DNA from: a virus | Taxonomy: Duplodnaviria > Heunggongvirae > Uroviricota > Caudoviricetes | Length of the DNA: 64,000 nt | Virus record (IMG/VR): IMGVR_UViG_3300026549_000047 | Coordinates: 52,158-116,157 of that record | Strand: one strand, 5' to 3' | Part shown: piece by piece, positions 1 to 64,000 of the stretch | Layout of the letters: every line of letters starts with the position of its first letter | Position numbering within the stretch: position 1 is the first letter of the stretch | The notes under the pieces: model-generated | What the model was told of the DNA's origin: nothing | The model's input: only the letters and a program-made list of their open reading frames with translations | The model's database searches: none | Made by a program: the position numbers and the translations under genes

Positions 1-1605
1 AATAGTGTCGTTGTCGTTAATTTCAAAAGTATTTTCGATACTATTAAATACACTAAATCTGTCCTTATAGTCAATTTGTTGAATATCAAAAGCTCTCTTT
101 TCAGAGATCATGACTAAGTGATTAATAACTACTTTTGGTGTTTTTCCTGCATGCCGGTTTATACCCACGTAGTCATCTTTATACTTACGGTCACTTACTC
201 GATCTGTAAAGACTTGAGTTAGAACCTCTTGATCAGTTGAGGTTTGCCATGTAGAAATTATTCGATTAGTTATTTCAGTCTTTTTAGCTATAACCATTTC
301 GTATTTCTCTTTATCCATTTTCTCTTTCCTCTCTTCTGCATTCTCTGCTTTATCATTTCTGATAGTTTTGTAGTAGAACTCAGCAGAGTTTTTCCATGGG
401 TTCTCCGTTAATCTTTGCCTTCCTAGTATTTGTGGAAGATCCAAGCTTATATCTACACTAAGGCAATCTACATTAGCGTCTGAGAAGATGAAAGTTCTAG
501 CATTATCAGAGTAGAAATCAGCACCAAGATAAACAGTTCTTGTACAAAGCGTAAACATTTTTCTTGGTTCTCCCTTTAGAGGAACTTTTCCAATAGTCCA
601 TGCTCTGCCTATTTCCTTTTGAATCTTTTTTAGATTATCGGGGGTATTACTACATAAGATTGTTGTTTCATCCGGAGTTAGGTTACATTTTTTTATGATC
701 TGTGTGATATTTTTGACAGAATTAACATAAATCATGGCCTCTCTCGAAACAACTGTTTTTACTTGACCTGTCTTTTTATCAACCTGACTAAAGGTTTCGA
801 ATCTTCCGCTCTTGTAATCAGCACAGATCTTTCTGGCTGGAGTGTAGATAGAGTTTATTATTCTTACCTTTAAGTTTGGTTTTCTAATGCGGCTAGGGTC
901 TGCACTCTCCCAATCTAGTTCGTAATAAGGAAGATTAGCAAACTCTGGAATCATAGCCAAATATTGATCAAGCATGGGAGTAGCGGAGACATAACAAACT
1001 TTCTGCACACCCTGTAAGACATTCACGAACTCTAATTCAACGTCTGCTTTAAATCTGCTGTCGGTAAAAATTGACTGAAACTCATCAATAATCACTTGAT
1101 ACCTGTCAAATTCTTCTAGAATATCTTTAAGAATTCGAAAAGAATCATAAGTAACGAGTACTTTAATAGGTTTGCCGTGAAACCGTCTATCGAGAATATA
1201 ATTTCCCAGTTCGACCCTAAGTTTTTCAGTAAAGACTCTTTCATCCTCTTTTCTTTGGGTTTCTAAGTCGTTTAGGTATTTCTTTTTCTCTTCTTCAGTC
1301 ATTTCTCTCGTTGGATCATCTTCTCCTTCTGGCTTGTCAATTTCCTTGTCTACTCCCAAGTCCACGTCATACTTATCGTTGTGTACTCTAAAAACCTCTC
1401 CTAAGTGTTGTTCCCACTTATTTAGAATCAACATATTTCTAGGACTACACAAAATAGTATCTTGGTTATTAGTCAAACACCATTCAGTAAATCCACACCC
1501 AGGAATTTGTTTGTCCATGATGTGTGGATGCTGTGGTAATTCAAATTCTTTCCAATCACCAATGTACCTGATTCCGGCAGGTACCACCAATACGTTTTTA
1601 GTCAT
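1..1605 (-). CDS. SF2 helicase-like ATPase, 3' part cut by window edge; paralog of 57085..59265
   Basis: ATG at 1603-1605 preceded by AGGA. Translation MTKNVLVVPAGIRYIGDWKEFELPQHPHIMDKQIPGCGFTEW...VIIDEFQS...VCYVSATPM has helicase-like motifs: Q-motif, degenerate motif I PGCGFT, Ia-like LCSPR, II DEFQ, III SAT. About 40% identical to the 57085..59265 product, with identical blocks such as GVQKVCYVSATPM. Confidence 0.6.
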   Translation of the reverse strand, partial: MTKNVLVVPAGIRYIGDWKEFELPQHPHIMDKQIPGCGFTEWCLTNNQDTILCSPRNMLILNKWEQHLGEVFRVHNDKYDVDLGVDKEIDKPEGEDDPTREMTEEEKKKYLNDLETQRKEDERVFTEKLRVELGNYILDRRFHGKPIKVLVTYDSFRILKDILEEFDRYQVIIDEFQSIFTDSRFKADVELEFVNVLQGVQKVCYVSATPMLDQYLAMIPEFANLPYYELDWESADPSRIRKPNLKVRIINSIYTPARKICADYKSGRFETFSQVDKKTGQVKTVVSREAMIYVNSVKNITQIIKKCNLTPDETTILCSNTPDNLKKIQKEIGRAWTIGKVPLKGEPRKMFTLCTRTVYLGADFYSDNARTFIFSDANVDCLSVDISLDLPQILGRQRLTENPWKNSAEFYYKTIRNDKAENAEERKEKMDKEKYEMVIAKKTEITNRIISTWQTSTDQEVLTQVFTDRVSDRKYKDDYVGINRHAGKTPKVVINHLVMISEKRAFDIQQIDYKDRFSVFNSIENTFEINDNDTI

Positions 1606-1819
1606 ATATCCTTTAATTTATATTTTATTTGTCCAAAAGAAATAATCCCCACTTGCGAAAGTTAGGATTATTTTATCTATCATATATAAGGGTTTTATAC
1701 CTTTTCTAGACGTAAAAATAAAAAGGGACACTACGGTCCCACCTTCTTTTCCTCCTTTCTTTCTCATTAATAAGGTTTTCACAGCCTTATAGGTGTAATA
1801 ATTAAATAACTTTTTATTT

Positions 1820-2320
1820 ATGTGTAGATTTTGTGAGAAATTAGCTTACGGAGACGAAGAACATAAAATGATTGAGCCATTGGCTGAAACAAAGAATATT
1901 GTACTAGCTATCGATGATATTAACTCCCCAATTTATAAGAGAACAAATGACGCCACTATGACTGTCTATAACTCAGCTACCTCAGAGACGGATCAGATCG
2001 GAATTAACTATTGTCCTAAGTGTGGGCGACCTCTAAGAAAAATTCAAACCCACCCGATCACTAGAGAAGCTTTCAAAGGAAATGACTGGATTGTAGATGT
2101 GTACCCAGGGCGAGAGGTTTATATTCACAAAAACAAGAAGGGCGTTTTTGCTAGAGTTATAGCTTATGCTAACGGAAGGACAGACCTAGTTGTACACGAT
2201 GGTGATAAAACTACTGTTGAGGGTTTTAGGGCTCAGGTTCGTGTAGAGACTCTGGAGGATATTAAAGTTGTCCTTGGAGTGTATGGACTCACTACTCGGT
2301 TCGACTATGAAAATCTTTGA
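1820..2320 (+). CDS. hypothetical protein with CxxC...CxxC zinc-ribbon
   Basis: 166 aa ORF; CRFC and CPKCG pairs; tight spacing to neighbours. Confidence 0.5.
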   Translation: MCRFCEKLAYGDEEHKMIEPLAETKNIVLAIDDINSPIYKRTNDATMTVYNSATSETDQIGINYCPKCGRPLRKIQTHPITREAFKGNDWIVDVYPGREVYIHKNKKGVFARVIAYANGRTDLVVHDGDKTTVEGFRAQVRVETLEDIKVVLGVYGLTTRFDYENL

Positions 2321-2549
2321 ACACTATAAAACCCCTGACGATCTTTACTACATTGTATTATCTTATGTAGAGAGACATTGTCTGGAGTTCAGAGATAGTC
2401 CATATCGCCCTCCCGGAACACCTGCTCCAAAGAGAGTTAGGGACCTGACCTTAGAGGAGTTTAAGAAGTACGCTAAAGAGGCGACCGATTATTATATGTC
2501 AAAAACAGAACCCTCCACGGAGGAAGAATTTATAATGAGCAATGACTGA
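2268..2549 (+). CDS. hypothetical protein (true start probably the internal Met near 2304)
   Basis: ORF overlaps the previous gene's 3' end in another frame; no recognisable motif. Confidence 0.35.
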   Translation: MSLECMDSLLGSTMKIFEHYKTPDDLYYIVLSYVERHCLEFRDSPYRPPGTPAPKRVRDLTLEEFKKYAKEATDYYMSKTEPSTEEEFIMSND

Positions 2550-3012
2550 CTTACAGAAACAGATTGACGAGAAATGGAAACTTGTCGAGGAAAAGCGACT
2601 TAAGTATGAAAAGGCAGAATCTGAGCGTAATTCGCTTAGAGATGACTACTATGAATGTAGGAGGAGTATTAATGACGAGATAGAAGAGCTTAAGCGAAAA
2701 GATGCCCTAGAGAGATATGGTTTCTATATTGGCCAGTACTTCGTAACAGAGGATAATCATTCCTGGACCATGTTAGGAAGAATAACTGGAATATATCAAG
2801 GAGGCAATTCCTTTACCTATGAAGGATTCAGGTTAGAGATAAAAGAGAAGAAGGAGAACTGGGATCTTTCTATCAGCCACTTTAATACGAATACAATAGA
2901 TATATCTGAACTAACCTATAAGAAGGAAGCAAGGCTTATCTCCAGAGACGAAGCGCTTCAGATACTATATAGGTATCAAAATCAATTCTCCAGTTTAGGG
3001 AAGGAGTTTTAA
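2542..3012 (+). CDS. hypothetical protein, N-terminal coiled-coil
   Basis: 156 aa ORF, ATGA overlap with upstream gene; charged heptad-like N-terminus. Confidence 0.5.
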   Translation: MTDLQKQIDEKWKLVEEKRLKYEKAESERNSLRDDYYECRRSINDEIEELKRKDALERYGFYIGQYFVTEDNHSWTMLGRITGIYQGGNSFTYEGFRLEIKEKKENWDLSISHFNTNTIDISELTYKKEARLISRDEALQILYRYQNQFSSLGKEF

Positions 3013-3036
3013 TAGCTCCTTTTCTTTTTTTTTTCG
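3000..3036 (+). terminator. rho-independent terminator
   Basis: AAGGAG-ttttaatag-CTCCTT hairpin followed by a T-run of more than 10 directly after the 2542..3012 stop. A second hairpin ACTCACG...CGTGAGT at about 3058-3090 with flanking T-runs may terminate the convergent minus-strand gene. Confidence 0.5.
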
Positions 3037-3166
3037 AGGACAAAAATAAAAAGAACTCACGACACAAAACTAAACGTGAGTCTTTGATTTTTTTGCTTAA
3101 CGCTATTTTCTGGTTAGCTTATCCTATATTATGTAACGCCAGGAGGCTTATTCTTTGGTATCACTG

Positions 3167-3685
3167 TTACCAAACTTCTATGATTCCGTTGGGTCTTTTC
3201 AACCAATAGGTTTCCTGACCTGTACTATCTTTTCCCATCCTGATTGGTGTATCGCACGGATAGCCTGTCTGTCGTCCTTGATTATTCCAAGGATAATCTC
3301 CCGGGATATAACCTGGGATCATTGGCTTTCCATAATAACCACCCGTGTTATAGGGATCTGATAGCATAGTCTTATAATAGGACGGATCAAACATACGATT
3401 TATGTTGTTCGCTACATCCATTACACCACCGAGTATATTCATTGTTCCACTCAGTGCCATTTGACCTACTCTTAACCCGTTCATTAGCTTTACTGACCCC
3501 TCACTCGGAGCCATAATAGGCATGGGTTCATCTGTAGGATCCTGCTGATTGTCTTCTTCGTTGTTCTTTAAAGTGTTCCCTCCACGACTAAGCTTACTTA
3601 GCCCAGCGTAAAGAGCTACACCCCCCACGATCGCAGCCAAGAGTTTGATACCAGTGGCAGCGATATTAATGTAATTCGCCTTCAT
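3167..3685 (-). CDS. membrane-anchored Gly/Tyr/Pro-rich hypothetical protein
   Basis: 172 aa; one N-terminal hydrophobic helix (IAATGIKLLAAIVGGVALYAGL); low-complexity G/Y/P-rich C-terminus. Confidence 0.5.
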   Translation of the reverse strand: MKANYINIAATGIKLLAAIVGGVALYAGLSKLSRGGNTLKNNEEDNQQDPTDEPMPIMAPSEGSVKLMNGLRVGQMALSGTMNILGGVMDVANNINRMFDPSYYKTMLSDPYNTGGYYGKPMIPGYIPGDYPWNNQGRQTGYPCDTPIRMGKDSTGQETYWLKRPNGIIEVW

Positions 3686-3869
3686 TGAGAGTTTTCGGAT
3701 TCGGTTATGTTCTGTCTAATGTTCTTCTTGTCCTGCCAAAAACTCCCTTGTTCTGTGTCTCTCGGTCTGTTCATCTTTAGGTAACTAACCCGTTCATTTG
3801 TTTAATTGTTAAAAATTGTTCTTCTTATATCAACGGCGCGCCAATAGCGTCATTTCATTCCTAAGGGTT

Positions 3870-4418
3870 TTATCTCGTATGCTTGTTTTCCGCTAGAGCA
3901 ATGAGACATTCCCTAACTTTGTCTAAGCATTTCCCCAGGAGATTCGTTCCTCTCCAGTTCTTTGGATCTTCACACTTAGGGTCTTCCCAACTTAAGCCAA
4001 TAGCCCAGATTCTATCGTATGGGGAGGCCTCAACAAAGTGTTTCTCTGCCCAATCAGGGTTGAGAAGTTTTGCTTTAAGGTCTGGATTCTGAGAATACTT
4101 AAGGAAGTTTCCATCGAACATTACTTTCTCTCTAATGGGTGCCCAAACGGCATCGTTATAACCCCTAACCTTTTGGCCAAGATTTCTTGCTTCCTGTGGC
4201 GTATTCACTAGGAGAATCTGTTTAGCGATCTCCCAATCTTTGAAAGTAATTGCTTTCCACCACATGAAGTATTGCTCCGTGCAGAAGAACTCTTGTATTG
4301 GAGTCCCTGTTATCTTCCCTATAATGGTTTTATCATCTAGGGTAACAAAGAAAGGAGCCCTCTTAAAATTACTGGGCCACTCTTTCCAGAAAAATACGTA
4401 ATCGTCTGTTATTCTCAT
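3870..4418 (-). CDS. NADAR-domain protein (YbiA/DUF1768 family), candidate ADP-ribosyl-guanine hydrolase
   Basis: FFWKEWPSNF...FCTEQYFMWWKA.F.D...AKQIL....P.EA..LGQKV...WAPIREKVMFDGNFLKYSQNPDLKAKLLNP...WRGTNLLGKCLDKVRE matches the NADAR signature blocks (FSNF, EHYFQ, KF, NLLG..LM.VR). Confidence 0.7.
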   Translation of the reverse strand: MRITDDYVFFWKEWPSNFKRAPFFVTLDDKTIIGKITGTPIQEFFCTEQYFMWWKAITFKDWEIAKQILLVNTPQEARNLGQKVRGYNDAVWAPIREKVMFDGNFLKYSQNPDLKAKLLNPDWAEKHFVEASPYDRIWAIGLSWEDPKCEDPKNWRGTNLLGKCLDKVRECLIALAENKHTR

Positions 4419-4423
4419 CTTCT

Positions 4424-4666
4424 CTAATCAAACCACTCAAGGCAACCTTCTGTGGATGCCCATATTTCTTCTTCTCCTGGGCGACCATGTCCTGCGTTCG
4501 TTGGACGTCCATGTTTTTCTGCCCACTCACGATATCCACAGTGACCTGATTCACTAGGTCTCTCCGAATCAAACCACATACATTGTCCACAACATGCATG
4601 ACCATAGTAGTGTTCGTGATCTTGGATCTCCTCATCGAAAATCCTTTTTCCTATCATGTTTCTCAT
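4424..4666 (-). CDS. small Cys/His-rich hypothetical protein
   Basis: 80 aa with HACCGQCMW...HCGY pattern; overlaps the alternative ORF 4369..4635, which is less protein-like. Confidence 0.35.
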   Translation of the reverse strand: MRNMIGKRIFDEEIQDHEHYYGHACCGQCMWFDSERPSESGHCGYREWAEKHGRPTNAGHGRPGEEEIWASTEGCLEWFD

Positions 4667-4667
4667 A

Positions 4668-4886
4668 CTAGTCGTCGTTATAATCCCTACAGTCGTCTGC
4701 CGGGGTTAGTGATTCAACCGCCTTTCCTTTCTTATGACACCACCTTTGATGCCAACCAATAGGATGAGAATCGCAGTCCCTGTTAGTGGGATCGCATACT
4801 GAATTCCAGCATCTTCCACATACTCGTCCGTATTCGTCTTCAGAGATTGCGTTGTCTAAGATCTGTTGTTTATTTGTTTTCTTCAT
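4668..4886 (-). CDS. small Cys-rich hypothetical protein
   Basis: 72 aa; CGRCWNSVCD...CDSH...WCH; good gene packing. Confidence 0.4.
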   Translation of the reverse strand: MKKTNKQQILDNAISEDEYGRVCGRCWNSVCDPTNRDCDSHPIGWHQRWCHKKGKAVESLTPADDCRDYNDD

Positions 4887-4930
4887 TACAGAAATAAGGG
4901 AGAGAACTTATACTGTCCCCTCCCTATCTA

Positions 4931-5329
4931 TTAGAGAATATTAACCATTCGGTCAAAGATCTTAGCTATACCAGCCCTATCTAAGAAAGCTGAATAGTTC
5001 CTGAAAACAGGAGTCCTTACCTTGAATTGAAGGATGGGAATGATGTCTCCTGCCACCCATACATCCAGTCGTCTTGCTTTTGGAATAAAAACCAACGACC
5101 CAAGATCCTGTTTAGGATAATCCGTTCCTGCCACAGTGAATCGATATACCTCATCCTCGTCGCTCTCCATTATCTCAAACCTTGGGGCTGTGACATTGAA
5201 TACAACTCGAACTGCTTCATACATAGCTTTCACTTTTAGGATGACCGATGATCCTCGCTCCTGTTGAAAAAACTTATTTGGGTCTTTAACAAGAGCAAAT
5301 TTTTGTTTAGTGTACTCTGTATTTAACAT
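4931..5329 (-). CDS. hypothetical protein
   Basis: 132 aa ORF in a co-directional operon; overlaps the next gene by 7 nt. Confidence 0.5.
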   Translation of the reverse strand: MLNTEYTKQKFALVKDPNKFFQQERGSSVILKVKAMYEAVRVVFNVTAPRFEIMESDEDEVYRFTVAGTDYPKQDLGSLVFIPKARRLDVWVAGDIIPILQFKVRTPVFRNYSAFLDRAGIAKIFDRMVNIL

Positions 5330-5787
5330 AGCTTTTTAATTTCTTCTATTATATCATCTAAGACTCCATCAAAGAATGATACTGGTTTGTCAGAGAATAT
5401 CCTGATTGTTCCAGGCTGTACCTCTACGAAGAGCTTGAATTCTAGGAGCCAAACATCAGACTTTCCCAAGAGCCCAAACTTTCTAAAGGCCCCTGAGATA
5501 AAGTCTACCTGACTGATGAGTGTCCAGCCAGTAATGTCTTTTTCTTTTAGTTCCGGATCTACCTCCAGGAGGAAATTATCCGACATTAATCTGGCCGGTG
5601 CATTTATATACTCAGAGACAGGTGCTTGGCAACAGAATTCAGTGGGTTGACCATTTGCCTTCAGGATGATGCTTCTTGTATCTGTTACGAATACAATAGC
5701 ACCTTCCTGAATTTTATCCCAACTCTTCTCTAAGTTTTCTCTTGAACTCATCCTAATAAATGAGATACCAGAATGAATACTAGCCAT
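5323..5787 (-). CDS. hypothetical protein
   Basis: 154 aa ORF, same operon. Confidence 0.5.
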   Translation of the reverse strand: MASIHSGISFIRMSSRENLEKSWDKIQEGAIVFVTDTRSIILKANGQPTEFCCQAPVSEYINAPARLMSDNFLLEVDPELKEKDITGWTLISQVDFISGAFRKFGLLGKSDVWLLEFKLFVEVQPGTIRIFSDKPVSFFDGVLDDIIEEIKKLC

Positions 5788-5791
5788 AACT

Positions 5792-8557
5792 TTATTTCAT
5801 CGTAACAGTTGTCACTCCAGAGTCGTTTAGGCTCAGGGTGAGAGACTTGTTATTGAAGGCTGGGATGCTCTCCATATGAGATGATATCATAATAAGACCA
5901 ACATTCATTTGATTGATCAAATCAAGTACTACATCATGGTTTCCTGCATCGAGGTGCTTTAAGAATTCGTCCATGACCAAGAGACCCATCCTGGTAACAA
6001 TCTTCGAGAGGAAGTCTACATCCAAGAGCGTCTTCTGACCTTCACTACAATTCTTATACTGAACTGGATTACCATAGAGCATGTAGTATGACTCTAGATT
6101 GAGATGATCTTTTCGATTGCCTTTACCTTCAGTCTCTATAATACCGTATTTAATACGATTATCACTGAACTGTTCTGCCAGGCGAGACATAATCTCCTTG
6201 TAGATAACTCCCGTTGGACCAGTCAGTTTAATGTATTCCTGGTAAGCAGCTACTACCTGACTCATCTGATCAATCTGTCCCTGATATTCAGTCAAGGTTC
6301 TTTCGGCGTTAGCTCTATCCTCATTGAGGGTATTGTATTGTTGCCAACACATAAGGTCAGCCTCAACCCTAGCCATCTGATCCATGAAGTCATCTGGCAG
6401 TTCAACTTTCTCTGGGATTGGTCCAGTCTGAGAGATGTGCATATTAATCGTTGCTAGGGTTCCTTGGAGAGTTTCCAGCTCCTTTGTTATTCTTTCTATG
6501 TCACGTTTCTCTGAGACTAGTTCGCTGGTTTTTGCGTTAAGAGAGGATGTCGTATTTCTCAGGCCGGAATCAATATCTTCTTTTTCATGGTAGCCCGCAT
6601 CCCAGAACTCTTGATACACTTGTCCCTGCTTGGTAAGAAGTTCTTGAATCTTTTCGTCAAGTTCTCTCTTATGGGCTTCCAGGTGTTCATTGTTCTCAAT
6701 AGGTCTACCACAACCAGGACAGATCTTCTTCTGATCAAGTCCCTGCCGTTCCATATAGAGACGTCGTCCTTCTAGTTTAATCTCTTGGAGAGCAGATGTC
6801 TTAGTGGCAATCCAATCAAGGGTTTCCCTATTACTAGCGATTTCCTGATCTATATCGGCTACAGTTCTCTGTTGTCTCTGTTCCGCCATGAGAGAACTTA
6901 TTCGAGATTCTGTATTCTCTTTCTGTGCTTGGAGATTTGCCGTCATGGTCATAAACTGGTTATAGTTCACCCACTTTTTTTGTAGGATACTTCCAAGTTC
7001 CCTCTTTTCACGAAGTTCTTTTTCAGAAACTCCAGGAAGTTGAATATTATCCAGCTTAGTTCGGATATATCCCAAGAGTTCGCGAGTTTTATCAATCTCA
7101 GCCTTCCATCCTCTACAACTCTCTACGTATTTATTGTAGAGTTCTGTTGCGGTGTCGTTATAGGCATCAATCTTATCCATTTTATAAAACTTACTGATTA
7201 TTTCACTTTTCCTTTCGGGAGTGATGTCGCCAATAAGTTTCGGATGGTCGGAGTCGAAGAAGTAGATATCCATATAGTCGATGAAGGGGAACCTAACGTG
7301 CATGTCCTTTCGGAATTCTGTTACATTATTGTACTTCTGTGGTTCTCCGTTTATCCAGAATCCATACTTCTTAGAACCTCTTTGAATCTTATAACCATTT
7401 CCTTGGTACAAGAATTCAACCTCAGTTATACATTCTTTCGTACCGAACTGAACAAAGTCTTTCAGGCTAGAGTTTTCTTGGAATGCATATTTAATAGCAC
7501 TTAGGAGACTACTCTTACCAGAACCATTTGATCCTGTGATTAGAACTTTATCCATATCACCAAAGAATAGCTCAACCTCCTCTATACTTCGCCAGTTCTT
7601 ACAGTAGAATCTAGTGATGACAAAATTGAAGTCAACTTCTTTCTTGTCAATGTCCTTTATGTTCTTTAAGACCTCACTATGAATGTCCTTCAGTCCATTA
7701 TCTAGGATAATACCATTAACAAGTTTGTCAATTTCTTCCCAGGCAGGTACTTTGATATCCTTGACACCTCCTGAGATGCTTTGATTCTCTGGTTTATATA
7801 CACTCCATATGCCATTCTCTGGGTTCCAACCTTCTTCATCTCTGATTGATGTATGCTGGAATCTCATGAGATTGTTGTGGGGATTTAGGTTAACATATTC
7901 GATTTTCTTGGTACTACAGTCTAGGACAATTCCCGTTGAGTACTCGCTGTCTCCCATTTTACATCTCTGGGGGATACCGATTGAGATATACTTTCCTGTT
8001 CTCCCCGGCTTATGGATATCGCCGCATATGGCAATGTCGAATTTTCTTTCATCAAGTTTCTGAGAATGGAATTGATCCTCTTCACTGTAGCTGATAGTAG
8101 CATGAGTGAATAAGACATCCACTTTTCCACTTATCCAGGAGAGATCAAATTCTGGTCTCCAGTTATAGAATCCGATTCGACAACCATCTATGGTAGTTTC
8201 TTTTTTATCCGCATAGTAGAGGTTGGGTGGCAACATAACCGATAGGCAAGAGTCTGAAAATTCGATATCATTACTCTTAGCATCAGCATCATGGTTGCCC
8301 CAGATTATATAGCCAACTTTGAAATATTTCATTAACGTGTCAAGGAAGAGTTTAACCTCCGCTTGTACATACGGTCTAACTATACTTTTCTCTAGGGTAT
8401 CTCCAGCGATGACTATAACATCACAGCCATTTGCTTGACCAGCCTCTATTATGTTCTTACAGACTGTTCTAGTCTGATAGAGTCTATACTTTTCGCTTGG
8501 GTTTCTTTGTGGGTAATCGTGTATGTGAATATCTGCTATTGCTAGGATCTTCGTCAT
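5792..8557 (-). CDS. fused Mre11/SbcD nuclease - Rad50/SbcC ATPase (single 921 aa polypeptide)
   Basis: N-terminal calcineurin-like phosphoesterase motifs (IADIHIHD, GDTLE, GNHD). These are followed by a Rad50 P-loop TGSNGSGKSSLLSAIKYAF, a long coiled coil with CPGCGRP zinc hook, a signature SEGQKTLLD, a Walker B LLVMDEF and a D-loop. Confidence 0.8.
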   Translation of the reverse strand: MTKILAIADIHIHDYPQRNPSEKYRLYQTRTVCKNIIEAGQANGCDVIVIAGDTLEKSIVRPYVQAEVKLFLDTLMKYFKVGYIIWGNHDADAKSNDIEFSDSCLSVMLPPNLYYADKKETTIDGCRIGFYNWRPEFDLSWISGKVDVLFTHATISYSEEDQFHSQKLDERKFDIAICGDIHKPGRTGKYISIGIPQRCKMGDSEYSTGIVLDCSTKKIEYVNLNPHNNLMRFQHTSIRDEEGWNPENGIWSVYKPENQSISGGVKDIKVPAWEEIDKLVNGIILDNGLKDIHSEVLKNIKDIDKKEVDFNFVITRFYCKNWRSIEEVELFFGDMDKVLITGSNGSGKSSLLSAIKYAFQENSSLKDFVQFGTKECITEVEFLYQGNGYKIQRGSKKYGFWINGEPQKYNNVTEFRKDMHVRFPFIDYMDIYFFDSDHPKLIGDITPERKSEIISKFYKMDKIDAYNDTATELYNKYVESCRGWKAEIDKTRELLGYIRTKLDNIQLPGVSEKELREKRELGSILQKKWVNYNQFMTMTANLQAQKENTESRISSLMAEQRQQRTVADIDQEIASNRETLDWIATKTSALQEIKLEGRRLYMERQGLDQKKICPGCGRPIENNEHLEAHKRELDEKIQELLTKQGQVYQEFWDAGYHEKEDIDSGLRNTTSSLNAKTSELVSEKRDIERITKELETLQGTLATINMHISQTGPIPEKVELPDDFMDQMARVEADLMCWQQYNTLNEDRANAERTLTEYQGQIDQMSQVVAAYQEYIKLTGPTGVIYKEIMSRLAEQFSDNRIKYGIIETEGKGNRKDHLNLESYYMLYGNPVQYKNCSEGQKTLLDVDFLSKIVTRMGLLVMDEFLKHLDAGNHDVVLDLINQMNVGLIMISSHMESIPAFNNKSLTLSLNDSGVTTVTMK

Positions 8558-9081
8558 AGAGTAGACATTATCTGTTTATAGTTTGCCATCAGCCATTGGA
8601 AAGCAGCAAAGGAGTGTTTACAAAGGAGAGTTACTCCTCTCTTTCCTTTAGGTTCCTCAGTCATGGCTTGACCTAAGGTACCTCTAATCCACTCGTTCTT
8701 AAAGAGTGAATCGCGCTTATCCAAGAGATATGCACTTCGATACATAAAATCCGCACAGTCACAGTAAATTTTAACGCGATTCTCTGCCCAATCAGTCAGG
8801 GAGAAATCTGGGTCAATTTGAATATAGATATAGTGCGTATTTCCAGTATCTGATGTCACGGCCAGTTTAAGGGTTATATAAAATACTTTGAGAGTATTCT
8901 TCGTAAATAGATTCTTAAACTTACTAAGTGGCGTTTCTTCTTTCAGGGTATAGAATGTATCATCTAGACGAACAGCACATTTGGCAGCTCGATCTTGTCT
9001 ACCCTGATCAACCTTCATAAGTTCACCTAATGTATAGGGTTTCCCGAGTATATTATCAAGTAGTCCAGCCATATCTCTCAA
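8554..9081 (-). CDS. hypothetical protein
   Basis: 175 aa ORF, 4-nt overlap coupling with neighbours. Confidence 0.5.
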   Translation of the reverse strand: MRDMAGLLDNILGKPYTLGELMKVDQGRQDRAAKCAVRLDDTFYTLKEETPLSKFKNLFTKNTLKVFYITLKLAVTSDTGNTHYIYIQIDPDFSLTDWAENRVKIYCDCADFMYRSAYLLDKRDSLFKNEWIRGTLGQAMTEEPKGKRGVTLLCKHSFAAFQWLMANYKQIMSTL

Positions 9082-9308
9082 TGAATTTGGTTAATGTCGA
9101 CGAGAGGTTTAACATTTCCCGTCAAAGTTATCACTTGATTTTTATTTTTAATCCATAGCCCTGCAAAAGATGGGGCAGATTTATCTCTACCATTTCCACT
9201 ATATAGGGGTTCTATCTCGGATTTAGGAATAAAGATATTATCCTTAAAGAGGCGTTCTGTCTCGGGGTCAAACTTATAGACTCCAGCCTTACTTACTATC
9301 TCTATCAT
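9078..9308 (-). CDS. hypothetical protein
   Basis: 76 aa ORF, translationally coupled (ATGA overlaps) on both sides. Confidence 0.4.
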   Translation of the reverse strand: MIEIVSKAGVYKFDPETERLFKDNIFIPKSEIEPLYSGNGRDKSAPSFAGLWIKNKNQVITLTGNVKPLVDINQIH

Positions 9309-10357
9309 CGCTCACAATACATTTTTTGGTCAAATCTACTCATGAACGTCATAAAGAAGGAGTCACTAATGTTTGTAATTCCATACTTATCCAAGAACTT
9401 ATGCCAGTCTTGGAGTGAACCTAAGCGACCACAGATAGGGAGATATTCAAGAATCAGTCTTTTGGCTTCCTCAAATCTTGGGTACTTGGCTACGTCATAT
9501 GTACTAAGCTGTTTATCGAAAAGTTCACGATTTTCTACATCCGAGTAATCCCCAGATAAGATATGATCAATGGCTGTATCGTAATTAACTCCATCCTTCT
9601 TTGATGTTCTCATACCATTATGACTATTTCCTAGTGCGTTCTGATATGCACCATACGCATAAAGACTTAATCTTCCTTTCAGGTTGTCGGGAATATTATT
9701 ATAGACTTTATCATAGGTGACAATTTCTGCTTGTTGTCCGTATTTGGGGATCTTGAGTTTATCCATTTTTGGAGTCAAGCAATAATCTATATCAGAGTCG
9801 TTTGTCACTAGGACACTTGGTTTTTCATTTTCACTATACAAGAGCATTGAAGCTAGGTAAGCCAAGTTATCGTATTCCCAACCGGGGACACTAATGGAAG
9901 GTATTCCGAAAGAATTCATATTTCTAACGAATCCCCACTTAGCATCAAACCTTACTTCGTTTTTATAGAGTTTTTCATAAGCTAATTCCAGGTCCTCTTG
10001 AGAGGTATCTGGGTCTGCTTTCATGGCCTCGTATTTATCTCGGGTCATGTATCCTTTTAGGGGATCTCCTTTTCCTTTTTCCCCTTCTATATCACCACGA
10101 TCGTCTTTATAAGCTCCCTCAAGGATTTGTGTGGTGACATATCCTTTATCTCCATCCCATTTATCTAGGAATAGTACATACTTGTCTGCACTTATTCCAT
10201 AGTCTCTGGGAATTTTATTCATCGTGTAAATGCAAGTTCGCATAAGCTCCGCTGCCGTGTATTCTCCAGGTTTTTTATCTTTCGATACACCGAAAAGATT
10301 CTTCTGGAGGATGACTGAGAAGTCTATGATTGCATATGCATATTTAGTACTTAACAT
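9305..10357 (-). CDS. T4 RNase H-like 5'-3' exonuclease / flap endonuclease (PIN/FEN)
   Basis: YAIIDFSVILQ..., YVLFLDKWDGDKGY...RGD and LVTNDSDIDYC parallel the T4 rnh blocks ICLIDFSQIAL / IVLCIDNAKSGYWRR / IISSDGDFTQL. Confidence 0.6.
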   Translation of the reverse strand: MLSTKYAYAIIDFSVILQKNLFGVSKDKKPGEYTAAELMRTCIYTMNKIPRDYGISADKYVLFLDKWDGDKGYVTTQILEGAYKDDRGDIEGEKGKGDPLKGYMTRDKYEAMKADPDTSQEDLELAYEKLYKNEVRFDAKWGFVRNMNSFGIPSISVPGWEYDNLAYLASMLLYSENEKPSVLVTNDSDIDYCLTPKMDKLKIPKYGQQAEIVTYDKVYNNIPDNLKGRLSLYAYGAYQNALGNSHNGMRTSKKDGVNYDTAIDHILSGDYSDVENRELFDKQLSTYDVAKYPRFEEAKRLILEYLPICGRLGSLQDWHKFLDKYGITNISDSFFMTFMSRFDQKMYCER

Positions 10358-10432
10358 GTTCTCCTTTAAAGAATTAATAAAGGTAAGAGAGTGAGTCTCT
10401 AGAGCTCTTGTTCTCTTACCTGAGTTGAATCG

Positions 10433-11746
10433 TTAGAAAGGCAGTCCATTAGCACCACCGCCAAAGCCTCCTGCGAAAGAGGGCTGTGAGAAAGGTGCAC
10501 TCTGGGGCTGAGCAGCCTGCTGTGCCGTACCTGCAACGGGTGCTCCCGTCAAGGGATCAATGTGTGATGCGGCGGGATTCTGGAATGGATTGTCGTTACG
10601 ATCAGCAACGGTCTGACCATTCTGAACTACATTATTGTTGCCGTATCCACCTACACCCTGTGCTGATGGTGCAGCCTGCACATTCATCTGAGCCAAGATA
10701 GGATCATTTGTCTGTGGGGTTGCAGCAGCTTTAGCAGCCTGGTTAGCGAGAGCGGTCTGATTGGTAGCCTGGATAGCTTCCTCAACAGAAGTTCCGTTCT
10801 GCTTAGCCATACGAATCTTAGCCAACTGGTCGGTCATGAATTCAATGGCCTCCTGAATGAGAGACTTATTGAATAGACGACGCTGATCAGCAGGTACAGA
10901 TTCGTCCTCACGATTAGCCTGCCAGCCAAGGAATGTTTCAACTGGATTCTGCATCAACTCCATGTCACTGGGGTCAATACTAATACCGTTCAGGAATGCT
11001 TCTGCTCCGAGTGTGTGACTAACCGAGATATTAAATCCGGGGCCATCGCTCTTGCTAATATTAAGAAGCATGAATCCTTTACGACCTGTCAGTTCGCGGT
11101 TGTACACATCAGCCAGCCATGCATCGTTACCAATGCCAGAGGTGATGTTAGTGTCAGCAATGCTATTACCAACAATCTCAGGGAACGCTTTACTCGTCAT
11201 CACAAACAGAGCATTAAAGTTCTGACGGACAGGAGTACGAGTATCCTGAACTGACCAGAAGTTAGGACAGTTACCGTAGAACACGGTATAGTTCTTACGA
11301 CGGATCAGACTACGAACAGTAGGATCAGTTGCATTGTTCTTGGCATCGAGCTCTGTAAAGAGTTCCTCCCAGACAGCATAAGCCTGACGCAAAAGTGACT
11401 CATCGGAAGCCGTCAATGACGAAACCTCACGACCTGTCGTCTGGTCTTTGATGGTATAGGCCTGCAGAGGCAAGAACTTAATCCAAGCCTGATAATTCTG
11501 CTCCTGACCATCGGCCGTTACATTACGACGAGGCATGCTAATCTCACGTGTATTAGCCAGACTCACATAAGGGAATCCACTAATTACGGAAGGGATTGGC
11601 AGAATCTGATAACGACCCATGTTAGTTGGGGCCGACAGATATACACGCTCAATCATTCTCTTTTTCTCGAAATTGCGCTTCTTATTAGAAGGGCTCAAAC
11701 TCTGTAATTTCTCCAAAAAGCTGTCTACATTACTAAACTGATTCAT
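10433..11746 (-). CDS. ssDNA-binding protein, T4 gp32-like (tentative)
   Basis: QNYQAWIKFLPLQ resembles gp32 GNGQAVIRFLPSK. Long Gln/Ala/Gly-rich C-terminal tail ends ...GGANGLPF, reminiscent of SSB C-terminal tips. It sits beside the replication genes. Confidence 0.45.
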   Translation of the reverse strand: MNQFSNVDSFLEKLQSLSPSNKKRNFEKKRMIERVYLSAPTNMGRYQILPIPSVISGFPYVSLANTREISMPRRNVTADGQEQNYQAWIKFLPLQAYTIKDQTTGREVSSLTASDESLLRQAYAVWEELFTELDAKNNATDPTVRSLIRRKNYTVFYGNCPNFWSVQDTRTPVRQNFNALFVMTSKAFPEIVGNSIADTNITSGIGNDAWLADVYNRELTGRKGFMLLNISKSDGPGFNISVSHTLGAEAFLNGISIDPSDMELMQNPVETFLGWQANREDESVPADQRRLFNKSLIQEAIEFMTDQLAKIRMAKQNGTSVEEAIQATNQTALANQAAKAAATPQTNDPILAQMNVQAAPSAQGVGGYGNNNVVQNGQTVADRNDNPFQNPAASHIDPLTGAPVAGTAQQAAQPQSAPFSQPSFAGGFGGGANGLPF

Positions 11747-11950
11747 AAAAAATTGTTTGTTTTAAAATAAAGATAATTTTATTAAATAAATAATTCTTCT
11801 ATGAGGAGGCTCTTCACTTAATGTCCTCCTCGTGTATAAGAATTTCACTTTCCGTTGGAGCGCGTTTTTTACGTTTCAGAGAACCAGAAAACCCTATACG
11901 TGATATAAAGGGAACCGGGCGACCCAAAGAGCCCGGATAAGTATAATAAT

Positions 11951-14593
11951 ATGAGAAGAATAGTAATTATTGATCAAATTGAAACACCAAATTATTTAGC
12001 GTATTTTGGATGTGGACTAGGAAACGAGATCTATACTGTTCAGTATCTTCAGGAACTTGAAGAAGATAAACTAAAACAGGTACTAGCTCTCGGACCCGGA
12101 GATGCTGCCATGCTTGTTGGAGCAGAGCCTTTCCGGTATCTCAGACAGTTTTATCATTTCGGAATTCGTGGTGAGAACTACTTTGATTGTGCTAAACTTC
12201 ATCGTTTAAGTATAGAGGGTGGAGCGTACGTTAAAGAGATTATCGACTTTCCAGATCAGAAAACTATTGATGAATTCCTGTCCCCAGAGTTTACACGGAA
12301 AATTGATTTTCCAGGATTTAAGTATAAAGTCATTCATGACTGGGAGGGAGCACTTCGATTCTTAGATTGGTGTGATTCACTTCCCCTAGATACGGACTTT
12401 GGATTTGACTATGAGGCATCTGGTATGCCTATGGAGAAGGTCTTTGCTGTGTCGGGGTATGCTATTTCTACTGAGAAGTATGCGGGGTTTGTTAGCTTGA
12501 CAGACATACGGCATCAAGTGGGAGAAGATAGTAAGGAGTATCGAGAAGTTTTGGATAGAACAGCTAAACTTCTAGTCAAAAGACAAAAACATATGTGGAC
12601 CTATAACCTTCAGTATGAGTATCAGGTAAGTCATAGACTTTTAGGAGTTGATCTATACGATTTATGTGATGCATCTGTGGTTAATGTCCTTGATGGAAAT
12701 CACGAGAAGCACTTCTCTCTCAAATTTACTGCCCAGTTTGTCTTGGGAGTTGATGTTTGGGATTCTGATTTCGATCGTCTTAGTGAACTTATCGAGCACA
12801 TGATTTTGGAGGAGGTTGGTAAACTTAAGAGAGATAAACATTTCGTCGTTAAGATTACTCCCGATACCTTTGAGAATACTCCCGAGTGGGAAGAGATTTG
12901 TGCTAGATATCCTGAATATGTAGATGAATTTAGAGCATTGATTCTTGAGTATTGGGGCAATCAGTTTATGCCTATCCCAAGTGAGATTCTCGGTAAATAC
13001 TGTTGTCTTGACTCTTTCTATACCCTGATGATCTACCTTAAGAAGAAGCCAGAGTATACACAAGAAGCTTTCGAAGTATTTATGGATAACCTTCGACTGG
13101 GTGCTCGTTTGATGAGCCATGGTCATTATATTGATGAGAATTATCGCTTGAAATATGATAAGTATTGTCGACAAATGATGGCTTGGTCGATTACATGGAA
13201 TACGAGAGCTCTTTGTTGGTTGAAGATGGAGAAGCATAAAGCTAAGGCTACAAATATAAAGAGATATAAAGACATTGCCATTAAGCTCCTAGAGGAAGGT
13301 AATTTCTTCCAGGGCAATTCCGTTGAGATTGTTAAGTACCTTTTAAGTACTAATATCGATACTATGGACACCACTGAAACCGGCTTAAATGAAGGTCAGA
13401 TTAAGATGAAGTATGGTGAGAAATTCGCCGATCAATTCGTTCAGCTGGTCAAAGATGCTATGGTTGAGGTGAAAATGAAAGGCAAGATTGATGAAGGAAT
13501 TGTCAGGAAGAAAAAGATTCTTGGAGTTTTAGCGGAAAATGCTAAACACTTGTTAGGTCTAGATCAACTTAAGTACGATGACAATGGAAAGATCAATTCC
13601 AAGCACATTGAGCTTGAGAAGTATATGTACTACAAAAAAGTTTATGAAGAGCTTGAGAGAATAAATAATAGACAGCTTAAGGATGTTAATAATATCCCTG
13701 ACACTATCTATATCTTTGGACAGAAGATGGAAATCTTAGAGTATGCAAACTACTTGCAAGATAATTATTTCCAGTGTCTTAGCCCAGAGAAAAACGATAA
13801 AATTGTCTATGATATGATGATGAATCAACAGCTTCCCGGTCTTCGTGCTAAGACAGCCTTCTTAGGTGCCATTCTTGAAAGTACCCAGCAGCTACCAGAA
13901 ACAGATAAGTTTTATAGTAGCAGAAACATAACTGACATTAATGTTGGTTTTGCCGAGATGATGAAGGAGTGGGAGACCTACTGGAAGAACGTAGATAGCG
14001 ACGGCATGATCCATTGGCATAGTTCTTTATATCCAGACAAGGTGTTTAACATCGCTATGGAACTATATCGTAGTCCTAAAACAAGTTCAAAAGTTTCAAC
14101 AAAGGGCGTTAAAGCGACTCTTTATGAAGTAGTTGACAAGGTAAAAGATATATGGACTGATTTTGCTGGATTTAATTGCCAGACACAGTTCTTCCCCGAA
14201 TATGCAAAGGATTATGAGAACTATGAGAGTCCATTTGATCCGATTCTGGACTTGAGTGATGAATTCTACTTCATGAGAAAGTTCACTATAAACTATCTAG
14301 TTTTCAAAAAGCATGCTAAGATGTTGTCAGTGTATGCTGGAGAAGACGGTATGTTTAATAAGAGGGCTAAGTATGTAATCGAAGATGAACACCACATTCC
14401 GATTCGAGATGCGGATCCTGATGAGCCAGGAGCAGTGAAGAAAAACTTTACTCCATACGAAGTGCTTATGAAGTCATCAAAGCGCTGGAGCTCAAGCTTC
14501 CACACGATTATCAGTCATGGAGATATAAAGAACTGTCTTGTACCTGCCCCAAGCTGGGATGAAAATGGAGACATCGTATATGGAGGCGCTGAT
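11951..14593 (+). CDS. DNA polymerase, family A: exon 1 (3'-5' exo domain to motif A ...GDIVYGGAD)
   Basis: The 895 aa ORF has an Exo I-like DFGFDYEASG block. It ends ...CLVPAPSWDENGDIVYGGAD(Q), aligning to the Pol I AF.AP....L.SADYSQIELR block just before motif A. The track's tail LLTYFDINKTSVT is predicted intron read-through. Confidence 0.75.
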
Positions 14594-16163
14594 CAGTTAC
14601 TGACATATTTTGACATTAATAAAACTAGTGTCACGTAGAAGTGATTCTATGTTAAAACAAACTTACTATATGCTGGAAAGACTTGTTAGGTCTCTGGTAC
14701 TAGTCGATTTAGTCACGACAGTAATAATCCAGAGAATAGAGTTAATCAGCAGGTTTAAGAAAAAGAAGAAATTAAAATAATATTAATTACGAAGAAATAT
14801 ATTATGGGAGCACTAGAGGATTTTGAAAAATTTTTGAAGGAGTCTGATATTAAGTCTCGTATAGACCTAAGTAAAAGATTTCCTTCAGTATATGATAGAT
14901 TCCTATTACTAGACGAGGAGTTTAAAGATAAGCTCTTACCATCTTTGGTAGTGCCAATAATATTGAGTGGCATAGATGAGTACAGTAATTTTATAAAAGA
15001 TCATAATATTACTACTAGAACCCAATTTTATAAAAGTTTTCCCAATGTATATAAAAGATTCATTAAAGACTTTAGTAAAGAAGACCAAGATAGGCTTCTT
15101 CCTAAACTAAAGAATACTTATGGTGATGAATCAGGTACTTATAGTTATTTGGAAAAATTTATTGAGGAAAATGATATAAAAAGTAGAACAGAATTTAGTA
15201 GTAGATGTGATGCACTTTATAAAAAATTCTTAAAATTACCAAAAAATGAACAAGAAGAACTGCTTTCTCAAAGCAAGTTTTCTGGAATAAAAGATTTTGA
15301 GAGTTTTAGTCAGTTTATAATAGATAATAACATTATTTCCAGGAAAGATTTTGATAAAAGATTTTCTAGATTGTATATGAAATTTTTAGAGATATTTTCA
15401 CCGGAGGAACAAGAAAGTTTACTACCTTCAAGTAGAGAAGATTTGTCTAGTCTTGTTGATTATTCTGGATTTTCTGATTTTATAAATAAAAATAATATAT
15501 TATCTAGGCGGGATTTTCAAAACAAATCAACTGCTGGATATCATAGGTTTAAGACCATGCTTAGTGAAGAAGAGCAAGATCTATTACTACCTATTTGTCA
15601 TTCGTCCGTTGGAGAATTATTTCTTATGGATTTATTCAATAAAAATGGATTTAAATTTTGTATACAAAAAGTATTTCAAGACTTATTCGGAAAAGGTAGT
15701 AGACCATTAAGGTATGATTTTTATTTACCGGAGTATAATATTTTGGTTGAATATCACGGTCGTCAACATTTTGATCTGGATGATAATTTTTACAATGAAG
15801 ATGCTATACTCAGGGATAAGGTGAAATTTGAATATGCAAAATTAAATAACATCTCTATACTCTATTTTACAAATGAGGTAGAGGTATATAATAAGTTTGG
15901 ATATTTCACCGAGGTTATAACTGATAGTGATATCCTTATAGAGAAAATAAAAGAGATTGGTCTGACTAACCAATTGAATTCTTAAACCCCAACGACTATC
16001 CCAATAGTGGGAGTACACTTGAAATCGTTAAGTGGAAACGGTAAGAATCTCATCTCTGAGATTAAGATATAGTCTGATCTGTATGGAGACATACAGGAGT
16101 TCGTCTTAGTTTAGATTAAGTGAGAACCGGGAGAAGTAACGTACCTCTTGAACACAAATGTAG
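14594..16163 (+). mobile_element. group I intron 1 of DNA polymerase gene (about 1.57 kb), carries a homing-endonuclease ORF
   Basis: Interrupts motif A. The ORF 14804..15985 overlaps the P3-P6 region. R element CCAACGACTATCCC at 15989-16002 and S element AAGATATAGTCTGA at 16065-16078. Downstream exon resumes ...SSAEVKAAGYASGD. Exact splice sites ambiguous: 5' at 14593 or 14598, 3' at 16158-16163. Confidence 0.6.
14804..15985 (+). CDS. intron-encoded homing endonuclease candidate: five tandem ~50-aa helical repeats + C-terminal DUF559/Vsr-like PD-(D/E)xK nuclease domain
   Basis: Five repeats of the pattern DIKSR.DFSKRF...Y.KFL....EEQ..LLPS. C-terminus RYDFYLPEYNILVEYHGRQHFDLDD...RDK matches the DUF559 (E.DG..H...D..RD) restriction-endonuclease-like motif. 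Confidence 0.65.
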   Translation: MGALEDFEKFLKESDIKSRIDLSKRFPSVYDRFLLLDEEFKDKLLPSLVVPIILSGIDEYSNFIKDHNITTRTQFYKSFPNVYKRFIKDFSKEDQDRLLPKLKNTYGDESGTYSYLEKFIEENDIKSRTEFSSRCDALYKKFLKLPKNEQEELLSQSKFSGIKDFESFSQFIIDNNIISRKDFDKRFSRLYMKFLEIFSPEEQESLLPSSREDLSSLVDYSGFSDFINKNNILSRRDFQNKSTAGYHRFKTMLSEEEQDLLLPICHSSVGELFLMDLFNKNGFKFCIQKVFQDLFGKGSRPLRYDFYLPEYNILVEYHGRQHFDLDDNFYNEDAILRDKVKFEYAKLNNISILYFTNEVEVYNKFGYFTEVITDSDILIEKIKEIGLTNQLNS

Positions 16164-16337
16164 TAGTGCGGAAGTAAAGGCAGCTGGGTATGCAAGTGGA
16201 GATCCTGACTTAATTTCGCGCTTCAATGATGGAACTGATATTTACATATACAGTGCAAAACTCTACCTTGGTGATGAAGGATGGGGGAAGTTAACTAAAA
16301 AACAACAAAAAACCTGGCGCAAACGTTTCAAGACCAT
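16164..16337 (+). CDS. DNA polymerase family A: exon 2 (motif A remainder to first half of motif B)
   Basis: Translation ...SSAEVKAAGYASGDPDLISRFNDGTDIYIYSAKLYLGDEGWGKLTKKQQKTWRKRFKTI aligns with Taq/E. coli Pol I YSQIELRxxAHLSGDENLIxxFxxGxDIHxxTAxxxFG...RRxAKxINF. Confidence 0.6.
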
Positions 16338-16622
16338 ATGTTGATGTGGCATAGTTAAGTAATTAACTAGTGAAAAGGTTGTGAACTCGTAAATACGAGG
16401 TGTGCTAAAAAAATAGTGCTAACGGTGGAAAGCTAAGTTCCTAAAAAATTAGGAATATGCCAATACCGTGCTAAGCTTGGAGTTAATCCGAGAAAGTGTA
16501 ACGACTATCCCTTCATGGGAGTAGGTTTAGGGTGAAATTCCCTATTCCGAAGTGCAACCTATCCGCAATAGTACGGATAATGATATAGTCTAATCCCAGA
16601 AAGAAATGATGGGTAGTAAATG
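16338..16622 (+). mobile_element. group I intron 2 of DNA polymerase gene (285 nt, ORF-less)
   Basis: Splits motif B: exon 2 ...RKRFKTI | FLGVLYG exon 3. Intron follows a U at 16337 and ends with G at 16622. Length 285 is divisible by 3, consistent with both exons sharing a genomic frame. R GTAACGACTATCCC (16503-16516), S GATATAGTCTAAT (16589-16601), then a P9 hairpin ATCCCAgaaagaaatgaTGGGTA. Confidence 0.7.
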
Positions 16623-17025
16623 ATTCTTGGGCGTTTTATATGGCCTAGGTAAGCAAAGCCTTGCGGAAAGACTTGATGCTTCTGTTGAAGAGGCAGAGGA
16701 TATTATACAAGGTCTTTATAAATCTTTCCCACAGCTCAGACATTACGTGGATTCACAGGGACAATATCCTCTAGATCACGATGGATATATTAGAACAATG
16801 TTAGGAGATAAACTTAGACTGAGAGAGTACTATGATTATCTTCCTAAAGCAAAAAATGATAGAGAAAAGAATAACTTAATTGCTCGTATTAAACGACTTG
16901 GTGTGAATCTTCCTATACAAGGAGGTACAAGCACTATAATGGCTCATGGATTTGATAATAATATTCGTGTGTCTATTAAGGAGGGATGGAGTCAGCCGTT
17001 ACAGCCAATTATAACGGTTCATGAT
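16623..17025 (+). CDS. DNA polymerase family A: exon 3 (motif B GVLYG ... PIQGG ... motif C VHD)
   Basis: FLGVLYGLGKQSLAERLDASVEEAEDIIQGLYKSFPQLRHYV...NLPIQGGTSTIMAHG...IITVHD matches Pol I NFGVLYG...FP....Y...A.N.PIQG.AAD....HDE. The ORF track starts at an internal TTG. Confidence 0.7.
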
Positions 17026-17152
17026 CAGATTAGGTCATGTAATTAAGAAGAATTGCTGGAATCTTAATAAGAAATCAGCAAACATAATTAATGTTTCAAT
17101 GACTGTGTATTTTAGCAAGAAGATACAGTCTGCCCTCAAGTTGAGGCTTGAG
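17026..17152 (+). mobile_element. group I mini-intron 3 of DNA polymerase gene (about 127 nt), inserted in motif C between HD and E
   Basis: Exon 3' end CAUGAU pairs perfectly with intron IGS GUCAUG (17033-17038), including the U.G at the splice site. P element AAUUGCUGGAAUC (17050-62), Q AAAUCAGCAAAC (17075-86). R UUCAAUGACUGUGUAU (17094-109) pairs with S AAGAUACAGUCUG (17122-134), a P7 covariation GACUGU/ACAGUC. P9 hairpin CCUCAAguUGAGG. Intron ends at G17152, so the spliced reading is ...ITVHD|ENTSNTNLIPVEH, restoring HDE and a LVFEVH-like strand. Confidence 0.7.
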
Positions 17153-17551
17153 GAAAATACGTCTAATACAAATCTCATCCCTGTTGAGCATATTTTTGAT
17201 ATACTTGCTTTCTATCAGAAGAATTATACGGATTATTGTGCTCAATGTGGACCTAAAATTCGTCTACTATTTGACTTGCTTGTAGGATTTGGTTATGAAT
17301 CAGCATGTCCTCTTAAGCAGATAGATGAAAATACGATAGAATTTTCAGGTCCTGCATCTAATATAATCTTAATTTACGATAAAATCATGAAGTGTAAGCA
17401 CATAAAGGTTGAGTGTAATAAGACTAGAGAAGAGATTATGGATTCTAGAAAGATGATCACTGATCCATATTATAGAACTATTCTCGAAAGTGGATGTTCT
17501 ATAGAAAAGGATACTTCTGATATCAAGGTTCAGTTCCATAAATTAAGCTAA
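17153..17551 (+). CDS. DNA polymerase family A: exon 4 (C-terminal ~130 aa after motif C)
   Basis: ENTSNTNLIPVEHIFDILAFYQKNY...KIRLLFDLLVGFGYESA aligns with Pol I ELVFEVHKDDVDAVAKQIHQLMEN...LDVPLLVEVGSGENW, with matching spacing. The ORF track's 17021..17551 has a spurious N-terminus made of intron sequence. Confidence 0.65.
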   Translation, partial: ENTSNTNLIPVEHIFDILAFYQKNYTDYCAQCGPKIRLLFDLLVGFGYESACPLKQIDENTIEFSGPASNIILIYDKIMKCKHIKVECNKTREEIMDSRKMITDPYYRTILESGCSIEKDTSDIKVQFHKLS

Positions 17552-17552
17552 A

Positions 17553-17612
17553 TTTATAGTCTCTGTTGTAATAGTTAAAATTACTATTATATGGAGACTA
17601 TTATTTTTTAAA
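17553..17612 (+). terminator. hairpin terminator candidate after DNA polymerase gene
   Basis: 8-bp stem TATAGTCTC...GAGACTATA with an internal GTAATagttaaaATTAC hairpin, followed by TTATTTTTTAAATATTT. Confidence 0.35.
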
Positions 17613-17623
17613 TATTTAAAATT

Positions 17624-18886
17624 ATGTTATATTTAGACTGTTGGAAATCTATGAAATATTATCGAAAAGATCAAGGAATGTTAGAAGATATTTCAGAAGT
17701 AGAGATATCTATTTCTGGAAAATTTAGAATAAAAAGAAGTAAACGAGATATTTCTGTCTATGATATTGGTCAAGGATATCCGGGCATTCTTTTGATCCGA
17801 GATGGTAGAGTTTCTAGATATCGTGCTCATGTAGCTATGATATCCTCTTTCGGTAGTTATGATTTTTCTAAATCGGGTTTAGTTGTAGATCATATAAATC
17901 GAAATATATGTGACTATAGATTATGTAATCTTCGATTAGTTACTGTCACTGAAAATAATAAGAATAGAGTTGTATTTAGAAAGAGCAGAGCATATATACT
18001 AGTTAATAGTAATGGGGATATAATAAAATCTGCTACTTTTCCAAACGAAGGGTCGAAGTTATATACCACTTTAAATAGGTTTAGGGAGAATAGGAAAGAT
18101 TATCTAGTAATCTCTTTATCAGAAGACTGTTTTTCGAAAATAAAAAATGTGAATAATATAAGCTATTTATTAAATCAAACTTGGAAAAAAGTAGGAACAA
18201 GCAATTTATACGTTGGGGAGAATGGTCTTCTGAAAATGAGTACGAACTTTGGACTCTATTTATCTTTCGGATCTATAAATAAAAATGGTTATTATGTGTT
18301 CAATAATAGGACTGCCAGGAAAGACAATTCTCAGTACGTTCACATACTAGTAGCTAAATATTTCCTTAATAGCGGTCAACCAATCGATAGTAAAAAGTTC
18401 TCCGTAGACCATATAGATACTAATAAAGAGAATAATAATTACCATAATCTTAGAATAGTATCATTAAAGGATAATATTAATAATCAGAATACTAAGATAA
18501 AACAAGAAAGATCTATTTCTATTAATTATCTAGGAGAAATTTATAAAATTCGAAGTGTTTTGGAGTTCTCAAAAATGACAGGACATAGTAGATCATCCAT
18601 AATGAAATGGATTTCAGATGGGATTAATATGAGAGGTCCTGCTGAAATTTTAGAAATTAAATACATTAGTAAAGAAGAAAAGTATGATGCGTTTAATAAT
18701 AATGAATTTATAGATGATATAAATTTTTTAAAATTTACTAGTATGGAAGATCTGAAAAGTATTAGATCTATAAACGAATTTATTAAAGAAAACAAGATAC
18801 GTGATATGTCTTTATTAAAAATTCAACTCCTGAATCAAATAAAGGATCTCGGTCTGTTAGATAGTATAAAATTATATTCCGAATAA
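17624..18886 (+). CDS. free-standing HNH homing endonuclease with two HNH-like motifs
   Basis: GYPGILLIRDGRVSRYRAHVAMISSF...VVDHINRNICDYRLCNLRLVTVTENNKN is a classic phage HNH pattern. A second motif is FSVDHIDTNKENNNYHNLRIVSLKDN. HTH-like MTGHSRSSIMKWI. Located immediately downstream of the intron-rich polymerase gene. The real start may be the Met near 17678. Confidence 0.7.
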   Translation: MLYLDCWKSMKYYRKDQGMLEDISEVEISISGKFRIKRSKRDISVYDIGQGYPGILLIRDGRVSRYRAHVAMISSFGSYDFSKSGLVVDHINRNICDYRLCNLRLVTVTENNKNRVVFRKSRAYILVNSNGDIIKSATFPNEGSKLYTTLNRFRENRKDYLVISLSEDCFSKIKNVNNISYLLNQTWKKVGTSNLYVGENGLLKMSTNFGLYLSFGSINKNGYYVFNNRTARKDNSQYVHILVAKYFLNSGQPIDSKKFSVDHIDTNKENNNYHNLRIVSLKDNINNQNTKIKQERSISINYLGEIYKIRSVLEFSKMTGHSRSSIMKWISDGINMRGPAEILEIKYISKEEKYDAFNNNEFIDDINFLKFTSMEDLKSIRSINEFIKENKIRDMSLLKIQLLNQIKDLGLLDSIKLYSE

Positions 18887-18904
18887 AAAAAATTAGAGAA
18901 AGGG

Positions 18905-18937
18905 ACTTCGTGTCCCAATCTCTTTTTATTTAATCCC
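18905..18937. terminator. bidirectional rho-independent terminator
   Basis: GGGACttcgtGTCCC hairpin followed by AATCTCTTTTTATTT on the plus strand, with an A-run preceding it for the convergent minus-strand gene. Confidence 0.5.
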
Positions 18938-19639
18938 CTTCAGCTTTTTCACTGTTTCCTCGTCTAGGAAATGTCCCATGCCATACGTGCTTTTGATCGG
19001 CTTCTGCTTTGGTTTTTTCTCCTTGGCAGGTAGACCGGTATCCTCACGTGTTTTGGCACGGATTATCCAGGCTATATCCTTTTCCTTCTCTTCACCACGA
19101 ATGCAGTCAGAGACGAACAGACTTAGCGCCCATTCAGCGGCATTGCTTAGGAGTTTCTCACTAGTGGCGCTGCAATAAGCTGTTGTACCAGTTCGTACTT
19201 CAATAGGCATTTTGTTGAGGAGTTTGTTGATTCGTTTCTTCTCCTCCTTAGTCCTCTCCTTCCGACCAGCCTCGGTCATTGCCTTGTCTACTAATGCTTC
19301 TTCTGCTTTTACCTCGTCGTGTGACTTGATAATGTTATTAGCACCAGCCACTCTGATGTTAAGAATACAGCATCGGTTTATATTGTTCTTAACCTGCTCC
19401 TCTGTGAAAGAGGCTACCAATGTCCCGGTATTGATGGGCAGGAAACCGCGAATGAGGTGTTTTACAAACTCACGTGAACCATCGGTTTTGTTCCAGAGTT
19501 CACAGATTTTCTGATATGCTTTGTTAATCTGATCCTCGTTCGGCTGTCCAAGTTTCTGGGGATGATCTTTTGTGTAGAGCTTAATTGGAGTTTTCTCATT
19601 TTGCTCTTTAAGTTTCTGTACTAATTCCGAATTGTTCAT
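18926..19639 (-). CDS. hypothetical protein
   Basis: 237 aa ORF; Lys/Glu-rich; no recognisable catalytic motif. Confidence 0.5.
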   Translation of the reverse strand: MNNSELVQKLKEQNEKTPIKLYTKDHPQKLGQPNEDQINKAYQKICELWNKTDGSREFVKHLIRGFLPINTGTLVASFTEEQVKNNINRCCILNIRVAGANNIIKSHDEVKAEEALVDKAMTEAGRKERTKEEKKRINKLLNKMPIEVRTGTTAYCSATSEKLLSNAAEWALSLFVSDCIRGEEKEKDIAWIIRAKTREDTGLPAKEKKPKQKPIKSTYGMGHFLDEETVKKLKGIK

Positions 19640-19703
19640 GATGTTTTATGAGTTTAATGTTATCAAGTATAAGGAAAAGAGCGTAACCACCTTATAGGTA
19701 GAT

Positions 19704-20258
19704 ATGATAGAAAGAAAATTAATTATTGGATTAGGAAATCCAGAAGAAGAAAGAAAAGAAACCAGGCATAATATTGGCTGGATGTGTATTGATAAGTTAG
19801 TAGGGGACGGTCAGTATATAGAAAAAGAGTATGGCTTAGTCTTTGAAACCCCTGAAGCCATTTATCTTAAGCCAACAGTTGGTATGAATTCTAGCGGTGA
19901 GGCTGTCAAGGCTGCTATGACTGAATATGAGATTGAAGCTAAAGATATTCTTGTGATCGTTGATGACCTTGACCTAGATTTTGGTCGCCTCAGATTAAAA
20001 GGAAAAGGCAGCACTAGACATAATGGCTTAAAGAGTATTGAGGAATGTATTGGCACTCAGAAATATGATCGCCTGAAGTTTGGAATAGGTCACGATTTTC
20101 CGGAAGGTGGACAATTTGATTATGTCCTTTCACCATTCACAGAAAATGAAGTTGCTCAACTCCCATACCTCATTGAGAGGGTGTCGGATGGAATTAAGAA
20201 CCACTACTTAGTGGAACCAAACAAGGACAAAGTAATGAACGTGATTAATAATGGATAA
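19704..20258 (+). CDS. pth: peptidyl-tRNA hydrolase (Pth family)
   Basis: LIIGLGNPEEERKETRHNIGWMCIDKL matches the Pth N-terminal signature LIVGLGNPGxxYxxTRHNxG. GSTRHNGLKSI matches GHNGL(K/R)SI. Correct length of 184 aa. Confidence 0.8.
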   Translation: MIERKLIIGLGNPEEERKETRHNIGWMCIDKLVGDGQYIEKEYGLVFETPEAIYLKPTVGMNSSGEAVKAAMTEYEIEAKDILVIVDDLDLDFGRLRLKGKGSTRHNGLKSIEECIGTQKYDRLKFGIGHDFPEGGQFDYVLSPFTENEVAQLPYLIERVSDGIKNHYLVEPNKDKVMNVINNG

Positions 20259-20526
20259 AGAGCTCTTAGAAAAATTACACGAAAACGGAAGTATGTTTCT
20301 ACTGCTTGTCTCGCTCATTTCGTCAGATACATTGACTGACTTAGAGGCATGTGAGGAATCAAAGAAGACAACAGAGGAGATTCTTTCCGTTTTACCAGAG
20401 GTTAATATTCCTGAAGAAGATAAAAAGAAATATGAAGATTATTTGAAGCGGGGACTTGAGATAATAGAAAGAGATGGAAAAGAGTTTAAAAGCTGTAGTA
20501 GTAAGAACAAAAGAAAGAAAACTTGA
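20251..20526 (+). CDS. hypothetical protein
   Basis: 91 aa ORF, 8-nt overlap with pth. Confidence 0.35.
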   Translation: MDKELLEKLHENGSMFLLLVSLISSDTLTDLEACEESKKTTEEILSVLPEVNIPEEDKKKYEDYLKRGLEIIERDGKEFKSCSSKNKRKKT

Positions 20527-20815
20527 ACTTAGGATAGGGTATGTCTTCTATCATAGAGACTTCCTTAATTCTGGTGAAACTTGTTTAGGAGGAACTAGGT
20601 GGAATATAGATGAAGAGAATAAAGAGGTTATTTTCTACGGCTTCTCCGACGACTTTGGCCAAATGCCTTCCGACGGGTGGGAATCTTTGGTGAAAGATTT
20701 TAAAGCAGACTGGTTAAACTCTTGGCATCTAGAGAGAATCCTCAAGAATGTTTTAAAAGTGGAGGATACAGATATTAACAATTATAAATTTAAGTATGGC
20801 GACAAAACAGCTTAG
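20474..20815 (+). CDS. hypothetical protein
   Basis: 113 aa ORF in operon context. Confidence 0.4.
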   Translation: MEKSLKAVVVRTKERKLELRIGYVFYHRDFLNSGETCLGGTRWNIDEENKEVIFYGFSDDFGQMPSDGWESLVKDFKADWLNSWHLERILKNVLKVEDTDINNYKFKYGDKTA

Positions 20816-21389
20816 AGCAGTTTACTTCGAGAGTATTAATGGAAGTTTTCTCAGGATGGGGTGGACAGAGTATGATAGAAATCTCTTAACCCCAGATGAT
20901 GGAGAGATCTGGAATGTTATGGCCTCTACCTGGTTCGTTGATACTAGTAGTAGGAGGATAATATTCAATGGACAATCTAATGAGTTTAAAGATCTTGAGA
21001 TTAAGCAGGAGAATATTAGTAACTGGAATGAGGCCGTCGATAGATTCAAGTGGTCTCAGGACAGACTTGATATTCAAGTTGTTTTATCGGTTGAGTTTGG
21101 CATGAGGAATGTGCCCATCGAAGAATATAACTTTGCTGCTCCAGTAAAAAGTTATCATCCTATTGAGAACTTTCATAATTTTAGGGTAGGCCAATTGAAA
21201 GAGATGCTTAGTAGTATATCAGATGATGACTTTATTATGGTTCAGGCTGATTCTCACTCAGGTAACTCTTACCCAATAGCGCACATTGAGGATAGTACTT
21301 CAATAGGATTCTGGGAACTTAGGTTTGACTCAAGCCGAGATTTCTGGAATACCCTGAATGAATATAAGAACAGTGGAAAGAAGGTGTGA
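20796..21389 (+). CDS. hypothetical protein
   Basis: 197 aa ORF in operon context. Confidence 0.45.
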   Translation: MATKQLRAVYFESINGSFLRMGWTEYDRNLLTPDDGEIWNVMASTWFVDTSSRRIIFNGQSNEFKDLEIKQENISNWNEAVDRFKWSQDRLDIQVVLSVEFGMRNVPIEEYNFAAPVKSYHPIENFHNFRVGQLKEMLSSISDDDFIMVQADSHSGNSYPIAHIEDSTSIGFWELRFDSSRDFWNTLNEYKNSGKKV

Positions 21390-22251
21390 TATATGCATCG
21401 AAGAACAGTGTGGCGGGAAACGTGACTGTAATTGCGATACTTGCCAAGTCAAAGATAAATGTCCGAAGATCCTCAGACCAACTATTAGGATAACCAATAG
21501 GTGTACTCAAGAGTGCAGCCATTGCTGTTTTGAATCTTCTCCGAAGTCTAATACAAATATGACTGTCGAGAAGGCAAAGGAGATTGCTAAGTTTCTAGAG
21601 GCCAATCAGATCCATGATTTGAACATGATGGGTGGAGAATTCTTCTGTAACCCAGATTGGTTGGAAGTTCTCATGGAACTTGGTCTTCCAGATCACATTA
21701 TCTATTTCAGATTAGTATCGAACAGTGATTGGTATAAGAATGACACCGTGAAGCAAGGTCTCCTTTCTTTGAGAGATGCACTTGGACCCAAGTTTCATAT
21801 GTCACTTTCAAAAGATAGGTGGCATACAAATGTTGGTGTAGAGAAGGCTGAGAAATGGTTAGTGGAAAATAATATTCTAACGATCGTTGCCAACAAGAGC
21901 AACACGAAACAAGAGAGTATTGTTCCTGTCGGCCGTGCAGAGTGGGGTTTCTGGGGATTCTTTGATACGATACAGAATCAATGTGCTGGAGATGAAGAGC
22001 ACTATACTTTCTTGATTGACGAAGAAGGTCTAATCTACAAATGCAACTTCGGTGTTTGGCCTTACGCAAAAGTGGATGAATACTTAGAGGGAGGTTTTAG
22101 GGAGAGATTCAAGTCCTATAACCAGAAGTTCTATAAAATATTTATCCCTAACTGCAAGGTATGCTATAGGAGCGCGAAGAGGTTTGAAACCGAAGAAGAG
22201 AACAAAGATCAGATCAGATACGATCGATTAGTAGTAAAAAGAGGTTACTAA
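21358..22251 (+). CDS. radical SAM enzyme (CX3CX2C) with additional N-terminal Cys cluster
   Basis: NRCTQECSHCCF is the CxxxCxxC radical-SAM cluster motif, followed by MMGGEFF (a GGEP-like SAM-binding motif). The N-terminus CDICIEEQCGGKRDCNCDTCQVKDKC suggests an auxiliary Fe-S site. It could be an NrdG-like or QueE-like activase, but it is not assignable from sequence alone. Confidence 0.55.
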   Translation: MNIRTVERRCDICIEEQCGGKRDCNCDTCQVKDKCPKILRPTIRITNRCTQECSHCCFESSPKSNTNMTVEKAKEIAKFLEANQIHDLNMMGGEFFCNPDWLEVLMELGLPDHIIYFRLVSNSDWYKNDTVKQGLLSLRDALGPKFHMSLSKDRWHTNVGVEKAEKWLVENNILTIVANKSNTKQESIVPVGRAEWGFWGFFDTIQNQCAGDEEHYTFLIDEEGLIYKCNFGVWPYAKVDEYLEGGFRERFKSYNQKFYKIFIPNCKVCYRSAKRFETEEENKDQIRYDRLVVKRGY

Positions 22252-22343
22252 AAGGGTAATCTCTTTATTTTTTCCCTCTGAAACGTAAAAAACGCGTTCA
22301 GGAAAGGGTATAATTCTTAAGCAATGAAGAAAAATAATACATC

Positions 22344-22414
22344 GCGGAGTGGAGAAGCTGGTATCTCGTCAGCCTCATAAGCTGAAGATCGTGGGATCGT
22401 GACCCACCTCCGCA
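22344..22414 (+). tRNA. tRNA-Met or tRNA-Ile2 candidate, anticodon CAT
   Basis: Cloverleaf: acceptor GCGGAG/CTCCGC; D stem GAGA/TCTC with GG in the loop; anticodon stem TCAGC/GCTGA with loop C-U-CAU-AA; 5-nt variable loop; T stem GTGGG/CCCAC. The T-loop ATCGTGA is non-canonical (A54...T58). Confidence 0.45.
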
Positions 22415-22472
22415 ACTATAAAAGAGATGATAACAATTTGTTAATAATTAACTTAAATTTTAAAAAGAAAGA

Positions 22473-23504
22473 ATGAGAAAATTTATTTTGACAATGGCTC
22501 TGATTCTTGGAATTGGAGTAAGTGCTAACGCACAGAAGATTGCTACAGAGAATAGTAATGCCTTTGATAACATCGGTATTGGCCTGACAGGCGGTGTATC
22601 GACTCCCTTGGATTTCAATTCTATGTTTCCGGTTAACCCGAACATAGGTTTGAAGATTACGAAGGACTTTACTCCTGCTTTCGGTATTCAGATCGAAGGT
22701 CTTGCATTCCTTAATGACAATCATTTCACGGACCTCAAGACGACTGTTAAGGCAACTAATGTAAGCTTGCTTGGTGCAATTAATTTGTCTAATGCCTTGT
22801 TTGGTTATAAAGGTACCCCCAGAACATTTGAGGTATCTCCTGTGGCTGGTATTGGTTGGCTGCATGAGTGGAATACGTCGGTTAATAGCTTATCTAGTAA
22901 GACTGGTATTGACTTTGCATTTAACCTGGGCAAGGCTAAGGCACATTCTATTGTTCTGACTCCAGCTATTTACTGGAATCTTAATAGCCTTAAAGAGATT
23001 CAGTTTAATAAAAATCATGCGCAGTTGGCACTTAATCTTACTTACATCTATCACTTTAAAACATCAAATGGTACTCATCATTTCAAAACCTATGACATTA
23101 GTGCCATGGAAAGTGAGATTAATTACTTGAGAGGTCGTGTAGATGAGTTAGAGAATAAACCTATTCCTGTTGCAACAAATGCAGTGGCTGCAGTAGAGAC
23201 CAAGACTGTTGAAAAAGTTGTTCCGGCTGAGTCTCAGTGGTATATTCAATTTGCTAAGAGCAGTTCTGCACTGACTGACGAGGCTAAAGAGGTTCTTGAC
23301 AAGGTTTCAGCAGAGGCAGTGGATATTGTAGGTACAGCATCTCCCGAAGGTTCAGCCGAATTCAATCAGGCATTATCGGAGAAGCGTGCTGCAGTTGTAG
23401 CAGACTACTTGACGAAGCGTGGTATAAAGGTGAATAGTTGGGTTGGTAAGGGTTCAACTGGAGACTCTTCTAATCGTTTGGCTATCATTAGCGTAGTTAA
23501 GTAA
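22473..23504 (+). CDS. OmpA-family outer-membrane protein (signal peptide + beta-barrel-like region + OmpA C-terminal peptidoglycan-binding domain)
   Basis: Signal MRKFILTMALILGIGVSANAQ. C-terminus VDIVGTASPEGSAEFNQALSEKRAAVVADYLTKRGI carries the OmpA-C-like TD.G....N..LS..RA..V motif. Confidence 0.75.
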   Translation: MRKFILTMALILGIGVSANAQKIATENSNAFDNIGIGLTGGVSTPLDFNSMFPVNPNIGLKITKDFTPAFGIQIEGLAFLNDNHFTDLKTTVKATNVSLLGAINLSNALFGYKGTPRTFEVSPVAGIGWLHEWNTSVNSLSSKTGIDFAFNLGKAKAHSIVLTPAIYWNLNSLKEIQFNKNHAQLALNLTYIYHFKTSNGTHHFKTYDISAMESEINYLRGRVDELENKPIPVATNAVAAVETKTVEKVVPAESQWYIQFAKSSSALTDEAKEVLDKVSAEAVDIVGTASPEGSAEFNQALSEKRAAVVADYLTKRGIKVNSWVGKGSTGDSSNRLAIISVVK

Positions 23505-23750
23505 TAAAAAGATTTGTGGAAGGTGACTAGTCGGTAGTTACTTAAAAGGTTCGAATCCTCCTTCCACAGCAAAAAAGCTGGAAATGAGGTGTTCCTAGCT
23601 ATATGAGAGAGGGCAACGGGGTAAAATATTGGACTATAATGCTAGCAATAGTCTCCTTAAGCTGACAAATTTGTTTTCATGGTTTTAGGGTTGTGGTCAA
23701 CCTAAGGATAAAACAATAGACAACCTCTCCAAAATAAAAACCCCGTTTAT

Positions 23751-23822
23751 GGACCGGTAGCTCAGTGGTAGAGCGGATGTTTGAAGGGCATCGCGTCGGT
23801 GGTTCAATTCCATCTCGGTCCA
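23751..23822 (+). tRNA. tRNA-Phe (GAA)
   Basis: Canonical cloverleaf: acceptor GGACCGG/TCGGTCC; D arm GCTCAGTGGTAGAGC; anticodon loop TT-GAA-GG; T arm GGTGGTTCAATTCCATC; discriminator A. Confidence 0.85.
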
Positions 23823-23828
23823 CGAGTT

Positions 23829-25613
23829 ATGAAGAAGCTTATTTTATTTGTAACTTCTTTTGCTTTAATGATGTCCTGTATGAGTCACGACCTCGATACA
23901 ACACAGGGGCAAGGAAGTGATGTGAAAGAGAACGTTAAAAATATTTTTGGCGTTGAGTTTAGTGAGAACCAAGATTGGAAGACAGCTTTTTCTAGCAGTG
24001 TAAGTGTTCGAGTTAATCCTGGTGATGGTGTCAATAAAATTCAAATTATGGCACTTATCAAAGAGGATGACGAGAACCAATGTCTTAAAGTTCTCAACGA
24101 ATTTAACTTAACCAGAGAGACCTTTGTTAAGCTAAATTATGATGCTCCTAAGGATAACTTAGGTTTGTACGTTACATATATAACTTCTTCTGGATCTTAC
24201 CATTTCGTAGAGATCAAGGGAGATGAGGTTAGTATGCCCTCAAAGACTAGGAGATTGACAAGATCGTTTAACCCTAGTGGATATAATTTGCCGACAGGAG
24301 ATTTCTTTATTACATCCTCTGAGGAATCTTATGCCAATAAACGTGGCTGGGTTCCTGGTGAAATGCTTTATCAGTATTCCACTCAGAAAATGGATGCTGA
24401 AGAATATGATGATGAGTATAAAGAAACCCTTCGACTCTTAGTATTCTCTTATTTTAAGAACGGTAGAAAGTATAATAACCTTCCACTTGTTAAGCAGACT
24501 GGATATTACAATGAGAAAATCTATCCTATCACAACGGGAGATGATCCGATTGTATTATCACCAGTCTACAAGAATGATGGTGGTTATCAGGAGGTTGAAA
24601 ATTCTGACTTGTACTACTATTACTTTAAAGAAGAGGACCTAGGAAGTGATCCAGTTGGTTATATTGAGAGTCTTCCTAAATACAAAGCCATTCAATTGAA
24701 TGAATGTATTAAAGGAGATGATGTAATTAGTAAACATGCTTCCTACGCACTTATGTATTGGGGAGACGGTGTTCCTGTAGTAGGTGAGACTCAAGGATCT
24801 TTTCAGTTCCCGAAGGGGTACAAGATCGGTTTCATGATTCGAGCTAAAACGGAAGCAGAAGGAAAAAAGAAGCAGGGTGAACTTTATGGTGATGGTCGCC
24901 TTAATAATCATGTTAATAACTATGGAAACTTCAAGTCATCTAAGCTTGGCGAGGATGGTCCTAGAATGGCATGGTTAACGGTAAACAATAAAATGCTTCT
25001 TTGTTGTGAATCAGGAACAGACACAGATTTCAATGATATTATCTTTGAAGTAGAGGGAGGTATTGAAGGACTTATCGTCATCCCTGAGATCGAATCTAAT
25101 TTCTACGTATTCTGTTATGAAGACCAGAGATTAGGTGATTATGATCTTAATGATGTAGTTTTGAAAGGACGAAGACTTAGTGACACGAAAGTAGAGTATA
25201 CACTTATGGCTTGTGGTGCTTTGGATGAGCTCTTTATCTATAATGTAGAGGGCAAGCGAATAAAGCATGACAAGGAAGTACATTCTATATTTGGTAGAAC
25301 AAAGCCAGAATTCGTTAATACCCTTAAGAATGATAACACCCCATTCGTAGTTGATACAATTACAGTGACTAGTAGTTTCAGTTTTCTTAATGCTGATACT
25401 CAACCTTACCTGTACGACAAAACTAAGAATTGGGAAGTTCGAATAGCAAGAGAGGGACAAGATCCTCATGCTATTATGATCCCCTACGACTTTAAGTGGC
25501 CCTTAGAAAGAATTTGTATTAATAGAGCTTACTTGAAGTTTAATGAATGGGGAACAGGTTTAGTTACCTCTACGGATTGGTATAAATATCCGGAGGAAGA
25601 CAAAGTATGGTGA
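23829..25613 (+). CDS. putative lipoprotein (large, secreted)
   Basis: ATG at 23829 gives MKKLILFVTSFALMMSC, a lipobox with Cys. About 595 aa; no catalytic motif recognised. The ORF track start at 23781 overlaps tRNA-Phe and is unlikely. Confidence 0.6.
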   Translation: MKKLILFVTSFALMMSCMSHDLDTTQGQGSDVKENVKNIFGVEFSENQDWKTAFSSSVSVRVNPGDGVNKIQIMALIKEDDENQCLKVLNEFNLTRETFVKLNYDAPKDNLGLYVTYITSSGSYHFVEIKGDEVSMPSKTRRLTRSFNPSGYNLPTGDFFITSSEESYANKRGWVPGEMLYQYSTQKMDAEEYDDEYKETLRLLVFSYFKNGRKYNNLPLVKQTGYYNEKIYPITTGDDPIVLSPVYKNDGGYQEVENSDLYYYYFKEEDLGSDPVGYIESLPKYKAIQLNECIKGDDVISKHASYALMYWGDGVPVVGETQGSFQFPKGYKIGFMIRAKTEAEGKKKQGELYGDGRLNNHVNNYGNFKSSKLGEDGPRMAWLTVNNKMLLCCESGTDTDFNDIIFEVEGGIEGLIVIPEIESNFYVFCYEDQRLGDYDLNDVVLKGRRLSDTKVEYTLMACGALDELFIYNVEGKRIKHDKEVHSIFGRTKPEFVNTLKNDNTPFVVDTITVTSSFSFLNADTQPYLYDKTKNWEVRIAREGQDPHAIMIPYDFKWPLERICINRAYLKFNEWGTGLVTSTDWYKYPEEDKVW

Positions 25614-25684
25614 AAATAAAATTGGGTTCATATAAAGTTATTATAATTCCAAACCAGATACCCAACTGTTAGGGAATTATTTAA

Positions 25685-25757
25685 GCCTTCTTAATTCAAT
25701 TGGTAGAATTTCTGATTTGTAATCAGATCGTTATTGGTTCGAGCCCAATAGAAGGCT
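25685..25757 (+). tRNA. tRNA-Thr (TGT)
   Basis: Acceptor GCCTTCT/AGAAGGC (7 bp perfect); D arm ATTCAATTGGTAGAAT; anticodon stem TCTGA/TCAGA with loop TT-TGT-AA; T arm ATTGGTTCGAGCCCAAT. Confidence 0.85.
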
Positions 25758-25759
25758 CT

Positions 25760-26230
25760 ATGATGATTTTTAAATGGATAAGATATTACATAGTAAAATT
25801 CATATTGATATTTTATTGCCCAGTCCAAGACAAACTCGGTCTTGGTGCTAGATATAAAAGAATTTATTGGTGGAAAGATCGACCAACATTATACTACAAC
25901 TTTAATTTTGAGAGAGGACAGATTATCAAACTTGTAGATAATTGTCCTGTGTGGTTGGTTGAAAAGGGTTTTGGCATAAGATTCCTTGATTCTCCGATTT
26001 ACATGAAGGTGGATCACTGGAGTTATGAAACTCTTGAAGTGTTCGGACATAAGATTGATAAGAATCTTTATGGACCAATTGAATTCAAGAACCACATGTT
26101 AAAGGTCAAGTTCTATGATTTGGATTTTCCAATAATTCCAATGAAAGAGGAGAACTTTCATGATGAAATCTTTTGGATTGACTATGTATATAACCCCAAG
26201 GAGAGTGAATTGCAGCGGCCTGCAAGGTAG
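25760..26230 (+). CDS. hypothetical protein
   Basis: In-frame ATG at 25760 right after tRNA-Thr. The track ORF 25700..26230 would start inside the tRNA. Confidence 0.45.
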   Translation: MMIFKWIRYYIVKFILIFYCPVQDKLGLGARYKRIYWWKDRPTLYYNFNFERGQIIKLVDNCPVWLVEKGFGIRFLDSPIYMKVDHWSYETLEVFGHKIDKNLYGPIEFKNHMLKVKFYDLDFPIIPMKEENFHDEIFWIDYVYNPKESELQRPAR

Positions 26231-26456
26231 TCTTGAAAACTATTCGTACGGTGAAACGTATTGGGATCGACACCTACTCTCTCCGCCGCGAACATTTGTT
26301 TCGCTCTGACTTTAATAATAACAATGAAAAGAATGAAGTTTAAGAAACAGAAATGGTAGACTAGTAGTGGAATACGTTCCCCAGGAAGCCAGAGTCAGTG
26401 TTTATTTGCGAGAGATTATGTGATGAGAATTAAATTACAAACCTTTAAAATTAATA

Positions 26457-26735
26457 TTGACAATGGAACAGAACGTATTGAAGTTTAAGAATGATATTAA
26501 GGCCTTAGTTGCTAAAAAGAAGGAAACTGGTTATGCAGGAACATGGATGCACCCTATCTATTGTGCGTACTATATTCTGAAACACCGTGTAGAGAACAAA
26601 GAAGAATTTATCAATGAGGATATTAAGAAATCATACAAAGCCCTCAGGGATTCTTACCTACAGAACTTATTTAGACAAAAGGTTGATAATATCTGTGAAA
26701 AGTATGCCGCCGAAGAGATTGTACGTGCTGATTGA
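26457..26735 (+). CDS. hypothetical protein
   Basis: 92 aa ORF. Confidence 0.4.
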   Translation: MTMEQNVLKFKNDIKALVAKKKETGYAGTWMHPIYCAYYILKHRVENKEEFINEDIKKSYKALRDSYLQNLFRQKVDNICEKYAAEEIVRAD

Positions 26736-26994
26736 TAAGACCCTTGACCCCATTTATGGGTGTGTACAGGGAGGACATGCAGTGGCACAATGGCTCTTAG
26801 ATCATCCGGAGCAGGGATGGAACAATAGTTACCTGATCTACTTATCGGCTGACATTGAGAGATGGAAAGATAAGCTTGAGTACCTAGGAATAGACTACAC
26901 AAGTTTTCAGGAACCGGATCTTAAGAACCAAACTACGTCTCTGGCTGTATTAGGAAATGAAAAACTTTTTAAAAATTTAAAATTAATTAGATGA
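26704..26994 (+). CDS. hypothetical protein (internal Met start of track ORF 26614..26994)
   Basis: MPPKRLYVLIDKTLDPIYGCVQGGHAVAQWLLDH...; the upstream part of the track ORF overlaps the previous gene in another frame. Confidence 0.4.
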   Translation: MPPKRLYVLIDKTLDPIYGCVQGGHAVAQWLLDHPEQGWNNSYLIYLSADIERWKDKLEYLGIDYTSFQEPDLKNQTTSLAVLGNEKLFKNLKLIR

Positions 26995-27674
26995 AGAAGA
27001 TTATTCTATTTTTGGCTGCCATTGTTATGGTTGGCCTGACCTCTTGTAATTCATGTGGGTCGAACAATGAACAAAAACTTAGCGCTACTGACTATGATGG
27101 AGTAGTACAGGATTTCACAGCTGGTGTAGCTCACATTCAAGCATTGCATCGTCAAACCATGTTTGGCCTCGTACAGAATGAAAAATCTGTAACGGGTGGA
27201 TATGAATGGCGAAATTCAAACGTGCTATTTAATGATAGCATTAAAATGGAAACCATTGACGATCTGCATGTAACTAATGTTACTGATGTGTTCTACTATT
27301 GGAACAAGGAGAAAGGACCACAGGTTCAGTTTATCACGACTGATGTGAAAAAGGGAACGCTCATTCCACCTGCTATTAATGATGTATGGATTGAGGATGC
27401 TGATATGAGCGAAAAAGAGATTAAACTGAATGCAGAGGATGTACTAAAACGTTTGAAGGAATGGAATGGAATAATTCCTCCTGCTAATGGAATGTCATTA
27501 CGTTATCCTGTCGGTCCATGTGAGTGTAATGCGCAGTGGGTCATTGGTGATGTTTATGATGTAATTTTCGTAGATGCCGTTACTGGTGAGATTAGTAACT
27601 GGAATCCTGCCTTTAACCCAACAAAAGGTGTAAAAGGTGGTGATTTTGGAAAGCCTCTCGGTGAGTGGCCCTAA
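26991..27674 (+). CDS. putative lipoprotein
   Basis: MKKIILFLAAIVMVGLTSC lipobox; 227 aa. Confidence 0.6.
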   Translation: MKKIILFLAAIVMVGLTSCNSCGSNNEQKLSATDYDGVVQDFTAGVAHIQALHRQTMFGLVQNEKSVTGGYEWRNSNVLFNDSIKMETIDDLHVTNVTDVFYYWNKEKGPQVQFITTDVKKGTLIPPAINDVWIEDADMSEKEIKLNAEDVLKRLKEWNGIIPPANGMSLRYPVGPCECNAQWVIGDVYDVIFVDAVTGEISNWNPAFNPTKGVKGGDFGKPLGEWP

Positions 27675-27910
27675 TGATTAAAAGTCTTGACCACAGACTT
27701 AAAAAGTGGTCAAATGGCCTTGCTGACGTCTCAGAACATGGTCTCTAAAACCATAGTTTCTCGGGTAGGCACCGAGCTAGGTCACTAAAAGTTTTCGGCC
27801 AATATATTTCATTTTCAATTTCTATTTTAGTGTTTGATTTTTAGAGGTGTAGTTATTTTAATAACGAAACCTCTTTTTACCAAACCTTGAAATTCTTAAA
27901 TATGGAAATT

Positions 27911-27995
27911 GCTCGATTGGTGGAATGGTAGACACGGCAGGTTTAAGCCCTGCTGGCCCGGAAGGACCATACAGATTCGACTTCTGTATCGAGCA
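27911..27995 (+). tRNA. tRNA-Leu (TAA), type II with long variable arm
   Basis: Acceptor GCTCGAT/ATCGAGC; anticodon stem GCAGG/CCTGC with loop TT-TAA-GC; long variable arm; T arm ACAGATTCGACTTCTGT; followed by CTTTTTT. Confidence 0.75.
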
Positions 27996-28004
27996 CTTTT
28001 TTAT

Positions 28005-28086
28005 GCGGCTGTGCTGGAAATGGTATACAGGCTAGTCTTAGGAACTAGTGCCTTCGGGATTATGGGATCGTGGCCCATCAGCCGTA
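28005..28086 (+). tRNA. tRNA-Leu (TAG) candidate, type II
   Basis: Acceptor GCGGCTG/CAGCCGT; 3-bp D stem; anticodon stem CTAGT/ACTAG with loop CT-TAG-GA; variable arm with GCC-TTCG-GG hairpin; T stem ATGGG/CCCAT. The T-loop ATCGTGG is non-canonical. Confidence 0.5.
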
Positions 28087-28092
28087 CTAAAT

Positions 28093-28164
28093 TGGGGATT
28101 AGTGTAATTAGTAACACCTAGATCTTTGGAGTCTATATTACTGGGGCGGAGCCAGTATCCCCAA
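28093..28164 (+). tRNA. tRNA-Gln (TTG) candidate
   Basis: Perfect 7-bp acceptor TGGGGAT/ATCCCCA; D stem GTGT/ACAC; anticodon stem TAGAT/GTCTA with loop CT-TTG-GA; T stem ACTGG/CCAGT. The T-loop GGCGGAG and a D-loop lacking GG are atypical. Confidence 0.5.
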
Positions 28165-28172
28165 CCTAATAA

Positions 28173-28244
28173 GTGCCGTTGCATGAGTAGTTTAGTGGGT
28201 GGTCCGCAAAACCATTTAGAGTGGTGCAATTCCACTACGGCACT
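28173..28244 (+). tRNA. tRNA-Cys (GCA) candidate
   Basis: Perfect 7-bp acceptor GTGCCGT/ACGGCAC; T arm AGTGGTGCAATTCCACT; anticodon stem GTGGT/ACCAT with loop CC-GCA-AA (C33 is unusual); followed by a T-run. Confidence 0.35.
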
Positions 28245-28286
28245 CCTTTTAAAACATAAAACATAACTAAATTTTAAAGTTTATAT

Positions 28287-28925
28287 ATGGCAGAAATTAC
28301 AGTAACAAGAGCCCTTAGTGAATTAAAGACACTTAAGGCTAGATTCGAAAAGTCACTCAGAGACCTTAACCTGGTGGCTGTTAATCAGGGATCAAAGCTC
28401 CGTGCTCCCTTCACTTCCTACAAGAAGGAGGATTTTGAAGATAAAGCCAGAGCAGGGCTTCAGAGTTCCAACGCTCTTTATGCAAGGATTATTGCTCTCA
28501 AGACCGCCATTGACCAGTCCAATTCTGTGACGAAGGTTAAGATATGTGGTCAAGAGCTAACTATCCAGGAAGTCCTCGTCCAGAAAAAGTACTTAGAGTT
28601 GAAGCATGACTTACTCAGTGAATTGAAATCACAGGCAGTACGTATGCGTCAGGATTATGATTCAGCAATTCAGGAGAACAACTCAGCTATCGAGAAGATG
28701 GTTGCATCAACTATTGGTCGTGACGGTAGCGAACAACAAAAGACAGCCGCACGAAAAGAGGCTGAGGAGTATATCAACAGAACCCGCGAGGTTAGTGTGA
28801 TTGATCCTTGCGCTATCGATGGACTTATTAAGGACCTAGAGGATAATATCTCTGAGTTTGAGAATAATGTAGACTATGCCTTGTCGGAAAGTAACAGCAC
28901 AACTGTTATCAATATACCCGACTAA
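28287..28925 (+). CDS. hypothetical protein (coiled-coil rich)
   Basis: 212 aa ORF following the tRNA cluster. Confidence 0.5.
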   Translation: MAEITVTRALSELKTLKARFEKSLRDLNLVAVNQGSKLRAPFTSYKKEDFEDKARAGLQSSNALYARIIALKTAIDQSNSVTKVKICGQELTIQEVLVQKKYLELKHDLLSELKSQAVRMRQDYDSAIQENNSAIEKMVASTIGRDGSEQQKTAARKEAEEYINRTREVSVIDPCAIDGLIKDLEDNISEFENNVDYALSESNSTTVINIPD

Positions 28926-29074
28926 AGAAGAATAATATTACTTACCCGGAAAGCGGCAAGAAATAACGCCTTCTTTATATCTGGAAGTAAATTAAGATAT
29001 GTTTTCTAGAACCGCCATGGTTTTGGGTTTATGCAGCTTGCAACGCTGTGTTAGTATTAACACTTATTAAAATT

Positions 29075-29175
29075 TACTCAAAGATCAAAGATATAAAGAT
29101 GAAAGTTCAAAGATTAAAGCTTATGAGAAAATTAAAGTTAAAAGATCATAGCTTAAAGATAGACAAAATCCTTGG
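29075..29175. repeat. cluster of at least 7 AAAGAT / TTAAAG short direct repeats (iteron-like)
   Basis: caaagatcaaagatataaagatgaaagttcaaagattaaagc...ttaaaagatcatagcttaaagatagac in an otherwise non-coding stretch. Confidence 0.3.
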
Positions 29176-29469
29176 ATTAGTTCATCACTCGAAAGGGTGT
29201 AGGAGTTTTGCAGTTGTACCTTCTGCCGCTTATACAAGGCAGGGTCGGTAATATAGATTTATAAAGAGAATTCCCTAATGAAGGGAGTTTTCTTTTTTAC
29301 CGTCTAAAAAGCTGCGAAAGCCTTATATATGAAGAATATAATATGAATTTTACCCGGAAATTTCAAACACCGGGGGGGGGATGGAAATTACAAATGTAAT
29401 TTTCTTCCTTTAATTTTTTTGAATTGTGATAATTAACAAAAATATTAACAAGAAAAGCAAAAAAAGTTT

Positions 29470-29796
29470 ATGAAAACAGTAAAATTAGAGTTCAAAGAAG
29501 AAACTGTATCTGGATTTATTTCCCTAGAGTATATTGAAAACACGAAGAATGGTGATTTAAATTGGCACTATGCTACTGCCACTGATAGCTATGAAACGGC
29601 TGGAAATCCTGATTATAAATTTATAGCAGTAACTGACTGGAAACATGCTGATAAGTTCGCAGATTTCTGTGAAGCAGTGGCAGGAATAAACAAAAAATCA
29701 AGAAAGGCAAGAAGATTTACTGCATTACCGTTTACTGGTGATCAAGTACGAGAACTCTGGGTAAAATTTCTATACAGAGAATTATTAAAGAATTAA
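29470..29796 (+). CDS. hypothetical small protein, tandem paralog A
   Basis: Shares FIAVTD.KHA..F.D.CE.AAGI..KS.KARR...LPFTG.Q...LWV.F with the next gene. Confidence 0.55.
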   Translation: MKTVKLEFKEETVSGFISLEYIENTKNGDLNWHYATATDSYETAGNPDYKFIAVTDWKHADKFADFCEAVAGINKKSRKARRFTALPFTGDQVRELWVKFLYRELLKN

Positions 29797-29889
29797 TGAA
29801 CCTTTGGGAAATAGGTTACTGACCTAGAGTACCATGACATAAATTAACAGACAAATTTATCTTATTAACAATTATATGAATAAAAAATT

Positions 29890-30192
29890 ATGAAAAGTTT
29901 AACATTTAAAGGGGAGTATTTTTATGCTTTAGAATATCTTGAAAGAAACAAATATTGTAATTGGCATCTTGGTTCAGTAAATAGTTATAAGGAACCTGGT
30001 ATTAGCGATTACGTATTCATTGCAGTTACAGATAATAAACATGCTGAGAGGTTTATGGATTATTGTGAACATGCTGCAGGAATATGTTTAAAATCAAAGA
30101 AAGCCAGAAGATGTAAAAGATTGCCTTTTACAGGTGAGCAAATAAAAGTACTTTGGGTAAATTTTATATCACAAGAAATCAAAGAAAGATAA
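29890..30192 (+). CDS. hypothetical small protein, tandem paralog B
   Basis: About 35-40% identical to 29470..29796 over the full length. Confidence 0.55.
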   Translation: MKSLTFKGEYFYALEYLERNKYCNWHLGSVNSYKEPGISDYVFIAVTDNKHAERFMDYCEHAAGICLKSKKARRCKRLPFTGEQIKVLWVNFISQEIKER

Positions 30193-30251
30193 AGGGTTTC
30201 AACCCTTTTCTTTTTCTACGCCTTATATGTGTATAAAATTATAAAACTTAT

Positions 30252-31172
30252 ATGACAAACAGAGAAAGAATATTAAACGCATGGGGCGAAAATAATGAAA
30301 TTAAGTATCCTATTGGTTTTGGTCAAATAGTTGGAAAAAGAACTCCAGAAGGAGAATACCTATTTAGCTATATGTATACCAAAAATAAACAGATCGTTTT
30401 TGGATTAGATGGAAATGAATGTTACGAAGAAATTACCTGGGACAAACTCGATAGAGACATAAGAAAGAATGTTTACGAGTTCATGAAACGCGGCGGCTTG
30501 TTCTACCCTAAAGAGAACTTGTTATCGTATGAAGAAATTTCAAAACAAATAATTGAAATTTTTGGTGATGACGACTTAGGTGAAGAAGGAGAAGCATACT
30601 TTGAGCCAGAAGATTACATAATCATTCATGGAAAAATAGACGATGACGAATTTGCTCCATATAATATATCTGGGGCATCAACGCAGAGTGGAGAAGTTTT
30701 AGTATTCTTCGATAACAGTGAAGGCGTCTCTACTTTGCGTCCAGAGGAAGTTTCTCTTATAGACGCTAATATTCTTCTATCTAGAATAAAAGAATTAGAA
30801 AAAGCAGGAAGATTTGAAGATGAGAAAAAATATTACGAAAAGCTATACGAAAGTACGAAAGACGACGATCCATATAAAGATTGGAGAGATGATGAAGATA
30901 CTTCCACTGCTGAGAAACTTAGATATGAAATACTAGAACTTATCAAGAAACAAGGAGTACAGGAAAGGTGTATTAAGTTAAGTCCTTATGTTCAAGTAGG
31001 GCCATGTAATTTCCTTATGGCTTTTCACCTCGATGAAGATGACAGATACCTGGATGGATTTGAGTTAGATATGACTGGAGGTTCTGTAATGTTGAAAGAA
31101 ACAACCTATTCAAAAGTTCTTAAGAATTTACAGAAACAAGTTAAGGAAGGAAAATCCATAATAGATTACTAA
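30252..31172 (+). CDS. acidic (Asp/Glu-rich) hypothetical protein
   Basis: 306 aa, strongly acidic. Confidence 0.5.
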   Translation: MTNRERILNAWGENNEIKYPIGFGQIVGKRTPEGEYLFSYMYTKNKQIVFGLDGNECYEEITWDKLDRDIRKNVYEFMKRGGLFYPKENLLSYEEISKQIIEIFGDDDLGEEGEAYFEPEDYIIIHGKIDDDEFAPYNISGASTQSGEVLVFFDNSEGVSTLRPEEVSLIDANILLSRIKELEKAGRFEDEKKYYEKLYESTKDDDPYKDWRDDEDTSTAEKLRYEILELIKKQGVQERCIKLSPYVQVGPCNFLMAFHLDEDDRYLDGFELDMTGGSVMLKETTYSKVLKNLQKQVKEGKSIIDY

Positions 31173-31252
31173 AGAGGGTTAATTCCCTCTTTCTTTTCAT
31201 TTCCTTAAAGATGATATAAACTTTTAGTTTTATTTAAACTCATTATTTTATT

Positions 31253-32767
31253 ATGGTAACTTACATTATTATTGGAGCAATTTTATTGCTATTTGTATTA
31301 GTTGCGTCGATGTCTTACGTCAAGGCTCCTCCCTCGTATGCCTTCGTGATCTCTGGTATCAACAAGGAACCTCGTGTGCTCATTGGTCGTGGTGGATTCC
31401 GTCTGCCATTCCTGGAGCGCCTGGATAAGGTTTATCTTGGTCAGGTCAACGTAGATGTACGGACTGAAGAAGACGTTCCCACATCTGACTTTATTAATGT
31501 AGCTGTGGACGGCTGCTGTAAGGTGCGCGTTATTCCTTCCTCAGAGGGTATTCGTCTGGCTGCAAAGAACTTCCTTAACGCGAAAGCAGAGAATATCTCT
31601 CAACAGTTGAAGGACACCTTGCAGTCTAATCTTCGTGAGATTGTAGGTACCATTGACCTGAAGTCTCTTAATCAGGATCGTGATGGTTTCGGAAAGAAGG
31701 CCGAGTTGAGTGCATCCAAAGATATGGAGAAACTCGGTATTGAGATTCTTTCATTCAATATTCAGTCTATCACTGATCGTGAAGGTCTTATCAAGGACCT
31801 GGGTGCTGACAATACAGCCCGCATTAAGAAGGACGCCGCCATCAACAAGGCTAACGCAGAACGTGACGTAGCCAAGGCAAAGGCTCTTGCTGATCGTGAG
31901 GCTAATGAAGCTCGTGTTGATGCTGATACTGCTATCGCCGAGAAACAGAATGAGCTTGCCTTGAAGAAGGCCGCCCTTAAACAGAAAGCAGATACTGCTC
32001 AGGCTGATGCCGACGCTGCCTATGCTATTCAGCAGCAGGAACAGCAGAAGACTATCAACATCAAGACCGTCGAAGCTCAGATTGAGCAGACTCGTCAGGA
32101 GAAAATTCTCTCAAAGGAGCAGATTGAAATTAAGCAGAACCAGCTGACTGCAGAGGTTGAGAGAAAGGCTGATGCTGAGAAGTATAAGACTGAGAAGGAT
32201 GCACAGGCTGCCCTTGAGACTCGTAAGCGTAAGGCTGAGGCCGAGCGTTATGAGGCAGAACAGCAGGCACAGGCTAAGAATGCTGAAGCTGAGGCTAGGA
32301 AGTATGCCATGGAGCAGGAGGCGGCTGGTATCAAAGCTAAGGGTGAAGCCGAGGCATATGCCATCCGAGAGAAAGGTAAAGCTGAAGCAGAAGCAACGGC
32401 TGCTCGTCTCGCTGCAGAGGCTGAAGGTATGGACAAGAAAGCTGAGGCTTTCAAGAAGTACAATGATGCTGCTATCACTCAGATGATCGTTGAGCAGCTC
32501 CCAGGTATGGCTGAGTCTATCGCCAAGAGCATTGCCGGTGTTGGTAGTATCAATATCTACAGCACGAATGGTGGCTCTGGTCTGGAGTCTGTGGCAGGTT
32601 CTGTGCCTGTCATGATCAAGCAGGTCATGGATACGGTGAAGAGTGCAACCGGAGTCGATATGGCTGGTGTCATTAAGGCCGGTAGCATTGAGGCTCAGAC
32701 GGACAGAAATATTAACGTAACTGGAATCCCAGGTGGTGCTCCAGCTACTCCGACGCAAGAAGAATAA
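31253..32767 (+). CDS. flotillin-like SPFH/band-7 protein (N-terminal membrane anchor, SPFH domain, long Ala/Glu/Lys-rich coiled coil)
   Basis: TM helix IIIGAILLLFVLVA; SPFH-like block VISGINKEPRVLIGRGGFRLPFLERL...; about 200 aa of EA/AEA-type coiled-coil repeats typical of flotillin FloT/YuaG. Local GC is visibly higher (about 50%) than the surrounding genome. Confidence 0.8.
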   Translation: MVTYIIIGAILLLFVLVASMSYVKAPPSYAFVISGINKEPRVLIGRGGFRLPFLERLDKVYLGQVNVDVRTEEDVPTSDFINVAVDGCCKVRVIPSSEGIRLAAKNFLNAKAENISQQLKDTLQSNLREIVGTIDLKSLNQDRDGFGKKAELSASKDMEKLGIEILSFNIQSITDREGLIKDLGADNTARIKKDAAINKANAERDVAKAKALADREANEARVDADTAIAEKQNELALKKAALKQKADTAQADADAAYAIQQQEQQKTINIKTVEAQIEQTRQEKILSKEQIEIKQNQLTAEVERKADAEKYKTEKDAQAALETRKRKAEAERYEAEQQAQAKNAEAEARKYAMEQEAAGIKAKGEAEAYAIREKGKAEAEATAARLAAEAEGMDKKAEAFKKYNDAAITQMIVEQLPGMAESIAKSIAGVGSINIYSTNGGSGLESVAGSVPVMIKQVMDTVKSATGVDMAGVIKAGSIEAQTDRNINVTGIPGGAPATPTQEE

Positions 32768-32777
32768 AAATAGAGAA

Positions 32778-32822
32778 ACCTTAGGGGACGTTTAAATCCT
32801 CTAAGGCTCTCTTTTTATTTTC
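32778..32822. terminator. bidirectional rho-independent terminator between convergent genes
   Basis: 10-bp stem CCTTAGGGGA...TCCTCTAAGG, followed by CTCTCTTTTTATTTT on the plus strand and preceded by A/T-rich sequence. Confidence 0.55.
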
Positions 32823-33456
32823 ACTCTCCTCGGTAAATCTCCTCAGCCTCACGCCTCAAATCGCGAATCCGGAAGAATCTATCAACGGTATTGTTGTAGG
32901 TAATATTATGAACTTTATAGTCCTTATCTCCTGCATCATAACTTATGATTATATCTTCTGGTCGAACAGTAGATGCCTCTAAGATGAGACGAAGCTGTTC
33001 TAAGTCCACGTACTTTTGAGTAAGACCTGGTTGAATTTCAGCCAAGGTTAAGTGTGGAGTGTAGTTTTTGAAAGTAGGTTCAATACCATACTTGGTCAGG
33101 AGTTTCTCGTTAAACTCTGAGAGTACCTTAAACCACCAAGTATCTTCCTTTAATTTCAGAACTACATAACCACTATCATTTTCAAAATTTCCTAACTCGA
33201 AGAGATCGAAGACGGGATAAACCTCTCCATAACTCTTCAAGTTGACTAATTCTGAGTTAAGTGACTCCGGAGAGTCAAACATAACATCAGTCTTATCAAT
33301 AAATCGATCACGGGCATATAGAATTGTGATGTGAGATTCAAATTCTATGCCAGTGTCCTTAAGATCTTCTGCCTCAAAAACCGTAGCAAGTGAGACAGGG
33401 GTCTGTAAGTCACAGGCGAGCATTACACAGCTCGTTACTTTCTTATCGTTTTCCAT
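32821..33456 (-). CDS. 2H phosphoesterase superfamily protein (LigT / cyclic-phosphodiesterase / Acb1-like fold)
   Basis: Two H-x-T-x motifs about 85 aa apart (HITILYA and HLTLAEI) in a 211-aa protein, the diagnostic arrangement for the 2H family. Confidence 0.6.
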   Translation of the reverse strand: MENDKKVTSCVMLACDLQTPVSLATVFEAEDLKDTGIEFESHITILYARDRFIDKTDVMFDSPESLNSELVNLKSYGEVYPVFDLFELGNFENDSGYVVLKLKEDTWWFKVLSEFNEKLLTKYGIEPTFKNYTPHLTLAEIQPGLTQKYVDLEQLRLILEASTVRPEDIIISYDAGDKDYKVHNITYNNTVDRFFRIRDLRREAEEIYRGE

Positions 33457-33464
33457 ATCTCATA

Positions 33465-33596
33465 TTACTTTTGATTTTTTAAGCGGAACTTTACCTTCAT
33501 ATCACCAAGACGGCTCTTGAGCGATGAGCCTCCCTGATTATAACCCTTTGAGTCGGTTACCGTGAGTCCCAAACCAAGCAAGTGATTTAGGAATCG
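33465..33596 (-). CDS. rpoB: RNAP beta subunit: terminal exon (tentative)
   Basis: RFLNHLLGLGLTVTDSKGYNQGG... aligns with the beta C-terminus AYTLQEMLTVKSDDVNGR. It follows an omega-G at 33597 (aaucag|cga). The track ORF 33465..33674 starts in intron sequence. Confidence 0.45.
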   Translation of the reverse strand, partial: RFLNHLLGLGLTVTDSKGYNQGGSSLKSRLGDMKVKFRLKNQK

Positions 33597-34583
33597 CTGA
33601 TTGTCTTCGGCTGCGGTATCACCTCGGGCTGAGTCAAGAAAGTCTTTAGCATTTCTCGAAAGATATGCTGACAATTCCCGTAAAATTCTCTACACTATAT
33701 GTAGAGACAGACTATATCTTCAGCAATGAAAGCTGACTTGTACATAGTCGTTGTGTATAGCTTTAATTTTCTGGCAAAAATCTATATCCACTTTCAGGGT
33801 GTTTAGTTATTAAGCTTTTAACTACTTTTCCTGATAATCCATTAGCTTCCCCTGCTTTTGCTAAGCTTGGAAATATTCGACCTAACGGATCAACTACCTT
33901 TTGGAGCTTTCTTCCTTTTCTTATACTACTAAGCTTAGCTTTTTGTTCATCAGACATTGGTACACCTTTGTTCCATGCCTTTTGTCCTTTGTGGCCTTCA
34001 GATTGATTTAATAAGTAGTCTATATCTCTTTTTCGATTTTTCATATAATTAGACATTTTTTGTCTTTGGCTATTACTTACAATTCTTTTTCTATTAGCTT
34101 CTGCAATCTTCTGTCCGAAACCTTCAGGCATCTTTCTACCTCTATGAGCCTTTGCTGCCTGTTCTCTATAATATGCTATTTCTCTGGTAGAAAATCGTTT
34201 CTCACCTTCTCTACCACCTTTTTTATTAAGAGCCATAGCATTTACAGCCTCTGCTAATCCGGGGCACTTTGGATATATTTCATGTAGTAGTTTATGGACC
34301 AATACATGTTCTTTCGCTGTTAAGTATACAGTATTAGATACATCATCTGTTCCTCCACAGCATTTAGGTATAATATGATGAAATTCATAATATTCCCCAC
34401 ATACTTTTTCTCGATTCTTGGCTCTATTTATTATACTATCGTGCCAAGTTTTATATTTATAATCTGGATTTTTATACTGCATCATCTTTTTATTATATGC
34501 AATATGTTCAGGTCTAGATTTATTTGCCATCTGTTTAATTTTATTTTAACTATATTACTGGTTTTGTTTTTACAGTTCCAGTA
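33597..34583 (-). mobile_element. group I intron (beta intron 5) carrying an HNH homing endonuclease ORF
   Basis: The 5' splice site is about 50 nt upstream of HNH ORF 33763..34530, whose 3' end overlaps the P/Q region. R ACACAACGACUAUG (33757-33744), P8 CAGCuuucauuGCUG, S GAUAUAGUCUG (33735-33725), P9 UCUCUACAuauagUGUAGAGA. It sits between beta motifs GQKIGEIIWFHKPENY and RFLNHLL. Confidence 0.55.
33763..34530 (-). CDS. intron-encoded HNH homing endonuclease with NUMOD-like repeats
   Basis: YYEFHHIIPKCCGGTDDVSNTVYLTAKEHVLVHKLLHE is an HNH motif. Repeated basic ...EANRKR...SDEQKAKLSSIRKGRK... modules follow. Confidence 0.75.
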   Translation of the reverse strand: MANKSRPEHIAYNKKMMQYKNPDYKYKTWHDSIINRAKNREKVCGEYYEFHHIIPKCCGGTDDVSNTVYLTAKEHVLVHKLLHEIYPKCPGLAEAVNAMALNKKGGREGEKRFSTREIAYYREQAAKAHRGRKMPEGFGQKIAEANRKRIVSNSQRQKMSNYMKNRKRDIDYLLNQSEGHKGQKAWNKGVPMSDEQKAKLSSIRKGRKLQKVVDPLGRIFPSLAKAGEANGLSGKVVKSLITKHPESGYRFLPEN

Positions 34584-34694
34584 ATTCTCAGGTTTATGAA
34601 ACCAAATAATTTCACCGATCTTTTGACCCGTTTGTCTATAACGACCACGGCCCATGATAGGATCATCTTTAAACTCATTCACATCTACGCCAAA
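34584..34694 (-). CDS. rpoB: RNAP beta subunit: 37-codon micro-exon between two introns
   Basis: Encodes FGVDVNEFKDDPIMGRGRYRQTGQKIGEIIWFHKPEN, matching the universally conserved beta C-terminal block [25 protein letters not shown]. It is hidden inside track ORF 34482..34724. Confidence 0.5.
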
Positions 34695-34867
34695 CATCGA
34701 TGATGTTACCTTGTTACTGTACATCTATCATTCGCTAAATTATTTTAGTGCTAAGACTATATCACCTAACAGTACATAGTCGTTGTGGAATTTTATTCTA
34801 GCTGATTAGACTTAATCTTTCCAGCTATTAAACTGATTTTACATCCCCATGAATGTAATCTAGGGAT
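34695..34867 (-). mobile_element. group I mini-intron (beta intron 4, about 173 nt, ORF-less)
   Basis: Follows exon ...VGYMSLIELYH, which parallels beta VGYMYMLKLNHL. P UAAUAGCUGGAAAG, Q AAUCAGCUAG, R CCACAACGACUAUG (34790-34777), S GAUAUAGUCUUAG (34764-34752), P9 CUAAAuaauUUAG. An omega-G at 34695 is followed by the micro-exon. Confidence 0.55.
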
Positions 34868-35452
34868 ATGGTACAATTCTATGAGGGACATATAACCCAC
34901 ACTAAGTGGTTTATCTACCTCAATGTATTTACCTTCCATGTTTTTCTTGATGATTTCAAATTCGTCCTCGGGGAGGTTTTCTTTAAGCTCATCAAGATCA
35001 GCAACAGTATTTGTTGGAATGAGTATTTTTGATTGTGGTGTAACACCAAGTTCCTGTGCCCACTGATCCACCAGCTGCGGAGTAAACTTAGTGCTATACG
35101 AACCGACGTTCATGTAATAGACGTCCTCAAGCTTATGAGTATTGTGATATTCAATAAACTCGTCGAGGGTCATATTATCAAAACGGCCGGGATAATATTT
35201 TTGTACGAGAGGAAGAATAGTATTTCGCTCAGTTTTACTACCATTCTTACGTTCTTCTACGATGTCATGAATACGAACACAACAGGTAGAGAGAAGTTGT
35301 TCCATGTTCACGCTGGGGATTTTACGATTGATTGTACTGTATGGGTTCATGACCACCTCGACTACTCGTTTTTTCCCAGTTCCATTCTCTACCATGATCG
35401 GCATCTGGCTGTCTGGGAGAATTTTGCTTATAACTCCCTTACCTCCATCAAG
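34868..35452 (-). CDS. rpoB: RNAP beta subunit: exon (LDGGKGVISKI...NPYS...VGYMSLIELYH)
   Basis: Upstream extension of track ORF 34793..35404: LDGGKGVISKILPDSQMPIMVENGTGKKRVVEVVMNPYSTINRKIPS matches beta [42 protein letters not shown]. The track's tail after ...LYHI is intron read-through. Confidence 0.7.
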
Positions 35453-35596
35453 TCAATTACCAAACCTTTGTTTAGTATTAAGACTATATCTTCGTAAATA
35501 CATATAGTCGTTGGAGACATTCCTATCTTGCTGATTTGAACTTAATATCGTCCCAGCAATTAATACTTTTAACAGACCTGGAATTTAATCTGTTTG
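35453..35596 (-). mobile_element. group I mini-intron (beta intron 3, about 144 nt, ORF-less) inside the [13 protein letters not shown] catalytic-region motif
   Basis: Flanking exons join as ...IKRTNLMIG | LDGGKGVISKI, the same length as E. coli [15 protein letters not shown]. The upstream frame is closed by TGA at 35453-55. The intron holds all four cores: P AUUGCUGGGA, Q AAAUCAGCAAG, R CCAACGACUAUAUG (35516-35503), S GAUAUAGUCUU (35490-35480), then P9 ACAAAggUUUGG. Confidence 0.65.
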
Positions 35597-36881
35597 TCAC
35601 CTTACTACCAATCATCAGGTTAGTTCTCTTGATCAGTCTCACTCTAATCGTATAAACCACCTTGTAATTTTTGTCTGACAGACTTATCGGATCAAGCCTA
35701 TCAGCTGCGATATACTCGGGATATCTATCATAAATAACCTTTCTATCCTTGTTCTTTTCGTATTCACTTATCACATCCTGTGACGTATGAGAGAAAGAGA
35801 GATCAGGTCGCTTAACACCTTTACCTGGCGTACGAACAACTTTATTCTCCTGGATCATAACATCACTTACATAAGCTTCGTCAATATTGGGAGGAACTAT
35901 TAAGGAATTTTCGATCGTATACTCAGAGAAATCTCTTCCCTCACCAAACAAGCTACCAAGCTTATCCTGGAGTGCTTTATTAATTTCGTCCAACCTAACA
36001 GCTTTGTACACTGTCAAGACAGGATCTTTACTTTTTACTTTAGTACCGATGGGAGCAATCCACTTAAGAGCTTCTGTTGACTTAACGTCATACATTAGAT
36101 CTATAATGGAGAAGCTACACATCTTCTTTGCAAATGATTCGCTAACAACGAGAGCATCCTCATTAACATAGCCAAACATTGCATGGAATAGAACTAGTGC
36201 GTTTAGTCCTGCCTTATACGTATCAGCTTCCAAGTTAACTGCACCCGTAATAACGTCACCTTTCTTAACCTTCTGGCCAACTTTGACCTTAGGTTCAATA
36301 AAGACGTCGACATCATTAACGGATTGAATTGCAGTACGTCTGGGAACTTCAACCGTATCTTTATCCGGAAGTTCAATAATAACAGAATCCTCCGTTATCT
36401 CTTTCACTACTCCCTCATCTTTTGTAAACTTTTCATTCAGAACGTTGTCCTTGAGCTCTTCTACGTTGCCAGTATCAACCAATGGTCTTTCGGCACCGGG
36501 GAGAGGTATAGATTGTTTGAGCATCGAGCTACCCATGTGAATTCGCACACTATCTGTATAGTTAACGAATGGAATTCTTCGTACCTCTTCCGATAAACGA
36601 TAATCGGGGTGAAGATCCACTAACTCAACTTCCTCCACGGGAACACGTTTTCTTTTCAATCTATGTTTAACCTCTACCATACCCTCAGCATCTGGCTTAA
36701 GAGTATTAGTCTCGTAATCAACATACTCACTAGCACATACTTTTTTGTTTAGATAGTCGAAATATGGAATTGTTATTTTCACAAAATCTGGACTATATAC
36801 GTCGAAAAGTATGTCAGTGTCCGTTACATGTACGGATTTCGTCAAGGCATTTTGTTTTCCAACATTTTGATTTATCGGTGT
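35597..36881 (-). CDS. rpoB: RNAP beta subunit: central exon (fork/active-site region)
   Basis: ...SVHVTDTDILFDVYSPDF...FVNYTDSVRIHMGSSMLKQSIPLPGAERPLVDTGNVE...NALVLFHAMFGYVNEDALVVSESFAKK...IKRTNLMIG matches beta ...[23 protein letters not shown]...[24 protein letters not shown]...GDKMAG. The frame opens right after the UAG at 36884-82, which contains the omega-G. Confidence 0.7.
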
Positions 36882-37985
36882 CTAAATTATCTAAGTATCA
36901 ACTACTTAGAATAGACTATATCTTTAGAAATTGTATATAGTCGTTGAATAATTTTAACTAAGAATATTTAATCTATATATGAAAACCCTTTTTCGTTATT
37001 TTTAGCCCATCTTCCTATAACCACTGGACTATGATTAGTTGCTTGCCCTGCTTCTTTAACAGAGTCGTAGATAGTACCATCAGGGCCTTGAATTTTTCTT
37101 ATACAAGATATTACGCTAGTATATTTTCCGGTATATTTAAACCCTTTCTCCGGATGTCTGTTTATCCAGTTTCTTAAAATTCCTACAGTAATATTGTTCT
37201 CTCTAGCACAGCTAGCTAAAGTAGGATATATGGTTCCATCAGGTCCCTCAATTTCTTTTCCTTGAGGATGTCCGGAATTCCTGTTTGAGATCGTTGTTTT
37301 AAATTTTTCATCTCTAGGTCCAGTAGATTTTCCTAATTTGGCAAGTGATTGCTTTTTCCGGGCTTCATCACTAGCTGATGTACCAAAAGTGCGGTTCTCG
37401 ACACCATATTTAATATGTTTCTTCCACTTTTCATATCCTTCTTTTGACATTGGGCCGCGCTTCTTTCCTTTAGTAGATTTTGAGATATTTTTACCAATAT
37501 TTGAAGCGATTAATTTTCTTTTTTCATGCCACAGCTCTCTATAGTATGCTGCAGTTGATACGGAGATTTTAATGTTCTTTCCCAAAGCCTCTGCTACTCT
37601 AAACATATAATCTACGGCACATGCTAATTTCGCATTATCTGGGTAACATCTTTGTAATAACATATGAGCAATTATATGCTCTTTTGCAGTTAATAAAACA
37701 TAATTAGACTCTTCATCTTTACCTCCCATACACTTTGGCAGAATATGATGTCTCTCCGTGTAATAATCTAATCTTGTTTTATCTAACCCTCTATGTAGGG
37801 ATTTATTTATCAAATTATTATATGTATTATAATACCAAACCCTATTATAATACTCTATCTCTTCTATTGACATTACTTAGTTTATTTTAATTATTGCTGA
37901 TCTGACTTTTGCCTTTCCAGCAATTAATTTCAATTTAGGAGCCTACCACCTAAACTTAAGCTCCAACACAAATCAAGTCGGAAAA
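36882..37985 (-). mobile_element. group I intron (beta intron 2) with HNH homing endonuclease ORF in P6
   Basis: P2 hairpin GGAGC...GCUCC; P AAUUAAUUGCUGGAAAG (37935-37918); Q AGAUCAGCAAU (37905-37895); HNH ORF 36968..37873; R UUCAACGACUAUAUAC (36950-36938); S AGAUAUAGUCU (36924-36914); P9 UCUAAGUAguugaUACUUAGA; omega-G in ...aauuuag|aca at 36882. The 5' boundary is approximate. Confidence 0.5.
36968..37873 (-). CDS. intron-encoded HNH homing endonuclease with duplicated C-terminal DNA-binding modules
   Basis: RHHILPKCMGGKDEESNYVLLTAKEHIIAHMLLQRCYP is an HNH motif. The module GPDGTIY...A...N occurs twice (IEGPDGTIYPTLASCARENNI and IQGPDGTIYDSVKEAGQATNH). Confidence 0.75.
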   Translation of the reverse strand: MSIEEIEYYNRVWYYNTYNNLINKSLHRGLDKTRLDYYTERHHILPKCMGGKDEESNYVLLTAKEHIIAHMLLQRCYPDNAKLACAVDYMFRVAEALGKNIKISVSTAAYYRELWHEKRKLIASNIGKNISKSTKGKKRGPMSKEGYEKWKKHIKYGVENRTFGTSASDEARKKQSLAKLGKSTGPRDEKFKTTISNRNSGHPQGKEIEGPDGTIYPTLASCARENNITVGILRNWINRHPEKGFKYTGKYTSVISCIRKIQGPDGTIYDSVKEAGQATNHSPVVIGRWAKNNEKGFSYID

Positions 37986-38057
37986 CGACGAATTGTAAGC
38001 TACACTTTGAGGTATTTGGATCTTACCAGTTAAGCTCTGCAAATTTCATTTTATTTC

Positions 38058-38206
38058 TCTCAATTTTCTTGAGACCTTTTAGACTATATCACCTTTGTTC
38101 TATCATATAGTCGTTGAAACTTTTGTCTGCCGATTGTAGTTTTTCTCTTTCCGGCAATTATACAGAAAGCCACAAATCTTTCTATGGCATTAATACCCGG
38201 GCTTAT
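38058..38206 (-). mobile_element. group I mini-intron (beta intron 1, about 150 nt, ORF-less)
   Basis: P2 AGAAAGauuuguggCUUUCU; P UAAUUGCCGGAAAG (38160-38147), close to the consensus AAUUGCGGGAAAG; Q AAUCGGCAGAC (38134-38124); R GUUUCAACGACUAUAUG (38118-38105); S GAUAUAGUCU (38090-38081); P9 CUCAAgaaaaUUGAG. The track ORF 38084..39058 reads through it: P encodes IIAGKR, R encodes FQRLYD, and the stop lies inside S. A short micro-exon is expected between about 37986 and 38057. Confidence 0.5.
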
Positions 38207-39058
38207 CTGCAGATCACTTCCTCCCTTACTAGCATCGCTACTGCCTTTCCAATATCTAACGCACAGCATTGTCAAGACATTAACTTGCTCTTGTAGTTTA
38301 TTATAACGGGACCAATAATTCATGATCTTCTTTCTGGTTCCCCAGTAGTTTCTCTTATTGGATCCGTTAAACAAATAGTTCATAAACCCACTTGGAATGG
38401 ACTCGATTCTCTTATCAATCACCAAATCCTTCACACGATCATCTCCAAAAGCCAGACACTCTTCAATCAAGCGCTTTGTTATGAACTCAGGTTTGTAGTC
38501 TAAGTCTAACTTAATTTCCAGCTTTTTAATCTGACGGTCAGTGAGTCTAAGGGCCTCTCTTTCAAGACCCGTCACATTGTCGATTTCATCCAGAGTATAT
38601 TCTCGAACTCGCTCCTGCAAGCCAAGCTCTGGATTAGTTCGTTTAATCTTGAGGACACCTTTCCTGATATCATAGATACGATCATAGTCAAAGTTGATAT
38701 CATACCTTCCAGTTCCAGACATATTGATTCTACAATCGTAGTCATTGCCCAGAGTATTGGTTGCAATACGATATGCTCCCTCGATAATGAAAGCACCATC
38801 AATCTCTTTGGGGACCTCAAATTCAGAAAACCGAACCTCATCATCATAGTTTATGGTATACTCCAAGATAACCTTGTGAGTAGCCGTCAATCCATTCTCA
38901 ATATAGTAAGATGCGGGACGAGGAGTTTCCTCTTCGATATGCCAATTCAAGTTTGTTAACTTGTACTTGGGATTATACGCATCAATTTCACTACCAAAGA
39001 ATCGATCTACAATAAGTTTTGCTCCTGTGTTTCTGAAATACTGATTAAAGTTACTCAT
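38207..39058 (-). CDS. rpoB: RNAP beta subunit: first exon (N-terminal about 284 aa)
   Basis: ...GDDRVKDLVIDKRIESIPSGFMNYLFNGSN... parallels the beta [26 protein letters not shown] block. The start ATG directly follows the TAA of the upstream gene. Confidence 0.7.
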
Positions 39059-39427
39059 TTATAAAAGTATTTTTAATGTTAACTGTTTAAACTCACAGTC
39101 GAGCGAGTTAAAGAATGTCTCTAACTCAATTTTTACTTTTTCTTTTAGCTTTTCTGCTTCTACATATTCTTCCATGGGAAGGCCCACAGTTGACATAAAG
39201 AAAGCAGTATACTCTACTATATAATTAAACGTATCTTTTCTCTGATACAGACATAGTTTAGTGGAGAATTTATCATACCTAGGCTCTGGCACCATTTTAG
39301 TCAGATTCTCATACAAATTTTCTCTCACACTAACTACATCTGGGTCATTGGAATCAAGGACGTTGTAGGGTATCTCATAAGCTAAGACTATTTTATAAAA
39401 ATAATCATTTTCATTATTACCCATCAT
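39059..39427 (-). CDS. hypothetical protein between beta' and beta genes
   Basis: 122 aa ORF; no RNAP motifs recognised. Confidence 0.5.
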   Translation of the reverse strand: MMGNNENDYFYKIVLAYEIPYNVLDSNDPDVVSVRENLYENLTKMVPEPRYDKFSTKLCLYQRKDTFNYIVEYTAFFMSTVGLPMEEYVEAEKLKEKVKIELETFFNSLDCEFKQLTLKILL

Positions 39428-39434
39428 ACTAACC

Positions 39435-39695
39435 TTAGAAGTCTATGTTCATCATATTTCCTCCCCCAATTGGCGTAACTGACTTTGGAGTTACCTTAGT
39501 CGACACACCTGGTACGGGAGTTGTCACGTTTTTCTGTTTCTCCGGCTTAGGAGTGGGAACAGGGATACTCCCCTTTGAGGATGATGAGGTAGTAGACATA
39601 GAGTCAACCACAACACCATCCTTCTTTAGGGTTATATTCACGTTAAGTTCTTTCTCAAAGTCGGGAATATCAAGTTCAAGTTTTATAATTCCCAT
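39435..39695 (-). CDS. hypothetical Ser/Thr/Pro-rich small protein
   Basis: 86 aa ORF; low complexity. Confidence 0.4.
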   Translation of the reverse strand: MGIIKLELDIPDFEKELNVNITLKKDGVVVDSMSTTSSSSKGSIPVPTPKPEKQKNVTTPVPGVSTKVTPKSVTPIGGGNMMNIDF

Positions 39696-39701
39696 CTTCT
39701 T

Positions 39702-40550
39702 TTATTTACTGTCAAGTTTATCATTCAGGAGAAGGTTCAATACCGTACTTGTCATGGTATCGCCTTCCAAATTAAGTTCACCCTTGAGGGCACGACCAAT
39801 AATTCTGGACGACCAACCATATGACAAAGTTGTAAAGAAGGACTTACGATTAAGAATAGCATTCTGGGTTCCTTGATATTCAATCTCCTCAACTTTATTT
39901 GTCTTGGGATCAACTACCATGTTAGTAAGACCAGAGAATACCATTTCAACAATTTCCTCTTGCATGTCACTAGGACTTACAATACCGCTCTTCTGAAAGT
40001 CATTACTTGTTAATGAATAATATTGATTTCTAAATATATTAAATGCCCCGTTAATATCTCCGGGCAGGTCAGCCGTAACCTGTCTCATGTTCACAACTCC
40101 TGAACAGAAGCGTTGGTATTTCTTGATCTCTGTGCCGTCAGGGAAGTAGTATATTGACTCGGGGGAGTATGCATACTGACGTCCGCCAATGAACACTTCA
40201 ATCTCACCACGTTTGTTTTCGGTGTAGTGAATAGTTCCAGCTTCATACGCGTAACAATCGGCGACAGTTACCGTATCTTTCTCGAAATATTTCGTGCCTG
40301 AGCTACCCTTAGCATTCATTAATCGAATAACTGAGTTTAGCTTATATACTGGAGATGTAGTATGATAAGCTGTTCCTAAAAGTTCTCCCGCTGCATATTT
40401 CTGCTTGGGAATACCAACCCAGTTGTCTGGTCTTGGATAACGAAGCTCTCCACCTCGTACTTTAAGAACAAGCCACCTACCATCTTCTCTCAGTTCACAA
40501 TCTTTAGGAGCATATAGATTTCCTGAATTATCGATGACTCTTTCATGACC
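39702..40550 (-). CDS. rpoC: RNAP beta' subunit: last exon (trigger-loop insertion, TL C-terminal half, C-terminal clamp region)
   Basis: GHERV...LPGDINGAFNIFRNQY resembles TL2 ITGGLPRVADLFEAR. ...SFFTTLSYGWSSRIIGRALKGELNLEG resembles FQETTRVLTEAA..GKRDEL.GLKENVI.G. It follows an omega-G at 40551 after the P9 hairpin AAUCCUAAAgagaUUUAGGAU. Confidence 0.7.
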   Translation of the reverse strand, partial: GHERVIDNSGNLYAPKDCELREDGRWLVLKVRGGELRYPRPDNWVGIPKQKYAAGELLGTAYHTTSPVYKLNSVIRLMNAKGSSGTKYFEKDTVTVADCYAYEAGTIHYTENKRGEIEVFIGGRQYAYSPESIYYFPDGTEIKKYQRFCSGVVNMRQVTADLPGDINGAFNIFRNQYYSLTSNDFQKSGIVSPSDMQEEIVEMVFSGLTNMVVDPKTNKVEEIEYQGTQNAILNRKSFFTTLSYGWSSRIIGRALKGELNLEGDTMTSTVLNLLLNDKLDSK

Positions 40551-41705
40551 CAAAATTATCCTAAATCTCTTTAGGATTTAGACTATATCTTATTAAATAA
40601 CATATAGTCGTTGAATTATATACTTAAAAGTTTTAGCTGTTCTTGTATAAATGATAATATCTCTTCTTTCTTCTCAATCAAAAATCCCTCGTTTCCTATA
40701 ACAATAAATTCTTTAAATTCCATTTTAACGCTGTATTCTAATTCTGCTATCTTCTCTCTAGTAGATTTTGCTAGTACAGTACTTTTTCCATAGCTATATC
40801 CATGATACCCTCTTAAGTCAATACGATTACTAGTATTTCTACTAACACCCAGCTTAAATGCATTAGAATTTTCTAATTCTACTAAATAATATTCACAAAT
40901 ATCAAATAGATCTCCTTTGTTTAGGAACATTTTTCTGTCGATAGCTATTAATTCATCAACACTAAATGTTTTATCTACCGGCAAACCAATATCTATTGCC
41001 GCCTTATCATAGGAATCTCTTGTTGTTTGTTTAAGTTTCTCAATGTTAGTCTCTGCTTTCGGAATCCAAGGTTTCCTAACATCATCAGGTGAAAATATAC
41101 TATTTCCATCTGCTATTTGTTTCTTTGCATTAATACTGAGCTTTTTGCGCCACTCTTTTGATCTTCTGTTTGCCTTCTGAAGACCAGTTACTCCTCTTTT
41201 ATAATTTTCTCTCTGAGCAACTTGAGTAGCAGCATTTGCTAGGTGGTCTTTACAACCATCCATAAAATAGTTCATCCATTTTCCATTTTTAATTGGAACC
41301 AAAGATCTAAATACTCTTGGTTGGTTACATTTTTCTCCAGTATATGGATTTTTATAAGAACATATAGGTATTTTAGACTCATCCCCTTCAAATACTACTA
41401 TTATATAGTACTCAAATTCTGTAAGTCCGTACTTATTAAATAAGTATTGTTTTCGTTGAGAAGTAGAGAGTTCTTTACAGTCATCTAGTTGATCTAATAT
41501 TTGAAAATATTTAGATCGAGGACTAACCAGGTTAGTCCTACTGTATTCAATTCTTCCAGGACAAGACACGATATACTCTTTTTCTTTATAGATAACTTTC
41601 TTTTTCTTCATAAATTTTAATTTAAAATATTCTTTAAGTATCTCTAAACTGCTGGTAATGATATTTTCAATTCCAGCAATAATTTATTTTTATACACAGC
41701 TAATC
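40551..41705 (-). mobile_element. group I intron (beta' intron 4) with endonuclease-like ORF in P6, inserted in the trigger loop
   Basis: Upstream exon ends ...TTQSILGLKHGF(D), a TL1 GEPGTQLTMRTFHIGG-like block. P AAUUAUUGCUGGAAUUG (41672-41661); Q AUUACCAGCAG; ORF 40616..41611; R UUCAACGACUAUAUG (40620-40604); S GAUAUAGUCU (40590-40577). Confidence 0.55.
40616..41611 (-). CDS. intron-encoded putative homing endonuclease (family not assignable; basic NUMOD-like central region)
   Basis: 331 aa ORF filling the P6 position of the intron. Lys/Arg-rich helix-like modules (KANRRSKEWRKKLSINAKKQ). No HNH, GIY or LAGLIDADG motif recognised. Confidence 0.5.
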   Translation of the reverse strand: MKKKKVIYKEKEYIVSCPGRIEYSRTNLVSPRSKYFQILDQLDDCKELSTSQRKQYLFNKYGLTEFEYYIIVVFEGDESKIPICSYKNPYTGEKCNQPRVFRSLVPIKNGKWMNYFMDGCKDHLANAATQVAQRENYKRGVTGLQKANRRSKEWRKKLSINAKKQIADGNSIFSPDDVRKPWIPKAETNIEKLKQTTRDSYDKAAIDIGLPVDKTFSVDELIAIDRKMFLNKGDLFDICEYYLVELENSNAFKLGVSRNTSNRIDLRGYHGYSYGKSTVLAKSTREKIAELEYSVKMEFKEFIVIGNEGFLIEKKEEILSFIQEQLKLLSI

Positions 41706-42047
41706 AAAACCGTGTTTTAAGCCTAAGATTGATTGCGTAGTTGCCTCCGAGAAGGACGAACCTGCAGCCAAACCTAAACCACTGCCATCTGGTGTATCTG
41801 TTTTCAGGAAATTTTTGCTAAGTAAGTCCGGAGTTATGATATCGAGGTCGCCTTCTCTTTTCATAACTATTGATCTTACCGGTACTAAGTCATCCTCATT
41901 CTGACGTACAACATCACCATATACTTTGCCATTAGGCGCAGTACGGCCCGTTGCTACGTATCGGGGAATAAGGAGTCCCTCATTATTTGGATCACTGCCC
42001 TCTGCACTGAACTTATAATTGTTCAAAAGGAACGTGATCTGTCGGTT
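41706..42047 (-). CDS. rpoC: RNAP beta' subunit: exon 4 (region between bridge helix and trigger loop)
   Basis: NRQITFLLNNYKFSAEGSD...GLGLAAGSSFSEATTQSILGLKHGF; the C-terminal part matches the TL1 consensus E.GTQ(L/S)(T/I)(M/L)..H.G. Confidence 0.6.
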
Positions 42048-42389
42048 CATATATCCACCCAAGGGTCAAGACCGAGAATTTATATTTCCCGGTCGGGTGG
42101 TAATAAGTTCTGTATTCGTTCATACAGATTAAGACTATACCATGACTCAACACCATAGAGCCTCTTAAGTAATAGTCGTTGATCTTATTACTTACAAGTT
42201 TCTTCTTTTCCTTCCTTCCCACATTCATCACTAGAGGGAGGAACAGCTTTCTGGACGATGTCGTTATACTGAGCTAGCATTTGGCCAATCCCAGAAAATA
42301 TCATTCCAAGAGCTGTCAAGATCTTCACTACTTGATTCATAACAAGTTGCTGATTTTAATTATAAATTTTTCTTCCAGCAATATTTTTA
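42048..42389 (-). mobile_element. group I intron (beta' intron 3, about 342 nt, ORF-less) directly after the bridge helix
   Basis: Upstream exon ends ...YISHAIENRSLQSIKQSGVQYLLRVRHAQN, the bridge helix [35 protein letters not shown]. P AUAUUGCUGGAAG (42384-42371); Q AAUCAGCAAC (42355-42346); R AUCAACGACUAUUAC (42190-42176); S GGUAUAGUCUUAAU (42146-42133); P9 CUGUAUgaacgaAUACAG; P9.1 GACCGggaaauauaaauucUCGGUC; omega-G at 42048. Confidence 0.6.
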
Positions 42390-43206
42390 GATTTTGTGCA
42401 TGGCGCACCCTTAGTAAATATTGTACGCCACTTTGCTTGATACTTTGTAAGCTGCGGTTCTCAATCGCATGTGAAATGTACTCGCTTTCACTTAGACCAC
42501 CAAGTAAGCTGCCTCTATTAACTATAGGCTTCTCATCCACACCCGAGATAATGAACTGAGGTGCGTTGATAGCCACAATAGAAGCCAACTTCACTCGAGC
42601 AGCACGGTCTAATTCTGCTTTTAGGTCAGAACTAAACTCGTTCTCCACAGTCTTCAAGTATCCATTATACTTTTCAGAGATCAACATAAGTTTCTGCTTA
42701 TCTGTTAATTCAGACGAGTCAGCAATCTTTCTAATCTCCTTGTAAGTATCATTATCGGTGTTAGCATATAGTGTAGAGTAGTCAAACGTAACAACACCAG
42801 TACGTGTGACATACTTCAAGCCAAGTCGCTGAAGCTTGTTAGCTTTCTCTACCCAATCTTCATATCCATATAGATATGACATCAACCTTCCAGCTGATTT
42901 TGCGTTAATGCGCTCATACGGACCAATCACGGGCTTACCACCTACTTTAATTTCATCAAGATCGGCTTCAATGATCTTTGAAATTCTGAGTCGTCCATAT
43001 GTAGTAATCTTCGATTGATAATCAACGCCACCTAGTTTTCCTGTAAAGACAATAGGAGTTCCTGCTTTTATTTTACCATCTACCTCAACATCTTTTAAGA
43101 GCTGAGCATAGTCGGTATAATAATGCTTAGGATTCTTCATGTCGTCAGGACTATCCGGAGTATACTCCGAAATATTAGCTAAGCCATTACGTAGGTCTAT
43201 ATAAAA
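42390..43206 (-). CDS. rpoC: RNAP beta' subunit: exon 3 (about 272 aa, through F-loop and bridge helix)
   Basis: FYIDLRNGLANISEYTPDSPDD...TTYGRLRISKII...SAGRLMSYLYGYEDWVEKANKLQRLGLKYVTRTGVVTFDYSTLY...GLSESEYISHAIENRSL parallels beta' LSPANGEPIIVPSQD...TTVGRAILWMIV...[31 protein letters not shown]...[18 protein letters not shown]. Confidence 0.7.
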
Positions 43207-44391
43207 CATATATAGACTAGACTATATCATAAGTTCTCATGAATAGTCGTTGAATTAATTTAATGTAGTTTAACAGAAATTATACATAGTAGTCGTATAG
43301 ATACAGAGATCTATTTAATCTTTTACTGTCTCTTCTCTCATAAAACTTTCTTTTGATATATAGATCATCTTCCGTCAAAGTTATATATTTAACGTTGTTC
43401 TTTCTACACCACTTTTTTCCAGCCAACCTTTTATTAATAACCTTCTCCGTGTTTAATAAATTTTTAGCTTTAATTTCCACCATAAATTTATCACCAGATA
43501 AAGTAGTTACTAAGAAGTCTGGATAATAATAATGTGATTTGTCCCCTATTTTATATTTTATAGGATCTGGTATAGACAAATCAACTATATAGTGACTCGA
43601 TTCTATAATCGTTAAAAAGTCTTTTTCATATGAAGATAAGTAACCTATCTCAGTATTAAACTTAGTTGAGACAAATTTTCCAGATTCATAATAGTTTCTA
43701 GATTTTATTTTTCCTTTTTTGGATTTGGAAATTTTTTCTTTTGCCTCTTCAGATAATTTAAAATGGTATCCCCTAGGTCTTTTTAACCGCTGTTCTTCTG
43801 TCAGTTTCTTACCTTTTTTAGCAAGACTTAAATTTTTCTTATTCTCTTCTGACAAAGGTTTCCCTTTTAGTTTAATAGAGTTAAGTTCTGCAGTATGTCT
43901 ATACCTACAATTCTTGCAATAAGTCTTATATCCGGGATATCTATTTTTCTTAGGATCCCTAATAAACAAAAACATACACTCTTTCCCACAAAACTGACAT
44001 TTAGGTCTATCATTTACACTACTTATACCTAAAACTACTAAATCGAAATATATTTGTATATTTACACCTTCTTTTAAATTCTTAAGTAACCAGGGTCCTT
44101 TTGCCCAGGCATCTTTATTGTTTTTATTAATAAAAGATGGTATAAAATATTCCCAAAATCTTCCCGATTTCCTACAATAATTCTCTATTCCAAGCCCAAC
44201 TCCATTAAATGGGTTTAACTTAGAGTAATATTCATAAAGATCATTCATAAAATTACACTACATTTGTTATTAACTGCTGATCTGTTTTAATACTTTCCAG
44301 CAATTTGTAAGATTTTATAACCCCTAGGTTTTTCAAGGGTTTCGTGATTAAACTCGAAGATATTTTTCAGATTCTTTTTATAAAGCTTGTT
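43207..44391 (-). mobile_element. group I intron (beta' intron 2) with PD-(D/E)xK-type homing endonuclease ORF in P6
   Basis: P AAAUUGCUGGAAAG (44290-44277); Q AACAGAUCAGCAG (44265-44253); ORF 43280..44248; R UUCAACGACUAUUC (43258-43243); S GAUAUAGUCUAGUCUAUAUAUG (43233-43207), ending in the omega-G at 43207 that precedes exon FYIDLRNG. The joined exons ...AKMSPR|FYIDLRNGLANIS have the same length as beta' MMSTNNILSPANG. Confidence 0.6.
43280..44248 (-). CDS. intron-encoded homing endonuclease: Zn-finger + NUMOD3-like repeats + C-terminal PD-(D/E)xK nuclease domain
   Basis: CQFCGKEC...CKNCRYRH zinc finger. Repeats ...SEENKKNLSLAKKGKKLTEEQRLKR... and SEEAKEKISKSKKGK. C-terminus YYYPDFLV...KFMVEIKAK is a canonical PD...(D/E)xK core. 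Confidence 0.6.
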   Translation of the reverse strand: MNDLYEYYSKLNPFNGVGLGIENYCRKSGRFWEYFIPSFINKNNKDAWAKGPWLLKNLKEGVNIQIYFDLVVLGISSVNDRPKCQFCGKECMFLFIRDPKKNRYPGYKTYCKNCRYRHTAELNSIKLKGKPLSEENKKNLSLAKKGKKLTEEQRLKRPRGYHFKLSEEAKEKISKSKKGKIKSRNYYESGKFVSTKFNTEIGYLSSYEKDFLTIIESSHYIVDLSIPDPIKYKIGDKSHYYYPDFLVTTLSGDKFMVEIKAKNLLNTEKVINKRLAGKKWCRKNNVKYITLTEDDLYIKRKFYERRDSKRLNRSLYLYDYYV

Positions 44392-44589
44392 AACGCGGGG
44401 CGACATCTTCGCCATCGTGTCCTCTTTTGCTTCTTCTGGTACTAATACGACACTAATTGTGTCACCGTCGAAGTCAGCGTTCAATGGACCACATAAACTG
44501 ATCGGGTACGCAATAGCGTCCTGCTCTACAAGACGAAGCTTGCAACAGTATATACTGTACTCATGCAACGTCGGTTGACGATTAACACT
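44392..44589 (-). CDS. rpoC: RNAP beta' subunit: exon 2 with catalytic NADFDGD motif
   Basis: SVNRQPTLHEYSIYCCKLRLVEQDAIAYPISLCGPLNADFDGDTISVVLVPEEAKEDTMAKMSPR matches beta' [64 protein letters not shown]. The tail of track ORF 44287..44604 after ...MSPR is intron read-through. Confidence 0.7.
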
Positions 44590-45340
44590 CTGATTATTAA
44601 GCATTTAGCTTTATCATCAGATAGACTATATCTTTGTAATCGTACATAGTCGTTGAACTTACTCTAGTTTTGTACTTCAAATTTTAAATTTTTATTCTTC
44701 CTAACTGAGTCTTTCAAGAACTGATACACCTCTTTTTTCTTTGATTTCTCAAGGAACTCAGTATATCTAATTCCATTGGGATCCAGTTTCGTATAATCTT
44801 GGAACTTGATCATTACATCAAATTCAAGATCAGCCAAATCATCAGTAGGCCCTGAAATAATTGCTATCACACGACCACCTAATATCTGTTTTGTTGTTCT
44901 GCGTTCCCAATCTTTTGAGAACCCAACTTTTATACTTTGTGGGAATTCGAGTAGATATATATACCCATCAGCTCCCTGGAATTTATTATGTAAGAGATTT
45001 CTGTTATTAACTCTCATAGCATACTCAGATCCATAACCACGAGCGGATTTATCTAAGAGATTTCTCTCTCGAATTTTTTCCATCCTATCATGTTTTTCCT
45101 GGCTCTGATTCCACACTCCAATCTTCGACGTCCCAAGGTATCTACCTTGTTGGTGAAGTTGTTTCATGTGTTCACTTCGATTCCATCCTAGGTCTGAGTA
45201 TGTTTTTCTTTTTAATACTACCATGCTCAACGCCTTTCTTTTTTTTTTCTAACAAAACTTAAGTAAGCTGCTGATTTTAAGGATCCACCCTTAATCCCAG
45301 CAATTCATCAATTTATACGTACCAATTAAATACTTAGCAC
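44590..45340 (-). mobile_element. group I intron (beta' intron 1) with T5orf172 (GIY-YIG superfamily)-type ORF in P6
   Basis: P GAUGAAUUGCUGGGAUUAAGG (45311-45295); Q UUAAAAUCAGCAGCUUAC (45280-45263); ORF 44664..45230; R UUCAACGACUAUG (44660-44647); S GAUAUAGUCUAUC (44636-44624); P9 AAGCuaaaUGCUU; omega-G at 44590 (aauaaucag|agu). Confidence 0.55.
44664..45230 (-). CDS. intron-encoded T5orf172-domain protein (putative GIY-YIG-superfamily homing endonuclease)
   Basis: GYIYLLEFPQSIKVGFSKDWERRTTKQI...EFDVMIKF fits the T5orf172 pattern GY(V/I)Y(I/L)L.....KIG.T.....RR. The start is probably the ATG at 45224. Confidence 0.6.
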   Translation of the reverse strand: MSMVVLKRKTYSDLGWNRSEHMKQLHQQGRYLGTSKIGVWNQSQEKHDRMEKIRERNLLDKSARGYGSEYAMRVNNRNLLHNKFQGADGYIYLLEFPQSIKVGFSKDWERRTTKQILGGRVIAIISGPTDDLADLEFDVMIKFQDYTKLDPNGIRYTEFLEKSKKKEVYQFLKDSVRKNKNLKFEVQN

Positions 45341-46471
45341 GACCTGATTTTCTGCATACTCCTTAAAGAGTCGCATAAGTTCAGGATTTTCATACTCCTC
45401 CTTCGTTGACTTCTCAGCCTCCTCCTGTGTGAAGTTAAGCTCTTTGATTAAGTGCTTAATGAAGCCCTCACGACACATTTCGTAAGCGAGATGAAGGGGA
45501 ATACCTATCTCATCCACAGCTAATGTTGTACTAGGTACAATAGGACAACGAGCAGAGTTCTTAACACGAACTGAATACAATCCACGAGCCTCATTCTTCT
45601 TTGATGTATTTAAGAGGTCTGTTGCTTGTTTCTTACCTGCATTCAGTAACATCCTCAGCAAGGCAGTGTATCTCACACGCTCGCCAGGGGTCTTGAACTG
45701 CTCCAGAGTCTTTACATAGTTCTGGGGATTTGATTTAACGTCATCCGCACAACACAGGCGAATAACAATAGAGTACCATATACTCAGTTTGTGAGAGTTC
45801 ATTTTCTTCTGACCTCCACGCATAACCAAGCTAAATGGTCGCATCATAGCCGGTTGTACTAAGTAATACCGGTTAATCATTCGTTTGTATGCCAGCAAAT
45901 GCTCCGGGAAGTATTTCTCGATAATAGCCATCAAACCTTCATACGAACATTTACTCTCATTTGTAATAAACTCAGAGATAGTGAGCTCGTTTTTGGCTTT
46001 GCTATATTCGAACTGGCAAGTATCAAATACTTTTATACCCAACTTCTTAGCGGAACGTCCAGCATAACCATTTCTTCTTAGATCTTCTCCCTGAAAATCA
46101 AGTTTTATCTTGACTCCGTCAAAAATCTGATCGAAGAGTTCTTTGAAGATATCAAAACGTAAGTCATTCAGGTAGTAGAAGGGGAGTTCAATCCTAGCAA
46201 ATCTACGTAGACCCTCTTCCTTTGTGAAAACACGTGCTCCACAATTAGGGCAAGGTTCAGCGGAGGTTTGTCGAATCTTACCACACACACAACGATCTTC
46301 ATACGGGGATCCAAAGATCTCCACATCGTATACACCCCCTGGAACAGGCTGAATTGAGCCAAATTTCAAGTTGAGGTCTTTGTGTGAGGTTAGAACTCTA
46401 TCCTTACCCTCTGAGTGGGTATAGTCAAGGATATCCTCATCGGTTAACAATTCAAGACTAACTTCTGCCAT
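45341..46471 (-). CDS. rpoC: RNAP beta' subunit: exon 1 (N-terminal zinc-binding region to switch-2 region)
   Basis: CVCGKIRQTSAEPCPNCGARV is the beta' N-terminal zinc ribbon. GLYSVRVKNSARCPIVPSTTLAVDEIGIP matches beta' [24 protein letters not shown]. It ends ...YAENQVV(L), which parallels EHPVLL just before NRAPTLH. Confidence 0.75.
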
Positions 46472-46477
46472 GTATAA

Positions 46478-47590
46478 TTATTTTACAAGTTTTAAGTCTT
46501 TCCATATAATCTTATCAGCAAGCTCGGAATCCATTGGGTTGTCCTTAGACCACTCTTTGAATACCTGCTTGACATCAGCGATAGCATCAGAACGTGTCTT
46601 ATCTTTGAGCTTCTCGTAAAGCTTATTAGGCTCAATAACTACCTCGATTAAGTCTGATACTAAGTCCTGCGTAATTGTACGACTAGCATTAGTAAAACGA
46701 GGTCTAAACTCACGATAATCCATTACATCCTGATGGTCAAGATCCAGGTCAGCGTATGCAGCAAGAGAACGAATCTCGGCTGGCTCTTTAGTGAACCACT
46801 CGATACCCATCTTCCTAACACGCTCAGCCACCTTATCTCGTCCACGGCTTTCATAACGTTGTGCAAGCTGCTCCACAATTACATACTTCTGCTTCTGAAT
46901 ACGTTCAAATGCATTTTTAATCTGCACTGCATATTCGGGAGGCATGGTCTCACAATTTAAAATAAGATCATACATTCCTGATGAGAACAGAAATATGATA
47001 AGTGCTGGGAGCTGTCTCTGTTTGCGTCTTTTCGACACAATAGAATCACGCGACAGGTCACGTTCTGACAGGTACTTAACAAAGCGGGCAATCTGAGCAC
47101 GGGCTTCTTTTGCATAGGCTTCATTAAATCCAGCATCATCAGCTCCACCAAATTCATCATCCAGGTCTCCACTTCTGAGCGGCTGATCTGGTGCATAAAT
47201 ACTAGCGGGGATACGGTTGTGACCCTGTGTCTGGAAAAGTTCCTTGGTGTAGTTCTCAACGGTCATCTGAGCTGTATTCTTAGGAGAAGCGGCAATAATG
47301 GTTCGAACAGCATCCACTATATTACTTGGGAATGCACGTCCACCACCCATACTTACACGATCTTCTTTCTTAGAGGCAGCCATGATGTCGTCGTAGGCAG
47401 AGGATAACCAAATCTCATCCTTTGTCATTTTACCACCATAGTCTTCTTCCGTTAGCTGAGGACTCGATTCTTTCTCTTCATCAGACTCTGATTCGAAATC
47501 TCCTTCTTCATCTACGTCCTCTTCTGGAGTGACATATTCTTGATCTTCGAGATCCTCTTCATCATCTAGCAAAAAATCGTCTTCATTCAT
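46478..47590 (-). CDS. hypothetical protein with highly acidic N-terminus
   Basis: 370 aa ORF directly upstream of beta'; about 60 aa D/E-rich N-terminal tail. Confidence 0.5.
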   Translation of the reverse strand: MNEDDFLLDDEEDLEDQEYVTPEEDVDEEGDFESESDEEKESSPQLTEEDYGGKMTKDEIWLSSAYDDIMAASKKEDRVSMGGGRAFPSNIVDAVRTIIAASPKNTAQMTVENYTKELFQTQGHNRIPASIYAPDQPLRSGDLDDEFGGADDAGFNEAYAKEARAQIARFVKYLSERDLSRDSIVSKRRKQRQLPALIIFLFSSGMYDLILNCETMPPEYAVQIKNAFERIQKQKYVIVEQLAQRYESRGRDKVAERVRKMGIEWFTKEPAEIRSLAAYADLDLDHQDVMDYREFRPRFTNASRTITQDLVSDLIEVVIEPNKLYEKLKDKTRSDAIADVKQVFKEWSKDNPMDSELADKIIWKDLKLVK

Positions 47591-47693
47591 TTGTTTATAT
47601 ATTCTTTAATAATTTTTAATTCTGAAAATAAAACCTGAAATTTATTCTCATTATATAACGGCGTCCATGGCCCTCAGCCGCATTTTAGCCGTT

Positions 47694-48245
47694 TTAGAAT
47701 ATTGCAAGGAGATTAGTAATGTCTCCTAGGTTGTCATTACAGACTCTTTTCTCTTCTACGTCAACCATATCGCCCTGGGGATTAATATACTTCGTGCCAG
47801 GGAATACAATCTCCTTTGGTTGAATAGTATAAGAACTCTTAGCATTATCAGCAGCCGTCTTAAATCGAGTCAGCCATACTTTTGCATAGTCACCCTTTCC
47901 ATCAGCAGGATCATAGGGTTCCTCAAAAAGACCTTCTTTCGGACGAGGACACTCGATCATTCTCGTAATCTCCGTAGTATCATCTTCCGAATCAGTCATC
48001 TTATACTCCCAATAGAAATATGTCTTCTTTAGGTTGCTCTTATATTCGTGTGCGCCATCCGCTTTGAGTAAGTCCTCCCAAATATTCTTGATCAGGGGTA
48101 CGATATTCTCGGAGACACCACTCGATGAGATCAAGGTCTGATTTTGAACGAGGCTATCACCAATAATCATAGCCTGTCCTTTAATAATCTTTCCTGTCAT
48201 TCCTTTAAACTTAAACTTTTTAATGAAAGAAAAGAGCATGATCAA
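47694..48245 (-). CDS. hypothetical protein
   Basis: 183 aa ORF. Confidence 0.5.
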   Translation of the reverse strand: MIMLFSFIKKFKFKGMTGKIIKGQAMIIGDSLVQNQTLISSSGVSENIVPLIKNIWEDLLKADGAHEYKSNLKKTYFYWEYKMTDSEDDTTEITRMIECPRPKEGLFEEPYDPADGKGDYAKVWLTRFKTAADNAKSSYTIQPKEIVFPGTKYINPQGDMVDVEEKRVCNDNLGDITNLLAIF

Positions 48246-48266
48246 TTGGTCACACTCTTCCTTTTC

Positions 48267-49307
48267 TTACTTAATTCTTCCCTCTCGGGCAAGTTTCTGA
48301 ACGATTCTTAGGTAACTATCACAGTTATAATACTCGCTCAGACTTTCCGTTAGCTTTAAGAAACTAAGCGGGAAGTGTCTTTCAATCTCTGCCTTCATGT
48401 CTGGTTCATTCATATACTTTCGGAATATATAACTTACTCCGCCGCATACAAGAATACCATCCACAGCATCGATAGCTTCACCTAACTTGTTTTCAAGTAG
48501 GTTTAATACATCAGCCAGATATTTTTTGCAAATTTTATCCATAGGTTCCGTTACATCATAACGACGACCTCTTCGCTCAAACTGACCCTGAGGGCTATCC
48601 TCAATAATCTTCTGAACTTCTCGGTTGCTTAAACGGAACTCATATGTTTTGTAGATATAATCTGACAAGTTGTTAACTATATTAATAACACCACTACCTT
48701 CTACACCAATACAGCTACCTGCAGTTGTTCCTGAAGAAGCAATATTAGCAAAATCACAAGTAAGCATACCACCATCCAAGAGGATATAAGAGTTCATCTT
48801 AGTCTTAGAACTTTTCTCCTGAAGGCTAAGGCCCATTTCATTATAAGATGCCTTACAACTTAGGCCTTGTGGTAAGCAAAGGAAGTAATTAGTGGAGGGA
48901 TTTATCATTAAAGTTTCGTAGAGATAAGACAAGAGGTCATCGGCATACTGATTAAAAGCCATGCTAAGACCAACAGCTACCTTGTCAAAAGATAGGCCAT
49001 AAGTCTTGTATCTTTGAAGGAGAAAACTAACTAAGATTGGATAACATGCTTTCATGGACTTATAGTCAACAATCTCAATAAGGTATGACTTAGGTACATG
49101 AAGAGCTGCTTCTCCAATGATGTAATATTCTCCGTTTACCTGAAACATAACATCGTTGTCAATCTCCAAGGGCTTCTCGGGGAATTTGGCAACTGCGCTT
49201 ATAAACTTCTCATACTGGAGTACGCCTTCAAGGTCAGTATAACAAGCCTTGATGGCACTATAACCCAAGTCGAGAGCTAATACTTTAATTTCGTTTTCCT
49301 CTCCCAT
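48267..49307 (-). CDS. actin-like ATPase (ParM/StbA/Alp family)
   Basis: N-terminal phosphate-1 motif KVLALDLGYSAIKACY, a later GGG-containing adenosine/phosphate-2 region ILVCGGVSYIFRKY, and a length of about 350 aa typical of ParM-like proteins. Confidence 0.6.
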   Translation of the reverse strand: MGEENEIKVLALDLGYSAIKACYTDLEGVLQYEKFISAVAKFPEKPLEIDNDVMFQVNGEYYIIGEAALHVPKSYLIEIVDYKSMKACYPILVSFLLQRYKTYGLSFDKVAVGLSMAFNQYADDLLSYLYETLMINPSTNYFLCLPQGLSCKASYNEMGLSLQEKSSKTKMNSYILLDGGMLTCDFANIASSGTTAGSCIGVEGSGVINIVNNLSDYIYKTYEFRLSNREVQKIIEDSPQGQFERRGRRYDVTEPMDKICKKYLADVLNLLENKLGEAIDAVDGILVCGGVSYIFRKYMNEPDMKAEIERHFPLSFLKLTESLSEYYNCDSYLRIVQKLAREGRIK

Positions 49308-49309
49308 AA

Positions 49310-49759
49310 TTACTTTTTAAGTGCATTAATAATACTTACGTATGTATTGATGATTTTCTTATCTACTTTGTACTTCTCTAAGTCCGAAAGAAGATCTGAC
49401 TCTAGATACTCGATAGGGAGGTGTGGATATAAGACAGAAAATCCTGCTGTAATCATACCCATTCCATAATCATCTGATAGCTTTCCAGTTTGCTCATCTA
49501 TATTTCTAACCACCACAACCTGACATAGGTCGCTCTTTGTATTAGTGTTTTTATAGAGGAACACGGGAACGCCTTCAAGAAGCGTACGATGAATAGATGC
49601 AAATACTTCAGCAGCTGCCTTATCAACACTATCCCATCCCCATACAATCTGATTAATTCTTTCATCAGTAAATTCTTCTTCAGAACTCGTGTTGTTCATA
49701 ATAGGATTCGGGTCCTCCATAGGAGAAGGACTCTTCCGGATTCTCTTTTTCTCTTCCAT
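49310..49759 (-). CDS. hypothetical protein (start probably at an internal Met)
   Basis: ORF overlaps the upstream gene by about 80 nt in another frame. Confidence 0.4.
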   Translation of the reverse strand: MEEKKRIRKSPSPMEDPNPIMNNTSSEEEFTDERINQIVWGWDSVDKAAAEVFASIHRTLLEGVPVFLYKNTNTKSDLCQVVVVRNIDEQTGKLSDDYGMGMITAGFSVLYPHLPIEYLESDLLSDLEKYKVDKKIINTYVSIINALKK

Positions 49760-50123
49760 TATTAATAATATAAATTAGTACGTAATAATAATTTGGTAAT
49801 CCACACTCTACCTGCTGTATTCCCATTTGATCTACATTCAAGCTTACTAAAGACTGTCCTATTATATCTAGAACATTAAAAATATGTCTTAACCATTGTG
49901 GATTTTCTATAACTTTTTTTATTTCTATTAAGAGACTGAACTCTTCCCATTGGCCATGTTCTGTTTCGATGGCCTGTGACTCAATGAATTTAAGATCGGC
50001 ACCGGGAAACTTATCCCAGGGTATAGACTGGATCGCGTCAGCAATTTCTCCCTTGACTCCCAGCCTTCTTTTGCCTTTCATCTTCAGGAGTCGCTCTATA
50101 TTATTTCCGACCCGTATGTCCAT
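49680..50123 (-). CDS. hypothetical protein
   Basis: 147 aa ORF. Confidence 0.45.
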
Positions 50124-50538
50124 ATCCTCCGTCTCCGCGCTCTGTTTCTGACAATTCTGTAGTGAGTTCTAGGTCAGCCTGTTCATGTTGGGCAATAACT
50201 AATTGAGCTATTCTTTCACCTGGCTCAATAGTACATTCCTCATTACTCAGGTTAATTAGAACCACACCTATTTCTCCTCTGTAATCAGCATCAACTGTGC
50301 CAGGGGCATTAAGAACTGTCAATCCTTTCTTCAATGCCAGTCCACTACGAGGTCTTACTTGTGCCTCGTATCCAAGTGGCAACTGAATAAATAGTCCCGT
50401 TGGGAATAGTTTTCTCTCAAGTGGTTTGAGAGTTATTTCTTGTTCTATATTTGCTCTTAGATCCATTCCCGCTGATCCTGATGTTGCATATTCAGGAAGT
50501 GGGTAGTTAGACTTATTAATTACTTTTACTTTAATCAT
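50101..50538 (-). CDS. dut: dUTP diphosphatase (dUTPase)
   Basis: All five dUTPase motifs are present: [35 protein letters not shown] and a C-terminal [10 protein letters not shown]. Confidence 0.85.
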
Positions 50539-50984
50539 AGTTTATATTTCCACTTAGTAAACAGTCTAAAGAGCCAGGAATTGCCTGATACAAACCTAAC
50601 ACTTCCTATTCTATCTGGCCCTTTACTAAATTCTCGGAGATCAACTGCATAAATATCAAACCCATAATTCTCTGGGGAAAGACATGTCCTTTCATCTAAG
50701 ATCCTATCATCTGCAATCATAGATTGAAGAGTATTCATTAGATAATTATAGTCATCCGGGAGAAGATAAGTGGGCTTTTTTATAGAGTCAAGTCCAAGAC
50801 AATAGTAGATAGGAAGACGAAGTCTCACGGATATTCCTTTCTGCTCTAGCAGGAGAGGTGATCCAACTCCGTCTTTCTCATACTTTACTGTAATGGGAAT
50901 GGGTCTATCAGTCAGAACAGTTGTTTTCGAAAACTCTACTAAGTTATTGTAGATCTCGAGAAGATCGTTCTGAAGTGTAACCAT
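50535..50984 (-). CDS. hypothetical protein
   Basis: 149 aa ORF, 4-nt overlaps on both sides. Confidence 0.5.
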
Positions 50985-51610
50985 TAACCCTCAGTGCTAG
51001 TTGCCAAGAACAGCTTAACTCCTACCTGATCAAGAATGTCATAGATACGGGTTGCGTAACCAGGCTCAATACGGCCAGTCAGTTCCTTAACCTTCTCAAG
51101 ATTCTCAATCATCTCCTTCAGAGGATTCTTAGTACCACTGAACTTACTATCATCAAAAAGACCAGACTGATCAATTGCCTGACGAAGAACAGTTACGATA
51201 TCCATACCGTCCGTGGGAATAATCTTAATGGCAGTCGGATAATCATACTGAACAAAGTTGCTATCAATAACATTCCACTCGGCTGTGCCAGCAGGAACAT
51301 CAGTAGCATTGTCCTCGTCGTCTGTTACATTCTGAATCTTTACCAGATAACCAGCCTTAGCCAGCCAATAATTAATACAAGCAAAATCCTTGGTCGTAAT
51401 TCCGGCGTCACCGTTAATTACATTGATAATGTCCGGATTTCCCAAGGCAACTTCAATAGATGCAACGTTCGTGCGCAGAAATCCCTTAACGAAATCCATA
51501 ACACTAACGCCCATAGTCTCCTTGTCGAAACGTGAACGATCGACACATTGTCCCATAGTAACGTTAACATCGCTACCTGCGGGAACTGCATACAAACTTA
51601 CTTCAATCAT
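50984..51610 (-). CDS. hypothetical protein
   Basis: 208 aa ORF. Confidence 0.5.
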   Translation of the reverse strand: MIEVSLYAVPAGSDVNVTMGQCVDRSRFDKETMGVSVMDFVKGFLRTNVASIEVALGNPDIINVINGDAGITTKDFACINYWLAKAGYLVKIQNVTDDEDNATDVPAGTAEWNVIDSNFVQYDYPTAIKIIPTDGMDIVTVLRQAIDQSGLFDDSKFSGTKNPLKEMIENLEKVKELTGRIEPGYATRIYDILDQVGVKLFLATSTEG

Positions 51611-51618
51611 TTGTTGTT

Positions 51619-51999
51619 TTAGATATTATTTATATTAGTCGGATCCGTGATAGCAAGTAAGATACCCCAAATCCTTTCCTCAGGTTTTCCAACCTGGAAT
51701 AGTCTCTTTTCATTAGAAGTAAAATCTCCTGTAGTCAAGATGGCCTCATAAATCTCTGTGAGATCTACTTCTTCTCCTTTCATCCAATCTAGCTGTCTAT
51801 CCATCAGGTAGGATTCGAAAGGTCCATTCTGACATTGTCTGAGGTCAAGTAGCATGAACTCATCAACGTCATAGATGTCTTTCCAAATCTCAAACATATT
51901 GGATATCCTGGCTGCACTTCCAAAATCACGGACCACACGATGGAATGTCTCCAAGGTTGTGGCCGGATAATTTTTATTCTTCTTGTCTACTTTGTACAT
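51619..51999 (-). CDS. hypothetical protein
   Basis: 126 aa ORF. Confidence 0.45.
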   Translation of the reverse strand: MYKVDKKNKNYPATTLETFHRVVRDFGSAARISNMFEIWKDIYDVDEFMLLDLRQCQNGPFESYLMDRQLDWMKGEEVDLTEIYEAILTTGDFTSNEKRLFQVGKPEERIWGILLAITDPTNINNI

Positions 52000-53486
52000 A
52001 CTTCGGTTAAGACCTTGAAACTGGCTGCCCAGACTAACTCGAGGTTTCTCTTTTGAAGTGATGTCTTCAGGAATGAATCTAAGTAATCGTGATACCCTTG
52101 TGAATCATTTGCTCTGATATACATGAGAAGTACAGTCTTATCAAAACCAGTGTTTTCCCATCTAAAACGATCAATCACAAGTAACTGATTGAGATCGAGA
52201 TCGTCAATGGATTTAACACTTCCCATATAGGCTCGCATCCGGTTTAGTCTCTGAGAACACATTGGATTACCGCACTTAATTAGGGATCCATAAACGTCTT
52301 TCTCTGACATGGTATATCCACAAGTACAGGTAGGCCACTGATAGTCTCCATTACCACCCTTAAATACTTCACCCACCATGGGAATAGTACTATTGGCCAA
52401 GATTATACCAACCTCAGCACCTGGAGTAATGTTATTCTTTACTAACTTTGCCACAGAACCTGCACTAGGTTTCTTAACTGTACAACCATGAATGGTAACT
52501 GGATCTACTATTACGTTAGCAGACCAAGAGTCTTTACCTTTCGGGGTCTGATCATTCCACTGAATGGAGTGAACCACAGTCTTAATAGCCTCTGTGCCAG
52601 AACCTGCTCCCGCGTATTTGAGGGCTCTCTGACAAATTCCCTGGGCATTATAGATAACAATACCGTCGTTCAGGAATCTGCCAGTGTTTGTCAAAGTTCT
52701 ATCATGTTCTACAAAATCACCCATAGTCTCCAATTCCGTCAATGTCCATACCTGTGCTGGGGCGAACATAACATGTCCGTCAAGCGCAGATGTAACTGTC
52801 TGGAAAGATCCTAAAACGTTTTTGTAGTTGGAGTTTCTAATGAACTGTCCTTGCTGAGTATTATCTGTGTAATACCGATAGGCTCGAAGAGTCAAGAGAC
52901 TAGAAACTTCTGCATCACAATACTTCGAGTTAATCAAGCCATTAGCTTTCTGCCTAGCCCGATCAGGGTCAATGTCATTTAATCTATCTATATCAATTAA
53001 TGCTTCTGCTTGAATAGCAACAATACCTTTAGGGAATTTCTTTGGGAGAAACTTCATAAGCTTCCATGTCTGATCCACCCCAAGTCCACTTAAGTTCAGG
53101 TTTCCCACTGTTACAATACGTTTCGGTTTTCCTGTTGTGGAATCAAGATAGATAGCAATACTACTACCATCGTACTTCAGAGTACAATAAGTTTCGTCCT
53201 TACTAAGACCAAGCTCCTGAGAAGATTGTCTAATAGCCTCCAGCATTGTTACACCTTCCACCTTAAACTTCTTTATCTTCTCAATATATTCATTTTTTGT
53301 TTTCGCTCCTTTCAGAAACGTATCAAAAACATAGTCCCTTACGAAAAATCCATCCTCTTGGGCTGCTTTTCGTTCATAGGAATCAAAAGTTTCATCTGAC
53401 ATGCCGGTCGGGAGAGAATCTACCCAATAATTTTTTGCGGCATTAATCAAGAATTCCCATTTCTGTATTACTGCTTCTTCAACCAT
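51987..53486 (-). CDS. DNA ligase (adenylation KxDG motif, C-terminal Cys4 zinc finger; LigA-like architecture)
   Basis: TLKYDGSSIAIY is motif I with the catalytic Lys. C-terminus PTCTCGYTMSEKDVYGSLIKCGNPMCSQR resembles the LigA Zn finger. About 500 aa. Confidence 0.7.
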   Translation of the reverse strand: MVEEAVIQKWEFLINAAKNYWVDSLPTGMSDETFDSYERKAAQEDGFFVRDYVFDTFLKGAKTKNEYIEKIKKFKVEGVTMLEAIRQSSQELGLSKDETYCTLKYDGSSIAIYLDSTTGKPKRIVTVGNLNLSGLGVDQTWKLMKFLPKKFPKGIVAIQAEALIDIDRLNDIDPDRARQKANGLINSKYCDAEVSSLLTLRAYRYYTDNTQQGQFIRNSNYKNVLGSFQTVTSALDGHVMFAPAQVWTLTELETMGDFVEHDRTLTNTGRFLNDGIVIYNAQGICQRALKYAGAGSGTEAIKTVVHSIQWNDQTPKGKDSWSANVIVDPVTIHGCTVKKPSAGSVAKLVKNNITPGAEVGIILANSTIPMVGEVFKGGNGDYQWPTCTCGYTMSEKDVYGSLIKCGNPMCSQRLNRMRAYMGSVKSIDDLDLNQLLVIDRFRWENTGFDKTVLLMYIRANDSQGYHDYLDSFLKTSLQKRNLELVWAASFKVLTEVCTK

Positions 53487-53833
53487 CCTAATATGATATC
53501 TTGTATTTCATCAATAAACGTATCCATGAGATTAGATTCGCTCGGACTGTCTGGAATATACTCTTGATCAGGTCTAGCCACGATCGTGTATTCTTCTTCA
53601 GTCTCGGGATCAAATCTATCAATCACGGCATATCCGCGATCTCTCAGGAATTTCTTAACTTTGTCCGGGTCCCAGGGAATGCCAAACGGCTTGGGAATCA
53701 ATGTAGCTGCTAAGATAGTTTTGGCCCAAGGGCAATCATCCTCGTCAGGCTCTTCACCACCATCTATCCAGTTTCCATCAGGGGGTCCCTCCCCAGGAGT
53801 AGGATCAAATTTGCTAAAATCATTATCAAACAT
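53468..53833 (-). CDS. hypothetical acidic protein
   Basis: 121 aa ORF. Confidence 0.45.
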   Translation of the reverse strand: MFDNDFSKFDPTPGEGPPDGNWIDGGEEPDEDDCPWAKTILAATLIPKPFGIPWDPDKVKKFLRDRGYAVIDRFDPETEEEYTIVARPDQEYIPDSPSESNLMDTFIDEIQDIILGWLKKQ

Positions 53834-53945
53834 AACCTAAAATATTATCTCTTTTCATTCACTAATCAGGGATTCGAGGGTAAGGATCCGCGTTTTCTTT
53901 GTTTCGAAAAAGAAATACCCGTTTTATAGGGTACTTCCTTTCTTT

Positions 53946-55586
53946 TTAGATTACACCACCATTCTCCTTTTTGATCTCTGGGTCATCAATAATAGTACAG
54001 TCAATCAAGAGAATCATGGCTGCAGCACTGATTGAATTCTCCAAGGATACTCGAAGTGCTTTAGCGGAATCCAGAATCATAGAATCCTCGATTTTCTCCA
54101 TCTGCTTCGTCTTGGCATTAAACACGAAACCGTCCTTTGTAATGGCAGCTCGTTCCAAGACAATAACACCTTCTGCTCCCGCATTATCTGCAATGGTTTT
54201 CAGGACAACAGGCAGTGAATCAAACACTGTCATGGCACCTTCCTTCTCACTAGGAGTCAGGTTCTTCCAGAATGCCTTGTCTTTCTTAGCGGCACGGCTA
54301 CCCTTGAAGAAGATATAACCACCGCCTGGTACACAACCCTCTTCAATGGCACTCTTCGCGGCGAGTACAGAATCTTCGATGGTTGCTTTACGATTCTGCT
54401 TCTCAGCTTCTGTTGCACCACCAGCACGAATGATAGCAATACCACCCGTCAGATTAGCGAGACGCTTCTCAAACTTGGTCTTATCATAGTCACTAACCCC
54501 CTCAGCCTGGAGACGAGCCTTAACAATCTCAGCACGTTCACGAACAGCCTCTGGATCACCATGACCCTCATAGATAATCGTACTATCACGACTTACCACT
54601 ACACGAGTAGCCATACCAAGGTTAGCCAAGGTGGCCTGTGCAACGGTCGTACCATTCTCCTGACATAGGTAGTCAGCTCCAACAGCAATGGCAATATCAG
54701 CCATGATGTTCTTTCTGGAATCACCAAAGTCAATACCTTTCACAACACAGCAACGAATAGCTCCATGCAAGACATTCATAACGAACGTAGCATTAACGAT
54801 ATCGTCCATGTCGTCACAGATAATCAGCAAGGGACGTCCCTGTGAATTGGTCTGATAATCCTGGAGAAGAGTCATGAGCTGACCCATACTAGAGATACGT
54901 TCACCAGCAACCAGGATGTAAGGATTATCCATAGTACACTTACCATCCTCTGGGGAAGTTATGTACTGTGGAGATGCCCAACCACGATCCAGTTTCATAC
55001 CGGTAGTAACGTCAATGATAGTATCAAGACCAGATGCCATGTCAGCCGTGATCAAACCATTCAAACCGACCTTCTGAATACCTTCTACCACCAAGTTACC
55101 GACCTCGGGGTCATTGTTAGCAGAGATAGTGGCTACTTTTCGAATCTTCTCAAGGTCACCATCAATTTCAATGGCATTATCCTTGATGTAATTCTCCATC
55201 CACTTACCAGCCTTCAACATACCAGCCTTAAGCTCATTCACATTAGCTCCATTGGTGACTGCTTTGTGACCCCTTACACAAAACTCTTCGATAAGAAGTG
55301 ATGTTGTGGAAGTAGCATCACCCGCCTGATCCTCCGTGAGGGTAGCTGCCTTCTTAACAAGTTCAGCACCAATATTCTCCTCACGGTTTTTCAGTTGGAT
55401 AGACTTTGCCACGGTAGCACCGTCACGAGTAATCTCCACGCCAAAGTCAGTGTCAATGGCAACAGCTTTACCGGAAGGTCCAATAGTTGTCTTAATAGCC
55501 TCAACGGCCTTCACTACACCAGCGATGACTCGGCTCTGAACCTGGTCACCTTTTTCAATAATCTTATTATTCATTTCTTTAATCAA
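53946..55586 (-). CDS. groEL: GroEL-like chaperonin (Hsp60)
   Basis: GPSGKAVAIDTDFGVEITRDGATVAKSIQLKN..ENIGAELVKKAA......GDATSTTS parallels GroEL [46 protein letters not shown]...GDGTTTAT. 546 aa. Confidence 0.85.
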   Translation of the reverse strand: MIKEMNNKIIEKGDQVQSRVIAGVVKAVEAIKTTIGPSGKAVAIDTDFGVEITRDGATVAKSIQLKNREENIGAELVKKAATLTEDQAGDATSTTSLLIEEFCVRGHKAVTNGANVNELKAGMLKAGKWMENYIKDNAIEIDGDLEKIRKVATISANNDPEVGNLVVEGIQKVGLNGLITADMASGLDTIIDVTTGMKLDRGWASPQYITSPEDGKCTMDNPYILVAGERISSMGQLMTLLQDYQTNSQGRPLLIICDDMDDIVNATFVMNVLHGAIRCCVVKGIDFGDSRKNIMADIAIAVGADYLCQENGTTVAQATLANLGMATRVVVSRDSTIIYEGHGDPEAVRERAEIVKARLQAEGVSDYDKTKFEKRLANLTGGIAIIRAGGATEAEKQNRKATIEDSVLAAKSAIEEGCVPGGGYIFFKGSRAAKKDKAFWKNLTPSEKEGAMTVFDSLPVVLKTIADNAGAEGVIVLERAAITKDGFVFNAKTKQMEKIEDSMILDSAKALRVSLENSISAAAMILLIDCTIIDDPEIKKENGGVI

Positions 55587-55851
55587 CTACAGTTAAGATG
55601 TCCGACACAGAGATAACCTTATAGGTCTCTCCCTCATAAGTAACTTCATGACCAGCGTTAGGGTATGTATAAACCAACGCACCACCAGTAATAGATTGAT
55701 CTGCTACGTTAGGACCAACGGACACAACACGAGCCGAATCAAACTTACCATCACCAACAGTCATCTTAAAGCCTCCGAGTTTCTCGGTCAAGGCATCATC
55801 CTGTAATTTCTCAGGTTTAACTAAAATTTTAGTATCAATTGCTCTAATCAT
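55579..55851 (-). CDS. groES: GroES-like co-chaperonin (Hsp10)
   Basis: 90 aa. IRAIDTKILVKPEK...VVSVGPNV...SDILTVV parallels GroES IRPLHDRVIVKR...VLAVGNGR...SDILAIV. Located directly upstream of, and overlapping, the groEL-like gene. Confidence 0.6.
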   Translation of the reverse strand: MIRAIDTKILVKPEKLQDDALTEKLGGFKMTVGDGKFDSARVVSVGPNVADQSITGGALVYTYPNAGHEVTYEGETYKVISVSDILTVVD

Positions 55852-55920
55852 AATTAATAAATTAATTTATTCTTTCACGCATAAAGAAGAGACCTGCCAG
55901 GGAAACGCAAAATCTTCATT

Positions 55921-56562
55921 TCACGAGTGAACATCCACAATAGTCAAGCGAGTTTCTGGAGAAAGAGACTTAAGAACCTCTTTTATATGATTCTCAAAGT
56001 CAGCTTCTCTTGCCCTGAGTTCCTCGTAGTCGTTTACTCTCCAGTTGAAACCATCGTCTGGACCTTCCCAAACTCCGTTGTTCAGGAGATAGTAGGAATG
56101 TAGGGTGTCTAGGTTCTTAATATCTTTAACCAGGGCGGTATCGGCTGTAGTTCCATCATTAAGTTCAATGTCACCACCCCACCTACCACCTATCTCATAC
56201 CAATCCCACTTTCCGTCCGGGTTCCTTGTCGAATATTCACCGCCGTCGTCCGGATCTATATCATCCGAATATTCAATGGCATGAAAATACCATTCCTCGT
56301 CTGTCCATAAGAAACGTTTATCCAAGGTTTCAACCCTCGTAATTAAGTTTTGATCTTTCTCATGTTCCTTAAGCCAGGCAGTCCGATCTTTTACGTAATT
56401 AATCCATTCACCATGACCCACTTCATATCTGAAGCGTTCCTTTACTTCCCGAATTAAGTCAGCCTTGGAAGCTCTCAGGTAACGTTCTACCTCAAGGTTC
56501 TCGTCATAGGGCTCTAGCTGAGTTTCGGGATCTTCGCCGATAACAATTACTGAATAGTGCAT
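55921..56562 (-). CDS. hypothetical protein
   Basis: 213 aa ORF; the last gene before a 520-nt AT-rich divergent intergenic region. Confidence 0.5.
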   Translation of the reverse strand: MHYSVIVIGEDPETQLEPYDENLEVERYLRASKADLIREVKERFRYEVGHGEWINYVKDRTAWLKEHEKDQNLITRVETLDKRFLWTDEEWYFHAIEYSDDIDPDDGGEYSTRNPDGKWDWYEIGGRWGGDIELNDGTTADTALVKDIKNLDTLHSYYLLNNGVWEGPDDGFNWRVNDYEELRAREADFENHIKEVLKSLSPETRLTIVDVHS

Positions 56563-57084
56563 AAAGTTTCGTCATTTGTTCTCTGATAAGGGCGTGGAAG
56601 GGAACCCTCAGAGAAAGAGAAGAAAGGAAAGACTCACACCACCGGCCTGCCCGTGGCCACCGATTTCTTAACGCTCCGCCGCTTCGCGTCTCCACTAAAA
56701 TCGTCACCCCGGTTGGTGTTTCGTTTGGGGCTTCGCCCGAACACAGTAGGATTTCCCTGGAGGATTATGTCTTTCTTATTTCTCAAATTTTGATTATTTA
56801 ATGAGCCAATAAAAGAATTATATTGAAATAAGAAAAAATTAGAATTTTCATTTTTTAATATTTCTGTTATTATAATCTATATACAAGAACAGAACTGAAA
56901 TGTGAAAATTTATAAATATTTGGTTTCTCTTTTTTTTAGTGGAATGAGCAGTAATTAAAGACTTTGTCAAATATTCTAGATGAAATGAGAAAAACGCGTT
57001 TAGAGGAAAACAAAAACCTAACTAATGAAAAGAAACCTTGGGTTCCCTAGCAACGACTTTTTAGGAAGTTGCTAGTTTTTAAAA
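56563..57084. promoter_or_regulatory. AT-rich divergent intergenic region (candidate promoters / replication-control region)
   Basis: About 520 nt non-coding between divergently transcribed gene blocks. A-tracts, and the GAAAAACGCGTT motif at 56990 that also occurs at 22285 and 63485. Confidence 0.3.
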
Positions 57085-59265
57085 GTGGACTCTGTATTAA
57101 TTTTAACCAAAAGACATATGGATAACATTATAAATTTTACTGAGGCTAATAGCCTAGAGCGAGTTGATCAAGAAGTTGGTCAATCTATTGTTGTACCTAA
57201 AGGAGTTAGGTATATATCTGAGTGGAAAGAGTACGATCAAAAGTATTTCTTTCCATATCCACATATTGTTGATAAAAAGATTCCAGGTTGTGGATATACT
57301 GAGTATTGTATAAGAAATTCTAGAGATATTATTCTCTGCTCCCCTCGTAGAGTTCTTCTTCAAAACAAATTTGATCAGCATCCAGATGAAGTTTTTTATG
57401 CAAAGAACGATTTAGAGGTTTTGCTAAATATCGATAAGGATTATAATTCTATTGGTAAAGGAAAATATTCCTTGGATAAAGACTTGGAGGCAATAAAATC
57501 TGAGGAAGAAAAGATTTCAGTACAGAACGAAAAACAAAAAGAGGAGAGCATTAAAAGGTATAAAACTCTCTATTATGATCTCCTTGAGTACCGCGATCGT
57601 ATGAGATCTCATGGTAAACCCATGAAAATTCTCGTTACTTATGATTCGTATAGCATTATTAAGTCTATTCTTAGTGATGGAGCTAACGGATTAACTGGTT
57701 TTGGCATTTTCGACCAGTTCTATACTGTTGTAGATGAGTTTCAGAGCGTGTTTCTTGATTCCATTTTTAAATCTACTACAGAATTGAAATTCGTAGGAGA
57801 TCTGCAAGGAGTACAAAAAGTATGCTACGTATCAGCGACTCCCATGATAGGGTCTTATCTTATGTTAATTCCCGAGTTTGCAAATCTTCCTTATTACTAT
57901 TTCGACTGGATAACAGAACAGCCAGAAAGAGTAACTAAACCACGACTAAAAGTAAGAACCATTGATTCTCTAACGAAAACCATCAGAGGTATTGTAGATT
58001 CTTACAAAAAAGGAAAAGGTGAAAGCAGAGTTGTTGGTACAAAAATGGTCACGTCTCAAGAAGCTGTTATCTATCTTAATTCAGTTAATAATATCTGTAA
58101 TACTATATCTAGACTAGATCTTGCTCCAGAAGAATGTAATATTCTCTGTGCTGATACTCGAGAGAACAGGCAGAGGCTTCACCAGAAGCTTGGTCCTGGT
58201 TGGGAGATAGGCCGAGTTCCTCTTCGTGGAGAGTCTAGGAAGATGTTTACTTTCTGTACACGAACCGTCTACTTAGGTGCGGACTTTTATTCAGATAATG
58301 CTAAGTCTTTTATTATATCCGATGCTAACGTAGATTCAATGGCTGTTGATATCTCATTGGATCTTCCTCAGATTCTTGGTAGGCAAAGACTTACTGAAAA
58401 TCCTTGGAAAAATGAAGCTGAATTTTATTATATAGTGAGAAGAGTTGGCAAGGATAATAGGACTCTCGAAGAAATCATTTCTAAGAAGATGAAGACGACG
58501 GAGACTTTATTGGCTGGAAATAAAAGAGCTATGGAAAGCTCCGATCCTGTATTAATTTCTTCTGAGATAGAACACGTAAAGAATATGGATCTCCTAGCTA
58601 AGATTTATAATTATAAAAAAGACTATGTAGCAGTTAATCACGTCTATAATCCGACCACTAAGTCGTTTGATCTTGTACCCGTTGAAAATAAACTGGCATA
58701 TATAGCAGAGGTTAGGTCTTATGATATTCAGTATAAAGACTATGCTGATAGATTTAGCGTATTTAATACCTTAGAAAGAGTCTTAGGTAGTGATTCTATC
58801 TCGGAAAGAGTGAAAGATTTTCTTAGCGTATATGAAACTTTGGGTAGTTTTTATGAAAAAGCTAAGTTTCTTTGCGATAGTGATTATCTATTTTCTGATG
58901 GTGAGATAGAGGTAATATTAGATCAAATAGATCCGTTGATTTCTGACAGTTATAGATATATTGGAAAGAATAGGATGACCAGTTATAAATATAGCGTTAA
59001 AAAGATGAAGGAACTATTAGCAATGAAGATCTTTGATGTTAATGACCTTAAGTCAGAGGTTTGTGCCAGGTTCTCACAGGGAGATAGAGTATCTAAGGTA
59101 TATATTAAGAATGTTCTTCGAGAGATATATGAAAATTTCTCTTATAAGAAGACACCTAAAGCTACAGACTTACAAGAATGGTTTGACTTGAAACTAATCA
59201 AAGTATGGGACCCAATTACTCAGAAATGGGAAAACGGCTTTGAAATCTTATCACTAAAACCCTAA
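57085..59265 (+). CDS. SF2 helicase-like ATPase with degenerate Walker A (PGCGYT), paralog of 1..1605
   Basis: Q-motif-like FFPYPHIVDKKIPGCGYTEY; Ia-like LCSPRRVL; motif II VVDEFQS; motif III VCYVSATPM. 726 aa. Confidence 0.6.
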   Translation: MDSVLILTKRHMDNIINFTEANSLERVDQEVGQSIVVPKGVRYISEWKEYDQKYFFPYPHIVDKKIPGCGYTEYCIRNSRDIILCSPRRVLLQNKFDQHPDEVFYAKNDLEVLLNIDKDYNSIGKGKYSLDKDLEAIKSEEEKISVQNEKQKEESIKRYKTLYYDLLEYRDRMRSHGKPMKILVTYDSYSIIKSILSDGANGLTGFGIFDQFYTVVDEFQSVFLDSIFKSTTELKFVGDLQGVQKVCYVSATPMIGSYLMLIPEFANLPYYYFDWITEQPERVTKPRLKVRTIDSLTKTIRGIVDSYKKGKGESRVVGTKMVTSQEAVIYLNSVNNICNTISRLDLAPEECNILCADTRENRQRLHQKLGPGWEIGRVPLRGESRKMFTFCTRTVYLGADFYSDNAKSFIISDANVDSMAVDISLDLPQILGRQRLTENPWKNEAEFYYIVRRVGKDNRTLEEIISKKMKTTETLLAGNKRAMESSDPVLISSEIEHVKNMDLLAKIYNYKKDYVAVNHVYNPTTKSFDLVPVENKLAYIAEVRSYDIQYKDYADRFSVFNTLERVLGSDSISERVKDFLSVYETLGSFYEKAKFLCDSDYLFSDGEIEVILDQIDPLISDSYRYIGKNRMTSYKYSVKKMKELLAMKIFDVNDLKSEVCARFSQGDRVSKVYIKNVLREIYENFSYKKTPKATDLQEWFDLKLIKVWDPITQKWENGFEILSLKP

Positions 59266-59850
59266 CATATGGAAGAAGAATATAACCTAATTAAGATGAA
59301 ACAACATCATAATCTATCGAAAACTAAAGACTTGATTAATCCTATGATTCTCATGGGAGTAGAAGAAGATGATTATGCAGGGGAAGACGATTCGTCCGAT
59401 ATTATGGATCGTTTTGCTGGTTAGAAAAATTACCATCCCCCGAAAACCTTATACATGGAATAAGGAGAGAATATTAACGTTATTACAAGGAAGCCCCTGG
59501 GAAGGGCTGGCAATGGAAGTTAGAGTCCACCCCAATTTGCATTTAGCGACGGCTTCGGCCCAGGTACTATCTGGCTCCGGGGAGATAGTCGACATCAAGC
59601 TTTGCTGGCCAGGATTCCTACGGGACGGCGTTAGTTCTCTCCTTCGTTTTCCCAACCATTAACAATATCCCCGATACCTCTACGTGGTTTAATGGACTAT
59701 TAGCACTAAAGTTGTGAAGCTAATGTCGGGGCGAACCTGAGGAGGTAGTATACTGAGTGTGCGCCTCAGGGGAGTACGAAGTTAGCTGTCTTAAGGGATT
59801 TATCTCTTAAGGTGGTATACCTTTATTACACAAAATAACTTTATACCCAA

Positions 59851-60447
59851 TTGAAATTAAACGAAATTAAGCAAAAACGAAATAAAATAAACTCTGTAAT
59901 GACAAAAGATAATAATTCTAGTAAGTTTACGATCGCTTCAGCACTTTTGCTGCTGTTGGGATTCCTAGGTTATAGGAAGGTGTCTGGTGAGAGAAACATA
60001 GTGATGAAAGGAGAAATAGTGAAAGGAGAAAATAAAAATGACAAGACATCTGTAGAGCTAGGTAATGCTAAAACAGAATTGTCCCCTGAGGCTATACTCC
60101 CCAATGACAAGGCGTTTAAGACTGTAGTCTTGCGAATGATCAAAGAACCAGGGGATGTTACATCCATGGAAGACTTTAAGAGTAAGTTTATACTCCTCAG
60201 CATGAGACTATATGTCACAAGCAAGGAAATGGTTAAACGAATTCCAAAGTCCGATGAGGCTTTTGATGCATTCCTGGAGAGAACCGATCTTAAGGACTCT
60301 GTTCATAAGTTCATTAACTATTGCGTTAGTGATAGGAAAGAGGTTCTCATTGAAGAGGCATCTGGTCTTATCCCCACTGCGAGACGAGAATTCCGCACTT
60401 CCCTCAGTGAAACAGGGGGGGGGGAGATTCTAATCCGCGTAGGATAA
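59851..60447 (+). CDS. hypothetical protein with N-terminal membrane anchor; contains a G9 homopolymer near its 3' end
   Basis: 198 aa ORF; hydrophobic segment FTIASALLLLLGFLGY; GGGGGGGGG run at 60413-60421 encodes ...ETGGGE. Confidence 0.45.
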   Translation: MKLNEIKQKRNKINSVMTKDNNSSKFTIASALLLLLGFLGYRKVSGERNIVMKGEIVKGENKNDKTSVELGNAKTELSPEAILPNDKAFKTVVLRMIKEPGDVTSMEDFKSKFILLSMRLYVTSKEMVKRIPKSDEAFDAFLERTDLKDSVHKFINYCVSDRKEVLIEEASGLIPTARREFRTSLSETGGGEILIRVG

Positions 60448-60480
60448 TTTTGTTATGAGAGAGAAAAAGAAGAGAGACTG

Positions 60481-60984
60481 CTAATCTCTCTTTTTATTTT
60501 CCCACCTTAACTCTACTCGCCGAATTATGTTTTGGGCTGTTCCACTATTCCTTTTTCCCGGTCTGACAAAAGCTATGTCCTGATCAGAGTCCCTTGTCAT
60601 GGCTGCATCTCTGGATTCGTCATCCAAGAAATCACCTCTCTTCTTAAACTCCTTCGACACATATACTCTTGGTTCCTTTAACATGTGATATACCGTTACA
60701 CGACTTTTATCCTCCAGTACTTTGGCTAGATAAGTTTGAGCCATCTCATCTACTCCCCAGTAATCTCCTACTACAAATGTGTTACTTGGATCCTTAATTG
60801 CTTCGCTTATAACCGGCTTATATAGCCTGTCAAATTCTTCTTGACTTATTTCTCTGTGTCCTGATATAAAGTATGTCATCTTTGATGAATTAGTTATTTT
60901 GCTATTGATAAGGCTTCCCAACCTTATGGGTGGATATAATATAAATTTCAGAAAGAATGGATAATAACAACTATGTAATTCCAT
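60481..60984 (-). CDS. hypothetical protein (Rossmann-like; weak SLOG/DprA-like features)
   Basis: 167 aa; YFISGHREIS...FVVGDYWGVDEMAQ pattern; classification uncertain. Confidence 0.45.
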   Translation of the reverse strand: MELHSCYYPFFLKFILYPPIRLGSLINSKITNSSKMTYFISGHREISQEEFDRLYKPVISEAIKDPSNTFVVGDYWGVDEMAQTYLAKVLEDKSRVTVYHMLKEPRVYVSKEFKKRGDFLDDESRDAAMTRDSDQDIAFVRPGKRNSGTAQNIIRRVELRWENKKRD

Positions 60985-62318
60985 ATGAATTAGTTTTTTA
61001 TTACCCGGCTAATGAGGAAACGAACAAGCTATTTGGTTCACCTCTGCCACCGGGGTATGCATTAGCAGCAGCGACATCAGGGTCCGCTAAGTCTGCCTTG
61101 AAGTCTTCTGTGAGAAGTAACTTTGAAGGATACTACCTTAGGAAGAATGCAGCCAGTAGTGGTAAGGCAGGTCCTATGGAGGATAACAATGTTACTAAAG
61201 TAGTGACTATCAGGAATCAGGGCCTTCGCTTAGAAGTTTCTCAGTTTAGTTCAGAAAATTTCCGTTACTATAGTGGGTATGCAACTTACGTGGCGGTAGA
61301 CTCGGAGGAGATACAAGAGAAGGTTGGAAAGAAGCTCCTGATCCATATTATCCGAGAAGATTTCTTCAAACTTCTTTGGCGAGCTAAGAATATGACAAAC
61401 CTTGTTCTGGCGGGAACATACTGTTTCTCTGCGAATACCTCACAAGACTTTAACTTGACTGCTCACTTAGAGGACAGTAGTGATCAGGTTTTGGAAGAGA
61501 GTAAGGAAGCAGGAACTAAGATGTCGGCTACTAAGATGACTTCTAAGTGGATCCCAGGTCATAAATATGTCTTGAAGAAAGATAGTAAATATATCCTATA
61601 CTTGGGGGAAATCGAGGAAGTCTTGACGAGCAATGAATTCGTCTGGCAGAAGAGACTTAGAAATCATTTCTTCAACTTCTCTGGGGGAAGTAGTTCCTAT
61701 TATACCGGTTATGTTGAGAAAGGAACTGTCTACTTAGAACTTACTCAGGATGTTATTAAAGTGGTGGGCGAGTATGAAGGAAAATCACTCCCCGAGTTTA
61801 TCCACAAGTGTCTCATGACGCCGGATGGATGGAGATCGTTGTCTTCTTACCTCTGGGTTCGTGATTCGAGAGCAGAACAGAAGTTAACGGGTGCTGATAT
61901 GGGAGAATACATGACCTCCAGTAACACCTATGACCTCAATGTCCTAGTCAAGTCTATTTGTGGAGAAGTCCAGGCTAATACCAAGAACTTAGGCAATCTT
62001 CTGAATTACCAGAATGACCTTTACATGTATACATCTCTTGCCCCCGACTTAGTGAGAACTAACTCTGGCCTAGTGTCCAAGATTCACGACCTAAACAAGG
62101 AATACTTGAAGAGCAATATCAAGAGTAGATGTGATAGAACTTGGGGTACTCCAAAGATCGGAATTAAAGACCTTACATTAGAGGTAGTGAAAACGCAGCT
62201 TGGTTTTAGAAAAGACAATATGTTTGCATTTATAGACAAGTTTGCGCCTTTCACAGACAAAGAATTTGATCAAATGGTAGAAACTATAATCACTGAATTA
62301 CAAAGAGATGGAAAATGA
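60957..62318 (+). CDS. hypothetical protein
   Basis: 453 aa ORF. Confidence 0.5.
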   Translation: MDNNNYVIPYELVFYYPANEETNKLFGSPLPPGYALAAATSGSAKSALKSSVRSNFEGYYLRKNAASSGKAGPMEDNNVTKVVTIRNQGLRLEVSQFSSENFRYYSGYATYVAVDSEEIQEKVGKKLLIHIIREDFFKLLWRAKNMTNLVLAGTYCFSANTSQDFNLTAHLEDSSDQVLEESKEAGTKMSATKMTSKWIPGHKYVLKKDSKYILYLGEIEEVLTSNEFVWQKRLRNHFFNFSGGSSSYYTGYVEKGTVYLELTQDVIKVVGEYEGKSLPEFIHKCLMTPDGWRSLSSYLWVRDSRAEQKLTGADMGEYMTSSNTYDLNVLVKSICGEVQANTKNLGNLLNYQNDLYMYTSLAPDLVRTNSGLVSKIHDLNKEYLKSNIKSRCDRTWGTPKIGIKDLTLEVVKTQLGFRKDNMFAFIDKFAPFTDKEFDQMVETIITELQRDGK

Positions 62319-62619
62319 CTATACCATGATCGTGGAGGTGTTAGCTGAGCCTGGGGAAAGTAATATTGCTATAACTGATGTGTCTGATACAGACATGGAA
62401 GTACTTGAACCAATGCTCTTAGATATCCAGCAACACCGAGGATATTATCCCACTGGGGATATGTGTAAAAGAGGACAACTAACCGCCCGTGATCTTTATC
62501 GGAAACATCAAGGTTGGGACGTCTTTGAATCCATTGTTCCTCGTCCGCCATCTGGTTTTAATACAATTATCTCAGTACGACTATTCAGACAGGAACCTCT
62601 CAAAATGGAGATGCTGTGA
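62308..62619 (+). CDS. hypothetical protein
   Basis: 103 aa ORF overlapping the previous stop. Confidence 0.35.
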   Translation: MENDYTMIVEVLAEPGESNIAITDVSDTDMEVLEPMLLDIQQHRGYYPTGDMCKRGQLTARDLYRKHQGWDVFESIVPRPPSGFNTIISVRLFRQEPLKMEML

Positions 62620-62897
62620 ATACCTTATGAGTAGAAAGTACACAAACTTATTAAAGCAAGAAGAAAAATGAAGAACAATGAAAACGATTTTGGCTTTTTC
62701 AAAGCTGACGAAGTGATCACCTGGGAAGAACCTAGGTTCGATCAAAAAATGCCCGGCAAGGGAGAGAAAACGGCAAAAGTAGACTGTTTATCAGGACTTC
62801 CAAACGAAGTTCTCTTGCCGTAGGCGCAAAGCTAAAAACCAAAAAGAAAAACAAGGAGCTCTGGGTAAAACGGGGCTCCAATTTTTATAGTCACTTT

Positions 62898-63518
62898 ATG
62901 AAATTAGATCTGGTAAAAAAGTATATTGAGATTTTGTCTGGAAAAGAAGAAAGTAGAGTTATGTCAGCTCTACGTGGATTACCAGACCTTGATAGGGATG
63001 AAAAGAATCTAATCTATACTTATCTATTCCCCAAACCTCTTCTTCACATGGAACTTCCTAGTGTTATCATGTCTGATCGTGGTAAACATACGGAGGGACA
63101 CCTCTCAGAGAACTTTGAGGAGACACTCATTCTCCTTAGAGCTTATCGGACGCTTCAATATAGGAAGTTTATGCTTCACCTACTTCACTCCTTCATTGAA
63201 GGAGATAACGAGAAAGTTTACGTGGAGGAAGCTGTCCCTGGGAGAGAGGGCTATACGTGCGGTATTTGTAAGAAACAACTCTATGATTACCGTTACTGGA
63301 AGTTCTTGTGTGAGAAGAATCCAAAGTTTGGGGAGCAGGAAAGAAAAGAGTACTTAGCTTTTGCTAGTACACAGAGCAGTCAGCACATATGTATTGACTG
63401 TATGGTCCAGCTTCAGTTTCTTCATAAAATCCTCCTTGCCTTGGAAGGACCGACCTACCTGTCTTGGATTGTTCCGAAACAAGAAAAACGCGTTCCATGG
63501 GGAGGGAGTACCTTATGA
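62898..63518 (+). CDS. hypothetical protein with CxxC...C..C zinc-binding pattern
   Basis: 206 aa; CGICKKQ...CIDC. Confidence 0.45.
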   Translation: MKLDLVKKYIEILSGKEESRVMSALRGLPDLDRDEKNLIYTYLFPKPLLHMELPSVIMSDRGKHTEGHLSENFEETLILLRAYRTLQYRKFMLHLLHSFIEGDNEKVYVEEAVPGREGYTCGICKKQLYDYRYWKFLCEKNPKFGEQERKEYLAFASTQSSQHICIDCMVQLQFLHKILLALEGPTYLSWIVPKQEKRVPWGGSTL

Positions 63519-63593
63519 CTGTGACAAGATGGTTTTAGTAGTTTGTGTTGAGGGAGAGCTACGTAATGTTTTCCCTCTTTCTTTTATAGGATG

Positions 63594-64000
63594 AAAGATA
63601 TAAATGAATATAAGAAAGAATTCGTAATTCCTGGGATTAATTATCAAACGTTTCCTGTTTATGCTATAGCGAAGACGGGACGACTGGTTAATTTCAAGAA
63701 TATAGTTTACCCGAATCCTAAGTCGGCCAAGAGATTTACTAGACGAAAACAACTCGTCCATAGGTCTCAGCAGGCTAGGATGTTTGATATGCTCATTAAT
63801 ATTGGTTACTTCGATGGTCTCGGAGAAATAGTGAGGGAGATGCCTGTCCTGATTGAGAACAGTAAACGACCAGAGGGGCTTAAAGGAGGACTTTTCTGGC
63901 TGATCGACTATTACTTTCAGAATATTCGTGTAGCCGTGGAGTTAGATTCTGAGTATCATGATGATTACAAAGATTCTCTCCGTGACAAGTACCTTCAGGA
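63594..64000 (+). CDS. DUF559/Vsr-like PD-(D/E)xK endonuclease-domain protein, 3' end beyond window (second member of the family seen in the polymerase intron ORF)
   Basis: ATG at 63594. ...NIRVAVELDSEYHDDYKDSLRDKYLQ repeats the LVEYHGRQHFD...RDK motif of 14804..15985. Confidence 0.45.

What the first reader, a model, noticed from the sequence alone, without database searches (positions are those of the whole stretch)
17026..17152. A 127-nt group I intron in DNA polymerase motif C with textbook P1 pairing
The polymerase ORF appears to stop 6 codons after VHD, which would be catalytically impossible for a family-A enzyme. A 127-nt element follows the U of GAT (Asp). Its GUCAUG internal guide pairs perfectly, including the U.G wobble, with exon CAUGAU. 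P, Q, R and S elements are present, with a compensatory P7 change (GACUGU/ACAGUC instead of GACUAU/AUAGUC). It ends in G, and the next codon GAA restores HDE and a LVFEVH-like strand (ENTSNTNLIPVEHIF...LLFDLLVGFGYES). At 127 nt this would be well below the roughly 200 nt of the smallest characterised self-splicing group I introns, which implies a stripped-down ribozyme or dependence on a protein cofactor.
Basis: partly seen in the sequence, partly recalled or inferred. Interest (0 to 1): 0.9.

Follow-up and report, generated by a model that had tools for sequence, protein, structure and literature searches.

The report
Miniature group I intron in polymerase
A 136-base stripped-down self-splicing-type (group I) intron interrupts the active site of a giant gut phage's DNA polymerase gene, and it belongs to a previously overlooked family of about 135-147-base introns that lack a normally conserved core helix.

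Summary
The insert is real, but its 3' end is wrong. A 96-97% identical intron-less allele (L001) places it at window 17026-17161, which is 136 nt rather than 127. It follows the U of GAU and ends in G. Removing it gives VHD|SNTN, invariant in 32 full-length homologues, so no "HDE" is restored; G17152 lies inside helix P9.

The RNA keeps P1 (CAUGAU/GUCAUG, with U.G), an adjacent P10, a weak P3, P4, a P5 stub, P6, P7, P9 and the P/Q/R/S words. It has no P2 and no P8. A covariance model built without this sequence finds it at 78 bits (E about 4e-11), whereas Rfam's group I model gives 15.7 bits.

The same model finds three more 137-140-nt copies in the RNA polymerase genes of this window and dozens in other metagenomes. 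P4, P5, P6 and P7 covary (96% paired against 80% when shuffled). Related phages carry 140-142-nt minis 3 nt downstream and 302-396-nt introns 3 nt upstream, each with a matching guide sequence.

Exon 4 is under strong purifying selection (dN/dS 0.019).

Verdict: a reduced group I intron, almost certainly spliced. Whether it self-splices without help was not tested. Small introns in such phages are published; this P8-less class was not found in the literature searched.

The parts
16623..17025 (+). Polymerase exon 3, ending ...QPIITVHD (motif C Asp codon GAU at 17023-17025)
   Evidence: Aligns without gaps to L001 5844-6246 at 97.0%. Translation.
17020..17025 (+). P1, 5' exon strand CAUGAU. U17025 is the 5' splice-site U of the U.G wobble.
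   Evidence: Pairs with 17034-17039 (checked). The guide sequence changes to match the exon in relatives inserted 3 nt upstream or downstream.
17026..17161 (+). The intron: 136 nt, 34% G+C, a miniature group I intron with no P2 and no P8
   Evidence: Exact indel relative to the intron-less allele L001. R1 model 78.3 bits, E 4.4e-11. Identical in at least 4 independent assemblies.
17029..17033 (+). 5' part of the internal guide, AUUAG, which forms P10 with 3' exon CUAAU (17163-17167)
   Evidence: 5 bp directly 5' of the P1 guide, with a 1-nt offset. The joint P1 + P10 shuffle frequency is about 2e-4. Equivalent P10 pairings exist in L002 (AAUA/UAUU) and L141 (AAUAC/GUAUU) (sequences).
17034..17039 (+). 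Internal guide sequence GUCAUG (P1 3' strand)
17043..17047 (+). P3 5' strand UUAAG. It pairs with UUUAG at 17111-17115: 5 bp, two of them G.U, so weak.
   Evidence: Same register as in relatives. Cognate P3 strands pair better than non-cognate ones (mean -1.10 against +0.18 kcal/mol; 0 of 20000 permutations reach the observed value).
17048..17052 (+). J3/4, AAGAA
   Evidence: Conserved as AAGAA or xxGAA in the family alignment
17054..17080 (+). P4 (UGCUGG 17054-17059 with UCAGCA 17075-17080; the classical P and Q elements) enclosing a P5 stub (C17063-G17071, U17064-A17070)
   Evidence: 100% paired in 36 sequences, with compensatory changes at 3 of the 6 P4 pairs. The P5 stub is 86% paired with many double changes.
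17081..17095 (+). P6 hairpin, AACAU / AUGUU with loop AAUUA
   Evidence: The strongest covariation in the family: 17-24 double changes per pair at four of its five pairs among 36 sequences.
17096..17100 (+). J6/7, UCAAU (5' part of the R element)
   Evidence: UCAAC is near-invariant in the family. It matches the Rfam group I consensus UCAaAGACUA seen for introns 1 and 2.
17101..17130 (+). P7 (GACUGUGU 17101-17108 with AUACAGUC 17123-17130; R and S elements) enclosing a 14-nt segment. That segment holds only the P3 3' strand (17111-17115) and the joining bases CAAGAAG (17116-17122). There is no P8 hairpin.
   Evidence: The fifth P7 pair is G-C here and A-U in most relatives (25 A-U, 9 G-C, 2 unpaired). 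This segment is 16 nt or shorter in 29 of 37 family members.
17134..17153 (+). P9 hairpin, CCUCAAGU / GCUUGAGG with loop UGAG.
   Evidence: Present in the minimum-free-energy folds. Relatives have a 5-8-bp hairpin at the same place.
17154..17161 (+). 3' tail AAAAUACG, ending in the terminal G (G17161) at the 3' splice site
   Evidence: Boundary fixed by the intron-less allele. Relatives have 8-11-nt tails ending in G.
17162..17551 (+). Polymerase exon 4, starting SNTNLIPVEHIF...
   Evidence: Aligns to L001 6247-6636 at 96.7%. dN/dS 0.019 (12 synonymous and 1 non-synonymous change).

Best explanation
Window 17026-17161 is a 136-nt miniaturised group I intron in the family-A DNA polymerase gene of a roughly 384-kb gut jumbo phage. 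It sits between the Asp and Ser codons of the invariant motif-C sequence VHD|SNTN.

Inferred mechanism, by analogy with ordinary group I splicing: the guide GUCAUG pairs with the exon end CAUGAU to form P1, placing the U.G wobble at the 5' splice site. The adjacent AUUAG pairs with the start of exon 4 to form P10. A guanosine bound in P7 attacks after U17025, and the freed exon then attacks after the terminal G17161. This joins GAU to UCU and restores an uninterrupted 1211-codon gene.

The RNA keeps P1, P10, a weak P3, P4 with a 2-4-bp P5 stub, P6, P7, P9 and the joining segments J3/4, J6/7 and J8/7. It has lost P2, P8 and every peripheral extension found in its full-size relatives.

Shown here: the exact boundaries, homology to a large family, covariation of P3, P4, P5, P6 and P7, guide sequences that track the insertion site, and purifying selection on the downstream exon.

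Inferred: that it is actually spliced, and by group I chemistry.

Not known: whether it splices on its own or needs a protein or chaperone.
For: 1. Boundaries. The intron-less allele L001 is collinear at 96-97% identity. It differs from the window only by introns 1 and 2, this 136-nt insert and an HNH cassette. The boundaries cannot slide.

2. Product. Removing the insert gives a protein 99% identical to the uninterrupted P0001 and the VHDSNTN motif invariant in 32 homologues.

3. Splice-site rules. U before and G at the end; P1 of 6 bp with U.G plus an adjacent P10 of 5 bp (about 2e-4 of shuffles).

4. The guide tracks the site.
- Full-size introns after CAU use GUGCAC with GUGCAU (L005, L010, L135).
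- This intron, after GAU, uses GUCAUG.
- The minis after UCU use GGAGUCA or GGAGU with (UG)ACUCU (L002, L141).

5. Homology. Model R1, built without the window, gives 78.3 bits and E 4.4e-11.

6. Covariation.
- 17 sequences: 96.9% of cells paired against 81.2% when shuffled, and 61 double changes against 18.
- 36 sequences: 96.1% against 80.2%, 127 against 42, and 12 of 21 pairs with compensatory change. Slid controls give 21-40% paired.
- P3: permutation p below 5e-5.

7. The gene is alive. dN/dS is 0.017 overall and 0.019 in exon 4. The identical intron occurs in at least 4 independent assemblies, one of them a 383,912-bp contig.

8. Sister copies. Minis at 35449-35587 and 34722-34861 on the minus strand interrupt an RNA polymerase beta-type gene. 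Their predicted junctions read straight through in alignment with a solved phage RNA polymerase: NRYGGKGVISKILPDSQMP against GRYGNKGVISKILPDDQMP, and LYHIPYSNK against LKHEPHSKF.

9. Published context. Metatranscriptome reads confirm splicing of 37 of 76 predicted small group I introns in 360-402-kb gut jumbo phages (PMC12880540).
Against: - No RNA data exist for this intron, so splicing is inferred only.
- P8, part of the canonical conserved core, is absent. P3 here is only 5 bp with two G.U pairs (+0.3 kcal/mol as an isolated duplex).
- Rfam's group I model scores it at 15.7 bits against a 50-bit threshold. It finds none of the sister minis in 33-46.5 kb at E up to 1.
- The insert is open in the exon-4 reading frame from an ATG at 17021 (ORF 17021..17551). 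Only 1.6% of shuffles are open in that frame. This would fit separate translation of the C-terminal piece.
- Part of the family was collected with patterns derived from this very sequence, and alignment A4 is fitted to the model. Both inflate apparent conservation, though not the covariation at free positions.
Confidence: 0.8

Rival explanations
1. A non-splicing relic with a split enzyme. The insert is a decayed intron that is no longer removed, and the polymerase is made as two polypeptides that assemble: residues 1 to VHDQIRSCN, plus a C-terminal piece started at ATG 17021 or 17099.
For: - ORF 17021..17551 runs through the whole insert in the exon-4 frame, which only 1.6% of shuffles do.
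- P8 is missing and P3 is weak.
- In L002 and L141 the last three intron bases are AUG, directly in frame with exon 4.
Against: - The break would fall inside the invariant VHD|SNTN active-site motif.
- The P1 and P10 guides are kept and change with the insertion site.
- P3, P4, P5, P6 and P7 covary, which a dead relic would not maintain.
- The related minis L002 and L141 and the window copy at 35449-35587 have stop codons in the downstream frame inside the intron, so read-through is not a family property.
- The same family interrupts RNA polymerase motifs where the junctions read continuously only after removal.
Confidence: 0.08
2. One reading: a 127-nt intron at 17026-17152 whose removal gives VHD-ENT-SNTN and restores an HDE motif.
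For: - It also restores the reading frame, because 136 - 127 = 9.
- It ends in G.
- The weak Rfam match happens to end at 17152.
Against: - The intron-less allele lacks all 136 nt.
- No homologue has the three extra residues, and VHDSNTN is invariant.
- G17152 is paired inside P9.
- The exon start GAAAAU has no complement next to the guide, whereas CUAAU after 17161 does.
Confidence: 0.02
3. Recoding instead of splicing. Ribosomes shift frame in the 17021-17046 overlap and translate the insert as a 45-residue insertion, or hop over it.
For: - The two frames overlap by 26 nt.
- The downstream frame is open through the insert.
Against: - It would place about 45 unrelated residues inside an invariant catalytic motif that never carries an insertion in 32 homologues.
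- No slippery site was seen, and there are no matching take-off and landing codons (GAU against ACG).
- It does not explain the conserved group I helices or the guide pairings.
Confidence: 0.03
4. An artefact or a pseudogene: an assembly error or a dead polymerase gene.
For: The gene is broken four times in the raw sequence.
Against: - The identical insert is present in at least 4 independent assemblies from different sources.
- dN/dS is 0.017-0.019 across all exons against the intron-less allele.
- All three insert boundaries are exact.
Confidence: 0.02

Closest known systems
Full-size group I introns at the same polymerase site in related jumbo phages (L135 302 nt, L005 365 nt, L010 396 nt; L008 and L138 carry endonuclease genes)
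   Same: - Same gene and same motif, inserted 3 nt upstream (after VH, CAU|).
- Same P, Q, R and S words: AAUUGCUGGAAC, AAUCAGCAG, UUCAACGACUAU, GAAGAUAUAGUCU.
- P1 with U.G, and a terminal G.
   Different: - They have a G+C-containing P3 (CCUAC/GUAGG), an extended P5, an insertion between P7 and P3' that looks like P7.1/P7.2, a real P8 hairpin and extra hairpins after P9.
- The window intron has none of these and is less than half as long.
Small group I introns of Jug (jumbo gut) phages, Sci Adv 2026 (PMC12880540)
   Same: - Gut jumbo phages of 360-402 kb; the window is 100% identical to part of a 383,912-bp contig.
- Many essential genes, including the DNA polymerase, are split by group I introns and endonuclease genes.
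- Introns are unusually short (mean about 206 nt).
- Splicing was confirmed by metatranscriptome reads for 37 of 76.
   Different: - The paper reports hits to published covariance models at E up to 1e-4 and gives no structural description.
- The class described here is about 135-147 nt and lacks P8.
- Rfam's general model scores the polymerase copy at 15.7 bits and finds none of the minis in 33-46.5 kb at E up to 1.
- Whether the paper's tables include such copies could not be checked, because the supplements are not held.
- I did not test whether this phage belongs to the Jug clade.
Classical phage group I introns of subgroup IA2 (T4 td, nrdB, sunY; Bacillus phage polymerase introns). From my own knowledge, supported by the Rfam RF00028 consensus shown.
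   Same: - The R and S core words are those of the RF00028 consensus (UCAaAGACUA, AAGAUAUAGUCu).
- Insertion in conserved motifs of DNA-metabolism genes.
- Association with homing endonuclease genes.
   Different: Those introns are roughly 250-1000 nt with a complete P3-P9 core including P8. This one lacks P2 and P8 and has only a stub of P5.
Azoarcus tRNA-Ile intron, about 205 nt, usually cited as the smallest well-characterised self-splicing group I intron (from my own knowledge; not checked here)
   Same: Compact, with no open reading frame, and a minimal set of helices.
   Different: - Azoarcus keeps P2, P5, P8 and tetraloop-receptor contacts and is G+C-rich.
- The phage mini is about 70 nt shorter, 34% G+C, and has no P2 or P8.
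Degenerate 56-81-nt group I-like introns in fungal SSU rDNA (Phialophora, Arthonia, Porpidia; PMC3160393)
   Same: Natural, much reduced derivatives of group I introns that keep P1, P7 and P10. In vitro splicing is claimed for one of them.
   Different: - Those lack P3, P4, P5, P6, P8 and P9 altogether and sit in rRNA.
- The phage minis keep P3, P4, P6, P7 and P9 with clear covariation, and interrupt protein-coding genes.
Engineered minimal group I ribozymes (sunY 'mini-ribozymes'; the td P3-P9 minimal catalytic domain). From my own knowledge; not checked here.
   Same: They show that large parts of a phage group I intron can be removed with activity retained.
   Different: The engineered minima keep the P3-P8 stack and drop P4-P6 or peripheral elements. 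The natural minis do the reverse: they keep P4-P6 in short form and drop P8.

Membership tests
Group I intron (canonical definition; Rfam RF00028) | 5' splice site follows a U that forms a U.G wobble closing P1 with an internal guide sequence | tested here: met
   CAUGAU(17020-17025)/GUCAUG(17034-17039), 6 bp with U17025.G17034. The guide covaries with the site in relatives.
Group I intron (canonical definition; Rfam RF00028) | The intron ends in G, and the 3' exon pairs with the guide (P10) | tested here: met
   G17161 is fixed by the intron-less allele. P10 is CUAAU/AUUAG, adjacent to P1.
Group I intron (canonical definition; Rfam RF00028) | P4-P6 domain with conserved P and Q elements | tested here: met
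   P4 is 100% paired with compensatory changes. P6 is 93% paired with 17-24 double changes at four of its five pairs. P5 is reduced to a 2-4-bp stub.
Group I intron (canonical definition; Rfam RF00028) | P7 with conserved R and S elements (guanosine-binding helix), flanked by J6/7 and J8/7 | tested here: met
   GACUGUGU/AUACAGUC with UCAAU upstream and AAGAU-type bases before the 3' strand. There is one covarying pair, A-U or G-C. Guanosine binding itself is not testable here.
Group I intron (canonical definition; Rfam RF00028) | P3 pairing that makes the P3-P7 pseudoknot | tested here: met
   UUAAG/UUUAG, 5 bp, weak in this copy. Across 18 family members, cognate strands pair better than non-cognate ones (0 of 20000 permutations reach the observed value).
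Group I intron (canonical definition; Rfam RF00028) | P8 hairpin stacked on P3 (part of the conserved P3-P9 core) | tested here: not met
   Only 7 unpaired bases (17116-17122) lie between the P3 3' strand and the P7 3' strand. 29 of 37 family members have 16 nt or fewer inside P7. I therefore file it as a reduced variant, not a canonical member.
Group I intron (canonical definition; Rfam RF00028) | Reaches the curated Rfam gathering score (50 bits) | tested here: not met
   15.7 bits, E about 1. No match in the narrower scan of 16950-17250. The sister minis are not found at E up to 1.
Group I intron (canonical definition; Rfam RF00028) | Guanosine-dependent two-step self-splicing | not testable with these tools
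   Needs in vitro transcription with a GTP-labelling assay, or RNA reads.
Jug-phage small group I introns (PMC12880540) | Located in a 360-402-kb Bacteroides/Phocaeicola jumbo phage of the Jug clade | tested here: inconclusive
   The window is identical to part of a 383,912-bp contig. The family pattern hits many 200-400-kb IMG/VR contigs. The polymerase is only 56-60% identical to that of the abundant 400-kb group. No phylogeny was made.
Jug-phage small group I introns (PMC12880540) | Detected by the published subgroup covariance models at E up to 1e-4 | not tested
   Those models are not available here. Only Rfam RF00028 was run.
Mobile intron with homing endonuclease | Endonuclease gene inside the intron | tested here: not met
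   136 nt leaves no room. Presence/absence polymorphism against L001 nevertheless shows gain or loss. A free-standing HNH gene (17624-18886), present only in the intron-bearing genome, lies just downstream.

The most novel reading that the evidence does not exclude
These roughly 135-147-nt introns are autonomous ribozymes. That would make them the smallest natural self-splicing group I introns with a recognisable core, working with P1, P3, P4, P6, P7 and P9 but without P2 and P8. It would mean P8 is dispensable for group I catalysis in nature. It would also mean a whole population of such introns in gut and rumen jumbo phages has been missed by the general Rfam group I model.
Probability: 0.4. 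Interest if true: 0.8.

Novelty: new variant of a known kind. Interest (0 to 1): 0.62.

Why it matters
- Core size. If these introns splice on their own, they lower the natural size limit of a group I catalytic core by about a third. They would show that the P8 hairpin, treated as part of the conserved core, can be lost. That bears on ribozyme structure, on RNA evolution, and on engineering very small splicing or circularising cassettes.
- Annotation. Rfam's group I model does not detect them (15.7 bits for this copy; no hit at E up to 1 for the sister copies). Genes in jumbo-phage genomes will therefore be called as fragments. Here the DNA polymerase and the RNA polymerase subunits are split at their most conserved motifs. 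Intron counts in such genomes are probably underestimates.
- Intron evolution. The graded series at one site (396, 365 and 302 nt, then 142, 140 and 136 nt) gives a natural deletion series for studying how introns shrink. The shift of insertion site by 3-nt steps, each with a matching guide sequence, does the same for how they move.

Tried and rejected
- Rfam at gathering thresholds over the whole window: only three tRNAs. A narrow E-value scan of 16950-17250 lost even the weak group I match.
- Nucleotide search of phage GenBank records with 16100-17700: only 13 weak matches, to the core of intron 2 in SPbeta-like Bacillus phages. No close relative is deposited.
- tblastn of the polymerase C-terminus against phage records: only matches of 32% identity or less. 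Not useful for the junction.
- Single-protein search of viral contigs: one locus. An alignment was needed.
- An automatic splice-site solver requiring P1, P10 and 40 open codons on each side. It recovers the window (136 nt), L002 (142), L156 (147) and L159 (135) uniquely. It fails for many copies with short exons or offset P10, so I did not use it for family-wide length statistics.
- UAGCAA (17113-17118) pairing with UUGCUG as the P3 helix: rejected, because it is not conserved in L002 or L141 and competes with P4.
- Ribosomal hopping as in T4 gene 60: rejected, because there are no matching take-off and landing codons and 136 nt is too long.
- Intein: rejected, because 136 is not a multiple of 3.
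- Literature searches for P8-less, miniature or smallest group I introns in phages found no description of this class. The group I database paper gives no size limits in its text. The supplements of the Jug phage paper are not held.
Full report
**What is in the sequence**

Window 11951-17551 (+) encodes a family-A DNA polymerase broken into four reading frames.

Two ordinary group I introns lie upstream.
- Intron 1 is 14617-16160 and contains ORF 14804-15985. Rfam RF00028 gives 47 bits for its 3' core.
- Intron 2 is 16338-16622 and scores 36.9 bits.

Both are below the 50-bit gathering score but far above noise. Their junctions rebuild motif A (DISSAEVK) and motif B (RKRFKTIFLGVLYG).

**Exact boundaries**

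A protein search with the conceptually spliced polymerase found P0001, an uninterrupted 1211-residue homologue that is 99% identical. Its contig, L001, is collinear with the window at 96-97% DNA identity from 8946 to 21883. It differs only by four insertions in the window: intron 1, intron 2, window 17026-17161, and a 1.33-kb cassette after the stop codon that carries an HNH endonuclease gene.

Window 17025 aligns to L001 6246 and window 17162 to L001 6247. The third insert is therefore exactly 136 nt. It follows the U of GAU and ends ...AAUACG. The boundary cannot slide, because the flanking bases differ.

Removing it gives ...ITVHD|SNTNLIPVEH.... The sequence VHDSNTN is invariant in all 32 full-length homologues that cover the region.

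Both versions restore the frame, since they differ by 9 nt, which is why the error could not be seen from the sequence alone. G17152 lies inside the 3' strand of an 8-bp hairpin, P9.

**Anatomy of the 136 nt** (pairings checked)

| Element | Coordinates and sequence |
|---|---|
| P1 | exon CAUGAU 17020-25 with GUCAUG 17034-39; U.G at the splice site |
| P10 | AUUAG 17029-33 with exon-4 CUAAU 17163-67 |
| J1/3 | UAA |
| P3 | UUAAG 17043-47 with UUUAG 17111-15 |
| J3/4 | AAGAA |
| P4 | 17054-59 with 17075-80 (the classical P and Q words) |
| P5 | stub of 2-4 bp |
| P6 | 17081-85 with 17091-95 |
| J6/7 | UCAAU |
| P7 | 17101-08 with 17123-30 (R and S words) |
| P9 | 17134-41 with 17146-53 |
| 3' tail | 8 nt, ending in G17161 |

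There is no P2. Between the 3' strand of P3 and the 3' strand of P7 there are only seven unpaired bases, so there is no P8.

The isolated RNA folds better than all 200 shuffles (z = -3.3). A P1 of at least 6 bp with an adjacent P10 of at least 5 bp occurs in about 2e-4 of shuffles of the first 30 intron bases.

**The same site in relatives**

Several homologous polymerases in the protein search stop at the same place. Their contigs show the following.

- Full-size group I introns of 302, 365 and 396 nt sit after the CAU (His) codon, three bases upstream (L135, L005, L010). Endonuclease-bearing versions are in L008 and L138. These have the same P, Q, R and S words plus a G+C-containing P3, a long P5, an insertion between P7 and P3', a P8 hairpin and extra 3' hairpins.
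- Minis of 142 nt (L002-L004, three samples) and 140 nt (L141) sit after the UCU (Ser) codon, three bases downstream. They have the same reduced architecture as the window intron.

At each of the three positions the guide sequence matches its own exon:
- GUGCAC with GUGCAU;
- GUCAUG with CAUGAU;
- GGAGUCA or GGAGU with (UG)ACUCU.

Each mini also has a P10 with its own downstream exon. A guide that tracks the insertion site is what selection for splicing predicts, and a decaying relic would not show it.

**A family, not a one-off**

A pattern spanning P4 to P7 found 103 stretches in IMG/VR contigs, mostly 200-400 kb, often several per genome. These include complete small introns of about 165-190 nt and copies with P5 or P8 reduced.

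A pattern requiring a short segment inside P7 found 20 further metagenome loci. Nineteen distinct copies there show the same layout.

On 17 sequences excluding the window, the helices P4, P5 stub, P6 and P7 are 96.9% paired against 81.2% in shuffles, with 61 double changes against 18. Slid controls give 25-44%. RNAalifold recovers the same helices unaided.

P3 is short and A/U-rich, but cognate strands pair better than non-cognate ones (0 of 20000 permutations reach the observed value).

A covariance model from those 17 sequences (R1) finds window 17041-17134 as its best hit in the 64-kb window: 78.3 bits, E 4.4e-11.

Collecting 37 hits from 29 sources gives 96.1% paired against 80.2%, 127 double changes against 42, and 12 of 21 pairs with compensatory change. 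That alignment is fitted to the model, which favours the structure.

In 29 of the 37 hits the segment inside P7 is 16 nt or shorter, too short to hold a P8. A few keep a 2-3-bp stub and one has a full hairpin. Part of this set was selected by a pattern that demands a short segment, so the proportion is not an unbiased estimate.

**More copies in this window**

R1 also hits about 14 places on the minus strand between 33.7 and 45.3 kb. That region encodes RNA polymerase beta' and beta-type proteins in many pieces.

I delimited three complete minis by hand:
- 35449-35587, 139 nt, P1 AACAGAU/GUCUGUU;
- 38047-38183, 137 nt, P1 GCCAU/GUGGC, P10 of 6 bp;
- 34722-34861, 140 nt, P1 of 8 bp.

For the first and third, the predicted spliced protein aligns straight across the junction with a solved phage RNA polymerase chain (7s00_C):
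- ...GSKVTNRYGGKGVISKILPDSQMP against GSKITGRYGNKGVISKILPDDQMP;
- LYHIPYSNK against LKHEPHSKF.

Other hits are 5' halves and 3' halves that flank endonuclease-type ORFs, that is, the same intron family carrying a gene between P6 and P7. Rfam's group I model finds nothing in this 13.5-kb region at E up to 1.

**Is the gene alive, and is the insert real?**

Between the window and L001, dN/dS is 0.017 over the whole gene. It is 0.019 for exon 4 alone (12 synonymous changes, 1 non-synonymous), in the frame produced by removing 136 nt.

The exact 176-residue ORF that runs through the insert is found on six contigs from at least four independent samples. One is a 383,912-bp contig that is 100% identical to the window. 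The intron is identical in all of them. One (L163) lacks intron 2 precisely but keeps intron 3.

An assembly artefact or a pseudogene can be dismissed.

**Mechanism and rivals**

The best reading is a reduced group I intron removed from the pre-mRNA at 17025|17162 by the usual guanosine-initiated two-step reaction, guided by P1 and P10. I put this at about 0.8. It is an inference, because no RNA data were available.

What cannot be decided is autonomy. With no P8, a weak P3, 34% G+C and no peripheral contacts, the RNA may need high Mg2+, a chaperone or a protein.

The main rival, at about 0.08, is that it is not spliced and the enzyme is made in two pieces. The only positive evidence for that is that the insert is open in the exon-4 frame from an ATG at 17021, which only 1.6% of shuffles are. 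The related minis L002 and L141 and the window copy at 35449-35587 do not share this property. The break would also fall inside an invariant catalytic motif.

Frameshifting or hopping, the 127-nt version, and artefact are each at most 0.03.

**Comparison with what is known**

Group I introns in phage polymerase genes are classical (my own knowledge).

A 2026 paper on 360-402-kb gut 'Jug' phages reports 2513 group I introns with a mean length of about 206 nt. It reports frequent splitting of DNA polymerase genes, and metatranscriptomic confirmation of splicing for 37 of 76 predicted introns (PMC12880540). This window very probably comes from that kind of phage. I did not test clade membership.

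That paper gives no structural description, and its supplementary tables are not held. crAss-like phages are also known to be intron-dense (PMC7886860).

Much smaller 'degenerate' group I introns of 56-81 nt, with only P1, P7 and P10, are described in fungal rDNA (PMC3160393).

I found no description of a 135-147-nt class that keeps P3, P4, P6, P7 and P9 but lacks P8. The library searched is incomplete.

Because P8 belongs to the canonical conserved core and is absent, I classify this as a new variant of a known kind. It works like a group I intron and descends from one, but it does not meet the full canonical definition or the Rfam threshold.

**Verdict**

Interest is 0.62. The finding is not a new principle, and small introns in such phages are already published. 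A natural P8-less group I core of about 136 nt, present in many copies in essential genes and missed by Rfam's group I model, would still surprise ribozyme specialists and can be tested directly.

Noticed in passing
window 14617-16160 and 16338-16622 (+): Two further group I introns lie in the same polymerase gene. Intron 1 is 1544 nt, sits in motif A, has P1 UGACAU/GUGUCA and carries a 393-codon ORF (14804-15985) with no Pfam match. Intron 2 is 285 nt and sits in motif B. Both score below Rfam's gathering threshold (47 and 36.9 bits against 50). Both extend beyond the Rfam match at the 3' end and finish in AAAUG.
   Followed up: partly
window 17553-18881 (+), ORF 17624-18886: A 1.33-kb cassette with a free-standing HNH_3 endonuclease gene (Pfam E 1.7e-17) sits directly after the polymerase stop codon. 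It is absent from the intron-less allele L001 and present wherever intron 3 was seen together with its downstream flank (L162, L163). It may cut the intron-less allele and so drive spread of an intron that has no endonuclease gene of its own ('collaborative homing', from my own knowledge). Not tested.
   Followed up: partly
window 33700-46500 (-): The RNA polymerase beta'/beta-type genes (Pfam Rpb1 domain 2, Rpb2 domain 6) are fragmented into more than 12 ORFs by introns of the same family. There are three complete P8-less minis: 35449-35587 (139 nt), 38047-38183 (137 nt) and 34722-34861 (140 nt). There are also copies whose P4-P6 half and P7 half flank ORFs: 44235-44315 / ORF 43280-44248 (TnsA-like plus NUMOD3) / 43216-43266; 41626-41691 / ORF 40616-41611 / 40577-40651; and 37872-37935 / ORF 36968-37873 / 36910-36960. 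Rfam finds none of them at E up to 1.
   Followed up: partly
window 17021-17161 (+): The whole intron is open in the exon-4 reading frame, starting at an ATG that overlaps the His-Asp codons (ORF 17021..17551, 176 aa). Only 1.6% of shuffles are open in that frame. The related minis L002, L141 and window 35449-35587 have stops in that frame. Either a coincidence, or a back-up way to translate the C-terminal piece from unspliced RNA. Unexplained.
   Followed up: partly
3' ends of window introns at 16160, 16622, 38047 (-) and 34722 (-); L002:6133; L141:715: Many introns of this family end in ...AUG, often AAAUG, so the terminal G is the last base of a potential start codon in frame with the downstream exon. 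The polymerase mini in this window ends in ACG instead. The significance is unknown.
   Followed up: no
L163 (JGI 3300039431) against window 16338-16622: An otherwise 100% identical contig lacks intron 2 precisely but keeps intron 3 and the HNH cassette. The three polymerase introns are therefore gained or lost independently within one phage population.
   Followed up: partly
L141:858-948 (+); L143, L149, L150, L154, L157, L159 (several hits each): Model R1 finds additional minis in the same short contigs. One is a second copy inside the C-terminal polymerase exon of L141, and there are up to three copies within 1.5 kb in L157. Local intron density is very high in rumen and gut phage contigs.
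   Followed up: no
window 17113-17118 against 17053-17058 (+): UAGCAA in the segment inside P7 is complementary to the P4 5' strand UUGCUG (6 bp). This is an alternative pairing that would compete with P4. It is not conserved in L002 or L141, so it is probably fortuitous or a misfolding trap.
   Followed up: partly
Motif C of the polymerase, window 17017-17025 plus 17162-17173: This polymerase family has VHDSNTN, invariant in 32 full-length homologues, where textbook family-A enzymes have HDE. It is an unusual active-site variant for a family-A polymerase of about 1200 residues with a long N-terminal region.
   Followed up: no
window 19704-20258 (+); 22343-22415, 23751-23822, 25685-25757 (+): A peptidyl-tRNA hydrolase gene (Pfam family as listed for the syntenic genes in L001 and L162) and three tRNA genes lie downstream of the polymerase. 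This is typical of large phages that carry translation-related genes.
   Followed up: no
L152:200-339 and L156:8579-8725: A 140/147-nt mini in a different gene is inserted after ...GUAGACUCU|, with guide GGAGUCU. This is nearly the same target and guide as the polymerase minis after GACUCU| (L002, L141). It fits spread to ectopic sites that resemble the guide complement, for example by reverse splicing.
   Followed up: no

Follow-up and report, generated by a model that had tools for sequence, protein, structure and literature searches.

A 2H phosphoesterase gene fixed behind the RNA polymerase β gene in a clade of jumbo phages: a possible Acb1-like enzyme with an additional C-terminal module

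What is the function of a small 2H protein encoded at the very end of an RNA polymerase gene in a large tailed phage? The question arises from a stretch of 64,000 nucleotides of the caudoviricete record IMGVR_UViG_3300026549_000047, hereafter called the window, in which an initial annotation had recognized a protein with two HxT motifs and had proposed that it could serve either in RNA repair or, like the phage enzyme Acb1, in the degradation of cyclic nucleotides used as immune signals. The elements of the protein are located as follows.

32821..33456, minus strand: 2H phosphoesterase gene, an ATG-initiated open reading frame of 211 amino acids, including the stop codon at 32821-32823
33313..33333, minus strand: first catalytic motif, HITILYA, residues 42-48 (H42, T44) of the N-terminal lobe, from the translation
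33034..33054, minus strand: second catalytic motif, HLTLAEI, residues 135-141 (H135, T137) of the C-terminal lobe, from the translation
32824..32979, minus strand: family-specific C-terminal module, residues 160-211 (about 50 amino acids), delimited by secondary structure and pLDDT

The assignment to the 2H superfamily is borne out, since both motifs are present and the AF2 model (pLDDT 92) has the bilobed α+β fold of these enzymes, with structural matches that are exclusively 2H proteins. A database search at E ≤ 1e-3 retrieved 131 homologs, none of which carries an informative name; the longest of their contigs reach 430 kb. The His-x-Thr pair pointed out at the outset stays intact under closer alignment of 50 family sequences: H42, T44, and H135 are invariant, while residue 137 is T in 35 proteins and S in 15, and all 50 thus contain one H-x-T/S-x motif per lobe, as defines the superfamily. 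Also L138, A139, and E140 of the second motif are invariant in the family alignment, and the histidine corresponding to H42 is kept in all 45 out-group proteins and all 5 Acb1 sequences. That the product is an active 2H phosphodiesterase we consider very likely; given its tetrad and fold, it is probably a catalytically competent enzyme of the metal-independent kind, with two His-x-Thr motifs.

The surroundings of the gene are defined by the following features.

33457..33464, minus strand: spacer of 8 nucleotides, TATGAGAT in mRNA sense, between the β stop codon and the 2H start codon, read from the sequence
33465..33677, minus strand: last β exon (E6), with stop codon 33465-33467, from tblastn of the L006 β protein
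32762..32826, minus strand: terminator-like hairpin and U-run, beginning at the 2H stop codon and common to the convergent flotillin gene, from RNA folding

Adjacency to the RNA polymerase locus, used only as a landmark in the initial annotation, turns out to be a conserved property. The C-terminal end of β lies directly upstream of the 2H gene in 83 of the 83 related loci that have upstream sequence, and the converse search from the β C-terminus, which reached close relatives only, finds the 2H gene directly downstream in 79 loci out of 79. The arrangement extends to the deepest branches, represented by L083, the 2H protein of which is 33% identical, and by P0181, and the genes downstream of 2H vary among lineages. 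From β stop to 2H start the gap ranges between −4 and +12 nucleotides in all 84 related loci, being mostly an overlap or a single nucleotide, and in the window the two genes are probably coupled in translation. At the other end of the gene, the minus-strand hairpin has a folding energy of −25.4 kcal/mol (z = −5.97; 0 of 200 shuffles equally stable), and a terminator scan of the plus strand gives a match at 32779-32806. Because hairpin and U-run stand just past the 2H stop codon, 2H is the last gene of its transcription unit. The minus-strand block around it contains replication and transcription genes rather than structural ones, including another piece of RNA polymerase, a ParM-like protein, and a NAD-dependent ligase; the conserved genes upstream of β, encoding proteins of 391 and 121 amino acids in L006, have no match among PDB sequences.

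The coupling with rpoB shows that the 2H gene is co-expressed with the phage polymerase and vertically co-inherited as a core gene of the clade, but it falls short of proving a functional link. The thematic connection that had been drawn with a peptidyl-tRNA hydrolase (Pth) gene and a tRNA cluster finds no support in the comparisons, for linkage to them is not conserved and the β gene is the sole conserved partner. The rpoB partnership and the C-terminal module discussed below are both features beyond those noticed initially.

The β gene itself is split in the window, as reconstructed by mapping onto it with tblastn the uninterrupted β protein of L006 (1054 amino acids).

33465..39058, minus strand: RNA polymerase β gene, six exons and five intervening sequences, from tblastn
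39058-38183, 38045-37968, 36881-~35587, 35446-34862, 34721-~34608, and 33677-33468, minus strand: β exons
36968..37873 and 33763..34530, minus strand: HNH homing-endonuclease open reading frames within two of the β intervening sequences

The L006 protein matches bacterial RpoB (T. thermophilus, E 8e-32) as well as the nvRNAP of phage AR9 (E 1e-19), which points to a genuine RpoB homolog of bacterial type. As to the insertions, those bearing HNH frames measure about 0.9 and 1.1 kb, and the other three, devoid of open reading frames, are of ~137-139 nucleotides and mutually homologous. In these small insertions the P4 and P7 stems exhibit compensatory base changes, and we take the elements around them to be the classical P, Q, R, and S core of group I introns (Cech/Burke consensus); in IVS1 and IVS4, read from the sequence, U ends the 5' exon and G ends the intron. 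No Rfam intron family was detected in the β gene, either at gathering threshold or at E ≤ 1. A covariance model of the small insertions recovers this core from the HNH-bearing ones, at their 5' ends, and also between other adjacent open reading frames of the window (17020-17165, 40548-40653, 41593-41718, 44235-44342, and 44591-44723). All five β insertions are reduced group I-like introns. Splicing by proteins (of the bulge-helix-bulge type), which would make the ~140-nucleotide rpoB insertions a source of 2',3'-cyclic phosphates and so account for the neighboring 2H gene and for RtcB in relatives, was considered and rejected on the basis of the group I core and its compensatory changes, and further because the 2H gene is retained where β is uninterrupted (L004, L006, and L091). 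Group I splicing yields no cyclic phosphate. Split, intron-rich genes are an already published trait of the 'Jug' jumbo phages of the gut, for which splicing has been validated and a mean intron length of about 206 nucleotides reported (PMC12880540); introns as small as those of the window, nearly devoid of P5, P6, and P8, may be new.

To which family does the 2H protein belong? The family profiles that it matches all score below their cut-offs.

Pfam Acb1 (PF23474): 17.6 bits, E 0.0032; cut-off 27, below
Pfam 2_5_RNA_ligase2 (PF13563): 15.5 bits; cut-off 27, below
Pfam LigT_PEase (PF02834): 14.3 bits; cut-off 23.3, below
NCBIfam ThpR equivalog (TIGR02258): 24.6 bits, E 1.9e-5; cut-off 65.7, below

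Acb1 is the best Pfam match of the window protein. As controls for TIGR02258, ThpR of E. coli scores 149.8 bits and T4 Acb1 gives no match. Within the family, the Acb1 profile recognizes 29 of 50 members at E ≤ 0.01 (best value 2.6e-6) and that of 2_5_RNA_ligase2 recognizes 33. The sole PHROG match, phrog_755 (E 2.9e-5, residues 4-150), is labelled 'RNA ligase' and constitutes an annotation trap: gene 57B of T4, which is Acb1 (PMC9117128), is assigned to phrog 755 in the T4 record, so that the label is misleading for a PHROG to which T4 Acb1 belongs.

A profile search run exhaustively over 1.84 billion representatives delineates the family sharply, with ~59 clusters (at 50% identity) of full-length proteins of 190-236 amino acids at E ≤ 1e-30. 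Below this boundary extends a long tail of 2H proteins of 150-200 amino acids, which align solely to profile positions ~5-157 and of which 45 were sampled in an out-group alignment (A4). Matches to phrog_755, 2_5_RNA_ligase2, and Acb1 are found in 44, 41, and 39 of these 45 proteins, respectively. They are the closest relatives outside the family, uncharacterized and found in unrelated genomic contexts, and have in common with it the motifs (S/G)C-x-ML, DL..G.E..H.T(I/L)LY, FEN, and Y.PH.T(L/I)A..G..KY. In profile-profile comparisons (hhalign) they also provide a bridge, since the family aligns with A4 over residues 7-159 (99.8%, E 6e-30) and A4 aligns with a five-sequence alignment of genuine Acb1 across both HxT motifs (97.1%, E 6.5e-11); directly, the family reaches Acb1 with 83% (E 8.8e-6) over 52 columns of the C-lobe only. 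Against E. coli ThpR the values are 1% for the family and 18% for A4, in a test that is handicapped and unequal because ThpR was represented by one sequence. Searches of PDB sequences with phmmer and hmmsearch returned insignificant matches alone (Acb1 E 0.3, AKAP7 E 0.72). Among 50,697 GenBank phage records, megablast of the 6.9-kb neighborhood and tblastn of the 2H protein were both empty, and hence these records hold no annotated relative. The family is therefore a distinct subfamily within the phage radiation of LigT-like and Acb1-like proteins, orthologous to neither named family; it is known from metagenomes only, and its 2H core appears to be tied to phrog_755 via the bridging short phage proteins.

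Besides its 2H core and its place behind rpoB, this subfamily is defined by its C-terminal module, which in the AF2 model comprises a β-hairpin and a long helix in addition to the last strand of the core. T186, R193, F195, and R196 are invariant in it, and conservation of the segment containing the motif VDRFFR (0.70) equals that of the catalytic lobes (0.66-0.71). The module is missing from the nearest out-group proteins, which align to the catalytic core alone; the short proteins have neither VDRFFR nor rpoB linkage, while in the family the two occur together.

The comparison of the predicted structure with Acb1 and LigT, suggested initially as a check, yields a ranking in which Usb1 and LigT stand above Acb1, even if every solved structure is remote (Foldseek against PDB and BFVD, TM 0.4-0.5). 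Usb1 is the best PDB match, the global fold is nearest to Usb1, LigT, and CPDase, and the top viral matches are models of phage proteins annotated as 2'-5' RNA ligase or cyclic phosphodiesterase. Usb1, the U6 snRNA 3'-end phosphodiesterase, is nevertheless a eukaryotic nuclear enzyme with only 9-10% identity to the window protein and no signal at the sequence level, and the likeness may stem from size and fold rather than function. Similarly, the LigT-like cGAMP phosphodiesterases of avian poxviruses (penguinpox and pigeonpox PDE, 9bkq) have 13-14% identity and come from eukaryotic viruses, common descent with our family being supported only at the superfamily level. By profile methods, in contrast, the nearest named family is Acb1, which is likewise encoded by phages, stands alone as a 2H enzyme, and has the HxT/HxT tetrad; it has ~150 amino acids and ends in a short flexible lid, whereas the window protein is 60 amino acids longer and has the structured module instead. 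LigT does not have this extra module either, and the charge of ThpR is opposite (pI 10.5, +7). The 2H fold has acquired new targets more than once, among them 2-5A, cGAMP isomers, and CBASS signals (PMC11410667), and for this reason fold alone is no predictor of substrate. Of the initial annotation, the assignment to the 2H fold is fully supported; between its two alternatives, RNA repair and an Acb1-type enzyme, the evidence is divided. Family thresholds are missed on both sides, profiles and charge lean to Acb1, and global fold and some neighbors and fusions lean to RNA ends.

In functional terms, which substrate is then to be expected? Degradation of an immune cyclic nucleotide or oligonucleotide in the manner of Acb1 is the most likely reading, though we would give it somewhat less than an even chance. 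The profile chain through the short phage proteins favors this reading, as do the acidity of the family and its aromatic residues. The pI of family members is 4.46-5.32, with a median net charge of −14 (about 4.6-4.7 for the window protein), close to Acb1 (pI 4.6-5.4) and far from the RNA-binding ThpR. Experimentally, Acb1 contacts its ligand by stacking of Y12, W74, F107, and W147 and by E141, which reaches adenine N6 (PMC9117128). Three of the four stacking aromatics align with conserved aromatics of the family: W74 with F91 (50 of 50 sequences), F107 with F129 (F, Y, or W in 50 of 50), and W147 with Y173 (45 of 50), in an alignment whose C-terminal part is uncertain; Y110 of Acb1 corresponds to Y132. 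By analogy, the fixed and coupled place behind an unrelated core gene may also speak for an Acb1-like enzyme, because the proven acb1 gene of T4-like phages is placed in the same way: in T4, FBB1, Aes508, and a Vibrio schizoT4 phage, 57B belongs to a conserved dNMP kinase-57A-57B block, adjoining or overlapping the end of 57A, an unrelated gene, in each of the four records. The faster evolution of 2H than of the adjoining β (in L006, 48% vs 67-86% identity) would fit as well. This evidence needs to be weighed against a score of 17.6 bits where Acb1 membership takes 27, the E value of 0.3 for Acb1 among PDB sequences, the replacement of Y12 by a cysteine (C10, Cys in 49 of 50), and the variability of the position aligned with E141 (E in 23 of 50). 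The 60 additional residues with their structured module, the weak match of the family, and not of T4 Acb1, to TIGR02258, and the associations of relatives with RNA repair (RtcB, Rnl1 with kinase, and the CCA-adding fusion) count against it too.

Under the Acb1-like reading, the 2H protein would be translated from the mRNA that also encodes the phage β subunit, probably in a coupled manner, and therefore would be present each time the phage assembles transcription machinery of its own. Its likely substrate, a small cyclic nucleotide or oligonucleotide, would be attacked by its own 2'-OH at the adjacent 3'-5' phosphodiester, with base and acid provided by the two catalytic histidines, one each, and the resulting 2',3'-cyclic phosphate intermediate would then be hydrolyzed. 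A host messenger of the CBASS or type III CRISPR type could thus be linearized before activating its effector. The C-terminal hairpin and helix, with the invariant R193, F195, and R196, may represent an enlarged counterpart of the C-terminal lid of Acb1.

The principal alternative, somewhat less likely, is RNA end-healing: where host anticodon nucleases or other metal-independent RNases have cut tRNAs or mRNAs and left cyclic phosphate ends, a 2',3'-cyclic phosphodiesterase of ThpR/LigT or CPDase type would open these ends, within a broader phage investment in protecting translation by means of tRNAs, Pth, aminoacyl-tRNA synthetases, and RtcB. The global fold and the annotations of the best viral structural matches agree with this role, along with the TIGR02258 match and the 33 family members recognized by 2_5_RNA_ligase2, even if the cut-offs are missed widely. 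Genomic neighbors are also suggestive, for RtcB lies about 8 kb from 2H in L002 and L003 (the P0003 lineage), aminoacyl-tRNA synthetase genes lie just downstream of 2H in L004 and L006, and the window carries a Pth gene and 7 tRNA genes; yet there is no conserved linkage to ligase, kinase, or RtcB, nor any in the Pfam inventory of the window. For RtcB and Rnl ligases, moreover, the 2'-phosphate left by a ThpR-type enzyme is a dead end, and a net charge of −14 is unfavorable to the binding of polymeric RNA. Beyond the family, the out-group protein P0189 is encoded about 2 kb from an Rnl1 ligase and a kinase, and in P0197 the 2H domain is fused to a CCA-adding enzyme; since distant relatives are fused also to portal and GNAT proteins, these fusions and out-group neighborhoods point in conflicting directions and decide nothing. 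Passages of Iyer et al. 2021 (PMC7824862) note 2H enzymes in jumbo phages and propose cyclic-phosphate clearance and RNA repair, and these passages make no mention of linkage to RNA polymerase.

A role linked to transcription itself, in which the protein either assists the phage RNA polymerase as an accessory factor or processes the 3' ends of nascent transcripts, with Usb1-like trimming or cyclic-phosphate chemistry and the C-terminal module mediating association with the polymerase, appears improbable. It would account for the unbroken rpoB adjacency in both searches, L083 and P0181 included, combined with downstream genes that change with lineage, as well as for the joint occurrence of module and linkage, the terminal position before a strong terminator, and a top structural match that is an RNA 3'-end exonuclease. 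However, such a role has no known precedent, the protein is acidic, and the apparent universality may reflect the vertical inheritance of a conserved block seen among close relatives. We have down-weighted the coupling as a sign of transcription-related function, considering that acb1 of T4 and FBB1 is bound equally tightly to 57A. The least probable reading is a scavenger hydrolase for a NAD-derived or other non-canonical cyclic phosphate, a metabolite or signal such as ADP-ribose 1'',2''-cyclic phosphate (the chemistry of plant and yeast CPDase), a 2'-5'-linked oligonucleotide, or free 2',3'-cNMPs; the window contains no Tpt1/KptA, Macro, or OAS-like partner for it, and no subfamily-specific sequence signal points that way, AKAP7_NLS matching 7 of the 45 out-group proteins and no family member.

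A bolder reading can also be formulated, which we hold to be just as improbable as a transcription-linked role: the rpoB-coupled 2H protein with its invariant Arg/Phe/Arg module would be a new type of counter-defense nuclease or polymerase partner, synthesized along with the phage RNA polymerase, that either destroys the larger cyclic oligoadenylates (cA3, cA4, and cA6) made by type III CRISPR or CBASS sensors responding to phage transcripts, or acts on nascent RNA 3' ends at the polymerase. If this were true, gut jumbo phages would have their immune evasion or RNA-end chemistry functionally tied to transcription.

Which phages carry this gene? The relatives are contigs of 200-430 kb from human- and animal-associated metagenomes, the closest of the long ones being 59% identical to the window in 2H and about 78-86% in β. 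Jug jumbo phages of the gut, of 360-402 kb and with Bacteroides or Phocaeicola as predicted hosts, have been reported as abundant in human microbiomes (PMC12880540). Because the size, habitat, and heavy intron load of the relatives correspond to those of Jug phages, we infer that the window belongs to this group. The main text of PMC12880540 does not mention phosphoesterase, Acb1, CBASS, or RNA ligase. What is new is a clade-wide 2H variant in which an additional C-terminal module is conserved and the place behind rpoB is obligatory; its function falls within known territory, nucleotide-signal degradation or RNA-end healing.

Most genes of Jug-type gut jumbo phages have no assigned function, and here is one that is kept throughout the clade and encodes a fold to which viruses have turned again and again for cleaving immune second messengers. 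Whatever its substrate, the gene is a well-defined cloning candidate. Were the protein to heal RNA ends or to work with the polymerase, it would provide a transcription-coupled step of RNA protection. If it is Acb1-like, enzymatic evasion of CBASS and cyclic oligoadenylate defenses would extend to phages probably infecting Bacteroides or Phocaeicola, with a new lid architecture that might alter the range of substrates.

The RNA polymerase beta gene, which lies directly 5' of the 2H phosphoesterase gene (window 33465-39058, - strand), is made up of six exons and five intervening sequences (IVS), located as follows:

38046-38182, - strand, IVS1
~36882-37967, - strand, IVS2
~35447-35586, - strand, IVS3
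34722-34858, - strand, IVS4 (span of the intron itself; the aligned exons leave a gap of 34722-34861)
~33678-34607, - strand, IVS5

Three of the five are devoid of ORFs, measure ~137-139 nt each and are homologous to one another, with group I P/Q/R/S core elements (judged against the Cech/Burke consensus) and compensatory changes; the two larger ones contain HNH endonuclease ORFs. One insertion interrupts a universal beta motif, between GQKIGEM and ELSA. No IVS of the beta gene was detected with Rfam. Intron-rich genes have already been published for the Jug phages, gut jumbo phages with a mean intron length of ~206 nt (PMC12880540), but the mini-introns of the beta gene are markedly smaller than those introns, with P5, P6 and P8 almost absent.

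A covariance model of the mini-introns (R1) was used to search for further sites in the window, and gave these matches (E from 5e-6 to 0.13):

17020-17165, + strand
40548-40653, - strand
41593-41718, - strand
44235-44342, - strand
44591-44723, - strand

Several of them fall within, or bridge, gaps separating neighbouring ORFs on the same strand; therefore, a number of the window's 'genes', probably with those for other RNA polymerase subunits among them, may be exons of larger split genes.

In distant 2H relatives (P0197, P0215 and P0219), related 2H domains occur in fusion proteins, the partners being the head domain of CCA-adding/poly(A) polymerase, a lambda-type phage portal protein, which implies delivery with the virion, and a GNAT acetyltransferase. 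The region 3' of the 2H gene varies among relatives, and also carries aminoacyl-tRNA synthetases of Glu/Gln or Cys/Met type (L004, L006) and a TnpB/Cas12f-like OrfB_IS605 gene:

L002 and L003, ~16417-16654, RtcB (P0003 lineage)
L004, 9175-10749, aminoacyl-tRNA synthetase
L006, 10925-12442 and 13494-14699, aminoacyl-tRNA synthetase and OrfB_IS605 gene

In L001-L003, this downstream region includes the family of a 610-aa DUF4114/DUF4842 protein, encoded in the window by ORF 23781-25613 (+ strand). Because tRNA-Phe (23751-23823, + strand) overlaps the listed TTG start of this ORF, the real start is probably further downstream.

Convergent with the 2H gene, ORF 31253-32767 (+ strand) encodes a 504-aa protein with SPFH/Band-7 and flotillin domains (Pfam E 3e-21 and 3e-10) and a hydrophobic N-terminal segment, which looks like a membrane-scaffold gene, unusual in phage. 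In a single 921-aa ORF (5792-8557, - strand), an N-terminal calcineurin-like, Mre11-like phosphoesterase is joined to an SMC/Rad50-like ATPase, apparently as a fusion of Mre11 and Rad50. Another ORF of the window strongly matches the NADAR domain (E 8e-40); Iyer et al. (PMC7824862) tie NADAR and 2H enzymes to the processing of NAD/ADP-ribose-derived signals.

T4 Acb1, the anti-CBASS protein encoded by gene 57B (L086 418-876), is assigned to phrog_755 despite the label 'RNA ligase' of that PHROG, and several T4-like 57B genes among the matches listed are annotated likewise. The function of a phage 2H gene can be misread from this label.

What the first reader, a model, noticed from the sequence alone, without database searches (positions are those of the whole stretch)
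33597..34867. Tandem intron pairs separated by micro-exons: mini-intron + endonuclease intron flanking a 37-codon exon that encodes [11 protein letters not shown]
In beta the arrangement is: exon ...VGYMSLIELYH, then a mini-intron at 34695-34867, then a 37-codon micro-exon FGVDVNEFKDDPIMGRGRYRQTGQKIGEIIWFHKPEN, then a 987-nt intron with an HNH ORF, then the exon RFLNHLLGLGLTVTD. The micro-exon is the universally conserved beta motif PLGG...[17 protein letters not shown]. A similar pair surrounds a second micro-exon near 37986-38057, with a mini-intron at 38058-38206 and an HNH intron at 36882-37985. Each pair looks like core-HEG-core; I first read this as a twin-ribozyme intron. The arrangement could reflect intron insertion beside resident introns, or a mechanism (collapse or co-mobility) specific to this lineage.
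Basis: inference. Interest (0 to 1): 0.8.

Follow-up and report, generated by a model that had tools for sequence, protein, structure and literature searches.

The report
Tandem miniature group I introns in phage rpoB
A jumbo-phage RNA polymerase beta gene is cut by five separate self-splicing group I introns, two pairs of which leave real 88- and 116-base exons between them, and three of the five are only 137-139 bases long because they lack two helices (P2 and P8) normally counted as part of the ribozyme.

Summary
The minus-strand beta gene (39058-33465) has six exons and five group I introns. Splicing them out gives an open 1057-aa protein that aligns without gaps at every junction to more than 100 intronless homologues. 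Both pairs are a mini-intron followed by an endonuclease-bearing intron: 38183-38047 + 37958-36882, and 34861-34725 + 34608-33679. Each intron has its own P1 (U.G), P10 and terminal G. The micro-exons (88 and 116 nt) encode conserved residues, so a twin-ribozyme or single-composite reading is rejected.

Two close pairs among five sites is not beyond chance within this window (P = 0.13). Related huge phages show the same kind of pair, built from different introns at insertion sites a few bases away. This points to adjacent homing hot spots in conserved beta motifs. Intron-rich RNA polymerase genes in jumbo phages are already published.

The less expected result is structural. The four ORF-less introns in the window (136-139 nt) keep the P, Q, R and S elements, the P3/P7 pseudoknot, and P4-P6 and P9. 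They have no P2 and no P8. Covariation in 28 relatives supports this core. I found no published description of a P8-less group I intron.

The parts
38184..39058 (-). beta exon 1 (aa 1-291 plus 2 nt)
   Evidence: Open frame from the ATG at 39058. Junction confirmed by gap-free alignment to intronless homologues.
38047..38183 (-). Intron b1: 137-nt ORF-less group I intron without P2 and P8
   Evidence: P1 GCCAU|/GUGGC with U.G. P10 AAAUU/GAUUU lies directly 5' of the guide. P AATTGCCGGAAAG, Q AATCGGCAG, R CAACGACTAT, S GATATAGTCT. The R-S spacer is 19 nt with no hairpin. P9 is TCTCAA/TTGAGA and the intron ends in G. Covariance model: 64.9 bits.
37959..38046 (-). Micro-exon 2 (88 nt: 1 nt plus 29 codons, NLQSLTGKIQIPQSVAYNSSFSDLICVGA)
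   Evidence: Aligns without gaps to all homologues, mean identity 62%.
36882..37958 (-). Intron b2: 1077-nt group I intron with the endonuclease ORF in the P6 loop; also lacks P8
   Evidence: P1 GGAGCU|/GGCUCC. P3 AAAUUG/CAAUUU. P6 AAUAAUU/AAUUAUU encloses the ORF. The R-S spacer is 17 nt and the intron ends in G.
36968..37873 (-). Homing endonuclease ORF of intron b2 (301 aa)
   Evidence: phrog_655 'homing endonuclease' E = 1.9e-33; phrog_12434 'HNH endonuclease' E = 3.7e-9. No Pfam hit. 30% identical to the b5 ORF.
35588..36881 (-). beta exon 3
35449..35587 (-). Intron b3: 139-nt ORF-less group I intron without P2 and P8 (not paired with another intron)
   Evidence: P1 AACAGAU|/GUCUGUU. P10 UGGAG/UUCCA. 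The R-S spacer is 16 nt. J8/7-P7 reads AAGAUAUAGUC and the intron ends in G. Covariance model: 73.4 bits.
34862..35448 (-). beta exon 4 (ends ...LIELYHIP)
34725..34861 (-).
   Evidence: P1 AUAUCCCU|/GGGGAUGU (8 bp, U.G at the splice site). P10 AUG/CAU. P3 CAGU/ACUG. P4 UAGCUGG/UCAGCUA, with a compensatory A-U. P6 GAAU/AUUC. The R-S spacer is 15 nt and the intron ends in G. The 3' splice site was fixed by the homologue alignment HIP[M/T/S]YSNKVT. Covariance model: 73.4 bits.
34609..34724 (-). Micro-exon 5 (116 nt; MYSNKVTSSMFGVDVNEFKDDPIMGRGRYRQTGQKIGE plus 2 nt of Met)
   Evidence: Mean identity 72% to 26 intronless homologues.
33679..34608 (-). Intron b5: 930-nt group I intron with the endonuclease ORF in the P6 loop; retains a P8 hairpin (CAGC-UUUCAUU-GCUG)
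   Evidence: P1 GUGAAAU|/GUUUCAU. P4 UUACUGG/CCAGUAA. R CACAACGACTAT, S GATATAGTCT. The intron ends in G. Exon junction GQKIGEM|ELSAY.
33763..34530 (-). Homing endonuclease ORF of intron b5 (255 aa)
   Evidence: phrog_655 E = 1.8e-38; phrog_12434 'HNH endonuclease' E = 1.3e-8.
33465..33678 (-). beta exon 6 (ELSAYLSRNAKDF... to the stop codon)
17026..17161 (+). Fourth miniature intron of the same class (136 nt), in the PolA-like gene at ...TVHD|SNTN...
   Evidence: P1 CAUGAU|/GUCAUG. P10 CUAAU/AUUAG. P7 carries a compensatory change, GACUGU/ACAGUC. The R-S spacer is 18 nt. Best covariance-model score, 81.4 bits.

Best explanation
Each 'pair' is two complete, separately spliced group I introns in the RNA polymerase beta gene of a huge phage. 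In every intron the 5' exon ends in U, which is paired to a G of the intron's own guide sequence (P1). The first bases of the next exon pair beside it (P10), and the intron ends in G. So each intron should excise by the usual two transesterifications (inferred, not tested), leaving the 88-nt and 116-nt micro-exons in the mRNA.

The downstream member of each pair carries an HNH-type homing endonuclease gene in its P6 loop. The upstream member is an ORF-less miniature of the same intron family. It is reduced to P1, P3, P4, P5, P6, P7 and P9, with no P2 and no P8.

The closeness of the two introns is best explained by geography, not by a joint mechanism. The conserved motifs of beta lie 30-40 codons apart, and each is a hot spot into which different mobile introns have repeatedly inserted. 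The small ORF-less introns are gained and lost by local gene conversion.
For: Shown:
- One open 1057-aa ORF after removing the five introns.
- Gap-free junctions against intronless homologues.
- Conserved micro-exon peptides.
- P1, P10 and terminal G for each intron.
- Classical P/Q/R/S elements.
- Covariation for P3 (pseudoknot), P4, P5, P6 and P7 in 28 P8-less relatives: 89% of cells paired, against 69.5% in shuffles and 32-44% with slid partners; 18 pairs change on both sides.
- P3 cognate strands pair at -3.65 kcal/mol against -1.26 for non-cognate strands, p = 1e-10.
- The R-S spacers of the short class cannot form a hairpin (mean MFE -0.02). Paralogues with longer spacers do (-5.0), including the same sequence with and without the P8 hairpin.
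- Intron sites lie in conserved patches (p = 0.017).

Hot spots: among 73 related beta loci, introns cluster at about 10 regions. The insertion sites are displaced by 3-23 nt from those of the window and sometimes hold a different group I family. Tandem small introns with micro-exons of about 30 codons recur there.

Independent gain or loss: a 208-nt ORF-less intron is present or absent on an identical background, flanked by 14 and 6 mismatches and none elsewhere.

A viable cultured phage (MarsHill) has a 155-nt P8-less intron of this family in gyrB. Splicing of small introns in related Jug phages was confirmed by metatranscriptomes for 37 of 76 (PMC12880540).
Against: - No RNA data exist for this sequence, so splicing and self-splicing are inferred.
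- Rfam's group I model does not detect any of the introns, even at E <= 10.
- P5 is only 2-4 bp, and P3 of the PolA mini-intron is weak (-1.3 kcal/mol).
- In relatives the upstream small intron is never found without a downstream intron: 10/10, 13/13 and 3/3 loci in three regions. Pure geography does not predict this, although those loci are closely related genomes and not independent.
Confidence: 0.62

Rival explanations
1. Hitch-hiking or trans-homing. The ORF-less mini-intron depends on its neighbour. The HNH endonuclease encoded in the downstream intron cuts intronless alleles, and the mini-intron 88-116 bp upstream is carried along in the conversion tract, or its own insertion site is what the enzyme cleaves. 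On this view the pairs are functional units of co-mobility.
For: In 73 related beta loci the upstream small intron occurs only together with a downstream intron, and mostly with an endonuclease-sized one:
- A with endonuclease-sized B: 10/10, against 0/46 without.
- D with endonuclease-sized F: 12/13.
- G with endonuclease-sized H: 2/3.

In all three regions the small intron is the upstream partner. ORF-less introns do move by gene conversion, which needs a nuclease supplied in trans. There is precedent in collaborative or trans homing: T4 mobE with the nrdB intron, and cyanophage psbA (PMC2790892, PMC3984707).
Against: - The loci are closely related genomes, so the association may be shared descent.
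- In L159 versus L189 the small intron was exchanged without the neighbour: the tract ends about 20-25 nt before the identical 1128-nt intron.
- 17 loci carry the endonuclease intron without the small one.
- Intron b3 and the PolA mini-intron in the window have no endonuclease intron within 400 nt.
- No cleavage site is known for these enzymes.
Confidence: 0.28
2. Single composite (twin-ribozyme-like) intron. The two cores and the ORF are excised as one unit, and the 'micro-exon' is intron sequence.
For: The superficial order is core - ORF - core. Rfam gives no independent support for either core.
Against: - The micro-exons encode 29 and 38 residues that align gap-free with every intronless homologue at 62-72% identity. 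These include invariant residues such as G981, Q982 and E986.
- Removing them would delete essential beta motifs.
- Each core has its own guide sequence matching its own flanking exons.
- The ORF lies inside P6 of the downstream intron, after the micro-exon.
Confidence: 0.02
3. The mini-introns are decayed remnants that no longer self-splice. Either the gene is dead in this assembly, or removal needs a protein or trans-acting RNA helper.
For: P8 is counted as part of the catalytic domain (PMC3984707). P5 and P6 are minimal, and Rfam gives no hit.
Against: - Four such introns sit in two essential genes whose exons are otherwise intact and open.
- The family has at least 36 distinct P8-less members with compensatory changes.
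- The catalytic strands are retained: J4/5 GAAA, J8/7 AAGAU, the P7 helix GACUA/UAGUC, and the terminal G.
- A cultured, viable phage carries one in gyrB.
- A helper requirement cannot be excluded.
Confidence: 0.08

Closest known systems
Intron-split RNA polymerase genes of jumbo phages (Bacillus phage AR9; Staphylococcus phages MarsHill, Madawaska and Machias; gut 'Jug' phages)
   Same: Multisubunit RNAP, DNA polymerase and gyrase genes are interrupted by several group I introns, some of which carry homing endonucleases. Intron number and position vary between close relatives (bioRxiv 10.1101/2020.12.14.422802; PMC12880540). The beta protein here is 52-77% identical to homologues on 200-400 kb viral contigs. 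MarsHill-like phages carry introns of the same sequence family.
   Different: This genome has no near-identical record among deposited phages. Its GC content of about 0.38 is higher than the 27-30% reported for Jug phages. Those papers report the introns by model hits or protein alignment. They do not describe their secondary structure, the loss of P8, or tandem pairs with micro-exons.
Classical phage group I introns (T4 td, nrdB and sunY; SPO1; Twort), subgroup IA2
   Same: P, Q, R and S elements almost identical to the classical consensus, the ORF placed in a peripheral loop, and insertion at conserved sites of nucleotide-metabolism or polymerase genes. The consensus is from my own knowledge; the general features are in PMC3984707.
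   Different: The miniatures have no P2, no P7.1/P7.2 and no P8, and are 136-139 nt long. Canonical ORF-less cores are about 250 nt or more (my own knowledge).
Azoarcus pre-tRNA-Ile intron (205 nt) and engineered sunY mini-ribozymes
   Same: Compact group I ribozymes lacking peripheral domains. Azoarcus is described as a 'compact 205 nt intron' (PMC13168695).
   Different: Azoarcus retains P2 and P8. The introns here are about 65 nt shorter and natural. The sunY derivatives are man-made (my own knowledge).
Collaborative or trans homing (T4 mobE with the nrdB intron; cyanophage psbA intron with F-CphI)
   Same: An ORF-less or defunct intron is mobilised by an endonuclease encoded nearby, with co-conversion of flanking exon sequence (PMC2790892, PMC3984707). 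Conversion tracts flank ORF-less introns in relatives.
   Different: Here the candidate helper would be encoded inside a second intron of the same gene, 88-116 bp downstream. No cleavage data exist, and dependence is not shown.
Twin-ribozyme introns (Didymium or Naegleria GIR1 + endonuclease gene + GIR2)
   Same: Two group I-like cores and an endonuclease gene in close succession.
   Different: In twin-ribozyme introns everything lies inside one intron of nuclear rDNA, and GIR1 is a branching ribozyme without P1 (my own knowledge). Here a conserved coding exon separates two ordinary splicing ribozymes.

Membership tests
Group I self-splicing intron | 5' exon ends in U paired with G of an internal guide sequence (P1) | tested here: met
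   All five beta introns and the PolA mini-intron: GCCAU/GUGGC, GGAGCU/GGCUCC, AACAGAU/GUCUGUU, AUAUCCCU/GGGGAUGU, GUGAAAU/GUUUCAU and CAUGAU/GUCAUG. The minimum-free-energy folds recover P1.
Group I self-splicing intron | Intron ends in G, and the 3' exon pairs next to the guide (P10) | tested here: met
   Terminal G in all six. P10 of 3-5 bp adjacent to or within 3 nt of the P1 guide.
Group I self-splicing intron | Conserved P/Q (P4) and R/S (P7) elements, with the guanosine-binding helix | tested here: met
   AATTGCTGGAAAG / AATCAGCAA / TTCAACGACTAT / GATATAGTCT. There are 10 exact S elements in the window against about 8 one-mismatch matches expected by chance. P4 is 96% paired with 4 pairs changed on both sides. 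P7 is 100% paired with an A-U to G-C switch in 4 sequences.
Group I self-splicing intron | P3-P7 pseudoknot | tested here: met
   All six P3 pairs change on both sides, and 69% of cells are paired despite alignment slippage. Cognate strands pair at -3.65 kcal/mol against -1.26 for non-cognate strands, p = 1e-10.
Group I self-splicing intron | P4-P5-P6 scaffold domain | tested here: met
   P6 is 97% paired, with all 4 pairs covarying. P5 is short (2-4 bp) and 76% paired.
Group I self-splicing intron | P8 hairpin between P3' and J8/7 (part of the P3/P9 catalytic domain, PMC3984707) | tested here: not met
   The R-S spacers in b4, b3, b2, the PolA mini-intron and b1 are 15, 16, 17, 18 and 19 nt. 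They are filled by P3' plus J8/7 and have no hairpin potential. Intron b5 does have P8.
Group I self-splicing intron | Match to the curated Rfam model (RF00028) | tested here: not met
   No hit at the gathering score over the whole window, nor at E <= 10 over 33400-38400.
Group I self-splicing intron | Guanosine-dependent self-splicing activity | not testable with these tools
   Needs in vitro transcription and splicing, or RNA-seq.
Subgroup IA2 | Extra helices P7.1/P7.2 between P3' and P8 | tested here: not met
   There is no room in the 15-19-nt spacers. The long R-S regions of the first two PolA introns (about 70-80 nt) could hold them, but this was not analysed.
Twin-ribozyme intron | Two ribozyme cores and the endonuclease gene inside one excised intron, with no exon between them | tested here: not met
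   The intervening 88-nt and 116-nt segments are conserved coding sequence.
HNH homing endonuclease | HNH catalytic motif or family-profile match | tested here: inconclusive
   PHROG families annotated as homing or HNH endonuclease match at E = 1e-33 to 1e-38 and 1e-8 to 1e-9. An HH..P..GG...N......EH..H pattern is visible. No Pfam family matches at E <= 0.01.
Collaborative / trans homing | ORF-less intron transferred by gene conversion with co-converted flanks | tested here: met
   Seen in relatives only: L159/L189, L171/L182 and L187/L157. There is no near-identical relative of the window itself.
Collaborative / trans homing | A nuclease encoded elsewhere cleaves at or near the ORF-less intron's insertion site | not testable with these tools
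   Requires cleavage mapping.

The most novel reading that the evidence does not exclude
The 136-139-nt introns would be the smallest natural group I ribozymes with a complete active site. They would splice on their own without P2 and P8, which would show that P8 is dispensable for the catalytic domain. The neighbouring intron's endonuclease would spread them in trans as obligate hitch-hikers.
Probability: 0.3. Interest if true: 0.78.

Novelty: new variant of a known kind. Interest (0 to 1): 0.55.

Why it matters
- Annotation. Gene callers break such genes into fragments, and Rfam misses every one of the 12 introns in this window. Huge-phage polymerases are therefore systematically mis-annotated.
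- Ribozyme structure. A natural series of the same intron with and without P8, down to 136 nt, is a ready-made deletion experiment on the catalytic domain. It is also a possible source of very compact ribozymes for applications such as RNA circularisation.
- Mobile-element ecology. The beta gene is a dense record of repeated intron invasion at a few conserved motifs, with visible conversion tracts. This makes it a good system to test whether ORF-less introns borrow a neighbour's endonuclease.

Tried and rejected
- Rfam scans at the gathering score and at E <= 10 found only three tRNAs and noise.
- Megablast of the region against deposited phages found nothing. tblastn found one distant hit, Cobetia phage Carin-5.
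- Pfam found no family for the two beta-intron ORFs. PHROGs did.
- An alternative 3' splice site for b4 (34722, giving HIP|YSNK) was rejected, because homologues have HIPxYSNK and P10 fits 34725.
- Local duplication of the neighbour as the origin of the mini-introns was not pursued. The cores of partners are no more alike than those of other introns by eye. In relatives the upstream partner can belong to another group I family.
- Four literature searches for a P8-less or 'smallest' group I intron returned nothing relevant. This is absence of evidence in one library only. Degenerate small rDNA insertions in lichen fungi have been called group I remnants (my own recollection, not checked).
- The supplementary tables of the Jug-phage paper, which list the spliced introns, are not held.
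- Two failed on a reading-frame error (35, 36).
Full report
**What the region is.**
The window has the composition and gene content of a large phage. GC is about 0.38 and strand skew switches near 33 kb. There are three tRNA genes and no near-identical deposited phage.

The minus strand from 39058 to 33465 encodes a bacterial-type RNA polymerase beta subunit, and 46471-39702 encodes beta'. Both are fragmented, as is a PolA-like gene on the plus strand.

The fragments are separated by segments that share four short sequences, in order:
- AATTGCTGGAAAG
- AATCAGCAA
- TTCAACGACTAT
- GATATAGTCT

These are the classical P, Q, R and S elements of group I introns. The consensus is from my own knowledge; their roles are described in PMC3984707. 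The S element occurs exactly ten times, with 22 matches at one mismatch or fewer against 7.9 expected.

**Check of the observation.**
I placed splice sites by three rules:
- a U at the end of the 5' exon, paired to a G of a guide sequence inside the intron;
- a terminal G on the intron;
- an uninterrupted reading frame.

This gives six exons and five introns.

| Element | Coordinates | Length |
|---|---|---|
| Exon 1 | 39058-38184 | |
| Intron b1 | 38183-38047 | 137 nt |
| Exon 2 (micro-exon) | 38046-37959 | 88 nt |
| Intron b2 | 37958-36882 | 1077 nt |
| Exon 3 | 36881-35588 | |
| Intron b3 | 35587-35449 | 139 nt |
| Exon 4 | 35448-34862 | |
| Intron b4 | 34861-34725 | 137 nt |
| Exon 5 (micro-exon) | 34724-34609 | 116 nt |
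| Intron b5 | 34608-33679 | 930 nt |
| Exon 6 | 33678-33465 | |

The joined exons are 3174 nt and encode one open frame of 1057 aa. A protein search returned more than 100 full-length homologues of 1040-1066 aa, up to 76% identical, most covering 100% of the query. Several lie on contigs of 240-400 kb. At all five junctions the model aligns without a gap.

An automatic search for the best T...G splice pair recovered the same five introns. For b4, the homologues (HIP-x-YSNKVT) decide between two candidate 3' sites.

The boundaries were off by 6-57 nt, however:
- its micro-exon peptide ran into intron b5 ('IIWFHKPEN');
- the conserved GEM|E motif is split by b5 rather than contained in the micro-exon.

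**Are they separate introns?**
Yes. Each intron has its own guide:

| Intron | P1 (exon / guide) |
|---|---|
| b1 | GCCAU / GUGGC |
| b2 | GGAGCU / GGCUCC |
| b3 | AACAGAU / GUCUGUU |
| b4 | AUAUCCCU / GGGGAUGU |
| b5 | GUGAAAU / GUUUCAU |

Each also has a P10 of 3-5 bp with the first bases of its own 3' exon. Minimum-free-energy folds with 10 nt of exon recover P1, P4/P5, P6, P7 and P9.

The micro-exon peptides are 62% and 72% identical on average to 26 intronless homologues, against 65% overall. They include invariant residues. A composite or twin-ribozyme intron would delete them, so I reject that reading.

The ORFs in b2 and b5 lie inside the P6 loop. They match PHROG families annotated as homing or HNH endonucleases (E = 1e-33 and 1e-38) and are 30% identical to each other. 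Pfam gives no hit.

**The unexpected part: the miniature architecture.**
There is no P8, and P1 runs directly into P3, so there is no P2. Intron b2 also lacks P8. Intron b5 has it.

I parsed 94 distinct ORF-less introns of the family:
- 36 have spacers of 21 nt or less and cannot form a hairpin (mean MFE -0.02 kcal/mol);
- 57 have spacers of 26 nt or more and do form one (mean -5.0 kcal/mol);
- the remaining one has a 23-nt spacer and falls in neither class.

Some are the same sequence with or without the hairpin: GTGAACAACTAAAG[ATGAAATTATCTTTAG]AAGAT.

On an alignment of 28 P8-less members, the structure P3 (pseudoknot) + P4 + P5 + P6 + P7 gives:
- 89% of cells paired, against 69.5% in shuffles and 32-44% with slid partners;
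- 18 of 26 pairs changing on both sides.

P3 strands pair better with their own partner than with partners from other introns (-3.65 against -1.26 kcal/mol, p = 1e-10).

A covariance model built on this core finds exactly the four miniatures in the window at 65-81 bits, plus the two halves of the ORF-bearing introns.

Among all beta-gene introns sampled, the window's are the shortest. The next are 146, 164 and 167 nt.

Rfam's group I model sees none of them. The review I consulted counts P8 as part of the catalytic domain and mentions only P2 as sometimes absent. Four searches found no description of a P8-less group I intron.

Function is inferred, on three grounds:
- four such introns sit in two essential, otherwise intact genes;
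- a cultured phage (MarsHill) has a 155-nt P8-less relative splitting the gyrB Toprim motif;
- small introns of related Jug phages were shown to splice in metatranscriptomes, 37 of 76.

**Why pairs?**
Within the window alone the arrangement is not improbable. Two or more gaps of 39 codons or fewer among five random sites occur in 12.7% of trials. The five sites lie in conserved patches (p = 0.017).

I mapped introns in 73 related beta loci. Twenty-five are intronless. The rest carry one to five introns, clustered in about ten regions.

The window's sites are not the relatives' sites:
- The relatives' intron near b1 sits 23 nt upstream and belongs to another group I family, with an AAATTCGGTGAA...GTAACGAATAAAGACTTAC core.
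- Near b2 there are three different sites within about 25 nt.
- Near b4 the relatives' intron (174-175 nt, with P8) sits 6 nt upstream.
- Near b5 there are three sites within about 10 nt.

In the region of b3, relatives have two small introns of different families flanking a micro-exon of about 30 codons. So tandem introns with micro-exons are a recurrent outcome in this gene, built from different parts. This is what adjacent hot spots in conserved motifs would produce. The preference of introns for conserved sites is established (PMC2814812).

**Mobility.**
Near-identical relatives that differ by one small ORF-less intron show a tight patch of exon mismatches around it and none elsewhere.

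- For the 208-nt intron of L159 against L189, there are 14 mismatches within about 85 nt upstream and 6 within about 70 nt downstream. There are none in the other roughly 2.4 kb, including the identical 1128-nt endonuclease intron that begins about 90 nt downstream.
- L171 against L182 repeats the pattern, and L187 against L157 shows it for another site.

These are conversion tracts. Small introns are therefore gained or lost next to a resident intron by local recombination.

A nuclease must start such events. The neighbour's endonuclease is a candidate, because in relatives the upstream small intron is never seen without a downstream intron:
- A with endonuclease-sized B: 10/10;
- D with endonuclease-sized F: 12/13;
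- G with endonuclease-sized H: 2/3.

The nominal Fisher p values are 1e-5, 6e-11 and 0.003. These loci are close relatives, so the tests overstate the evidence. In addition, 17 loci have the endonuclease intron alone, and two of the window's four miniatures have no endonuclease intron nearby. I therefore rank hitch-hiking, in the sense of collaborative or trans homing (PMC2790892, PMC3984707), as a live rival and not the main explanation.

**Comparison with what is known, and verdict.**
Multiple group I introns in jumbo-phage RNA polymerase, DNA polymerase and gyrase genes are published for AR9 and the MarsHill-like phages. For gut Jug phages, 2513 introns averaging about 206 nt are reported.

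The tandem arrangement is thus a further instance of a known phenomenon, and its proximity needs no special mechanism. What appears not to have been described is the P2- and P8-less core of 136-139 nt. I file the finding as a new variant of a known kind, of moderate interest, with the ribozyme architecture as the part most worth an experiment.

Noticed in passing
window 39702-46471 (minus strand): The beta' gene carries four more introns of the same family. My tentative boundaries are 45328-44602 (727 nt; 188-aa ORF with no family hit), 44335-43190 (1146 nt; ORF with TnsA-like endonuclease and NUMOD3 hits), 42424-42058 (367 nt; only a 50-aa ORF) and 41708-40551 (1158 nt; 331-aa ORF with no hit). 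Removing them gives an open 1123-aa frame. The junctions were not checked against homologues.
   Followed up: partly
window 14600-17161 (plus strand): The PolA-like gene has three introns. The first is about 14640-16110 and has an ORF matching homing or HNH endonuclease PHROGs. The second is ORF-less, about 16340-16625, with a long R-S region that could hold P7.1/P7.2/P8. The third is the 136-nt miniature at 17026-17161, which splits ...TVHD|S.... Boundaries of the first two are approximate.
   Followed up: partly
window, whole: Rfam release 15 detects none of the 12 group I introns in the window, not even those with a full set of helices. Scans that rely on it will miss this intron family.
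   Followed up: yes
L146 7864-8081, L159 7864-8071, L148 9523-9714, L167 (E region): Relatives carry a second, unrelated small group I family (180-220 nt; core AAATTCGGTGAA ... AATACCGA ... GTAACGAATAAAGACTTAC). It occupies sites a few bases from those used by the window's family. Its structure was not analysed.
   Followed up: no
L159 vs L189; L171 vs L182; L187 vs L157; L155 vs L158: Exon mismatches cluster tightly around introns that are present in one genome and absent in its near-identical relative. These are conversion tracts of roughly 25-350 nt. In L155/L158 the intron sits at a junction between about 10% divergent and identical sequence.
   Followed up: yes
L193 (Staphylococcus phage MarsHill MW248466) 1468-1622: A cultured phage has a 155-nt P8-less intron of this family splitting gyrB at ...SDAD|DDGLH... 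It is annotated only as a joined CDS 'predicted based on alignment'. Machias has a P8-bearing relative in the beta' mid-domain gene.
   Followed up: partly
L003, L006, L009, L020, L023, L041 and others (viral contigs): Many 360-400 kb contigs show two P8-less R-S cores about 285 nt apart. This would be a tandem pair of two miniature introns with an exon of about 140 nt between them, in a gene I did not identify.
   Followed up: no
L043 4522-4880 and window 17026: The PolA ...VHD S... site is used 3 nt apart in two phages (HD|S in the window, HDS| in L043). This is another example of insertion sites 'wobbling' within a hot spot.
   Followed up: no
window 22343-22415, 23751-23822, 25685-25757 (plus strand): Three tRNA genes at 54-64 bits. 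Anticodons were not determined.
   Followed up: no
L001 14302-15975: In the closest intronless relative, an IMPDH-like gene carries Hint and intein-splicing domain hits. Inteins therefore accompany the introns in this phage group, as reported for Jug and MarsHill-like phages.
   Followed up: no
window 31253-32767 (plus strand): A 504-aa ORF has a long Ala/Glu/Lys-rich coiled-coil-like tail. The composition creates several long spurious ORFs on both strands. It was not analysed.
   Followed up: no
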